From Alkalilimnicola ehrlichii MLHE-1 (GTDB taxonomy: Bacteria > Pseudomonadota > Gammaproteobacteria > Nitrococcales > Halorhodospiraceae): a DNA stretch of 32,000 nucleotides. Made by a program: the position numbers and the translations under genes. The notes beneath the pieces were generated by a model. It worked only from the letters and a program-made list of their open reading frames with translations, searched no databases and was not told where the DNA came from. The DNA is taken from assembly GCF_000014785.1 (NCBI RefSeq), contig NC_008340.1:1290001-1322000 (forward strand). Reading direction: 5' to 3'. Position 1 is the stretch's first letter. Every line of letters begins with the position of its first letter. Shown in pieces: positions 1 to 32,000 of the stretch.

Positions 1-15
1 CCAGGAGCAACCACC

Positions 16-1551
16 ATGGACCCGATTGCCCTCAGTGTCTTTTCCAGCCGCATGGCCGCCGTCTGCGAGGAGATGGGCGCCGTGCTGCGGCGCACCGCCT
101 TCTCGCCCAACATCCGCGACCGGCTGGATTTTTCCTGCGCGGTGTTCGATGCCGACGGCGGGCTGGCGGCGCAGGCCGCGCACATCCCGGTGCATCTGGG
201 CAGCATGGCCTACGCCATGGCGGGGGTGATCCGGCGCTTCGACTGGCAGCCGGGGGACATGGTGGTCTTTAACGACCCCTTCCTGGGCGGTACCCACCTG
301 CCCGATGTCACGCTCGTCTCGCCGCTGTTCGTGGATGGCGAACGGGTCGCCTTCCTGGCCAACCGCGCCCACCACGCGGATATCGGTGCGGTGACCCCGG
401 GCTCCATGCCCCTGTCCACCACCCTGGAGGAGGAGGGGGTGCTCATCAGTCCGGTGCGGCTCTACCGGGCAGGCCGGCGCGACGAGGCCGTGTTGCAGCG
501 CATCGTCTCGCGCACCCGCAACCCCCGGCAGGCGGGGGGCGACTTTGCCGCCCAGGCCAGTTCGGTCTCCAGCGGTGTGCACCGGCTGCAGGAACTGGTC
601 GGGCGCATGGGGATGTCTGAGTTCCGGGCCGCCCTTGCGGCGTTGAACGATTACGCCGAGCGGCTGGTGCGGGCCGCCTTGGTGGACCTGCCCGACGGCA
701 GGTGGACCTTTACCGACTACCTGGATGACGACGGCCAGGGGCAGCAGGACCTGCCCATCCAGGTGGCCCTGACCCTCGATCACCACGATGCCCACGTGGA
801 CTTCGCCGGCTCCGCCGACCAGGTGCGGGGCAACCTGAACTGCCCCTTATCGGTGGCGGCCGCCGCCGTGTTCTACGCCTTCCGCTGTCTGATGCCGGAG
901 CAGACCCCGGCCTGTGCCGGTGCCTTCCGGCCTATCACCCTGAGCGCCCCCGAGGGCAGCCTGCTCAACGCCCGCCACCCGGCCGCGGTGGCTGCCGGCA
1001 ATGTCGAGACCAGCCAGCGGGTGGTGGACGCGGTGCTGGGGGCGCTGGCGCCGGCGCTGCCGGACCGCATCCCCGCGGCCAGCCATGGCGGCATGAACAA
1101 CCTGGCCATGGGGGCGCTGGCGGAGGACTCGCCCTGGGACTACTACGAGACCCTGGGCGGCGGCATGGGCGGCGGTCCCCACCATCGCGGCCGGTCGGGC
1201 GTTCAGGTGCACATGACCAATACCCTCAACACCCCCCTGGAGGCGCTGGAGATGGCCTATCCGCTGCGTCTGCGCCGCTATGCCCTGCGCCGTGGCTCCG
1301 GCGGTGCCGGGCGCCATCCCGGAGGCGAGGGGGTGATCCGGGAGTACGAGTTTCTCACCCCCGCATCGGTCACGCTGATCACCGAACGGCGCCGCCATGC
1401 CCCCTGGGGGCTACAAGGTGGCGCGCCGGGCGCGGTGGGCGAGAACCGGCTCAACGGCGAGCTGCTGCCGGGCAAGGTGCGCCTGGAGGTGGCGGCCGGG
1501 GACCGGCTCACTGTCATGACCCCCGGGGGTGGCGGCTGGGGCGGTTCATAG
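16..1551 (+). CDS. hydantoinase B/oxoprolinase family protein
   Basis: 511-aa ORF. The N-terminus [41 protein letters not shown] and the later HMTNTLNTP region match my memory of the HyuB/oxoprolinase family. GC3-rich codon usage matches the neighbouring genes. Confidence 0.85.
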
Positions 1552-1553
1552 TG

Positions 1554-1575
1554 CTGTAACATTACTGCCTTTAAA
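1554..1575 (+). promoter_or_regulatory. putative Pho box upstream of phoB
   Basis: CTGTAAC-atta-CTGCCTT-taaa: two 7-mers resembling CTGTCAT with A/T-rich 4-nt spacers at 11-bp periodicity. It lies about 35 nt upstream of the phoB ATG, in the 58-nt gap after the upstream stop. Confidence 0.45.
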
Positions 1576-1609
1576 TAGCGGCCGTCGTTACCTGACGGGG
1601 ATTGGATGC

Positions 1610-2299
1610 ATGGCTGTCAATATACTGCTCGTGGAAGACGATGCGGCCGTTCGAGAGATGCTGCTGCTGCCGCTGCGGCGCGCGGGGTTCGAGATCACCG
1701 GCGTCGCTGATGTCGCCCAGGGCAAGGCGGCGCTTTTGGAGCGCGTGCCGGACCTGATCCTGCTGGACTGGATGCTGCCCGACGTCAGCGGCATCGATTG
1801 GGCGCGGGAGCTCAAGCGCGACCCCTTCACCCGCGATGTGCCGCTGATCATGCTCACCGCCCGTGGCGAGGAGGAGGACAAGGTGCGCGGTCTGGAGGTC
1901 GGCGCCGATGACTACGTCACCAAGCCGTTCTCGCCTCGGGAACTGATCGCCCGTATCCGGGCGGTGCTGAGACGGACGACGCCGGATGCCGGCGACCAAC
2001 CCGTGGAGGTGGAGGGGCTGACCCTGGACCCGGTCAGCCACCGGGTGTCCGGCAACGGGCGGACCCTGGACATGGGCCCCACGGAGTTCCGCCTGCTGCA
2101 CTTCTTCATGACCCACCAGGAGCGGGTCTATACCCGCGGTCAGTTGTTGGATAACGTTTGGGGTACCAATGTTTATGTGGAGGAGCGCACCGTTGATGTC
2201 CACATCCGGCGGCTGCGCAAGGTACTGGCGGAGTCCGGACACGACCATCTGGTGCAGACCGTGCGCGGTACCGGCTACCGGTTCTCGGCCCAGGTCTGA
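1610..2299 (+). CDS. phoB: phosphate regulon response regulator PhoB (OmpR family)
   Basis: The internal ATG at 1610 gives [11 protein letters not shown].., a receiver domain ([11 protein letters not shown]) plus a winged-helix output domain ([18 protein letters not shown]). The stop abuts the phoR start (TGAATG). Confidence 0.9.
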
Positions 2300-3631
2300 A
2301 TGATGCAGGGAAACCCCTGGCCCCGGGTGCTGTCCCGCCTGTCCGCATTGTTCCTGCTGGCGGCCCTGGTCGGTTGGTGGGCGGAGGCGCTGAGCGAGGC
2401 GCTGTTGCTGGCGGCCCTGACGATGCTCGCCTGGGAAGGGTATAACCTCTACCGTTTTGAGGCCTGGCTGCGTAAGGGGCGGCAATTGGCACCCCCCGCC
2501 GCCCATGGGCTCTGGCGGCACCTCTTCGACGCCCTGTACCAGCGCCAGCAGCGCCAGCGCCAACGTCGGCGTAATCTGCAGCGCCTGATGGCCCGCTACC
2601 GGGACTCGGCCCGCGCCATGCCCGACGCCCTGGTGGTGCTTAGCGGCGACTACCGCATCGATTGGTGGAACCCGGCCGCCGCACGTTTGCTGGGGCTGCG
2701 CTGGCCCGGCGACAGCCACCAGCGGATCGCCAACATCTACCGCCATCCCGATTTCGTGGCGTTCCTCTCCTCCCGCAGTCCGGTGACCCGCGAGGTCAGC
2801 CTCCCGTCACCGTTGGACAGCCAGGTCTGGCTGGAAATCCGGCTGGTGCCCTATGGCACCGACCGCTACCTGCTGCTGGCGCGTGATGTCACCCACCTGC
2901 ACCGGCTGGAGACCATGCGTCGGGACTTTGTGGGCAATGTCTCCCACGAGTTGCGGACGCCGTTGACGGTCATCTACGGCGTGGCGGAAACCTTGAACGA
3001 GGAGATGGCGGACGACCCCGAAGTTGGCGACATGCTGCGTTTGTTGCAGGAGCAGTCCGAGCGCATGCGCCGGCTGGTGGATGACCTGCTGCTGCTCTCC
3101 CGCCTGGAGACCGGTGCCACGCCCAGCCACCCGGAGTGGGTGGACATGCCGCGGTTACTGGAGGAACTCGTCGAGGACGGCAAGGCACTTTCGGGCAGCC
3201 GCCATCACCGTTTTGAGTTGACGTGCGAGCCGGGGCTGTTGCTGGAGGGGTGTGAGAGCGAGCTGCGCAGCGCCTTCTCCAACCTTATTTTTAATGCCGT
3301 TAAATACACCCCGGGGGACGGCTATATCGGCGTTCGGTGGTATGCCGACAAGGCGGGTGCCCATTTATCTGTCACCGACAATGGCATTGGGATACCGGCA
3401 GCTCATATCCCAAGGCTCACCGAGCGTTTTTACCGGGTGGACAGCGCCCGTTCCAAGGCCAGTGGCGGTACCGGTCTGGGGCTCGCCATCGTCAAGCATG
3501 TGCTCAATCGCCACCGGGCGCAGCTTACCGTGCGCAGTCAGCCGGGGCAGGGCAGCACCTTCATTTGTACCTTTCCCACCGCATTGCTGCGCCGGGCCGG
3601 CACCCGGACGGCCCGGCCTCCCGCAAGCTAG
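2300..3631 (+). CDS. phoR: phosphate regulon sensor histidine kinase PhoR
   Basis: 443 aa: N-terminal transmembrane segments, a PAS-like region, the H-box VSHELRTPLT and HATPase motifs (NAVKYT, DNGIGI, GGTGLGLAIVK). It lies immediately after phoB. Confidence 0.9.
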   Translation: MMQGNPWPRVLSRLSALFLLAALVGWWAEALSEALLLAALTMLAWEGYNLYRFEAWLRKGRQLAPPAAHGLWRHLFDALYQRQQRQRQRRRNLQRLMARYRDSARAMPDALVVLSGDYRIDWWNPAAARLLGLRWPGDSHQRIANIYRHPDFVAFLSSRSPVTREVSLPSPLDSQVWLEIRLVPYGTDRYLLLARDVTHLHRLETMRRDFVGNVSHELRTPLTVIYGVAETLNEEMADDPEVGDMLRLLQEQSERMRRLVDDLLLLSRLETGATPSHPEWVDMPRLLEELVEDGKALSGSRHHRFELTCEPGLLLEGCESELRSAFSNLIFNAVKYTPGDGYIGVRWYADKAGAHLSVTDNGIGIPAAHIPRLTERFYRVDSARSKASGGTGLGLAIVKHVLNRHRAQLTVRSQPGQGSTFICTFPTALLRRAGTRTARPPAS

Positions 3632-3896
3632 GGAACCGGACGAAGTTCATGGATTAAACCCTGAGCGCGTCGGCGTTTCTATAGCCGACCGGTTTCGATA
3701 TAGTAACTTCCTACGGAGCACCTAAGCCTATAAGAAACTGCGTAACGGTCACCACGGCGCAAGGACGAATAAGCTGCTGCGACTCAGGACATTAGGGGCT
3801 ATTATCCGATCCCTCTCCGGTATCACCACAGACCGGGGCCCATGCCTTTGGCGGTCAGCCGGGGCGCGCCGCTCCGGTTCGGCACTGGCTGGGCTA

Positions 3897-4304
3897 ATGC
3901 TTGCCTGGGCACTGTTCAGCAGCGCCCAGGCGCTGGCCGAGCAGGAGCCGGTCTATTTGGTTGCCCACCCCGGGGTCGGCACCGAAGCGATCAGCCGGGA
4001 TGCCGTTCGTGCCATGTTCGCGATGCGACAGCGCCATTGGCCGGACGGCACCAGCGCCCGGGTCTTCGTGCTCACCGAGGGTCACCCGGTCCACGAGCGT
4101 TTCGTGAAGGGCCGTCTTGATGCCTTCCCCCACCAGTTGCAATTGGCTTGGGACCGGGCCGTTTTCTCGGGCACCGGTCAGTCACCCCATCGGGTGGGTT
4201 CCCAGGCGGAGATGCATGAGCGCGTGGCCACCACCCCTGGCGCGCTGGGCTATCTGACAAGGGAGTACCTGGATGAGCGCGTCCAGATCATTGCGATTGA
4301 ATAG
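3897..4304 (+). CDS. small secreted PstS-like (phosphate-binding-protein-like) domain protein
   Basis: 135 aa with a short signal peptide, MLAWALFSSAQALA|EQ. The C-terminal TPGALGYLTREYL..VQIIAI resembles the conserved tail of PstS-family binding proteins. At about 135 aa it is only roughly half the length of a full binding protein. Confidence 0.5.
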   Translation: MLAWALFSSAQALAEQEPVYLVAHPGVGTEAISRDAVRAMFAMRQRHWPDGTSARVFVLTEGHPVHERFVKGRLDAFPHQLQLAWDRAVFSGTGQSPHRVGSQAEMHERVATTPGALGYLTREYLDERVQIIAIE

Positions 4305-5484
4305 GCGGGCTGCCGGTGGTCTGGCGGGCGTGTTGGCACTGGGGCTGAGCACCGCCGCCGCGGGGCAGGACATGCTGGACACCCTGCAACTGCACGGTTT
4401 TTTGAGCCAGGGCTGGGTCACTACGGACCACAACAACTTCTTCGGCCCCAGCCGCGACGGCGGCGGCAGCTTCAAGTTCACGGAGATCGCCGCCAACGCC
4501 TCGCTGCGGCCCCACCACGATCTGCTGCTTTCGGCCCAGGTGCTGAGCCGTCGGGCCGGTGGGGATGGTCGTGACGCCCGGCCCAAACTCGACCATGGGG
4601 TGGTGGACTACCAGTTCGTATCGTCGGCCAGCCGCACCCTGGGCCTGCAGGCGGGCCGCTTCAAGAACCCCTTCGGCCTGCACAACCAGACCCGGGATGT
4701 GCCGTTCGCGAGGCCGGGTATCCTGCTGCCGCAGTCCATCTACTTCGATCGTGCCCGCTCACTGGCCCTGGCGGCGGACGGCGGCACCGTCTACCTGGAG
4801 GAGCGCATCCCCGACGGTGGCGCGCTCCGGGCCCAGGTGGGTTTTGGCCGGGTCCAGGCGGACGACGACCTGGAGCGCACGCTGCGGCTGGACCCGGTGC
4901 CGGGCGGTATAGAGCCCCGGGACTCGGTGATTGGCCAGTTGCTCTATGAGCACGACGGCGGACGCATCATCGCTGCGCTCAGTGCGGCTCGCGTCAAGGC
5001 CCGCTTTGAGCGCGACGGTGCCCGTGATGGTCAGTTCGATTTCCAGCCCTGGATTGTCTCCTTCCAATACAACGAGGCCCTCTGGGACCTGACCGCGGAG
5101 TTTGCGGTGCGGGAGTCGAGCATGGAGGGATTGGCGGACATCGGCGCCGATTTCGACATCACCGGCGAGAGTTGGTATGTGCAATACACCCGTCGTTTTC
5201 ACCCGGACTGGCAGTGGCTGATCCGCTACGACAGCCTGGTCAGCGACCGCAGTGACCGCTCGGGCCGGGACTTCGCCGCCGCCACCGGCCTGCCCGCCCA
5301 TGCCCGCTTTGCCCACGACTGGACGCTGGGGCTGCGCTGGCAGCCCCATCCCAAGGTGCAGTTGGGCGCTGAGTACCACTATGTGGACGGTACCGGCTGG
5401 CTGCCCACTGAGGACAATCCCGATCCCTCCGACACCCGCCGGCGATGGAATATGCTGCTCATGCAGCTCTCGCTGCGTTATTGA
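4273..5484 (+). CDS. putative outer-membrane beta-barrel protein
   Basis: 403 aa with an Arg-rich signal peptide ending AAAGQD, alternating amphipathic segments, and a C-terminus ..LSLRY ending in an aromatic residue, as is typical of outer-membrane proteins. It overlaps the upstream gene by 32 nt. TTG starts at 4291 or 4297 are alternatives. Confidence 0.55.
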   Translation: MSASRSLRLNRRAAGGLAGVLALGLSTAAAGQDMLDTLQLHGFLSQGWVTTDHNNFFGPSRDGGGSFKFTEIAANASLRPHHDLLLSAQVLSRRAGGDGRDARPKLDHGVVDYQFVSSASRTLGLQAGRFKNPFGLHNQTRDVPFARPGILLPQSIYFDRARSLALAADGGTVYLEERIPDGGALRAQVGFGRVQADDDLERTLRLDPVPGGIEPRDSVIGQLLYEHDGGRIIAALSAARVKARFERDGARDGQFDFQPWIVSFQYNEALWDLTAEFAVRESSMEGLADIGADFDITGESWYVQYTRRFHPDWQWLIRYDSLVSDRSDRSGRDFAAATGLPAHARFAHDWTLGLRWQPHPKVQLGAEYHYVDGTGWLPTEDNPDPSDTRRRWNMLLMQLSLRY

Positions 5485-5514
5485 CGCCGTCGACCCGGTG
5501 ACTGAAGGATGCGC

Positions 5515-8337
5515 ATGAGCGAAACCGGAACCGCGCGACGCCGACTCCGCCTGGGCCTGACCTGGCGGGTCATCGCCCTGACCAGTCTGGTGCTGGTGGG
5601 GCTGGCAGCCCTGGTCACCGCGCATGGGCATGGCACCCTGGAGCGGCAGTTTCAGGAGGCCCGTGAGGCGCACCAGGCGCGCCAGCATCGCGAGATCCGC
5701 CTGGCGCTGGAGCGATCGGCGGAGGGACTGCGCGAGCTGGCGGCACTGGTGGCGTCGGCACCGGAGCTGGCCCGGGCCGTGCAGGCCGGTGATTCGGAGG
5801 GTGCGCACCGCGCTCTCGACGGGCAGTGGCCCACTCTGCAGTTGGAGGCCGGGGTGGAGCGTATCGGCGTCTACGCGCCAGACGGCACGCAGGTGGCCGC
5901 CCGCGGCGGGAGGCCCGCGGTCGCGCCGGAGGGGATCGAGCGCTGGCTGCATCAGGTCCGTCTGGACGACAGGCCACTGACCGCATTGATCTGCCAGGCG
6001 GGCTGTCGTCAGTTCAGCGTGGTGCCCATGCTGGTGGCGGGTGAGACCGCCGGTATGGTGATGCTGTCGCGCTCCCTGGTGGACCTCACCCGCCAGCTGC
6101 ACGATGTCTCCGGCAGTGATGTGGCGCTGCTGCTACGCGGCGACACCATGGTGGATCAGGCAGGGGACATCCCCCGGTTGCCGGAGTGGGACGCTCATCT
6201 GCTCGCCCTCACCCGCAGTGAGGTGACCCTGCCCTGGCTGCAGGCCCTGGCCAGCGAGGTTAGCATGGAGGCCCTGGTAAGCGCCCCGCGGCAGATCGCG
6301 ATCGACGGACGGGAGTTGGAGATCAACGCGGTGACGCTGGCCGAGCATGAGGCGCCCGGTGGCAGCGGCTACCTGCTGCTGATTACCGATATCACCCGCC
6401 AGCTGGATGTCATCCAGTGGCACACCCGCAACCTCTTCTTTATGGGGCTGGCCGGATGGCTCGTGGCGGAGGCGATCCTGCTGCTCATCCTGTGGCGTCC
6501 GATGCTGCGTCTGCGCCGCCTGGCGCAGGTCCTGCCGGGGCTGGCCGAGGGCGGCTTTCAGCGGGCGCGTACCGCCATTCCGGTCGGGCGCCCCCGGCTG
6601 GCCGATGAAATCGATCTGCTGGAGACCACCACGCTCGGTCTGGCCGATCAGCTGGAGGCCCTCGAGCGCGAGGTGCGGCGCCGGCGTGAGCAGGTGGTCT
6701 CCCAGCTGCGCGCCCTGGGGCGTGAGCGGGATTTCGTCAGCAGTCTGCTGGACACCGCCCGGGTCCTTATCGTGAGTCAGGACGCCGAGGGGCGGATCAC
6801 GCTAATCAACGACTACGCCCAGGCGGCGTTGGGCCGTCGCGAGGATGAGTTGGTGGGCGCGCACTTTGACGCGGTCTTTCCGGGCCTGGTCCCCATCGGT
6901 CGTAACAGCGGCCTGCCTCGGGAGGAGGAGCGCCCGCTGCACAGCCCCGGCCGGGGGGAGCGGATCGTGGCCTGGTACCACGCCCCGCTGGCGGCGGAGG
7001 AGGGGCGGCCGGCGGGCCGCATCTCGGTGGGGCTGGATATCACCGAGCGCAAGGCCGCGGAGGCGCGGCTGATCTGGCTGGCCCAGCGTGATCCGCTGAC
7101 CGAGCTCTACAACCGCCGTTACTTTCAGGAGGCCCTCGACAGGGCGTTGGCCAAGGGGGTGCACGGGGCGGTGCTGCTGATGGACCTGGACCAGTTCCGG
7201 GATGTCAACGAGCTGAGTGGCCACCACGCGGGTGATGAGCTGTTGCGGTTGGTGGCCGGGACGTTGCTGGATCATCTGGAGCACCGGGGCGTGATCGCCC
7301 GCCTGGGCGGCGACGAGTTTGCACTGCTGCTGGAGGAGACGGATGCCGACGCGGCGGTCTCCGTGGCCCAGTACATGGTCAAGCTCCTGGAAGACCTGGG
7401 CCTGAGTATCGGCGAGCGCCGCCACCGGGTCAGCGCCAGCATTGGCATTGTGCTGTTCCCCGAACATGGCGAAACCCCGACCGATCTGATGGCCAGTGCC
7501 GATGTGGCCATGTACAAGGCGAAAGAGACAGGGGTCCAGCGCTGGCACCTGCTCCACGCCCTGGACCACGCCAAGGGCGAGCTGCAGGAGCGGGTCTATT
7601 GGGTGGAGCAGTTACACCAGGCGCTCCAGGGTGATGCCTTCGAGCTCATGGTGCAGCCCATCGTGCGGCTGCGGGACCGCAGTGTGCGCCACTACGAGGT
7701 GCTTGTGCGTATGCGCGATCCGTCCGGTGAACTGCTGCTGCCCGGCCGGTTCATCCCCTTCGCCGAGCACAGTGGCCAGATCGTTCAGCTGGACCGCTGG
7801 GTGCTGCGCGCGGCCCTGAAGGTGCTCCGCCGGGTGCAGTCACAGGGTATTGGCCTGGCAGTGAACCTGTCGGGGCAGTCGCTCCACGACGATGGACTGA
7901 CGACCTTCCTGGCGGACGAGCTCCGCGCCAGTGGTGCGGACCCGGAGCACCTGATACTGGAGATCACCGAGACCGCGGCGGTTACCGATTTTTCCACCGC
8001 CCGAGGGGTGTTGGAGGGCATCCGCGCCTTGGGTTGTCAGACGGCATTGGACGATTTCGGGGTCGGGTTCAGCAGCTTCCATTACCTGGGCCAGTTGCCG
8101 GTGGACTATATCAAGATCGACGGTAGCTTTATCCGCAGCCTGCCCCACAACGAGGACAGCCGGATTATCGTCAGGGCCATCGCCGACATTGCGGCCGGTT
8201 TCGGCAAGGCGGCCATTGCCGAGTTCGTTGACCAGGAGGTCCTGGTGCCGATGCTGCGTGACTACGGCATCGCTTACGGCCAGGGCTATCACCTGGGCCG
8301 GCCGGTGCCAGTGGAGGAGGCCTTCGGGCCAGCCTGA
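5515..8337 (+). CDS. membrane sensor with HAMP-PAS-GGDEF-EAL domains (c-di-GMP cyclase/phosphodiesterase)
   Basis: Two transmembrane segments flank a periplasmic region of about 270 aa. Then come a HAMP-like linker, PAS, GGDEF (RLGGDEFALLL) and EAL (ELMVQPIV.., EITETAAV, DDFG). The ATG at 5515 has better spacing from GAAGG than the ATG at 5509. Confidence 0.9.
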   Translation: MSETGTARRRLRLGLTWRVIALTSLVLVGLAALVTAHGHGTLERQFQEAREAHQARQHREIRLALERSAEGLRELAALVASAPELARAVQAGDSEGAHRALDGQWPTLQLEAGVERIGVYAPDGTQVAARGGRPAVAPEGIERWLHQVRLDDRPLTALICQAGCRQFSVVPMLVAGETAGMVMLSRSLVDLTRQLHDVSGSDVALLLRGDTMVDQAGDIPRLPEWDAHLLALTRSEVTLPWLQALASEVSMEALVSAPRQIAIDGRELEINAVTLAEHEAPGGSGYLLLITDITRQLDVIQWHTRNLFFMGLAGWLVAEAILLLILWRPMLRLRRLAQVLPGLAEGGFQRARTAIPVGRPRLADEIDLLETTTLGLADQLEALEREVRRRREQVVSQLRALGRERDFVSSLLDTARVLIVSQDAEGRITLINDYAQAALGRREDELVGAHFDAVFPGLVPIGRNSGLPREEERPLHSPGRGERIVAWYHAPLAAEEGRPAGRISVGLDITERKAAEARLIWLAQRDPLTELYNRRYFQEALDRALAKGVHGAVLLMDLDQFRDVNELSGHHAGDELLRLVAGTLLDHLEHRGVIARLGGDEFALLLEETDADAAVSVAQYMVKLLEDLGLSIGERRHRVSASIGIVLFPEHGETPTDLMASADVAMYKAKETGVQRWHLLHALDHAKGELQERVYWVEQLHQALQGDAFELMVQPIVRLRDRSVRHYEVLVRMRDPSGELLLPGRFIPFAEHSGQIVQLDRWVLRAALKVLRRVQSQGIGLAVNLSGQSLHDDGLTTFLADELRASGADPEHLILEITETAAVTDFSTARGVLEGIRALGCQTALDDFGVGFSSFHYLGQLPVDYIKIDGSFIRSLPHNEDSRIIVRAIADIAAGFGKAAIAEFVDQEVLVPMLRDYGIAYGQGYHLGRPVPVEEAFGPA

Positions 8338-8347
8338 GCGGGCGGCG

Positions 8348-10456
8348 TCAGAGTGAAACGGTGACGGCGACCTCGTCCGCGGCCGGCAGGAAGGCGGCCG
8401 GTGCCCCGGTATGGGTTACGGTCAACCGGTGCATGGCGCGGGTGCAGGCCACGTAGAGCAGGTTGCGTTCCATGTCGGTGCGGTAGTTCTTCTCGCTGAC
8501 CTCGGGGATGATCACCCGGTCGAACTCCAGCCCCTTGGCCATGTGTGCGGTGCAGACGATGATGCCCGGGGCGAATCCGCTGCTTTGTTCGGTGAGCAGT
8601 CGGATGCCTTCCAGCGTCTCGCTCAGCCGGTCGTGGGTCCGTTTGGCCTGCCTCTGGGTCTTGCAGATGATGCCCAGGGTGTTGTGGCCCGAGGCCTGGA
8701 AGTCCATTGCCTGTTCCTCGATGTGGGCCAGCTCCGCTTTGCGGGTCCGGCAGCGGACGACCCGCGGCGGCTCGCCGTGGCGCTCTATGGCCTCCAGCTC
8801 CGGGTTGGGGGCGATTTGCTGGGCGAATTGGGTGATCTCGTAACTGGAGCGGTAGCTCTTGGTCAGGCTGACCCGTGAGGCCTGCATGAAGGCCTGCTGA
8901 ATCTGCTCGGCATCGGAGGCGCTGTAAGGGTTTACCGACTGATTGGCGTCGCCCAGGATGGTCTTGTTGCAGCGGAACAGCCGAGCGATCACCGCGTACT
9001 GTACCGGGGTATAGTCCTGCATCTCGTCAATCAGCAGGTGCTTGACGTACCGATAGGGCGAGCGGATGCCTTCCAGGCGCATCTTCAGGTAAATCAGCGG
9101 GAAGACGTCGGCGTACTCCAGCTTGCCCCTCTTTGCGGTTTTGAACAGCTCCGGCCGACCCAGCCAGGTGAAGAACTGTTTGTAGGTCTCGCGCAGGGTG
9201 GACTGGCGGATCATCCCCTTCACCGCCTCCCGCAGTGCCCGGCGGTCCTCCGGCATCAGGTCGTAGTTGTACTGGATGCCGAACTTCTGTTCGGTCTCCC
9301 GGACCACCTGGGCAATGCGCTCCGACATGCCCATATTGCGGTGCTTGCGGAAGATCTCCTCCAGCAACCAGCCGGGGATCAGCCGGCGGGCGATCCACAG
9401 GTCTTCGGCGACAAAGCGGTTTTCCTCCACGTGCGCCGCATACTCGCCGAGCTTTTTGAGGAACTCCGGGGAGGCCTTATAGCGCAGCCGCTCCTTCATT
9501 GCCTCGTCGTCGTTCTCCAGTAGCTCGGCGGTCTGCTCGAAGAAGGTCTGGAAGCGGTAGCGGCTTTCCAGCAGCTCGTCGGCCAGGGTCTCCATACCGA
9601 TCTCATTCACCTGCTCCTCGCCCAGCTCCGGGAGCACGTTGGCGATGTAGTCAGCAAAGACCCGGTTGGGCGAAATGATCAGGATGTCCGTCGAGCTGAG
9701 GGTTTCCTTGAAGCGGTAAAGCAGAAACGCGATGCGGTGCAGGGCGATGGACGTCTTGCCGGATCCGGCCACCCCCTGGATGATCAGTGCCGGCGCCGTC
9801 TCGTTGCGGATAATGGCGTTCTGGTCGCGCTGAATGGTCGCGACGATATTCCGCATGCTGTCGTCGGAGCTGCGGGCCAGTTCCTCCTGGAGCACCTCGT
9901 CCACCACATGCAGGTTGCTGTCGATCATCAGCTCCATCTTGCCGTGGCGGATCCGGAACTGGCGCTTGAGCTGGACCTCGCCGTCCACCACACCGTCGGG
10001 CGATTCATACCGGGCCGGGCCGGTTTCGTAGTCGTAGAACAGGCTGGCGATGGGCGCGCGCCAGTCGTAGACCACGTTCTCCCCGCTGTTGTCGTCGTAG
10101 AAGTGGTGAATGCCGATGTAGATGGGGTCGGTCCCGGTTGCGCCGTCGGCGGCGAAGTCGAGGCGGCCGAAATAGGGGGCACGCTGGAGCTTCTTCAGCC
10201 GTTTCTGGCGGTCGAGAATGGTCTCACCGGTCATCACCGACTGCTCGATGGACTGGCGCGTGGAGATCTTCTCCACATGGTCCATATCCGCCCGTGCCTC
10301 CCAGAGGTATTCCTTCTGTTCCCGGACCTCCTCGGCGTAGGCGCGCAGGCGCCGGTCAGTGGCCTCCAGGGCGCGCTGCAGGCGGGCCATCACTTCGGCG
10401 AGACGGGCATGCTCTTCCTGCTCGGCAGGGGTTTGTGGTGCGTTCTCAGTACTCAT
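8348..10456 (-). CDS. helD: UvrD-like SF1 helicase, HelD/helicase IV type
   Basis: 702 aa: an N-terminal coiled-coil region, then YFGRLDF..IYIGIHHF..VYDWRAP (HelD-type N-domain), Walker A GVAGSGKTS, and C-terminal UvrD-like motifs (LLIDEMQDYT, TAHMAKGLEFD, LLYVACTRA). Confidence 0.8.
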   Translation of the reverse strand: MSTENAPQTPAEQEEHARLAEVMARLQRALEATDRRLRAYAEEVREQKEYLWEARADMDHVEKISTRQSIEQSVMTGETILDRQKRLKKLQRAPYFGRLDFAADGATGTDPIYIGIHHFYDDNSGENVVYDWRAPIASLFYDYETGPARYESPDGVVDGEVQLKRQFRIRHGKMELMIDSNLHVVDEVLQEELARSSDDSMRNIVATIQRDQNAIIRNETAPALIIQGVAGSGKTSIALHRIAFLLYRFKETLSSTDILIISPNRVFADYIANVLPELGEEQVNEIGMETLADELLESRYRFQTFFEQTAELLENDDEAMKERLRYKASPEFLKKLGEYAAHVEENRFVAEDLWIARRLIPGWLLEEIFRKHRNMGMSERIAQVVRETEQKFGIQYNYDLMPEDRRALREAVKGMIRQSTLRETYKQFFTWLGRPELFKTAKRGKLEYADVFPLIYLKMRLEGIRSPYRYVKHLLIDEMQDYTPVQYAVIARLFRCNKTILGDANQSVNPYSASDAEQIQQAFMQASRVSLTKSYRSSYEITQFAQQIAPNPELEAIERHGEPPRVVRCRTRKAELAHIEEQAMDFQASGHNTLGIICKTQRQAKRTHDRLSETLEGIRLLTEQSSGFAPGIIVCTAHMAKGLEFDRVIIPEVSEKNYRTDMERNLLYVACTRAMHRLTVTHTGAPAAFLPAADEVAVTVSL

Positions 10457-10931
10457 GGGCGATCACGTCTTCTTCGGTGGGGCAGGGCGGCGAGCCGGCC
10501 CTGGGCCGGGGCCGGGGCCGATTATCCGGTCGTCCGCCGGCGGGGTCAAAGCCCGGTGGCAGCGGGGCTGTATTCAGCGGGCGGGAGCAACCCACCTAAG
10601 TAGCTTTACCGATGACAGTGCCACCCGCGTGCACCACAATTGGAAGTGGTCTGCCCGATGGGAGTCGCTGTCTGGAGGTGCCCATGGCGTTTCACACGCC
10701 GGACCCGAAGCTGCGTGCCGTGGAGCAGCGCAACGCCGAACTCCGTGCCCAGGCCTTCGCGGCGTGCTTCCGCTGGTTGAGGCGGGGCCTCAGCCGCGTC
10801 ACCGCCCGGATGCACAGGGCGGTCTCTGTCCGTGCCCGCAAGCGTGGGCGAGGGCGGAACGGCGCCGCCGGCGGGGCGTGACCGGCAAGGGCGATGGGCC
10901 CTGGGCTGGCGACACAACCACGAGGTGCCCG

Positions 10932-11297
10932 ATGGCGAATTCTAACGGCGTGGTCAGCGGCCCGCTCCCCTCCCGGCAGGATTACGTCCTGGAGGCCGTG
11001 CTAATGCTGTGCGCCATCTTACCGGTGATGGTGTCGTTGTACGTCAGCATGGCAACCGGTGAGGGGCACTGGTTTCAGCGCTCCGGGGCGCTGATGGTGC
11101 TCTTCTCCTTCGCTGTGGAGTTTCACCGCACGCGGGTCTTTGGGCGGGCGACGCAATGCGGCGATGACCAATGCGAGGTCGATGGGGCGACGATGCCGGC
11201 CCTGGCCCGGTTCTGGCGCTCGGTGCCCTACGCCTGTTATGCCTCCATTGTGCTGGGGACGTTGATCTGGAGCTACGGCGATCTCCTGTTCGGCTGA
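10932..11297 (+). CDS. hypothetical small membrane protein (about 3 transmembrane segments)
   Basis: The internal ATG at 10932 (MANSNGVV..) is followed by three hydrophobic segments. The longer 312-aa ORF upstream of it is Arg/Gly-rich, which looks like GC-driven noise. Confidence 0.45.
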   Translation: MANSNGVVSGPLPSRQDYVLEAVLMLCAILPVMVSLYVSMATGEGHWFQRSGALMVLFSFAVEFHRTRVFGRATQCGDDQCEVDGATMPALARFWRSVPYACYASIVLGTLIWSYGDLLFG

Positions 11298-11377
11298 ACT
11301 GGCAGATATTGGTCCGACAGCTACGGTTTATGGGCATACGGGCTCACTCCACCCGCTGTCACCGGAAACCACCGCGC

Positions 11378-12439
11378 ATGATCTTCTCCGACGAACTGTC
11401 CAAGACGCAGGATGCCACCGCCCGACTGTTCGAGGAGCTTTACGACCCCGCCTTTCTCATCGATGTGGACCACGGCTGTTTCGCCGGGGCGAATGCCGCC
11501 GCCTGCCGTTATCTGGGCTACAGCAGTGACGATTTCCAGCGGCTGACCCCGGCCGACATCCACCCGCATGAGATCCCACGGCTGCAGGCCTTTCTCGCCC
11601 AGGTGCGCCGGGAGGGCCGTTGGGTCGCGGACGATCTCTCCTGCCGGGCGCAGGGCGGCTCACTGCTGCCTGCCCAGGTCCGCGCCTCCTGTATACGGAT
11701 CGACAATCGGGAGTACATTCTCGCCATCGTGCGGGATCGCCAAGAGGAGCAACTGGCCGAGTTGGGCCGCTCCATCCGCAAGGTCACGCATGACCTGCGG
11801 AACACCATGGTGGCCTCCCAGTTGATGGGGGACCGGCTGGCGCGCCATCCCGACCCGCTGGTGCAACGCAGCGCGGAGATGATCCGCCGCTCGGTGCGGC
11901 GGTCGGTGCGCATGTGCGAGGCGATGCTGGAGGTGGGCAATGCCCGGGAACGAGCGCCGCAACTGGAGCGCTTCACCCTTGATGACGTGGTCGAGGAGGC
12001 CCGTGCGGCCATCGGTCCCGAGGAGGTGGCCCGGGCCTCACTGCAGGCGCCCGGTGCCGACGCCGTTGTCCTGGACGCCGATTTTGATCAGATCTTTCGC
12101 ATCCTGCTGAACCTGGTCCGCAACGCGGTGGCTGCCGGCGCCCGACAGATCCAGGTGCAGGGCGGCCAGCATGCAGATACCGTTTGGGTGGAGGTCGCGG
12201 ACGATGGTCCCGGTGTCCCGGATACGGTCCGTGATGAGTTGTTCGTGGAAAAGCGGACCGCGCCACGTTCCGGCGGCGCCGGTCTGGGTCTGGCCATCGC
12301 CTGGGAACTGGCGCGCAACCACGGCGGGGCGCTGACCCTGAAGGAGAGTGGCCCCGAAGGCGCGGTGTTCCGGCTCACGCTGCCGCGATCGGCCTCACCG
12401 GAAGCGGTCCTGGATAGGTTGCGTCAGTCCGAGGGCTGA
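11378..12439 (+). CDS. PAS domain sensor histidine kinase (cytoplasmic, orphan)
   Basis: PAS region (FLIDVDHGCFAGANAAACRYLGYS..), H-box VTHDLRNTM and HATPase motifs (NLVRNAV, DDGPGV, GGAGLGLAIA). ATG 11330 is an alternative start. Confidence 0.8.
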   Translation: MIFSDELSKTQDATARLFEELYDPAFLIDVDHGCFAGANAAACRYLGYSSDDFQRLTPADIHPHEIPRLQAFLAQVRREGRWVADDLSCRAQGGSLLPAQVRASCIRIDNREYILAIVRDRQEEQLAELGRSIRKVTHDLRNTMVASQLMGDRLARHPDPLVQRSAEMIRRSVRRSVRMCEAMLEVGNARERAPQLERFTLDDVVEEARAAIGPEEVARASLQAPGADAVVLDADFDQIFRILLNLVRNAVAAGARQIQVQGGQHADTVWVEVADDGPGVPDTVRDELFVEKRTAPRSGGAGLGLAIAWELARNHGGALTLKESGPEGAVFRLTLPRSASPEAVLDRLRQSEG

Positions 12440-12454
12440 GGATACTCCGGGGCA

Positions 12455-12483
12455 CTGTCACCGGATGGTCATGAATCGGTCAC
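12455..12483 (+). promoter_or_regulatory. Pho box array (three 7-mers at 11-bp spacing) upstream of pstS
   Basis: CTGTCAC-cgga-TGGTCAT-gaat-CGGTCAC, about 72 nt upstream of the pstS ATG. A possible -10 element, CATACT, lies at 12505-12510. Confidence 0.6.
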
Positions 12484-12554
12484 GTCGGCGTCAGATGCGC
12501 TTCCCATACTCCGTTCTGCGTTAACCGCCATCGTTTGATCGGAGTGATGAACTT

Positions 12555-13514
12555 ATGTGGAAGCAAAGCTGCATCGCCGGCCTGGCCGGAACCGTTTTTG
12601 CCGTCGGCGCCGCGGGTGCTGCCGAGGTGGATCCGAACCTGCCCAAGTACGAGCGGGTTTCCGGTATCTCCGGCAACCTCTCCAGTCAGGGCTCCGACAC
12701 CCTGAACAACCTGATGACCCTCTGGGCCGAGACCTTCAACGAGTTTTACCCCAACGTCTCCATTGAGATCGAGGGCGCCGGCTCCAGCACCGCCCCGGTG
12801 GCGCTGGCCGAGGGCACCGCCCACTTCGGCCCCATGAGCCGCTCCATGCGTGACTCCGAAATCCAGGCCTTCGAGGACGCCCACGGCTACGAGCCTACCC
12901 TGGCGCGGGTGGCCATCGACGTGCTGGCCGTCTACGTCAACCGCGACAACCCCATCGAGGGGCTGACCATCGAGCAGGTGGACGGTATCTTCTCCGAGAC
13001 CCAGCGCTGCGGTGGTGGGAACATCACCCGCTGGGGTCAGGTGGGGCTGACCGACGAGTGGCAGAACCGCGACTTCACCCTCTACAGCCGCAACGCCGTC
13101 TCCGGCACCTACGGCTACTTCCGCGAGCACGCCCTCTGCGACGGTGACTTCAAGGACAGCATCAACGAGCAGCCGGGCTCCGCCTCGGTGGTGCAGGGCG
13201 TGACCGAGTCCCTGAACGGGATCGGCTATTCGGGCATCGGCTACCAGACCTCCGGCGTGCGGCCCATTCCGCTCGGTCGCGACAGTGAGCTGTTCGAGCC
13301 CAGCGCGGAGAACGCGGTGACCGGCGATTACCCGCTGGCCCGGTTCCTGTACGTCTACGTCAACAAGCACCCTAACGAGGAACTGCCCCCGGTGGAGCGG
13401 GAGTTCCTGCGCATGATCTACACCCAGCAAGGGCAGGACGTGACCGTTCGGGACGGGTTCATCCCGCTGCCGGCGGCCGCTGCCGAGCGGGAGATGGAGC
13501 GGCTGGGGCTGTAA
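12555..13514 (+). CDS. pstS: PstS family phosphate ABC transporter substrate-binding protein
   Basis: 319 aa with a signal peptide. The GSDTLNNLMTLWAE.F...YPNV.I.IEGAGSSTAP and GIGYSGIGY motifs are typical of the PstS family. No pstCAB genes are adjacent. Confidence 0.9.
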   Translation: MWKQSCIAGLAGTVFAVGAAGAAEVDPNLPKYERVSGISGNLSSQGSDTLNNLMTLWAETFNEFYPNVSIEIEGAGSSTAPVALAEGTAHFGPMSRSMRDSEIQAFEDAHGYEPTLARVAIDVLAVYVNRDNPIEGLTIEQVDGIFSETQRCGGGNITRWGQVGLTDEWQNRDFTLYSRNAVSGTYGYFREHALCDGDFKDSINEQPGSASVVQGVTESLNGIGYSGIGYQTSGVRPIPLGRDSELFEPSAENAVTGDYPLARFLYVYVNKHPNEELPPVEREFLRMIYTQQGQDVTVRDGFIPLPAAAAEREMERLGL

Positions 13515-13555
13515 CCGCCAGACGGTCTGAATGGGCCAGGGAAGGGCCCGGGGAC

Positions 13556-13590
13556 GGGGGCGACACTCGAGAGAGTGGCGCCCCCTTTTG
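13556..13590 (+). terminator. intrinsic terminator after pstS
   Basis: GGGGGCGACACT-cgagag-AGTGGCGCCCCC hairpin with one mismatch, followed by TTTTG. Confidence 0.6.
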
Positions 13591-13606
13591 CGATCAAAGA
13601 CGTCGC

Positions 13607-14704
13607 TTAAAAGACGTAAAGCATCCCGGCGGACACCCCCCACTGGTTGTTGCCGTCCGCCACCTCCAGCATGCGGCTGCGGCTGCTGTCAGGCCCGGGT
13701 GGCGGGGCATGGGACTGCCCTGCCACGCTACGGCCGGCCAGATCCCCGTTGCGGACCTGGGCGTAATTCAGATACACCCGGGCCCGCGGATTCATCGCAT
13801 GCTCCACACCCACGGTGTAAAGGGTGGAGTCATGGTCACTGCCGCGGTCGTCGTCGAAGTGCGCGACCTGCCCCTGGAGTTCGAGGCCGGGTGCGACCCG
13901 GTAGCCCAGGCCGAGAAGGCCGGCGCGGGCATCCCGGTCCCCCCGTCCAGATATGTGTTGGTGGTCCTGGACAATGGCGACCAGGTTGATGGCCCCTTCG
14001 CGGTATTGCGCGAGCAGCTGGCGGGTCGTCTGGCTACGATCGCCGTTGGCGAAGTTGCCGGAACGGCTGTGAACACAGCCGGCGGCCAGCTGAAAGGCGG
14101 GTTGTTGCCAGCGCACCATCCAGGAACCGGTCTGGGCACTGGATTCACCCTGTGCCGGGGTGCCCATGAGTGTGGCGCTCAGGCCCTGCCATTCCGGTGT
14201 GGTGTAGTCGATCGCATTGCTGTGCCGGCGCAGGTGGCCGGGGGCGTCTGCCGCGCCGATGGTGTCCTCCCAGGTCACGCCGGCACCGGCAATCAGGTTG
14301 CCGGGGTCACCCAGTCGGGCGGTGAAGAACTGGGTGCGGTCGGTCAGGGCCTTGAGGGGGCCGTCCAGGTTGCCCCCACGGACGGTGCCGTAGGGCCCGC
14401 TCAGGCCCAGAAAGCTGTGGCGGCTGCGGCGGAAGAGCCCCGAGCCGCCTTCCGTGGCATTGACTTCAGTTTCGTACTGGAAGAGGGCACGGGTGTCGGC
14501 GGACAGGGCGGTGCTGCCCCGGATGCCCAGGCGGGACTGATTGGTGGAGAGGAACTGGCTGTCGCTCTCGCGGTTGTCCAGGTGATCCAGCGACAAATGG
14601 AGCACGGCGTAGACATCTACCGATGGATCGGCGGCATTAGCCGTCCATGCCAGTGGGGCGAGAAGGGCTAGACCGGTGACCCGGGCGAGTAATCTGCGTT
14701 TCAT
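13607..14704 (-). CDS. Gram-negative general porin family protein
   Basis: The internal ATG at 14704 gives MKRRLLARVTGLALLAPLAWTANA|ADP. Also present are a beta-strand-rich composition, NQSRLGIRG.. and the C-terminus ..GMLYVF ending in Phe. Confidence 0.85.
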   Translation of the reverse strand: MKRRLLARVTGLALLAPLAWTANAADPSVDVYAVLHLSLDHLDNRESDSQFLSTNQSRLGIRGSTALSADTRALFQYETEVNATEGGSGLFRRSRHSFLGLSGPYGTVRGGNLDGPLKALTDRTQFFTARLGDPGNLIAGAGVTWEDTIGAADAPGHLRRHSNAIDYTTPEWQGLSATLMGTPAQGESSAQTGSWMVRWQQPAFQLAAGCVHSRSGNFANGDRSQTTRQLLAQYREGAINLVAIVQDHQHISGRGDRDARAGLLGLGYRVAPGLELQGQVAHFDDDRGSDHDSTLYTVGVEHAMNPRARVYLNYAQVRNGDLAGRSVAGQSHAPPPGPDSSRSRMLEVADGNNQWGVSAGMLYVF

Positions 14705-14883
14705 TGTGCGGGCTCTCAGCAGCGACCTGATCAAGTGGAGGGCATAAATATGGCAACGAAGCTATATCGTAATAACCAAAGAGAATATAACAAAAAAGGA
14801 ATGTACGGATCAAACCGGGCCACCCCGAGGGCTCGGCGAGGGGGGAGGATGGGGCCGTTCAGAGGGGTGCCGTGGTCATCGTT

Positions 14884-15636
14884 CTATTCATTCCCGGTCT
14901 GGTCGGCCTGCGTTGAGGGTTTGCTCACCTCCCGAGGCAGCAGCCGGGCGTATTCGCGCCTCACGACCTCGTAGCACTCGCAGACGCGACGCTCGAGCCC
15001 GGCCCGGTCGAGGATGGAAATATGCCCACGGTGATAGCTGATCAGCCCCGCCTTTTTCAGGTTGTTGGCGGCTTCCGTGACGCCCTCCCGGCGCACCCCG
15101 AGCATGTTGGCGATGAGCTCCTGCGTCATGATCAGCTCGGTGGACTGAAGGCGATCCTGGCTCAGTAACAGCCAGCGGCAGAGCTGCTGATCCAGGGTGT
15201 GATGCCGGTTGCAGACAGCGGTCTGCGCCATCTGTGTCAGCAGGGCCTGCGTGTAGCGCAGCAGAAGGTGCTGCATGGGGCCCCCACGGTGGAATTCGGC
15301 TTTCAGGGCACGCCCGGTCAGTCGATAGGCGTGTCCCGCGGCCTGCACCACCGCTTGGCTGGGGGTTGTTTCACCCCCCATAAACAACGAGACCCCAACG
15401 ATCCCTTCATTGCCCACCACCGAGGTCTCCGCCGAACTGCCGTCTTCCATGAGGCAGAGCAGTGACACGATGCAATCCACCGGGAAGTAGACGTGCTTCA
15501 TCTCCTTGTTCGGTTCGCACAAGGACTCGCCCAGGGTGAGGGAAACCGGTTCCAGATGGGGGCTGAGGCGTGCGAAATCGCTCGCGGGGAGGGCTGCGAG
15601 TAACCGGTTGAGTTGCGCGCGCTGTAATACCTGCAT
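14884..15636 (-). CDS. Crp/Fnr family transcriptional regulator
   Basis: 250 aa: an N-terminal cNMP-binding-like barrel and a C-terminal helix-turn-helix (TQELIANMLGVRREGVTEAANNLKKAGLI). Confidence 0.85.
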   Translation of the reverse strand: MQVLQRAQLNRLLAALPASDFARLSPHLEPVSLTLGESLCEPNKEMKHVYFPVDCIVSLLCLMEDGSSAETSVVGNEGIVGVSLFMGGETTPSQAVVQAAGHAYRLTGRALKAEFHRGGPMQHLLLRYTQALLTQMAQTAVCNRHHTLDQQLCRWLLLSQDRLQSTELIMTQELIANMLGVRREGVTEAANNLKKAGLISYHRGHISILDRAGLERRVCECYEVVRREYARLLPREVSKPSTQADQTGNE

Positions 15637-15922
15637 GGACGGTTATCCCTTTACCAACGGTGAGTCGCGCTGGGGCAGTGCCAGAGCGGGCCACCCTCAA
15701 CGCCTCTCGACAGGATAGGATAGGGGGCCTTCCCTGCCGCACCCAACAGGCCGGGGGCGATGCCCCGCGGCTGCGTGTCCGCCAGGCTTGGCGGTGTCGA
15801 ACCGCTACTCAGACCCTCTGTTCGCTAGCACACATAGCGCCGCCCGATTCCTCGTGGAGCGCACAGACGTTATACCCTGTCCGGGCGCATCCTCCGGTCG
15901 TCGAGACTGCAGGAGTCCCTCC

Positions 15923-17407
15923 ATGAAGTTCAAGGATAGTGAGACCCCGCGGCCGCGCCAGCACCCCGAGGCCATTCGGGAGCAGGGGACAGCTCCCCAG
16001 GTGATCGACGGCGCCTTCCCTGACCGGGAGATGGTGGCACGGGCCGCGACCAATGGACTCTATCATGGGCGAGGGCCACTGGTGAGCGGGCGAGCGCTTA
16101 CGCCAGTGGCCACACCGGTGGCGGCCGATCCGGTGTCGATCCTCCTCCTGGGCCTTGATCCCGCAACGGCGGCCAGGGTCATGGCGGTGGTCGCCACTCA
16201 CTTCGGCCAGCCCTTCGACATGGTATCGCGTGCCATTGATGCAAGGGCGATCCGTGCCGCGGACATCGTGCTCTTCGACGTGGCCGTTCCGGACTACGCG
16301 ATCAGTCAGGCACAACTCGCTGCCCCCGAGGCACTGATCCTGCCGTTGGACGGGGGCCGGCTGGAAGGGGATAGCTGGCTTCCCGCCATCCTCCGCCACG
16401 TCGCCCGGCAAAAGGCCGTGGAATCGGGCCGGCAGGTGGCGGAGGAGGCGTTGTTCCAGAAAGCGGAGCGTGCCCGTGTCACCCTGGAATCCATCGGCGA
16501 CGCCGTGCTGGTGACGGACAGCCTGGGCTATGTGACGTATCTCAACCCGGTGGCGGAAACCCTCACCGGCTGGTCGCGGGACGAGGCCTCCGCCCAGCCT
16601 CTGGCGACCGTCTTCAAGATCGTGGACGGGGCCGCCGGCGAGTTCGCGCTGAACCCTGCGGTTACTGCGATGAACGAAGACAGAACCGTCGGGCTGGTGG
16701 CCAATTGCATCCTGCTGCAACGCGATGGCGGCAGCATCGGCATCGAGGACTCCGCGGCACCGATCCATGATCGTAACGGCCGGGTCACCGGTGCGGTCAT
16801 CGTCTTTCGCGATGTCAGTCTGTCGCGCTCGGTGACCCAGAAGATGGCCTATCTGGCTCACCATGACAGCCTGACCGGGTTGCCCAACCGAGCGCTGCTC
16901 GCGGAACGGCTTGGCCGGGCCCTGGGGGCCGCCCGCCGCCATGACCGGCAACTCGCCCTGCTGTTTCTGGATCTGGATCACTTCAAGCGCATCAACGACA
17001 CCATGGGCCATGATATCGGCGACCACGCCCTCCGCGGGACCGCCTATCGGCTTTCGGACTGTGTCCGCGAGACCGATACCGTGAGCCGTCTCGGGGGTGA
17101 CGAATTCGTGGTTCTGCTCGAGGAGATCGATAGCCCGGACGATGCGGCGCACATCGCGGAAAAAGTGCTGGCGGCCATCACGGCGCCGCTGCATGTGGGT
17201 GACCACACCCTGCAGGTCTCCGCCAGCATCGGCATCAGTATCTTTCCCCAACACGGTGCGGATGCCGAGACCCTCCACCAACGGGCCGATGCCGCCATGT
17301 ACCAGGCAAAGGCAAAGGGCCGGGCGGGCTACCAATTCTTCCAGGCCGATCCGGAGGGTGAAGCGGGAGTGCCGCATTCCGGCAATTCGACAAAGCGCGT
17401 AGGATAA
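15923..17407 (+). CDS. PAS-GGDEF diguanylate cyclase
   Basis: ATG 15923 is preceded by AGGAG. It has a receiver-like or unknown N-terminal region, a PAS domain (LESIGDAVLVTD..VTYLNPVAETLTGW) and a GGDEF domain (RLGGDEFVVLL). Confidence 0.85.
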   Translation: MKFKDSETPRPRQHPEAIREQGTAPQVIDGAFPDREMVARAATNGLYHGRGPLVSGRALTPVATPVAADPVSILLLGLDPATAARVMAVVATHFGQPFDMVSRAIDARAIRAADIVLFDVAVPDYAISQAQLAAPEALILPLDGGRLEGDSWLPAILRHVARQKAVESGRQVAEEALFQKAERARVTLESIGDAVLVTDSLGYVTYLNPVAETLTGWSRDEASAQPLATVFKIVDGAAGEFALNPAVTAMNEDRTVGLVANCILLQRDGGSIGIEDSAAPIHDRNGRVTGAVIVFRDVSLSRSVTQKMAYLAHHDSLTGLPNRALLAERLGRALGAARRHDRQLALLFLDLDHFKRINDTMGHDIGDHALRGTAYRLSDCVRETDTVSRLGGDEFVVLLEEIDSPDDAAHIAEKVLAAITAPLHVGDHTLQVSASIGISIFPQHGADAETLHQRADAAMYQAKAKGRAGYQFFQADPEGEAGVPHSGNSTKRVG

Positions 17408-17472
17408 AAGCAGACGGGGGTGCCGGCAAAGCGTTTGCCGGGTGAACCACCGGAGCTTTGGGAGGCTGAACG

Positions 17473-18054
17473 ATGTCTGGTGACCTGTCAGAGGAAGGGC
17501 GGCTGCGCCTTGCAGCCGAGCGCAAGCTCGCGTCTGGCACAGCGCCGCCGGCCAACGGGTGGACGGTCAGCGTCGATGCCCTCGGGATGCTCTATCGGCT
17601 CGCCAGCGCTCCGGGCAGTGCCGATGAGGCACTCAAACTCTTGCACGAACTGCAGGTCCACCAGGTGGAACTTGATTTGCAGCAGGAGCAGCTGGTCGCT
17701 GCCGAGCGCGAGGCAGAGGCGGCCCTCAACCGCTATCAGACCCTATACGAATATGCCCCCGTGGCCTACTTCGTGGTGGATCATTCAGGCACCATCATGG
17801 ATGTGAATCGCGCTGGGGCCGGCCAGGTGGGTGGGTGCCCCATCGGCCGTGCCTTCAGCGAGGTACTTGCGTCGGAGAGTCGGCCGGCCGTGCAGGATCT
17901 GTTCGCGGCACTGGGGGAGGAAGGCGACGAAGCCACCTGTCGCGTGCGGTTGGCGCAGGACGAAGGCCCGGTCAATCTGGTGGCGGCGGTGGCCCCCGGG
18001 GGCGACCTGGTGCTGATCACTGTGTCCAACGAGTCGGGATCCCGTGAGTCTTGA
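17473..18054 (+). CDS. PAS-like domain protein
   Basis: 193 aa with a GGAGG ribosome-binding site. A LHELQVHQVELDLQQEQL coiled-coil is followed by a PAS-like core (YEYAPVAYFVVDHSGTIMDVN). The stop overlaps the TTG start of the next gene (TTGA). Confidence 0.6.
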   Translation: MSGDLSEEGRLRLAAERKLASGTAPPANGWTVSVDALGMLYRLASAPGSADEALKLLHELQVHQVELDLQQEQLVAAEREAEAALNRYQTLYEYAPVAYFVVDHSGTIMDVNRAGAGQVGGCPIGRAFSEVLASESRPAVQDLFAALGEEGDEATCRVRLAQDEGPVNLVAAVAPGGDLVLITVSNESGSRES

Positions 18055-20609
18055 CCCTTCGCAACGCCAACACCAATCTGCCCGGCATCGTCGGTCTGGG
18101 CGCGTCAGCCGGTGGGCTCACCGCGCTTGAGGCCTTTTTCGCCCATGCACGGCCTGGGCGCGGTCTGGCCTATATCGTCGTCCAGCACCTTGATCCAACC
18201 CACAAGGCCCTGCTGCCCCAGCTCTTGCAACGGGTGACCGCCATGCCCGTGCGGGAGGCGGAGCACGGCCTACCCGTGGCGGCCGACCACGTTTATGTGA
18301 TACCCCCGAACACCGAACTGACCCTGGCGGGCGGCGCACTGCATCTGGCCAAGCCCATGGAGCCCCGGGGTATGCGGTTGCCCGTCAACGTGCTGTTCGC
18401 CTCCCTGGCGAGCGCACTGGGGGGGCGCGCCATCGGGGTGGTCCTCTCCGGCATGGGCTCGGACGGCACCCTGGGCATGCAGGAGATCAAGGCGGTGGGT
18501 GGACTGACGCTGGCCCAGGACCCTGACAGCGCCCAGTTCGACGCCATGCCGCGAAGCGCGATCAACGCCGGATGCGTCGACATCATCGCACCGGCGGATA
18601 CCCTGGCGACGCGCATTCAGGCCTATGTCGACCAGGTGACCGCCCCGGTGCTACCCGGTGATGAGGACGAGAGCCCCGCGGCCCCGCCGCAACCGCTGGC
18701 GCGCATCGTCGGGCTGCTGCTGCGCCACACGCGACATGACTTCTCGCTGTACAAGACCAGCACCCTGCACCGGCGGATCGAGCGACGCCAGGCCGTCCAC
18801 GGCATCAACTCGCTGGCCGGGTACGCGGACTTTCTTGAGAACAACCGGCAGGAGATCGACCTGCTGTTCAAGGAACTGCTGATCGGGGTCACCCGCTTCT
18901 TCCGTGACCCGGAGGTCTGGGACTATCTGGTAGAGACGGCGCTTCCGGCCCTGCTCGAACGATGCGGCACTGCGCGGCCGCTGCGGGCCTGGGTGGTGGG
19001 GTGCTCCACCGGCGAAGAGCCCTACTCGCTGGCGATCGCCCTGCGGGAGGCGGCAGAGCGCTTGCCCCATCCCGCCGACTTCGCGCCGCAGATCTTCGCC
19101 TCGGACCTCAGCCCCGATGCCATTGCCACTGCACGCCGGGGCGAGTACCCGTTGTCCATCGCCGATGCCGTCACGGCGGACCGCCTGGAACGGTTCTTCC
19201 GCCAACACGAGGCCCACTATCAGGTGAACGCTGACATTCGCGATCAGGTGCTGTTCGCGCAGCACGACGTGGTGCTGGACCCGCCCTTCACCCGGCTCGA
19301 CCTGGTCGTCTGCCGGAATCTGCTCATCTACTTCGATGCGGCCTTGCAACGCAAGTTGATTCCGTTGTTCCACTATTGTCTGCGGCCCGATGGCCTCCTG
19401 GTGCTGGGCAGCGCCGAAACCGTGGGGCGGCAAACCCATCTCTTCGAGCCCGTGCAATCGGCCTTGCGGATTTATTCACGACGGGACACGCGTTCCGTTG
19501 AGAGAATCGATTTTCTGCTAAACGCCTTCCCGCCATTGACCCGGACAACGCAGGAGCATTCCGTGTCCACGCCGAACCTACCCGCCGACAAGGGCGACGA
19601 TCTGAAGGCCGCCGCCGACCATGTGCTGCTCCAGGTCTATGCACCGGCCGCAGTCCTGTTAAACCCTGAGGGCGACATCGTTTACATCAGTGGCCGCACC
19701 GGGAGGTATCTCGAGCCCGCGGCGGGCAAGGCCAACTGGAATATCCATGCCATGGCGCGCCCCGGCCTTCGGGCACCGCTCGCCCGGGCGTTGAAACAGG
19801 CCAACGAGCAATTGGAACCGGTGCACCTTCACGGCCTCGCCCTGACCGAGACGGAAAAGGGCCTGACCCTGGACATTACGGTGCAGTCCTTTCGGGAGCC
19901 AACCGCCCTGCAGGGCATGACCATGGTGGTCTTCCGGGAGGTGACCCCTCAGCGGACTGCGCAGGGGCAAGAGGGCAGCCAGAGCGCAGCCGACGCCGCC
20001 CATGAGGCCGAACTGCAACAGTATCGCGACGAAATCATCGCCCTGCGTGAGGAGGCCCGGGTATCGCGGGACGCGCTTCAGTCCTCCAACGAGGAATTGC
20101 AATCGACCAACGAAGAGCTGCAGTCGACCAACGAGGAGCTCACCACGTCGAAGGAAGAAATGCAGTCCATGAACGAGGAGCTGCAAACGATCAACAGCGA
20201 ACTGCAGGCGAAACTGGACGACCTCGCCTTGGCCCAGAGCGATATGCAGAACGTCCTCAACAGTATCGAGATCGCCATTCTGTTCCTGGACCAGGACCTG
20301 AACGTGCGGCGCTACACCGAGCGGGCGTCCACCATTTTCAGTTTGCGTGAAAGCGATATCGGCCGTCCCCTGAGTGACCTGACCACCACCCTCGACTACC
20401 CGACACTACACGAAGACGCGGCGGAAACCCTGCGTACACTGGAGGCTTCGGAGAAGCAGATCCTGGCCTCCGACGGGCGCTGGTTCTCAGTCCGCGTCAT
20501 TCCGTATCGCAGGCTGGATAACGTGATCGACGGTGTCGTCATCACCCTGTTCGACATTACCGAAACGAAAACGCTGGAGAAGGCCCTGCGCCGGGAATCG
20601 CGGTCCTAG
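18051..20609 (+). CDS. CheB methylesterase - CheR methyltransferase - PAS fusion protein
   Basis: CheB-type catalytic domain (VGLGASAGGL..GMGSDGT), CheR SAM-methyltransferase domain (RAWVVGCSTGEEPYSLA, CRNLLIYF), a PAS domain, a heptad coiled-coil and a C-terminal PAS domain. No kinase domain is present. Confidence 0.9.
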   Translation: MTLRNANTNLPGIVGLGASAGGLTALEAFFAHARPGRGLAYIVVQHLDPTHKALLPQLLQRVTAMPVREAEHGLPVAADHVYVIPPNTELTLAGGALHLAKPMEPRGMRLPVNVLFASLASALGGRAIGVVLSGMGSDGTLGMQEIKAVGGLTLAQDPDSAQFDAMPRSAINAGCVDIIAPADTLATRIQAYVDQVTAPVLPGDEDESPAAPPQPLARIVGLLLRHTRHDFSLYKTSTLHRRIERRQAVHGINSLAGYADFLENNRQEIDLLFKELLIGVTRFFRDPEVWDYLVETALPALLERCGTARPLRAWVVGCSTGEEPYSLAIALREAAERLPHPADFAPQIFASDLSPDAIATARRGEYPLSIADAVTADRLERFFRQHEAHYQVNADIRDQVLFAQHDVVLDPPFTRLDLVVCRNLLIYFDAALQRKLIPLFHYCLRPDGLLVLGSAETVGRQTHLFEPVQSALRIYSRRDTRSVERIDFLLNAFPPLTRTTQEHSVSTPNLPADKGDDLKAAADHVLLQVYAPAAVLLNPEGDIVYISGRTGRYLEPAAGKANWNIHAMARPGLRAPLARALKQANEQLEPVHLHGLALTETEKGLTLDITVQSFREPTALQGMTMVVFREVTPQRTAQGQEGSQSAADAAHEAELQQYRDEIIALREEARVSRDALQSSNEELQSTNEELQSTNEELTTSKEEMQSMNEELQTINSELQAKLDDLALAQSDMQNVLNSIEIAILFLDQDLNVRRYTERASTIFSLRESDIGRPLSDLTTTLDYPTLHEDAAETLRTLEASEKQILASDGRWFSVRVIPYRRLDNVIDGVVITLFDITETKTLEKALRRESRS
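20085..20210 (+). repeat. six in-frame 21-nt (heptad) repeats inside the cheB/cheR fusion gene
   Basis: SNEELQS/TNEELQS/TNEELTT/SKEEMQS/MNEELQT/INSELQA. This is the conserved coiled-coil linker of this protein family, not an independent element. Confidence 0.75.
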
Positions 20610-21020
20610 TACCGGCGCTCTGTGCCCATTCGGCGCCGCCCTTTGCCTGCGGCGGCATCCCTCGTGGCCCCCTTCTGTTCGGGTTCAGACTCTAACCCCA
20701 CATTAGGCTGCAACAAGCCTGACAGGGGTGCCGCGCCACAATCCTCGGTAAGGTTTGTCGATAGCTGGCTCGAGATCGTCCGAGGGTACGCTGGCGCACC
20801 GACTTCGGTGGGGATTTCAGGGATTCTGTACGGACCTCAGTGTTGCCCCCCGGGCTCGGTACCCGTTTCGCAGAGGATGAGGCAATGGATGCGCCGTGGG
20901 CGACTACCAAAATGATCTTATTTTATGTTCGCCATCGAACGGAAGGTGAAACGGAATGGTCGTAGAGTAGTGATAAGCCGTTGTTGAAAAGCAACATAGT
21001 TGTAGCAAGGAGTAATAATT

Positions 21021-21098
21021 ATGATGAATAGCATTATCTGGGTGGTTGGCCTTGTCGTCATCGTCCTTTTCGTTCTCGGCTTTCTCGGCCTGAGATAA
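21021..21098 (+). CDS. unannotated 25-codon hydrophobic peptide (single transmembrane segment)
   Basis: AGGAG is followed by a 7-nt spacer and ATG. The product is MMNSIIWVVGLVVIVLFVLGFLGLR*. The ORF is below the length cut-off of the ORF track. It sits in an A/T-rich patch upstream of the BON lipoprotein gene. Confidence 0.45.
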   Translation: MMNSIIWVVGLVVIVLFVLGFLGLR

Positions 21099-21256
21099 GG
21101 AAAGAAATAACATAATAGGCCTACTGGAATAGCCAGTCGGCGCGAGGAGGGGCACCACGCAAAATAGAAACCGGGAACGGCTGAAACGGACGCCGCGCGC
21201 AGCAACCTGGTGGCCCTGCAGAATGACCCGAATCGCACGTCTTGGAGAACATCACC

Positions 21257-21571
21257 ATGAACACCTATGTCCGTTTATTTTCAGTTTTTCTGCTGGCATT
21301 CGCTCTTATCGGGCTGGCTGCCTGCTCCCCCACCGAGACCCGTCAGGCTCCGGGTGAGTACGTGGATGACAGCGTCATCACCACCAAGGTGAAGGCCGCG
21401 ATCTTCAACGACCCCGATCTCAAGGTCATGGAGATCAGCGTGGAAACCTTCCGTGGCGAGGTGCAATTGAGCGGTTTTGTCAGTTCACGGGCCGCCGCTG
21501 ATCGCGCTGTTGCTGTGGCAAGGGCAGTGGACGGCGTAAAGTCGGTGAAGGACGATATGCAGATAAAGTAG
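21257..21571 (+). CDS. BON domain lipoprotein (OsmY-like)
   Basis: A GGAGA ribosome-binding site precedes the ATG at 21257. There is a lipobox LAAC|S and a BON signature, VETFRGEVQLSGFVSS...A..A..VDGVKSV. Confidence 0.8.
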   Translation: MNTYVRLFSVFLLAFALIGLAACSPTETRQAPGEYVDDSVITTKVKAAIFNDPDLKVMEISVETFRGEVQLSGFVSSRAAADRAVAVARAVDGVKSVKDDMQIK

Positions 21572-21630
21572 GCCGGGCTCAACCGGTCGTGTCGGGGATG
21601 AGCCGGCGGCGGCCTCGATGACCTCCCCGA

Positions 21631-21838
21631 CGAACAGCGGGATCACTACAAAATTGCCGGTGAGCAACGCCCCCAGGAAACGCCAGTCCGCAAAGCCGTG
21701 GCGCAGCCGGGTGAGGGGGATCTGGGTAAACGTGCTGTAAAGCAGGGCACCCAGCAGAGGCCAGAGCAGGGGCTCCAGCAGCAGCCCCACCCCGGGCCGG
21801 ATCAGGCCGAGGCCCAACCCGGCCAGGATAGCCGCCAG
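21631..21838 (-). pseudogene. 3'-truncated fragment of a BASS/'arsenic resistance protein'-like permease
   Basis: The translation LEPLLWPLLGALLYSTFTQIPLTRLRHGFADWRFLGALLTGNFVVIPLFV matches the N-terminal part (about 60 residues) of roughly 300-aa permeases as I recall them. After that the frame degenerates and runs into the BON gene on the opposite strand. Confidence 0.45.
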
Positions 21839-22089
21839 CTAGATCCAGGATTGAAGCCGTTCAAGGGAGGTTTGCATGGGTGATTACCACAGACCCGCGC
21901 TCCAAGGAGAGCACTCGCGTCAACCAATGTACAATAGAGGGAGTGCTACTGTTTGCGCCTACCGGGGCGGAGTGACTACCCTCGGGGCTCTCAGCGAGTA
22001 CGCAGACGGCCCAATCGCCTTCCACGGCCGATCAGGCCCCAATAATAACTACAGCGTCGTCATCCAACGATCACCAATAAGAGGATCCC

Positions 22090-24324
<2,235 letters not shown>

Positions 24325-24349
24325 GGCCGCAACCGCTGACTTGTAGGGC

Positions 24350-24378
24350 GGTGGGCCCCGTGCAATGCGGGGCCCACC
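24350..24378. terminator. perfect 11-bp stem hairpin between icd and the convergent hsdM remnant
   Basis: GGTGGGCCCCG-tgcaatg-CGGGGCCCACC. The T-tract is weak (ATTCTC), so it may act as a bidirectional stop or as a stability element. Confidence 0.55.
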
Positions 24379-24394
24379 ATTCTCACCGCAGTAA

Positions 24395-24632
24395 TCACCT
24401 TTCGGACTGCAACTCCGACAACACCCCCCGGAAACTCTCCAGCCCGGCCTCCAGGTTCTCGATGATCTCTTCGGCAATGTCGTCCGTCCGGCTCGGGCAA
24501 GTTGTCCTCGCTCCAGGTGGCCTGGCGCTGGTGGCGCGCCCCCGGCTTGTAGCGCTCGATGAACTCGCGCAGGTGCTCGTCGCGCAGCATGTGACAGAAG
24601 TTCCAGATCCTAGAGACGAGGTTCCCCGGCGT

Positions 24633-24636
<4 letters not shown>
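24395..24636 (-). pseudogene. hsdM: type I R-M methyltransferase hsdM remnant (internal deletions plus frameshift)
   Basis: [21 protein letters not shown] (HsdM N-terminus) is joined directly to [24 protein letters not shown]|LPEPD, and after a frameshift to [25 protein letters not shown] (HsdM C-terminal tail). About 80 codons remain where roughly 500 would be expected. The ATG overlaps the stop of the upstream gene (ATGA). Confidence 0.7.
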
Positions 24637-25634
<998 letters not shown>

Positions 25635-25670
25635 ACAGCCTCCTTGCTGTCGTGGTATGGGTCGATGGAT

Positions 25671-25766
25671 TCATGCCGTCGTCCCGGCCTTGCGCTTGAA
25701 GACGTCCATCACCACCGCGGATTTACGCTTCGCGGTCCAGCGCTTGATGGTCGCTTCGTTGCTCAT
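25671..25766 (-). CDS. 31-codon ORF with a strong Shine-Dalgarno site; possibly the 5' stub of an IS orfA/HTH gene
   Basis: AGGAGG is followed by a 5-nt spacer and ATG. The product is MSNEATIKRWTAKRKSAVVMDVFKRKAGTTA*. The KRWTAKRK..VV segment resembles the start of small transposase-helper HTH proteins. It lies directly downstream of repeat copy A. Confidence 0.3.
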   Translation of the reverse strand: MSNEATIKRWTAKRKSAVVMDVFKRKAGTTA

Positions 25767-25781
25767 GTCGTCCTCCTGATC

Positions 25782-25818
25782 GCCGCACTATAGCCTGTGC
25801 AGCTCTGGAGGGGGTCAC
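25782..25818. repeat. 37-nt direct repeat, copy A
   Basis: gccgcactatagcctgtgcagctctggagggggtcac. It matches copy B at 32 of 37 positions. On the minus strand it starts with TG, like an IS3-type terminal repeat. Confidence 0.75.
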
Positions 25819-25822
25819 TTCA

Positions 25823-28204
25823 TTACAGCGTCGTGACCAGCTCTCCGATTACTCTAAGTTCGGTCACGGCGTCCTCGGTTAGCTCAATATCCCGATAGCC
25901 AAAATGGCGACTCTCAGGCTTCAGCACAATCCGTGTGTGATACCACGACCCGTCATCTCCAACCGCTTTCTCGCTGTGATACCGTTTGATTGTGTAACGC
26001 TCCCCGGTATCATCATCCTGGATATCACGGTGTGCTACCAGAACAATCTTGCCTTCCCGAGTGCCGGCCGGATTCGCTCTAAAAACACACCATGAGCCGT
26101 TCGGGATGCGCTTATTCATGGACTCGCCAATAACGCGGGTAACAAAAAAATCTGGTTCGGGTCGGAGCCAATCAGGAAGTTGCATCCAGTCACAATCTTC
26201 TACTGATTGAGCATCGCTGAACTCGCCGGCAGCCACTGCTAGATCGAATACCGGAACAGCATTTTCAAAAGGCCTCACGTCCTCAGTGGCCAGAAGTGGG
26301 TAGGGAAGGGCTTCATAGTTAGCCGCCCGCATTACGGTATTGTTAGCGGGGGTTTCGATCTGTTTGCGGAACCAGGCGTTGGTCTCTGGGTCCGTGCAGA
26401 ATACAAAACAGCCCTTCATTCCGCGAGTCAGCAGCGTACGATAAGTGTTCTTGATGATTTCGTCGGCTAGGCGCTGAGCGTCTTCCGGGTCTTGTTTGTA
26501 GAGTTTTCGAATACCCCGAACCGATCGGTCCATTGAAGATCGTTTGCGCCCGTCAGTGATGATCTCACCGTCGCGGACTACTAAATCTGGACCTATGATG
26601 ACACCCACATAGTCAAGCTCCAATCCTTGAATGGTGTGAATACAGCCGATCTGTTCGACGGAGTGCTCGGCCAGGGCCCACAGGCTGCCGTCCTTAGTTA
26701 GGTTCCACTGGGCAGAGAAGTCATGTTCAGGAATTTCTATGTCCATGGCCGTTGGGTCCTTTTTGCTCTTCCAGTCCCAACAGTAACCTGCCACCATGCG
26801 AGCACGGTTATTGGCATTGTGCGCCAGCACCTCCCGCCGTAAATCCTGTGGTGATTCCATTACGCGGACGTCAAAATCAATAGATTCAACGTCTGCATTA
26901 GCGGTGTCTCGAATGGCCAAAAGGTGATCGACAAAAGCGAGATAGCCATCCGAGCCACCACAGCGGAACTGTGACGCCAGCCTGAGCTCTGTCACTTCGG
27001 CCCCGAGAGTCTGGGCCCAGTGGCGGATTTCGTTTCGGGTGCCAATATCCTTGAGGGTTACTCGCTGTGCCTCGTCCACAAAAAAGACGGACAGCCGGGC
27101 GGCATGCATAATCTCCTTTATCTGGTTCTCGCCTTGGTTTCCGTACAGGCCGCTCTTCTCGTTCAAACGGTGTGCCTCATCTACTAGCAATACGTCGAAG
27201 CAATCGGGCTCACTCTCCATAAAAGAGCCTGAACCTCGGAACAAGTTGCTGATGCGGCTCTTTTTGAAAGAACCAGTTAGCTTGGCCTCATATACCGCCC
27301 TAGGTGCCGCGTTTCTCGACACGTACTGGGAGACAAGGTCTCGGTCTGTCAGTTTGGCGAGGAGGTTGATAGCCAATACCGATTTTCCAGTGCCGGGTCC
27401 ACCTTCGATAATTAGCACCTGTTTTTCCCCATGCTGGGCTCTGTGGGCTAACTCCAGCGCCTTCTCGAACGCGACCTTCTGGTCATCGATCATGACGAAG
27501 GCGTCGTTGCCCTTCAGCATCGACAGGACCGCGTCCGCTAGACTGCGAGATGGCCGGATACGTCCATTCTCTATGCGGTACATGATGTCGTGCCGATCAC
27601 CATAGCGGACATGGCGCTTCAGAAAATCGGCAAGGCGCTCTGCATCACGGGAAATAAAGACCGGTGCGCGGGCAATATGCGACGCATACACCGGGTCATT
27701 CACCGCTCTGTCGTCATCAAGGTTGTGCAGATATGCGCAGGGCGCGAGGTGGATCGAGTCGGCACGAACAGTTTCGTTGTAGTCCTCAATCAGCGCCGCA
27801 TATGTCCAGGCTTGGTAGGAGGGGTGGCTGGTCTCCCGCCAAGCGCCGCCGAGTGGGGTGCAGATAATGCCGTCTTTACCCAGCGCCTCAGCCTGCTGCC
27901 ACTGTTTTAGCTCCACGATGACAGCAGTCTCTTCACGTCTGTCGCTCTGGCCGGTCAGGATGAAATCGATACGCTTGCTGGTCAGGGGGATGTGGTACTC
28001 GAGTGACACGCCGGCATCATCCGGGATTTCCGGGTCGACTAATAGGTTGGCCATGAATTGCAGCGAATTGCGCCAGGAGTCCACCTCCTTGGCAGCGACT
28101 GATCGTGAAAGACGCCGACGAAACTCCAGCAATATCTTTTCGTGGATCCGGTTGAGGCGTATATCCTCGACGAAGGCAGCCTTGTTCGCAGCATATACAA
28201 TCAT
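25823..28204 (-). CDS. three-domain protein: PD-(D/E)xK nuclease-like N-terminus, DUF2075/Schlafen-like P-loop NTPase, and LexA/UmuD-type S24 peptidase C-terminus
   Basis: 793 aa.
- Nuclease-like motif RID80F..VIVE98LK100QW.
- Walker A GGPGTGK274S at nt 27380-27403, and Walker B LLVDEAHRL.
- Helicase-like C-terminal motifs IHTIQGLELDYVGVI and TLLTRGMKGCFVF.
- S24 module from about aa 645, with VAA|GEF, GES695M and TIK740RY. Confidence 0.85.
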   Translation of the reverse strand: MIVYAANKAAFVEDIRLNRIHEKILLEFRRRLSRSVAAKEVDSWRNSLQFMANLLVDPEIPDDAGVSLEYHIPLTSKRIDFILTGQSDRREETAVIVELKQWQQAEALGKDGIICTPLGGAWRETSHPSYQAWTYAALIEDYNETVRADSIHLAPCAYLHNLDDDRAVNDPVYASHIARAPVFISRDAERLADFLKRHVRYGDRHDIMYRIENGRIRPSRSLADAVLSMLKGNDAFVMIDDQKVAFEKALELAHRAQHGEKQVLIIEGGPGTGKSVLAINLLAKLTDRDLVSQYVSRNAAPRAVYEAKLTGSFKKSRISNLFRGSGSFMESEPDCFDVLLVDEAHRLNEKSGLYGNQGENQIKEIMHAARLSVFFVDEAQRVTLKDIGTRNEIRHWAQTLGAEVTELRLASQFRCGGSDGYLAFVDHLLAIRDTANADVESIDFDVRVMESPQDLRREVLAHNANNRARMVAGYCWDWKSKKDPTAMDIEIPEHDFSAQWNLTKDGSLWALAEHSVEQIGCIHTIQGLELDYVGVIIGPDLVVRDGEIITDGRKRSSMDRSVRGIRKLYKQDPEDAQRLADEIIKNTYRTLLTRGMKGCFVFCTDPETNAWFRKQIETPANNTVMRAANYEALPYPLLATEDVRPFENAVPVFDLAVAAGEFSDAQSVEDCDWMQLPDWLRPEPDFFVTRVIGESMNKRIPNGSWCVFRANPAGTREGKIVLVAHRDIQDDDTGERYTIKRYHSEKAVGDDGSWYHTRIVLKPESRHFGYRDIELTEDAVTELRVIGELVTTL

Positions 28205-28572
28205 GAGGCAGAATCATCCTCGCGTTGATACCCAGTGTATTTGAGTGATGATCCCCACACCTTTTCGGCGGGATAGCGCTTTTCGTTGAGCGCCATCTTC
28301 TCCTCTACGGCTCTAGGAATATCTATACCCAGCTTATCTGCCAGCCTGAGCAGGTAAATCTGCACATCCGCGATTTCGTGCGCCGCTGCCTGATGCTGAT
28401 CCGGCGTGAGCTCGTGAGACTGCGCTTCTGTCATCCACTGAAATAGGTCTTGGAGCTCCCCCACCTCTCCTGACAGCGCCATCGTCAGGTTCTTGGGGGA
28501 GTGGAATTGGTCCCAGTTACGAGCCTCAGCAAAGGCGCGCGCTTTTTCGCGTAGCGTTTGGAAATCCGACAT
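28201..28572 (-). CDS. MazG-like all-alpha NTP pyrophosphohydrolase (DCTPP1-like)
   Basis: 123 aa. It has F.EARNWDQFHSPKNL..ALSGEVGELQDLFQW and HEIADVQIYLLRLADKLGIDI, which are EExxE/ExxD metal-binding motifs. The stop overlaps the start of the 793-aa gene (ATGA at 28201-28204). Confidence 0.85.
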   Translation of the reverse strand: MSDFQTLREKARAFAEARNWDQFHSPKNLTMALSGEVGELQDLFQWMTEAQSHELTPDQHQAAAHEIADVQIYLLRLADKLGIDIPRAVEEKMALNEKRYPAEKVWGSSLKYTGYQREDDSAS

Positions 28573-28596
28573 GGCAGCTTCCCATGGTTGATTTGG

Positions 28597-28806
28597 TTAA
28601 GGCAGTGGCTCACCCGTCAGGGTGAAGTAGAGCCGCTGGATGGTGCCGATGGGGACTTGACCGTCGGTGGGGTACTCGCGCACCGCCACGCCCCGGGTGG
28701 CCTGCGGGTTCAGTGCGGCCAGGCTTTGCACCGTCCAGCCGGAGGCGCGGAGCTGTTCATCGATGCGGTCGCGGGCGCGTTGTTCCGGGTTCTGGTTATT
28801 GGGCAT
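28597..28806 (-). pseudogene. hsdR: N-terminal stub of a type I restriction subunit hsdR
   Basis: PEQRARDRIDEQLRASGWTVQSLAALNPQATRGVAVREYPTDGQ matches the HsdR N-terminal domain pattern (..IDxQLxxAGWxVQ....GVAVREFP). Homology is lost after about 50 codons and a stop follows at codon 70. Confidence 0.6.
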
Positions 28807-29302
28807 TGTCGCGATAGCTGGCGTGCACCGGCACGGCGGCCTTCAACGTTTGCGCCACCACACAGTACCGTTCGGTGAGTTCCAGGAGCGTATCCAGTTG
28901 CTCCGCTGACGCGGGGGATTGCAGCGCGATCTCCAGGCGGATCTCCTTGAAACCCACCGGTGCCTCCTTCGAGATGCCCAGCGTGCCACGGAAATCCAGG
29001 TCCCCCTCAGCACGTAATGTGCACTCTTCGATGGGGATTTCCAAGGACGTTGCCACCGCCGATAAGGTGACACCGGCACACGCCACCAGCGCCTCCAGCA
29101 GCATGTCCCCGGAACAGGCCTGGGTGCCGGGACCACCGGTTGCGGGGTGCAGCCCGGCCTCGACCAGCGCCTTGCCGGTGGCCAGACTGCACGAGACCCC
29201 TTCGCCGACACGGCCCTCCGCCTTCAGCGTGACGAGGGCCGATTCCGGGGATTGACGGTATTGCTCCTTGAGCGGTGCCTGGATGGACCGGAGATCAGTC
29301 AT
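28796..29302 (-). CDS. OsmC family peroxiredoxin-like protein
   Basis: The internal ATG at 29302 (MTDLRSIQ..) has an AAGAGG ribosome-binding site. Two conserved Cys contexts are present (ACSGDMLLEAL and ERYCVV). Confidence 0.8.
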   Translation of the reverse strand: MTDLRSIQAPLKEQYRQSPESALVTLKAEGRVGEGVSCSLATGKALVEAGLHPATGGPGTQACSGDMLLEALVACAGVTLSAVATSLEIPIEECTLRAEGDLDFRGTLGISKEAPVGFKEIRLEIALQSPASAEQLDTLLELTERYCVVAQTLKAAVPVHASYRDNAQ

Positions 29303-29399
29303 GGCGGGTTCCTCTTGGTTGCAAAAGTGCATAGGGAGGACTTGCCAGGGCGGCGTAGCCCCGCTGCCTCACGCAATTCGGGGCTATACAGCCCCTTCT

Positions 29400-29436
29400 G
29401 CCGCACTATAGCCTGAGCAGTTCTGGAAGGAGGCAC
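29400..29436. repeat. 37-nt direct repeat, copy B
   Basis: gccgcactatagcctgagcagttctggaaggaggcac. It is preceded by the hairpin GGGGCTatacAGCCCC at 29379-29394. Confidence 0.75.
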
Positions 29437-29454
29437 GGTGCCCGAGGCTATCTG

Positions 29455-29750
29455 CTAACTGACACTTTGAACGGCCCTGCATTTGGGATACCCCGAGCAA
29501 CCCCAGAATTGATTGCCTGCATTCGCGCCCCGCTTGGCCGTGCGCAAGACCATGTCGTTACCACACCTGGGACACTTCCGCTCTGCCGTCGGGTCGGACC
29601 GAGACCGGAGCTGTTGGACGTGCTGGCGATGCGTCTTCCGTGTTGGCTCCAATCGGCCAGACTTGATCTGCGACAGGAGGTCTTGTACCTCGGACTCACT
29701 CAGCACCGGCTCAGTGAATGACTTGATGTACGTGATGTAGGCGCCGCCCC
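29455..29750 (-). pseudogene. NERD-domain protein, 3' half (linker plus topoisomerase-type C4 zinc finger), separated from its 5' half by an IS
   Basis: ..GGAYITYIKSFTEPVLSESEVQDLLSQIKSGRL..CPRCGNDMVLRTAKRGANAGNQFWGCSGYPKC. The frame continues upstream of the nominal GTG start, right up to the IS end. Confidence 0.8.
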
Positions 29751-31682
29751 CCCAAGTTCCACAGTTAACGCCGTAACTATCTGATCCTGTTAGGCCCGGA
29801 ATTCGAAAAATGCCACAACACGGTCAACGCGGGGCCTTCGGAACCTCCACGCCGGCGGCTTCGAAAAGGTCCAGCTGTTCCTGGTTGGGTCGGGTAAGCC
29901 CTTCGTAGGCGCGGCTACCCACACGCACCGTGTGCCGCTGGATTTGCCGCAGGCTCCGTAGCAGCTTTTCCGGTGAGCAGGCGCTGCCGGCGGCCTTGAG
30001 GCGCCCGCGCAAGACCCGGTAGAGCACCAGCGCGAGGAAGCAAATCATCGCGTGCGCCCGAATGCGCTCCGGCAGCCGGTGGTAGACCGGCGCGATTTCA
30101 ATCTCGCTCTTGAGTACCCGGAATCCACGCTCGATATCGGCCAGGGAGCGGTAACGCTCTACCACAGCTTCCGCCCCCATGTCGGTGAGGCTGGTAACCA
30201 GCAGTAGCTTGCCGTCCAGACGTTCGGCAGCCGCCCAGGCGGGCTCATCGATGGTGTAGCTGAATTGCGGCGAGCCGAGATCGGCCTTGATGATCGCGCT
30301 CATGCGCCTCTCCAGCACGGCCTTGTGGAAGCGCTGGTAGGCACTACGGTCGGTGGAACGCCGCCCACGACCGGGCTGGCCAGCATCCTGATTATCGAGT
30401 CGCTCGGCGAGTTGGGCACCAAGGGCGTCAAGCTCTTCGATGGTCTGCCGACGCTGCGCGCTCTGCTCGGCGGCCCGTTCGGCATTGTGGGCCACCACCA
30501 GGCGTCGGCCCTGCCAGGTGGTTTCGGTCACCACGTCCTGACTAGGCTCGGTGACGGCGGTTTCCAGTTGCGTATGCAGAGACTCCATCACCTCGGTGAA
30601 GTCCCCGTAACGCCGGGCGGGTACAGCCAGAATGTAGTCGACCGTCAGCCCCTGCTCGACGCCCAGTGCCTCCAGAGTGTCGATGTTATCGAAGCTGAGC
30701 AGGCCGCGGTCGGCGACCACTACCACGCGGGCGAGCGCGAAACGCTCCAGCAGACGTTCAATCATTGGGGCCAGGGTGCGCGTCTCGGCGACATTCCCCT
30801 CGAAGACCTCGTGGGCGATCGGCAGGCCTTCGGCAGTCTGGACCACCCCCAGCGCAAATTGGCGGCCAATACCGGCGGTGTCCTTGCTGAGGCCATGCTG
30901 ACGGATATCGTCTTCCATCGCATGGGTGCCGTGGATGCGTACCGTGGTGAGATCGTAAAAGATGACGCTGAGATCCTGGTCAAGCAGCGGCCGCAACTGG
31001 CCGGCTACCGCACGCTCCACGGCCTCCTTGTGGTCCTCCAACGCATCCATGGCACGCAGGAGTTGCTCGTGGTGCACGGTCGAGGCATCGAGCCCGGGCA
31101 TGCTGGTGCTCTCGCGCAACCACTCCAGCGTGCCGCGTTTGCTGCTCGGCTCAGCGAGGCGGTTGAAAACCATGGCTCGGATGAGTGCCTCGGCATCGAA
31201 CTGTCGTCGGGAGGAGCGCAGAGCCCGTTTCAAGGCCCCATCCAGGCCTAACTCCTGCCAGAGCTGATGGAGGGTCCACACATCGCCAAAGGCGCGGGCG
31301 GTCTCGAACTGAGGCGCTTCAGGCAATGATTCAGGACGCCCCACCGCCCGTTGGAGTCCCTTGATGAGCGGCTCCAGGTCAGCTGCCTCAAGCTGATCAA
31401 GGCGACCCAGGCTGGCTACCACACGCTGTTTAACCTTGCCGTTGGCGTCTCGGTAGCCCTCGACCAACTGCAAATAGCGGCGCGGGCCGGACTTTGTGAT
31501 GCGCGTGTACATGGCATGACATTATGCCACCCAGAGACCTGCAATCAATAGCCAGCTTAGGATTCGCGTGACACAACAGCGGCTTGGCTGGTTCTGGCCG
31601 CGCAGATCAATCGCTTCAAGCACTTACGTCCCACAACCCCTTGGGTTTTCGGTCTGAAGTGTGGAACTTGGGCGCCCCAGGT
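29751..31682 (-). mobile_element. IS1634/IS4-family insertion sequence (about 1.93 kb)
   Basis: Perfect 13-bp terminal inverted repeats: cccaagttccaca (29751-29763) and tgtggaacttggg (31670-31682). They are flanked by a 6-bp direct duplication, CGCCCC (29745-29750 and 31683-31688). The element holds a single transposase ORF. Confidence 0.85.
29824..31512 (-). CDS. IS1634/IS4 family DDE transposase
   Basis: 562 aa. MYTRITKSGPRRYLQLVEGYRD.NGKVKQRVVASLGRLD.. is a typical IS1634-group N-terminus. VVVADRGL and YRSLADIERGFRVLKSEIEIAPVYH are present. Confidence 0.9.
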   Translation of the reverse strand: MYTRITKSGPRRYLQLVEGYRDANGKVKQRVVASLGRLDQLEAADLEPLIKGLQRAVGRPESLPEAPQFETARAFGDVWTLHQLWQELGLDGALKRALRSSRRQFDAEALIRAMVFNRLAEPSSKRGTLEWLRESTSMPGLDASTVHHEQLLRAMDALEDHKEAVERAVAGQLRPLLDQDLSVIFYDLTTVRIHGTHAMEDDIRQHGLSKDTAGIGRQFALGVVQTAEGLPIAHEVFEGNVAETRTLAPMIERLLERFALARVVVVADRGLLSFDNIDTLEALGVEQGLTVDYILAVPARRYGDFTEVMESLHTQLETAVTEPSQDVVTETTWQGRRLVVAHNAERAAEQSAQRRQTIEELDALGAQLAERLDNQDAGQPGRGRRSTDRSAYQRFHKAVLERRMSAIIKADLGSPQFSYTIDEPAWAAAERLDGKLLLVTSLTDMGAEAVVERYRSLADIERGFRVLKSEIEIAPVYHRLPERIRAHAMICFLALVLYRVLRGRLKAAGSACSPEKLLRSLRQIQRHTVRVGSRAYEGLTRPNQEQLDLFEAAGVEVPKAPR

Positions 31683-32000
31683 CACGCTGGCGGGCATGGG
31701 CGTCTTGAACCTACTTGCACCCGTGAACACCACCACGGAATGGATGTGCTCTGGCGGGACACCAAGCGCTGACTCCAGTGCCTTCACGTGCTTGTAATTC
31801 TGGCGAAGGGGGTTCTGGAACTTGAAGGTTTTCTTGTAGATCTTCTGCGTCCACTGAGCCTGACGCTCGCCGCCGAAAATCCAGCCCTTCATGTTCTTTG
31901 TCTCTACCACGAAGATGCCGTAGCGAGACACGAAGATATGGTCGATCTGCGTGGTTCCGTCCGGTGTGGGTAGCGTGACGTTGTGCAGTCGGTGGTATTT
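31683..32000 (-). pseudogene. NERD-domain protein, 5' part (runs off the window edge), interrupted by the IS
   Basis: ..HNVTLPTPDGTTQIDHIFVSRYGIFVVETKNMKGWIFG..WTQKIYKKTFKFQNPLRQNYKHVKALE..VVVFTG...FKTPMPASVTWG. The frame then reads into the IS inverted repeat. Confidence 0.8.

Follow-up and report, generated by a model that had tools for sequence, protein, structure and literature searches.

Organization of the locus

The window, a 32,000 nucleotide stretch of Alkalilimnicola ehrlichii MLHE-1 DNA, was found to contain two adjacent genes, designated gene 1 and gene 2, whose features and neighbors are collected in Table 1. The initial annotation described the pair as minus strand genes coupled by an ATGA stop/start overlap, and both open reading frames and the overlap were exactly as described. 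The pair was also said to be richer in A/T than the core genes, in agreement with a G+C content of 0.53-0.56 at 26-28 kb as compared to 0.62-0.70 over most of the window.

Table 1. Coordinates of the two genes, the domains of gene 2 and the neighboring features in the window
Feature	Position	Strand	Basis
Gene 1: 123-aa DCTPP1/RS21-C6-type all-alpha MazG NTP pyrophosphohydrolase (predicted)	28201..28572	-	ORF, PF12643
ATGA stop/start overlap that couples the two genes translationally	28201..28204	-	direct sequence reading
Gene 2: 793-aa nuclease-like / SF1B helicase / S24 peptidase fusion	25823..28204	-	ORF and Pfam
N-terminal domain, aa 1-255, putative PD-(D/E)xK nuclease	27440..28204	-	motifs
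DUF2075/Schlafen group-3 SF1B helicase core, aa 261-605	26390..27424	-	PF09848, E 2e-109
Flexible linker, about aa 612-650	26255..26371	-	pLDDT about 40
S24 peptidase domain, aa 651-793	25826..26254	-	PF00717
Predicted LexA/UmuD-type self-cleavage dipeptide A659-G660	26225..26230	-	conservation, 75 homologues
RhuM+Fic protein (PADLOC candidate PDC-S23), directly downstream, outside the module	24633..25634	-	PDC-S23, 1.8e-120
69-aa ORF, possible HsdR-like nuclease N-terminal remnant	28597..28806	-	NCBIfam HsdR model, E 0.007
NERD gene (fragment 31557-31931, Zn-ribbon part 29455-29706)	29455..31931	-	Pfam
Intact IS4-family transposase gene	29824-31512		DDE_Tnp_1, 1.5e-14

Gene 1 is a MazG-type pyrophosphohydrolase

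Gene 1 matched the Pfam MazG-like family PF12643 (E 3e-12, 47 bits, cutoff 27) and the solved structures of DCTPP1/RS21-C6 (PDB 2a3q/6sqw; E 8e-26), and the alignment could be read as approximately 45% identity to mouse and human DCTPP1 over 110 residues. The EXXE...EXXD metal-binding tetrad, which gene 1 has in common with DCTPP1/RS21-C6 and other all-alpha MazG house-cleaning NTP pyrophosphatases, was intact; E36, E39, E66 and D69 aligned with the corresponding DCTPP1 positions and were at least 98% conserved among 59 module-linked MazG homologues. The family match and the tetrad both agree with the earlier description of gene 1 as a MazG/DCTPP1-like protein with intact acidic motifs, and the protein is predicted to be a DCTPP1-like dNTP pyrophosphohydrolase with its catalytic site intact. 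Gene 1 also gave a weak match to MazZ, a phage enzyme that shapes the nucleotide pool. Unlike DCTPP1/RS21-C6 and MazZ, gene 1 is translationally coupled to, and co-inherited with, a nuclease-helicase.

The MazG subfamily to which gene 1 belongs is mostly stand-alone: of about 69 informative metagenomic loci, 51 had it beside housekeeping genes, so its presence at the locus may reflect ordinary pool sanitation. The module-linked and stand-alone proteins were intermingled at 50-60% identity.

Domain structure of gene 2

Gene 2 was 100% identical to a protein of Alkalilimnicola ehrlichii, and its residue conservation was assessed in 75 homologues. The N-terminal domain (residues 1-255) matched no Pfam family at E<=10, and a profile search against PDB sequences gave spurious matches only. 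The family to which it belongs, itself without a Pfam entry, comprises 1,828 clusters at 50% identity. The residues E69, D80, E98-x-K100, H127-P128 and Q131-x-x-x-Y135 were invariant in homologues of 31-51% identity and in 75 of 75 sequences. In the AF2 model of the domain (pLDDT 85.7, pTM 0.81), the strands bearing D80 and ExK were followed by a helix bearing QxxxY, the expected order of elements. The best fold match found with Foldseek, EndoMS/NucS, was not significant (E 0.049). The PD-(D/E)xK residues of the initial annotation, D80, E98 and K100, were at the positions given and invariant in the 75 homologues, but neither Pfam nor a significant fold match accompanied them, and the domain is designated a putative nuclease by its motifs.

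The central P-loop NTPase had been described as DUF2075/Schlafen-like, and the PF09848 match (Table 1) and the position of K274 confirmed this assignment; the family is now named SLFN-g3_helicase. The Walker A motif corresponds to G268-S275 and the Walker B motif to D342-E343, with K274, D342 and E343 conserved in all 75 homologues. Foldseek matched the core to SLFN11, RecD2, Dna2, Dda and Upf1 with E-values of 1e-10 to 1e-6, the best being human SLFN11 (7zel, E 1e-10). The helicase domain of SLFN11, a Schlafen group 3 protein, is homologous to that of gene 2 and belongs to the same Pfam family. However, no Pfam match to a Schlafen-core (AlbA_2-type) RNase domain was found in gene 2, and its N-terminal domain is unrelated to the Schlafen core of SLFN11, so that only the group-3 helicase domain is in common. 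The target of gene 2, unlike that of SLFN11, is probably DNA rather than tRNA.

The C-terminal domain matched Peptidase_S24 over residues 651-789, with an E-value of 2.3e-7 and 30.9 bits in full-length gene 2 and of 9e-9 and 35.5 bits when the domain was scanned alone (cutoff 23.3 in both cases). The nucleophile S695, in a G-x-S-M motif, and the general base K740 were the residues previously cited and were present in 75 of 75 homologues, which bears out the claim of a LexA/UmuD-type S24 domain. Gene 2 resembles LexA, UmuD and lambda cI of family S24 in its Ser-Lys dyad, in the flexible linker to the functional N-terminal part, and in an Ala-Gly or Cys-Gly bond, predicted to be scissile, some 35 residues before the serine. 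The dipeptide A659-G660 lies 35 residues before S695; A658 and G660 were invariant (75/75), while position 659 was Ala in 64 sequences and Cys in 11, the latter of Bacteroidales type. The linker was variable in sequence and was 31-61 residues long among the 75 homologues. The partner of the S24 domain differs, being a 650-residue nuclease-helicase in gene 2 and a DNA-binding domain or a short peptide in LexA, UmuD and lambda cI.

Gene 2 also differs from SOS genes in that no SOS box was found upstream. A search with the proteobacterial box gave 10 matches in the window as compared to 9.6 expected, none of them upstream of the operon. The same box gave no exact match in 76 related loci and five matches with at most one mismatch, where 3.35 were expected. 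Since there was no enrichment of SOS boxes upstream, we infer that control of the module would be post-translational, not transcriptional. The invariance of the gene 2 catalytic residues (75/75) and the conservation of the MazG tetrad indicate that strict purifying selection acts on the predicted activities, those of the N-terminal nuclease, the helicase, the S24 domain and the MazG metal site.

Conservation and spread of the gene pair

The gene 2 family has at least 591 species representatives that are 46-85% identical across phyla, with 46-60% identity among Proteobacteria, Verrucomicrobia, Bacteroidales, Nitrospira, Saccharibacteria and Firmicutes. These identities, together with the low G+C content relative to the host genome, indicate that the family is mobile and has spread horizontally.

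Neighborhoods were compared in 80 cross-phylum loci, the test of gene linkage that the initial annotation had proposed, and the pair proved to be conserved. A MazG gene directly adjoined gene 2 on the same strand in 62 of the 80 loci, approximately 83% of those with enough flanking sequence, and was the sole conserved neighbor; it was missing in about 13 of about 75 informative loci (approximately 17%). MazG was upstream of gene 2 in 50 loci and downstream in 8, and the linkage therefore survives rearrangement. The four-nucleotide overlap recurred in 16 related loci, and in 33 more the genes were separated by gaps of 4-57 nucleotides. The pairwise identities of MazG and gene 2 were correlated (r=0.81; Mantel 0/999). 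By these measures, the two genes are co-inherited, usually translationally coupled, and constitute a genuine conserved module.

Homologues of gene 2 that lack the S24 domain (about 625 residues) were more diverse and were also paired with MazG, even in archaea. Such pairs were found on a haloarchaeal plasmid, on a Bacteroidota plasmid and in a Microcystis phage record. From this distribution, the S24 domain is considered to be an add-on of one subclade.

Genomic context

The locus had been described as a defense island in which the pair lay within a wrecked type I restriction-modification locus, next to a Doc/Fic gene, a NERD gene and IS debris. The restriction-modification locus was barely supported. 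The single trace of it was the 69-residue ORF with its HsdR match (Table 1), which ends 24 nucleotides upstream of gene 1 and had no counterpart outside A. ehrlichii. Neither HsdM nor HsdS remnants were detected, the long ORFs had no methylase NPPF/NPPY motif, and no Pfam restriction-modification match occurred among the genes called in locus L081. The other neighbors were largely as stated. The downstream gene matched both RhuM (2.7e-24) and Fic (2.3e-12) in Pfam, and members of this RhuM-Fic/PDC-S23 family were found near the module in seven other loci. The NERD fragment was also present, but the IS4-type transposase gene was intact, not debris. The gene layout in the window and in L081 suggests that the NERD gene (NERD 5.4e-22; Zn_ribbon_Top1 9.4e-13) was apparently split by the transposase gene.

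Elsewhere, the module often lay among defense genes, as the island interpretation predicted; recurrent defense neighbors, often Type IV restriction enzymes, were found in at least 35 of the 80 loci, a raw count made without a genome-background control from one annotated representative per neighbor cluster. Type IV methyl-directed restriction enzymes (PADLOC mREase_IV, 6e-252) were near the module in 10 loci, HNH proteins in 8, AbiEi and AbiEii in 6 and 4, SoFic in 5, C5 methyltransferases in 5, McrB-like proteins in 4 and DUF2357-PDDEXK_7 proteins in 3, and modification-dependent nucleases occurred in 16 loci. Nine defense families and no repair family recurred among the neighbors in the 80 loci. 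Some loci had a non-defense context, one being flanked by MGMT, Tag glycosylase, glyoxalase and UmuDC genes.

Relationship to known defense systems

The expected families, PF09848, Peptidase_S24 and the MazG-like PF12643, were all recovered in the profile searches. The claim that the combination is an unnamed system held in part, in that no PADLOC model covered gene 1 or gene 2 and no description of a MazG and nuclease-helicase-S24 pair was found in the literature searched, but the core has a familiar architecture. An N-terminal nuclease-like domain joined to a DUF2075 core is the arrangement of the validated Nhi and Nhi-like proteins, of AbiO and of the PADLOC candidate PDC-S41, and the module, by its domain order, is a variant of a known nuclease-helicase kind and not an unrelated new system.

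The resemblance to Nhi (nuclease-helicase immunity; S. epidermidis SERP2475, Bari et al. 2022) and the Nhi-like protein (Millman et al. 2022) extends from a putative metal-nuclease-type N-terminal domain followed by a DUF2075/PF09848 SF1B helicase to the variable C-terminal domain after the helicase, the defense neighborhoods and the horizontal spread. The Nhi helicase, like the SF1B fold of gene 2, is structurally akin to Dda, Dna2 and Upf1. However, the PADLOC Nhi model (PDLC02372) gave a partial, weak match of 35.5 bits, confined to the helicase N-lobe (residues 256-414 of gene 2; positions 198-329 of 470 in the model) and short of full length. The N-terminal domain of gene 2 belongs to a separate, Pfam-less family, its C-terminus is a predicted self-cleaving S24 peptidase in place of the glyoxalase/bleomycin-resistance-like domain of Nhi, and it has a conserved MazG partner while Nhi is a single-gene system. 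AbiO, which matched gene 2 weakly, and PDC-S41 are likewise DUF2075-containing defense or candidate defense proteins, but their definitions include neither an S24 domain nor a MazG partner. The PDC-S41 model (PDLC05014) scored 63.6 bits against residues 356-609 of gene 2 only, not a full-length match, and approximately 50-65 bits, weakly over the N-terminal domain and helicase, against the S24-less relatives. Since these scores are low for a 657-position model, gene 2 is, by profile comparison, a distant sister family of PDC-S41 and not a member.

Proposed function and alternatives

We consider it somewhat more probable than not that the two genes form an anti-phage module, mobile by horizontal transfer, with a Nhi-type nuclease-helicase as effector. 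Gene 2 would then probably be a Nhi-type defense effector with a self-cleavage switch that responds to RecA, and MazG its accessory for the nucleotide pool. Like Nhi, the nuclease-helicase would act on intermediates of phage replication or recombination. The RecA-ssDNA filament is the co-protease signal for the cleavage of LexA, lambda cI and UmuD, and the S24 tail would allow gene 2 to respond post-translationally to such filaments. A cut between A659 and G660 would free the tail and leave a 659-residue fragment resembling the natural S24-less homologues. MazG may hydrolyze non-canonical dNTPs made by the phage, such as 5-modified dCTP, an activity that would keep phage DNA from hiding behind base modifications; it would be an accessory, helpful but dispensable. 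In favor of such a role are the homology to DCTPP1, the weak match to MazZ, the modification-dependent nucleases near the module in 16 loci and a second MazG pairing with a McrB-type ATPase in metagenomes. We favor activation by cleavage, in which an autoinhibitory or dimerizing tail is released during infection, at about an even chance. The complete scenario, in which RecA filaments on phage intermediates trigger autoproteolysis and unleash the nuclease-helicase without transcription while MazG destroys modified dNTPs so that the invader DNA stays cleavable, is considerably more doubtful.

The working model of the initial annotation, with S24 as sensor and MazG as pool effector or brake, is plausible, but the sequence does not give the direction of the switch, and an off-switch would fit the data about as well. 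The tail of the same defense module would in that case be a safety device, a form of SOS-triggered "restriction alleviation". The intact enzyme, probably dimerized through S24, would be constitutively active on phage DNA intermediates, and RecA filaments on damaged host DNA would induce cleavage of the tail and degradation of the fragment ending in -AA, sparing host repair intermediates. We regard this possibility as tentative, with a probability well short of even. The N-terminal fragment of LexA that ends in VAA is a ClpXP substrate, and cleavage inactivates both LexA and lambda cI. The off-switch gains favor because the predicted N-terminal fragment of gene 2 would end in ...AVAA, like the ClpXP-degraded LexA fragment. 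The strict conservation of the cleavage site and the Ser-Lys dyad also fits an off-switch, and the more diverse S24-less homologues apparently need no autoinhibitor, so the tail may be protective. The removal of HsdR by ClpXP after DNA damage is an established precedent (PMC4231737). However, many phages provoke RecA activation themselves and could disarm such a defense, the cleavage product would be close to the natural, presumably active, S24-less enzymes, and UmuD is a case in which S24 cleavage activates.

Two further interpretations would change the role of one or both genes. Gene 2 may function alone, as a single-gene Nhi-like system, with MazG as a hitch-hiking housekeeping gene or as a brake, limiting the NTP or dNTP on which the helicase depends. 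Nhi does work as a single gene, MazG is missing from some loci, and linked and stand-alone MazG proteins are intermingled, but this reading is unlikely. MazG adjoins gene 2 across phyla, including archaea, in two gene orders and with frequent four-nucleotide overlaps, and this adjacency, the co-evolution of the pair and the retention of the catalytic residues argue that MazG is not a mere passenger. Still less probable is an accessory, SOS-linked module for DNA damage tolerance or repair, in which a UmuD-like tail would link the nuclease-helicase to RecA filaments on stalled forks, and MazG would clear damaged or modified dNTPs from the pool used in repair synthesis. The S24 domain is a hallmark of SOS proteins, DCTPP1-type MazG proteins are house-cleaning enzymes found mostly in housekeeping contexts, the repair helicases Dna2 and RecD2 were among the best structural matches, and one locus lies among MGMT, Tag, glyoxalase and UmuDC genes. 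Against a repair function are the absence of recurring repair families beside the nine defense families, the patchy and clearly horizontal distribution over phyla, with low G+C islands and plasmid carriage, the failure to find a proteobacterial SOS box upstream, and the anti-phage role of the closest relatives whose function has been tested (Nhi, Nhi-like and AbiO).

If the proposed anti-phage function and its RecA-responsive switch are correct, bacteria would wire the RecA filament, a universal DNA damage signal, into an immune nuclease through self-cleavage. To our knowledge, no named defense system uses such wiring, and gene 2 would be the first immune effector to read the SOS co-protease signal directly. 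SLFN11, which has the helicase domain in common with gene 2, is switched on by ssDNA or replication stress (PMC13056530), and a RecA filament-responsive tail would give gene 2 an analogous input. The annotation of many genomes would gain, given the size of the family and its archaeal members.

The MazG partner could point to a way in which hosts counter the hypermodification of phage DNA, an idea that fits the frequent Type IV restriction neighbors. Tal and coworkers reportedly described, in 2022, defense enzymes that act on the dNTP pool, dCTP deaminase and dGTPase. These, like gene 1, place a nucleotide-pool enzyme in a defense context, but each works as a single gene and depletes canonical dNTPs, whereas gene 1 resembles a housekeeping sanitizer subordinate to a nuclease-helicase. 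MazG domains in defense have so far been predicted without validation (PMC13092281), and gene 1, if validated, would be the first experimentally tractable MazG-type pyrophosphatase in defense. A second pairing of MazG, with an AAA_5 (McrB-type) ATPase, was also observed in metagenomes.

Gene pair and surroundings in the window

Both minus-strand open reading frames of the candidate module were present as described in the initial annotation, and the ATGA stop/start overlap of 4 nt reported between them was recovered (...gcc tca TGA / ATG att gta). The gene 1 product matched the MazG-like family PF12643 (E 3e-12, 47 bits versus a cutoff of 27) and the solved DCTPP1/RS21-C6 structures (E 8e-26), with E36/E39 and E66/D69 aligned with the EXXE...EXXD metal site of these enzymes. 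The helicase and peptidase assignments in gene 2 were borne out by matches to PF09848 (SLFN-g3_helicase, formerly DUF2075, E 2e-109) and Peptidase_S24 (residues 651-789, E 2.3e-7; a scan of this domain alone gave 9e-9 and 35.5 bits). The A/T-richness attributed to the pair was also evident, the G+C content being 0.53-0.56 at 26-28 kb versus 0.62-0.70 across most of the window.

Coordinates of the features in the window, in the gene 2 protein and in other loci (L numbers)
Feature	Location	Coordinates	Strand	Remarks
RhuM+Fic protein	window	24633-25634	-	full-length match to PADLOC candidate PDC-S23, 1.8e-120
Gene 2	window	25823-28204	-	793 aa
Stop/start overlap	window	28201-28204	-	
Gene 1 (MazG)	window	28201-28572	-	123 aa
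69-aa ORF	window	28597-28806	-	ends 24 nt before MazG start, overlaps OsmC stop codon
IS4-family transposase gene, intact	window	29824-31512		apparently splits NERD gene
Putative nuclease domain	gene 2 protein	residues 1-255		
SF1B helicase core	gene 2 protein	residues 261-605		
Linker	gene 2 protein	residues ~612-650		low model confidence; length varies, 31-61 aa
S24 module, complete	gene 2 protein	residues 651-793		
MazG remnant	L005 (Haliea)	2539-2865		frame-shifted
PDC-M21 candidate	L051 (Polaromonas MAG)	16558-17840		
IS4-family insertion polymorphism	L081	13196-14884		with 24633-25634 and 29824-31512 in the window
Module in DNA-repair setting	L083 (soil-metagenome genome)	202-1903, 12391-14607		
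Tandem S24-less paralogues	L088 (Marivirga plasmid p1)	5001-8739		
S24-less homologue and EEP-family gene	L090 (Halalkalicoccus jeotgali plasmid 1)	4648-8051		
S24-less homologue and 416-aa protein gene	L091 (Microcystis phage Mwe-JY31 record)	4657-8141		
MazG and AAA_5 protein	L111	1825-4281		
MazG and AAA_5 protein	L112	350-2806		

The weak element of the initial annotation was the wrecked type I restriction-modification locus. Its basis was the 69-aa ORF, which is confined to A. ehrlichii and resembles, marginally (E 0.007), the N-terminal helix of HsdR-type nucleases with no other HsdR likeness, and no HsdM or HsdS remnant was found at the locus. The proposed Fic and NERD neighbours are present, the former as a RhuM+Fic protein, but the supposed IS debris is an intact transposase gene. 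An OsmC gene is also a neighbour and, given the overlap of the 69-aa ORF with its stop codon and the short gap to MazG, a single transcript may cover OsmC, the 69-aa ORF, MazG and gene 2.

The IS4-family insertions are polymorphic between A. ehrlichii assemblies. In CP184336.1, the transposase gene (562 aa) occurs in a second copy that interrupts the RhuM-Fic gene, intact in the window. In both assemblies another copy parts the NERD domain from its Zn-ribbon portion.

Distribution and linkage of the two genes

A word-indexed protein search with gene 2 returned at least 8,000 scored candidates, none of them with an E above 1e-10; most of the best 120 were full-length (~793-820 aa). At least 591 stretches of the one-genome-per-species contigs encode a relative. 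The best 80 of these, 46-85% identical to gene 2, were found in Gamma-, Beta- and Zetaproteobacteria, Verrucomicrobia, Bacteroidales, Nitrospira, Kiritimatiellae, Chloroflexota, Saccharibacteria and Oscillospiraceae, a range that, at such identities, makes the distribution clearly horizontal.

The two genes are conserved neighbours: a same-strand MazG homologue was directly adjacent in 62 of the best 80 loci, upstream in 50 and immediately downstream in 8, the latter belonging to a Halomonas/Vreelandella/Litchfieldella/Marinobacterium clade. The 4-nt overlap seen in the window occurred in 16 loci, and 33 more had gaps of 4-57 nt. MazG and gene 2 were correlated in their pairwise identities (r=0.81, a value reached in 0 of 999 Mantel permutations), and clustering of all flanking ORFs in the 80 loci yielded no further conserved neighbour. 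The adjacency, the gene order and overlaps, the co-evolution and the absence of any other conserved neighbour together establish that the two-gene module is real and co-inherited.

Among the 18 loci scored negative for MazG, 5 did not have enough upstream sequence and ~13 were genuine solo loci, many of them from Verrucomicrobia. In a Haliea locus scored as MazG-less, a degenerate MazG remnant (...ALRDEIAVVQLYLIRW...) was found just downstream of gene 2, so that some solo loci may represent recent losses of MazG.

The linkage was also viewed from the MazG side, using the 80 closest metagenomic MazG homologues (49-79% identical), for which ~69 loci were informative. A gene 2 homologue was directly adjacent to 17 of these and within the locus for 1 more; the remainder adjoined housekeeping genes such as AsmA, RlmJ, CheZ, ArgH and methyltransferases. 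This reciprocal test ruled out a dedicated partner family and, with mostly housekeeping neighbours, showed that the module has recruited its MazG from a common type of house-cleaning enzyme. Given this origin, a DCTPP1-like activity is likely, and a 'suicide' activity through general depletion of dNTPs is unlikely. The exception was an AAA_5 (McrB-type) ATPase at +16 nt in 2-3 loci, possibly a second MazG-containing defence pair; in two of them (L111 and L112) the ATPase forms the C-terminal part of a 704-aa protein with a 440-aa N-terminal region that has no Pfam match.

Domains of gene 2

The N-terminal domain had been assigned a PD-(D/E)xK-like motif. The motif itself held up: E69, R78, D80, G85, E98, K100, W102, H127, P128, Q131, Y135 and N161 are invariant among members 31-51% identical, and a confident AF2 model (pLDDT 85.7, pTM 0.81) placed D80 and E98-x-K100 on consecutive strands and Q131-x-x-x-Y135 on the next helix, which is how PD-(D/E)xK motifs of the RecB/Cas4/Dna2 type are ordered and placed. 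However, no recognized family could be attached to it. Residues 1-255 matched no Pfam family even at E<=10; searches of PDB sequences by phmmer and with two profiles returned nothing or spurious armadillo-repeat matches; Foldseek against the PDB gave no significant match, the best being the PD-(D/E)xK nuclease EndoMS (E 0.049) and VC1899 and Cap4 being among the other non-significant ones; and in BFVD, PD-(D/E)xK proteins appeared only at E>0.3. The domain is likely a nuclease. An exhaustive HMMER scan located it in 1,828 50%-identity clusters, at the N-terminus in full-length representatives among the matches listed; among the best 150, ~38 complete proteins were of ~620-650 aa and ~8 of ~785-815 aa.

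Foldseek with the full-length gene 2 model (pLDDT 79) matched SLFN11 (1e-10), RecD2, Dna2, Dda and Upf1, the same structural relatives reported for the helicase of Nhi, the nuclease-helicase immunity protein of S. epidermidis (Bari et al.).

Residue conservation was assessed in 75 full-length gene 2 sequences from all phyla. The S24 residues S695, K740, A658 and G660 were present in 75/75, and the residue preceding G660 was Ala in 64 and Cys in 11 (Bacteroidales-type). Two scissile dipeptides are known in the S24 family, Ala-Gly (LexA, lambda cI) and Cys-Gly (UmuD), and the 35-residue spacing from the cleavage dipeptide to the Ser also agrees with LexA. The nuclease-motif and Walker A/B residues were likewise present in 75/75; strict purifying selection acts on each of the three putative activities.

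Relatives without S24

Some homologues match only residues 1-~620 (47-52% identical); they come from a Microcystis phage record and from plasmids of Hymenobacter, Marivirga, Methanosphaera and Halalkalicoccus. In 3 of the 80 species loci, too, the protein ends at 624-638 aa. The S24-less genes of Halalkalicoccus, Marivirga and the Microcystis record again have a MazG homologue (36-40% identical) directly upstream. MazG plus nuclease-helicase is thus the older unit and the more diverse one, and the S24 tail was acquired later, in a subclade. In one 1068-aa relative (P0213), a PIF1/RecD-type helicase follows the DUF2075 core in place of S24, which makes the C-terminus of the family a swappable slot.

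Third genes lie closely behind the S24-less homologue in Halalkalicoccus, where the gene is of the EEP family (Exo_endo_phos), and in the Microcystis record, where the 416-aa product is unannotated; these are hints of three-gene variants. On Marivirga plasmid p1, two tandem nuclease-helicase paralogues follow one MazG gene, both broken into several frames and apparently pseudogenes.

A phage origin was ruled out: 2.9 million viral contigs yielded only 3 distant S24-less relatives, and the 4 phage records that matched did so weakly or in part. The module is cellular.

Defence neighbourhood

Recurrent neighbour families were collected around the module in the 80 loci, each annotated from one representative. 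The most frequent was a PLD-helicase-DUF3427 Type IV methyl-directed restriction enzyme (10 loci, PADLOC mREase_IV 6e-252), often directly downstream, followed by an HNH endonuclease with a Type IV-like N-terminus (8), RhuM-Fic/PDC-S23 (7), AbiEi and AbiEii (6 and 4), SoFic (5, 1e-117), a C5 methyltransferase (5), a McrB-like protein (4) and DUF2357 + PDDEXK_7 (3). Jointly, they occurred in 35/80 loci as a raw count, and modification-dependent nucleases were near the module in 16. An earlier paper had noted DUF2075 NTPases that adjoin modification-dependent enzymes with DUF3427 (PMC6765204). The recurrence of these families speaks for the defence-island context first proposed, although some loci lie in non-defence settings.

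The seven PDC-S23 occurrences, within ~1 kb of the module in loci unrelated to the window, may reflect more than chance island association. In the soil-metagenome locus L083, the module is flanked on one side by a umuDC operon and on the other by a series of PIN7, glyoxalase, MGMT and Tag genes. These surroundings are reminiscent of DNA repair and differ from the defence islands at other loci. The Polaromonas locus carries the PADLOC two-gene candidate PDC-M21 (A 1.6e-31, B 1.9e-59) ~6 kb downstream of the module, near a second MazG copy that stands alone, adjoins a PCC-domain gene and is uninformative on the module.

Relation to known systems

The initial annotation recognized no named system in this combination. 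Gene 1 had no match in PADLOC v2 and gene 2 had partial, weak matches to PDC-S41 (63.6 bits), AbiO (38 bits) and Nhi (35.5 bits), too partial and low-scoring for membership, which was ruled out. The literature search found no paper joining DUF2075 with MazG and, among DUF2075 papers since 2022, none describing this module; the MazG that the DefensePredictor paper includes as a defence domain, predicted and unvalidated, belongs to a different system (PMC13092281). The core, however, is that of a known class. Nhi (606 aa) combines PD-(D/E)xK, DUF2075 and a variable C-terminal domain, and Millman's 'Nhi-like' has the same core architecture; both are validated single-gene systems. PDC-S41, which the S24-less relatives match at ~50-65 bits across the N-terminal domain and helicase, is a distant sister of the same architecture in another family. 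What sets the module apart from this class is the S24 self-cleavage module and the conserved DCTPP1-like partner. The description as a conserved, unnamed, defence-island-associated two-gene module was thus largely confirmed; the module is not categorically new, being a variant of the Nhi/AbiO/PDC-S41 nuclease-DUF2075 helicases.

Proposed mechanism

The explanation that we favour, at slightly better than an even chance, is a mobile two-gene anti-phage module with an Nhi-type effector, an S24 switch and an accessory MazG. The nuclease-helicase would attack phage DNA intermediates, as with Nhi. Transcriptional control by LexA was dropped, as the proteobacterial SOS box (CTGT-N8-ACAG) showed no enrichment: the window has 10 matches versus 9.6 expected, all of them away from the operon, and the upstream regions of 76 module loci have 0 exact boxes and 5 with <=1 mismatch versus 3.35 expected. 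The input would instead be post-translational, with RecA-filament-dependent self-cleavage at A659/G660 releasing the S24 tail.

The direction of the switch could be either. Activation by tail release is favoured, although we hold it to be about evenly balanced: the predicted cleavage product, 1-659, resembles the natural S24-less enzymes, and a defence that shut down under phage-induced RecA activation would be fragile. By analogy with restriction alleviation, the tail might instead be an SOS-triggered off-switch, for which LexA and cI provide precedent and to which the -VAA end of the N-fragment lends itself, since it resembles the ClpXP degron of cleaved LexA; this we consider the less probable course, at around one chance in three.

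MazG would most likely hydrolyse non-canonical, phage-made dNTPs. DCTPP1 prefers 5-modified dCTPs, and phage MazZ, a weak match to gene 1, shapes nucleotide pools for modified genomes. Such a role would fit the frequency of Type IV restriction enzymes near the module and the second pairing of MazG, with an AAA_5 (McrB-type) ATPase. That an immune nuclease senses RecA filaments directly through autoproteolysis while its partner destroys modified dNTPs is, as a combined proposal, rather unlikely. Since ~17% of loci have no MazG, the enzyme would be an accessory and not an antitoxin indispensable to gene 2.

What the first reader, a model, noticed from the sequence alone, without database searches (positions are those of the whole stretch)
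25826..26272. Complete LexA-type self-cleavage apparatus on the C-terminus of an NTPase/nuclease
Every hallmark of a LexA/UmuD autoprotease can be read in the last 150 or so residues.
- A cleavage-site loop: VPVFDLAVAA|GEF (A659-G660, nt 26225-26236). Compare LexA ..GRVAA|GEP.
- The nucleophile motif GES695M (nt 26120-26122).
- The general-base context YTIK740RY.
- The terminal beta-strands LKPES..F..RDIEL...LRVIGELV.

In LexA, UmuD and phage repressors, this module cleaves itself when it contacts RecA-ssDNA filaments. Here there is no N-terminal HTH. Instead there is an enzymatic body of about 640 aa.

This suggests a proteolytic licensing switch, in which cleavage releases or activates the nuclease/NTPase during DNA damage or phage replication. 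Eukaryotic Schlafen-family members with a related helicase domain respond to replication stress. That is a loose conceptual parallel, not evidence.
Basis: partly seen in the sequence, partly recalled or inferred. Interest (0 to 1): 0.8.

Follow-up and report, generated by a model that had tools for sequence, protein, structure and literature searches.

The report
LexA-type self-cleaving tail on defence helicase-nuclease
A bacterial helicase-nuclease of a kind known to fight phages ends in a complete, conserved copy of the self-cutting domain that LexA uses to sense DNA damage, which suggests that DNA-damage signals switch this enzyme directly at the protein level.

Summary
ORF 25823-28204 (-), 793 aa, from Alkalilimnicola ehrlichii, ends in a genuine S24 (LexA/UmuD/lambda cI) domain at residues ~645-793.

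- **Domain identity:** Pfam S24 scores above its cutoff. A family profile hits only LexA, UmuD and cI in the PDB. The 28 best Foldseek hits to the AF2 model (pLDDT 87.6) are those same proteins.
- **Conservation:** the cleavage site x-A-[A/C]|G, Ser695 and Lys740 are kept in 76-77 of 77 species genomes.
- **Independent fusion:** a Clostridia clade carries a different, LexA-like S24 with the same features. A single third type also exists.
- **Enzyme body:** a PD-(D/E)xK-like motif domain plus a DUF2075/Schlafen-group-3 SF1 helicase, the same architecture as the anti-phage enzyme Nhi.
- **Partner gene:** a DCTPP1-like MazG gene overlaps the ORF start and is adjacent in 62 of 76 loci.
- **S24 is optional:** most close relatives lack it, so it is an add-on regulatory module.

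A self-cleavage switch is well supported. I lean slightly towards a RecA*-triggered shut-off with degron exposure, a "restriction-alleviation"-like brake (0.4), over licensing (0.3). I found no paper describing this fusion. I rate it a new variant of known kinds, of moderately high interest.

The parts
25823..28204 (-). Whole gene: 793-aa nuclease-like / SF1 helicase / S24 fusion protein (stop codon included)
   Evidence: ORF list. It is 100% identical to an Alkalilimnicola ehrlichii protein named 'DNA/RNA helicase domain-containing protein'. The AF2 full-length model has pLDDT 75, and Foldseek returns RecD2, SLFN11, Dna2, Dda and Upf1.
27560..28204 (-). N-terminal domain (res 1-215) with a PD-(D/E)xK-type motif: E69, D80, E98-L-K100, Q131
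   Evidence: E69, D80, E98, K100, H127, P128 and Q131 are invariant in 12 sequences down to 25% identity (alignment view). There is no Pfam or PDB sequence match, so nuclease activity is inferred from the motif and from the analogy with Nhi.
26390..27424 (-). SF1 helicase/ATPase core (res 261-605), DUF2075 = Schlafen group 3 helicase domain. Walker A GGPGTGKS is at 27380-27403 and DEAH at res 342-345.
   Evidence: Pfam PF09848 at 2e-109. Walker A and DEAH are invariant in 41 homologues.
26261..26353 (-). Flexible linker (res ~618-648) between the helicase and S24
   Evidence: pLDDT is below 50 at residues 618-628 in the full-length model. Length and sequence vary across homologues.
25826..26272 (-). 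S24 (LexA/UmuD/cI-type) self-cleavage domain, res 645-793
26225..26230 (-). Predicted scissile bond Ala659|Gly660, within VPVFDLAVAA|GEF
   Evidence: A658 and G660 are invariant in 61 sequences. The pattern x-A-[A/C]|G-x-[FYW] holds in 76 of 77 genomes, with P1 = Ala in 67 and Cys in 9, mirroring LexA (A-G) and UmuD (C-G).
26120..26122 (-). Predicted nucleophile Ser695 (G-E-S-M)
   Evidence: Invariant in 61 aligned sequences. G-x-S-M is present in 76 of 77 genomes.
25985..25987 (-). Predicted general base Lys740 (Y-T-I-K-R-Y)
   Evidence: Invariant in 61 aligned sequences. Present in 76 of 77 genomes.
28201..28572 (-). Operon partner: 123-aa MazG-like NTP pyrophosphohydrolase, a homologue of dCTP pyrophosphatase 1 (DCTPP1/RS21-C6). 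Its stop overlaps the start of the fusion gene (ATGA).
   Evidence: Pfam MazG-like at 3e-12. PDB 2a3q/6sqw at E 8e-26. The overlap is read directly from the sequence. The gene is adjacent on the same strand in 62 of 76 genome loci that have room and in 7 of 7 loci inspected individually, including S24-less and IS-split copies.

Best explanation
The gene encodes an Nhi-like DNA-targeting enzyme. It consists of a PD-(D/E)xK-motif domain, a DUF2075 SF1 helicase, a flexible ~30-residue linker and a catalytically competent LexA-type S24 domain. With a DCTPP1-like MazG pyrophosphatase it forms a two-gene module on an acquired defence island.

**Shown:**
- The S24 fold.
- The Ser695/Lys740 dyad.
- An Ala659|Gly660 site at LexA-like spacing.
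- Near-universal conservation of these elements.
- S24 is an optional add-on, acquired at least twice independently, in clades with different S24 lineages.

**Inferred:**
- Ser695/Lys740 cut the A659-G660 bond when the domain engages RecA-ssDNA filaments (RecA*), as in LexA, UmuD and cI.
- This severs the 659-residue enzyme from the 134-residue S24 core, which probably dimerises.

**My preferred consequence (inferred, least certain):** the cut is an OFF/turnover switch. It exposes a hydrophobic-Ala-Ala C-terminus (…AVAA-COOH) on the enzyme body. This resembles the latent ClpXP degron that LexA-like proteins carry next to their cleavage site. The helicase-nuclease would therefore be removed while the host chromosome is full of RecA-coated ssDNA. 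That makes it a built-in autoimmunity brake, analogous to restriction alleviation of type I enzymes.

My confidence that this is a genuine self-cleaving regulatory switch is ~0.75. My confidence in the full statement, including the OFF direction, is ~0.4.
For: **S24 identity and intact catalytic elements**
- Domain identity rests.
- A658, G660, G693, S695, M696 and K740 are invariant in 61 sequences down to 28% identity.
- The elements are kept in 76-77 of 77 species genomes spanning many phyla.
- The one exception, L068, lost the site, the GESM motif and the Lys together. Their joint loss fits the three being functionally linked.

**Independent fusion of different S24 lineages at the same position**
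- A Clostridia clade of 12 clusters carries GEIAAG/GDSM/ATLK, all invariant.
- The profile of this window's S24 subtype does not detect that clade even at E<=10. Its nearest relatives by body sequence are S24-less.
- A single protein, P0143, represents a third type (MAAAG/GESM/CKRY).
- Repeated capture argues for a plug-and-play mechanism that does not depend on the body. Degron exposure or loss of a dimerisation module both qualify.

**The body works without S24**
- Most close relatives are 620-650 aa and match only residues 1-616.
- These occur on plasmids and in archaea.

**Non-cleavable variants keep intact bodies**
- P0100 has TTAD in place of the site and K->R. L068 is the other case.
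- Both keep intact bodies, 81-84% identical to their nearest relative. Their S24 domains are about 20 points more diverged, against a family mean of -7 +/- 7.

**The exposed C-terminus**
- P3-P1 is hydrophobic-Ala-Ala in 67 of 77 genomes.
- It is also hydrophobic-Ala-Ala in both other S24 lineages (IAA, AAA).

**Literature**
- LexA-like proteins carry embedded degrons directly adjacent to the cleavage site. These drive degradation of the N-terminal part after autocleavage (PMC5742171; PMC3159453).
- ClpXP-dependent restriction alleviation protects the host from a helicase-nuclease during DNA-damage stress (PMC4231737).

**Defence context**
- The neighbours are a RhuM-Fic protein (PADLOC PDC-S23) and a NERD fragment.
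- GC content drops across the region, suggesting acquired DNA.
- Other loci sit next to Mrr, GmrSD, HNH or toxin-antitoxin genes.
- Nhi, which has the same core architecture, is an experimentally shown anti-phage nuclease-helicase (10.1101/776245; 10.1101/2022.05.11.491447).
Against: - No biochemical data exist. Cleavage, its RecA dependence and its effect on activity are all inferred.
- S24-less relatives are presumably active without any S24 dimerisation. Cleavage alone would therefore leave an active enzyme, and the OFF model rests entirely on degradation of the cleaved body, which is untested.
- 9 of 77 genomes have Cys at P1, giving an -AAC C-terminus that is not a known ClpX motif.
- The Ala-Ala is also present in HTH repressors of the same S24 subtype. 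It may simply be inherited rather than selected here.
- Shutting off a defence enzyme when RecA* appears could be counter-productive, because phage replication also generates RecA*.
- In known nuclease-helicase defences such as Hachiman and AbpAB, DNA damage is an activating cue (PMC12278908, PMC10732053).
- The two non-cleavable variants are anecdotes. Selection on their bodies was not measured.
- The nuclease assignment of the N-terminal domain rests on a motif only.
- Anti-phage function of this family has not been shown. PADLOC models match only parts of the protein, the helicase region or its P-loop stretch.
Confidence: 0.4

Rival explanations
1. Licensing/activation switch. The uncleaved protein is held inactive, for example by S24-mediated dimerisation or occlusion. 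RecA* formed on phage or damaged DNA triggers self-cleavage and releases an active helicase-nuclease, which degrades phage DNA and possibly host DNA (abortive infection).
For: - The conserved self-cleavage apparatus is the same evidence as for the best explanation.
- The released 1-659 body would look like the S24-less relatives, which are presumably active.
- There is precedent for activation by S24 cleavage: UmuD to UmuD' (established knowledge).
- There is precedent for DNA damage or ssDNA activating nuclease-helicase defences: Hachiman (PMC12278908) and AbpAB (PMC10732053).
- Nhi is proposed to act on phage replication intermediates, and a phage SSB modulates it (10.1101/776245).
Against: - This model requires S24 to inhibit the body. 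At least two unrelated S24 lineages were fused independently, with a single third-type sequence as well. Evolving a specific inhibitory interface repeatedly is less parsimonious than a generic mechanism.
- Two lineages with dead cleavage elements keep intact bodies. Under this model those proteins would be permanently off.
- No SOS box or other sign of damage-coupled expression lies upstream.
- Any spontaneous SOS event would unleash a nuclease.
Confidence: 0.3
2. Self-cleavage is real but not RecA*-driven. It could be constitutive maturation, or it could respond to another cue such as pH or stress, a phage protein, or nucleic-acid binding by the helicase body that changes the conformation of the cleavage loop.
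For: [quoted passage not shown]
- The S24 domain here belongs to a divergent cI-like subtype with an extra beta-hairpin insertion (…SEK…DG.W.H..I.L.P), and is only 15-25% identical to LexA/UmuD/cI structures.
- The residues just after the site (661-669) have low model confidence.
- S24 evolves faster than the body.
Against: - The same S24 subtype occurs in ordinary HTH_3/HTH_31 + S24 repressors, and the Clostridia clade uses a canonical LexA-like domain. For both of these classes RecA* is the usual trigger (established knowledge).
- All S24-bearing loci found are bacterial. The archaeal plasmid copies, whose hosts have no RecA, lack S24. The sample is small.
Confidence: 0.13
3. RecA*-filament targeting ('recruit and release'). 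The S24 domain mainly docks the enzyme into the groove of RecA-ssDNA filaments. This delivers the helicase-nuclease to recombination or replication intermediates, and cleavage merely releases or resets it.
For: - LexA, UmuD and cI C-terminal domains bind in the RecA filament groove (PDB 8gms, 8gmt, 8gmu, 8trg, all among the structural hits).
- A long flexible linker suits a tethered enzyme.
- The generic mechanism is compatible with repeated independent fusion.
Against: - There is no direct evidence.
- Strict conservation of the scissile bond and dyad shows that catalysis itself is selected, not just binding.
- RecA-contacting residues could not be assessed, because no model coordinates or complex prediction were available.
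Confidence: 0.1
4. The S24 domain is only a structural or dimerisation module and is not cleaved in vivo, or it acts in trans on another substrate.
For: - S24 C-terminal domains dimerise in LexA and cI (established; PMC3159453).
- Nhi works as a dimer (10.1101/776245).
- A few variants survive without cleavage elements.
Against: A pure scaffold would not keep Ser, Lys and the internal Ala/Cys-Gly site invariant across 76 of 77 genomes and in at least two independently acquired lineages (with P0143).
Confidence: 0.05

Closest known systems
LexA / UmuD / lambda cI (MEROPS family S24, Pfam PF00717)
   Same: - Same fold. The top 28 Foldseek hits are these proteins.
- Ser-Lys dyad in G-x-S-M and …K-R-Y contexts.
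- Ala(Cys)-Gly scissile bond about 35 residues before the Ser.
- Hydrophobic-Ala-Ala precedes the cut, as in LexA.
   Different: - The domain is at the C-terminus of a ~640-aa enzyme rather than of an HTH or wHTH DNA-binding domain (or, in UmuD, a short N-terminal tail).
- It has an extra beta-hairpin insertion between the Ser and Lys regions.
- Only 15-25% sequence identity to the solved structures.
- The regulated function would be an enzymatic activity, not operator binding.
Nhi and 'Nhi-like' anti-phage nuclease-helicases (Bari et al., 10.1101/776245; Millman et al., 10.1101/2022.05.11.491447)
   Same: - Single polypeptide with an N-terminal PD-(D/E)xK-type region and a DUF2075 SF1B-like helicase.
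- Structural neighbours are Dda, Upf1 and Dna2 (the Nhi paper reports the same).
- A variable C-terminal accessory domain.
- Location in defence islands.
   Different: - Only a remote sequence relationship. The PADLOC Nhi model matches just residues 256-414 at 1e-9.
- Nhi's C-terminal domain is glyoxalase/bleomycin-resistance-like, not S24.
- This family has a conserved DCTPP1-like partner gene.
- Anti-phage activity has not been tested for this family.
Restriction alleviation of type I R-M enzymes (ClpXP degradation of HsdR; PMC4231737)
   Same: It is a proteolytic brake that removes a helicase-nuclease when the host's own DNA becomes a potential target during DNA-damage stress. This is what the OFF model proposes here.
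   Different: - In EcoKI the protease acts in trans on translocating HsdR, and no self-cleavage is involved.
- Here the trigger would be an in-cis S24 autoprotease.
- This is a mechanistic analogy only, not homology.
DNA-damage-responsive regulators and sensors of defence systems (CBASS CapH/CapP and BrxR/CapW-type WYL regulators, from my own knowledge; Hachiman PMC12278908; AbpAB PMC10732053)
   Same: They couple immunity to DNA damage or ssDNA signals.
   Different: - Those act through transcription (a repressor cleaved by a metallopeptidase, or WYL-domain ssDNA binding), or through a helicase that senses DNA damage.
- None uses an S24 domain fused to the effector itself.
Eukaryotic Schlafen group 3 proteins (SLFN5/11/13/14)
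   Same: The helicase domain belongs to the same Pfam family, PF09848. SLFN11 and SLFN14 are among the structural hits.
   Different: There is no Schlafen N-terminal RNase (AlbA_2) core. The N-terminal domain is different, and the S24 tail is absent from Schlafens.

Membership tests
S24 self-cleaving peptidases (LexA/UmuD/cI; Pfam PF00717) | Sequence matches the family model above the curated threshold | tested here: met
   30.9 bits against a 23.3 cutoff, E 2.3e-7, profile positions 1-115 of 116. Homologues score up to 2e-12, and the Clostridia type 2.4e-23.
S24 self-cleaving peptidases (LexA/UmuD/cI; Pfam PF00717) | LexA C-terminal-domain fold (beta-rich catalytic core) | tested here: met
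   The AF2 model has pLDDT 87.6 and pTM 0.83. The top 28 Foldseek PDB hits are all LexA/cI/UmuD, with TM up to 0.78.
S24 self-cleaving peptidases (LexA/UmuD/cI; Pfam PF00717) | Ser nucleophile and Lys general base | tested here: met
   S695 (GESM) and K740 (TIKRY) are present. Both are invariant in 61 sequences. In 77 genomes, Lys is kept in 76 and Ser in all 77.
S24 self-cleaving peptidases (LexA/UmuD/cI; Pfam PF00717) | Internal Ala-Gly or Cys-Gly scissile bond on a strand-loop N-terminal to the core | tested here: met
   A659|G660 lies 35 residues before the Ser. The pattern x-A-[A/C]|G is present in 76 of 77 genomes.
S24 self-cleaving peptidases (LexA/UmuD/cI; Pfam PF00717) | Actual autoproteolysis, stimulated by RecA-ssDNA-ATP filaments or high pH | not testable with these tools
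   This needs biochemistry. No model coordinates or complex prediction were available to check the geometry.
LexA/cI-type transcriptional repressors | N-terminal HTH or winged-HTH DNA-binding domain joined to S24 | tested here: not met
   No significant HTH hit (best HTH_31 E 0.085, far below its cutoff). The 640 residues upstream are a motif-bearing N-terminal domain plus a DUF2075 helicase. The protein is therefore not a repressor of this kind.
Nhi / Nhi-like nuclease-helicase defence proteins | DUF2075 SF1 helicase with intact ATPase motifs | tested here: met
   PF09848 at 2e-109. Walker A and DEAH are invariant. Foldseek returns RecD2, Dda, Dna2 and Upf1.
Nhi / Nhi-like nuclease-helicase defence proteins | N-terminal PD-(D/E)xK nuclease domain | tested here: inconclusive
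   The E69…D80…E98-x-K100…Q131 motif is invariant. No Pfam or PDB sequence match was found. The domain was not modelled or searched on its own.
Nhi / Nhi-like nuclease-helicase defence proteins | Full-length match to the family model | tested here: not met
   The PADLOC Nhi model matches only residues 256-414 (1.1e-9). AbiO matches 240-433 and PDC-S41 matches 356-609. The protein shares the architecture but is not a member of the modelled families.
Nhi / Nhi-like nuclease-helicase defence proteins | Protection against phage | not testable with these tools
   Only defence-island context is available.
Schlafen proteins | N-terminal Schlafen (AlbA_2) RNase core | tested here: not met
   No such Pfam hit. 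Only the group-3 helicase domain is shared.
DCTPP1 / RS21-C6 all-alpha NTP pyrophosphohydrolases (the partner gene) | Sequence homology and the E-x-x-E … E-x-x-D metal-binding motifs | tested here: met
   PDB 2a3q/6sqw (dCTP pyrophosphatase 1) at E 8e-26 over residues 7-117. EVGE and EIAD are present in the translation. Substrate specificity was not tested.

The most novel reading that the evidence does not exclude
S24 autoprotease domains are portable RecA*-sensing switches that immune DNA-targeting enzymes have captured repeatedly. Here different S24 lineages were fused onto one helicase-nuclease family, twice as independent clades (with a single third-type sequence), and the same S24 subtype is also joined to DUF3427, TnsA-like and DpnI_C-containing fragments. 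If so, the SOS signal is wired directly, at the protein level and without transcription, to the activity or lifetime of a widespread uncharacterised two-gene defence module: a DCTPP1-like dNTP pyrophosphatase plus an Nhi-like helicase-nuclease.
Probability: 0.5. Interest if true: 0.8.

Novelty: new variant of a known kind. Interest (0 to 1): 0.65.

Why it matters
How DNA-targeting defence enzymes sense infection and avoid attacking their own chromosome is a central open question in bacterial immunity.

All characterised S24 modules that I know of regulate either DNA-binding repressors or the polymerase V subunit UmuD. A LexA-type autoprotease fused directly to a helicase-nuclease would be a post-translational link between RecA-ssDNA filaments and an immune effector, with no transcription involved.

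The family is large. At least 594 species-level genomes encode a relative, and 77 of the 80 best loci carry S24, spread across many phyla. The S24 tail was acquired independently at least twice. The predicted switch has three single-residue handles (S695A, K740A, G660D), so the ON-versus-OFF question is directly testable.

The conserved DCTPP1-like partner also hints at an uncharacterised link between nucleotide-pool sanitation or depletion and DNA degradation.

Tried and rejected
- **SOS box.** CTGT-N8-ACAG with up to 1 mismatch gave 10 matches against 9.6 expected, and none lies upstream of the operon. There is no evidence of LexA-controlled transcription.
- **Single-sequence phmmer against the PDB.** The whole protein and the C-terminal domain gave only insignificant hits. 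A family profile was needed.
- **N-terminal domain.** Pfam at E<=10 and a 12-sequence profile against the PDB gave nothing meaningful. The nuclease call stays motif-based.
- **'This S24 subtype is fused to full HsdR restriction subunits'.** Rejected. P0349 and P0384 are small standalone proteins that carry only the last 30-60 profile positions of T1RH-like_C. The DUF3427, TnsA_N and DpnI_C fusions sit on ~1-kb contigs, so their full architectures are unknown.
- **Phage or IMG/VR carriage of the S24 fusion.** Only S24-less relatives were found. The scan of viral contigs with the S24 alignment failed because no conserved stretch was usable.
- **Literature.** Ten searches combining DUF2075, Schlafen, Nhi, S24, LexA, MazG and defence terms found no paper describing this fusion. 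The library lacks most subscription journals, so absence is not proof.
- **PADLOC.** Only partial helicase-region hits, so this is not a catalogued system.
- **Promoter and terminator scan of the operon.** Counts were at chance level.
- **Terminal inverted repeats of the neighbouring IS.** Not detected.
- **Model geometry.** The Ser-Lys distance and docking of the cleavage site could not be checked, because no model coordinates are exposed.


Full report
**1. What is in the sequence**

The finding lies at the 3' end of ORF 25823-28204 on the minus strand. The ORF encodes 793 aa. It is 100% identical to an Alkalilimnicola ehrlichii protein annotated only as 'DNA/RNA helicase domain-containing protein'.

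| Coordinates | Translation | Feature |
|---|---|---|
| 26225-26236 | VAAG | A659\|G660 bond |
| 26117-26128 | GESM | S695 |
| 25979-25996 | YTIKRY | K740 |

Pfam finds three things in the protein:
- SLFN-g3_helicase/DUF2075 at residues 261-605 (2e-109).
- Generic P-loop families overlapping that region.
- Peptidase_S24 at residues 651-789, covering the whole profile, at 30.9 bits against a gathering cutoff of 23.3 (E 2.3e-7).

**2. Is it really an S24 domain?**

Single-sequence searches against the PDB were uninformative. Three other tests were clear.

- I built a profile from 29 C-terminal domains of homologues (A4). It hit 21 PDB sequences at E<=1, and every one is LexA, UmuD or lambda cI (best 1.5e-4).
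- An AlphaFold2 model of residues 635-793, built on a 61-sequence alignment, reached pLDDT 87.6 and pTM 0.83. Only the six residues just after the predicted cut have low confidence.
- Foldseek against the PDB returned LexA, cI or UmuD for all 28 best hits (3k2z_A E 1.9e-5; UmuD 8gmt_A TMt 0.78). S26 signal peptidases, from the same clan, come next.

The spacing from Gly660 to Ser695 is 35 residues. In E. coli LexA the spacing from G85 to S119 is 34 (LexA residue numbers as in PMC3159453).

**3. Conservation**

The top 120 homologues are all about 795 aa, and most also carry a precomputed S24 annotation. I checked three sets.

- *41 homologues at 56-85% identity.* S695 is invariant, and A658, A659, G660 and K740 are at least 90% conserved. 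The one outlier, P0100, has lost both the site (TTAD) and the Lys (K->R).
- *After adding 50%-cluster representatives, with C-terminal identity down to 28%.* A658, G660, G693, S695, M696 and K740 are invariant in 61 sequences.
- *One genome per species.* At least 594 genomes encode a relative. Of the best 80 loci, 77 carry the S24 tail. They come from Gamma-, Beta- and Zetaproteobacteria, Desulfobacterota, Verrucomicrobiota, Kiritimatiellia, Bacteroidota, Nitrospira, Elusimicrobia, Saccharibacteria and others.

Within those 77 loci:

| Element | Kept in |
|---|---|
| Site x-A-[A/C]\|G-x-[F/Y/W] | 76 of 77 (P1 = Ala in 67, Cys in 9) |
| Ser | 77 of 77 |
| G-x-S-M | 76 of 77 |
| Lys | 76 of 77 |

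Ala and Cys at P1 are exactly the LexA (A-G) and UmuD (C-G) alternatives. The single exception, L068, lost the site, the GESM motif and the Lys together.

**4. S24 is an add-on, acquired more than once**

In the exhaustive representative search, most close relatives are 620-650 aa and match only residues 1-616. The nuclease-helicase body is therefore a self-sufficient unit. S24-less copies also occur on plasmids, including archaeal ones. The few phage or IMG/VR copies are likewise S24-less.

A Clostridia clade provides an independent fusion:
- It comprises 12 clusters at 57-88% identity, from several sources including NCBI MAGs.
- It has a canonical LexA-like tail (…PLVGEIAAG…GDSM…ATLK…; Pfam 2.4e-23 for P0127). 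The site, Ser and Lys are invariant across the clade.
- phmmer does not align this tail with the window's. The A4 profile does not detect it even at E<=10.
- The clade's nearest relatives by body sequence are S24-less.

A single protein, P0143, carries a third S24 type (MAAAG/GESM/CKRY). Independent capture of different S24 lineages at the same position, each keeping the full catalytic set, is the strongest evidence that self-cleavage is functionally coupled to this enzyme.

The window's S24 subtype is 34-41% identical to that of ordinary HTH_3/HTH_31 + S24 repressors. It also appears joined to DUF3427, TnsA-like, DpnI_C, Zn-ribbon and short T1RH-like_C segments. Most of those sit on ~1-kb contigs. 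The T1RH-like_C cases proved to be small standalone proteins, not HsdR fusions.

**5. The rest of the system**

*N-terminal domain.* The first 215 residues carry an invariant E69…D80…E98-x-K100…Q131 pattern, typical of PD-(D/E)xK nucleases. The domain has no Pfam or PDB sequence match, so 'nuclease' remains an inference.

*Helicase.* The full-length model (pLDDT 75) resembles RecD2, Dda, Dna2, Upf1 and SLFN11/14. A low-confidence linker of about 30 residues precedes S24.

*Relation to Nhi.* This architecture equals that of Nhi, an experimentally shown anti-phage nuclease-helicase that dimerises and is modulated by a phage SSB (10.1101/776245). It also equals 'Nhi-like' (10.1101/2022.05.11.491447). 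However, PADLOC's Nhi, AbiO and PDC-S41 models match only parts of the protein (the P-loop stretch or the helicase region).

*Partner gene.* The upstream gene 28201-28572 overlaps the start codon (ATGA). It is a clear homologue of dCTP pyrophosphatase 1/RS21-C6 (E 8e-26). A MazG-like gene is adjacent on the same strand in 62 of 76 genome loci that have room: 56 upstream and 6 downstream. It is also adjacent in 7 of 7 loci inspected individually, including an S24-less relative. The partnership therefore belongs to the body, not to S24.

*Genomic setting.* The setting suggests an acquired defence island:
- GC content drops to 0.53-0.59, against about 0.65 elsewhere.
- The neighbours include a RhuM-Fic/DOC protein (PADLOC PDC-S23, 1.8e-120), an IS and a NERD fragment.
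- Other loci sit beside Mrr, GmrSD, HNH and toxin-antitoxin genes.

**6. Mechanism**

*Shown:* a complete, conserved S24 apparatus on an enzyme body.

*Inferred from the family's established behaviour:* Ser695/Lys740 cleave A659|G660, most likely when the domain engages RecA-ssDNA filaments. This separates the 659-residue enzyme from the 134-residue S24 core.

*The direction of the effect cannot be read from sequence.* I favour a shut-off or turnover switch at 0.4, for four reasons.
- The body needs no activation, because S24-less orthologues exist.
- Repeated independent capture favours a generic mechanism that does not depend on the body.
- LexA-like proteins carry latent degrons directly adjacent to their cleavage sites. 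These cause ClpXP/Lon destruction of the N-terminal product (PMC5742171, PMC3159453). Here the cut would expose hydrophobic-Ala-Ala in 67 of 77 genomes, and in both other S24 lineages as well.
- Two lineages with dead S24 elements keep intact bodies while their S24 decays.

The physiological logic parallels restriction alleviation, in which ClpXP removes the helicase-nuclease HsdR during DNA-damage stress (PMC4231737).

UmuD is activated by cleavage. DNA damage activates Hachiman and AbpAB (PMC12278908, PMC10732053). The released body would also resemble the active S24-less relatives.

Lesser rivals are RecA-independent cleavage (precedent IrvR, PMC7101444), RecA-filament targeting, and a purely structural role.

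**7. Novelty**

The domain combination is visible in precomputed Pfam annotations, and some JGI names read 'DUF2075 family protein/SOS-response transcriptional repressor LexA'. Even so, ten full-text searches found no paper that describes or interprets it. The library is incomplete, so this is not proof of absence.

I classify it as a new variant of known kinds: an S24 switch and an Nhi-like nuclease-helicase. It is widespread, repeatedly evolved and directly testable. My interest score is 0.65.

Noticed in passing
window 28201-28572 (-): The operon partner is a homologue of eukaryotic dCTP pyrophosphatase 1 (DCTPP1/RS21-C6; PDB 2a3q/6sqw, E 8e-26), with a 4-nt ATGA overlap onto the helicase gene. 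It is adjacent in 62 of 76 related genome loci, and also next to S24-less relatives. I found no description of a DCTPP1-like gene paired with a DUF2075 nuclease-helicase.
   Followed up: partly
window 24633-25634 (-): The downstream neighbour is a 333-aa RhuM-family plus Fic/DOC protein. It matches the PADLOC candidate defence family PDC-S23 over its full length (1.8e-120).
   Followed up: no
window 29455-31931 (-): A DDE_Tnp_1 (IS4-type) transposase gene at 29824-31512 sits between a NERD-domain fragment (31557-31931, matching only profile positions 45-111) and an 83-aa Zn_ribbon_Top1 ORF (29455-29706). This looks like a NERD-Zn-ribbon gene split by the IS. No terminal inverted repeats were detected.
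   Followed up: partly
window 26000-29000: GC content falls to 0.53-0.59, against about 0.65 in the rest of the window. The low-GC block lies next to the monomeric isocitrate dehydrogenase gene (22090-24324, +), which suggests horizontally acquired DNA.
   Followed up: no
window 28597-28806 (-): A 69-aa ORF lies directly upstream of the MazG-like gene (MPNNQNPEQRARDRIDEQLRASGW…). It has no Pfam hit. From memory it resembles the N-terminus of restriction-enzyme R subunits and may be a gene remnant. This is unverified.
   Followed up: no
proteins P0341, P0347, P0371, P0295, P0349, P0384, P0328, P0329: The same S24 subtype (34-55% identical, Ser/Lys kept) occurs in ordinary HTH_3/HTH_31 repressors. 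It is also joined to DUF3427, a TnsA-like endonuclease N-domain, DpnI_C, Zn_ribbon_Top1 and short T1RH-like_C segments. Most are on ~1-kb contigs, so their full architectures are unknown. P0371 (DpnI_C) lacks the Ala-Gly site.
   Followed up: partly
L008 403-5636: In a 4.16-Mb genome an IS21 element (transposase plus IstB) has split a MazG-like/DUF2075/S24 module into a 624-aa body and a 211-aa S24 ORF. The island also holds Mrr, HNH and GmrSD genes.
   Followed up: no
protein P0177: A 1068-aa relative has the same body (residues 1-632) fused to a PIF1/RecD-type second helicase instead of S24. P0137 (740 aa) and P0209 (776 aa) have C-terminal extensions with no Pfam match. The C-terminus of this family is therefore a hotspot for accessory domains.
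   Followed up: no
loci L063/L041, L031/L076, P0082/L065: The S24 domain diverges faster than the body (mean -7 identity points). In some nearest-neighbour pairs the body is ~69-74% identical but S24 only 41-52%, with catalytic motifs intact. This could mean module swapping or accelerated evolution, perhaps adaptation to a new host's RecA.
   Followed up: no
L001 8425-8730: In Microbulbifer spongiae a 101-aa ORF matching only T1RH-like_C lies immediately downstream of the DUF2075-S24 gene, and an Mrr-family gene lies upstream. The same T1RH-like_C segment is fused to this S24 subtype in P0349 and P0384.
   Followed up: no
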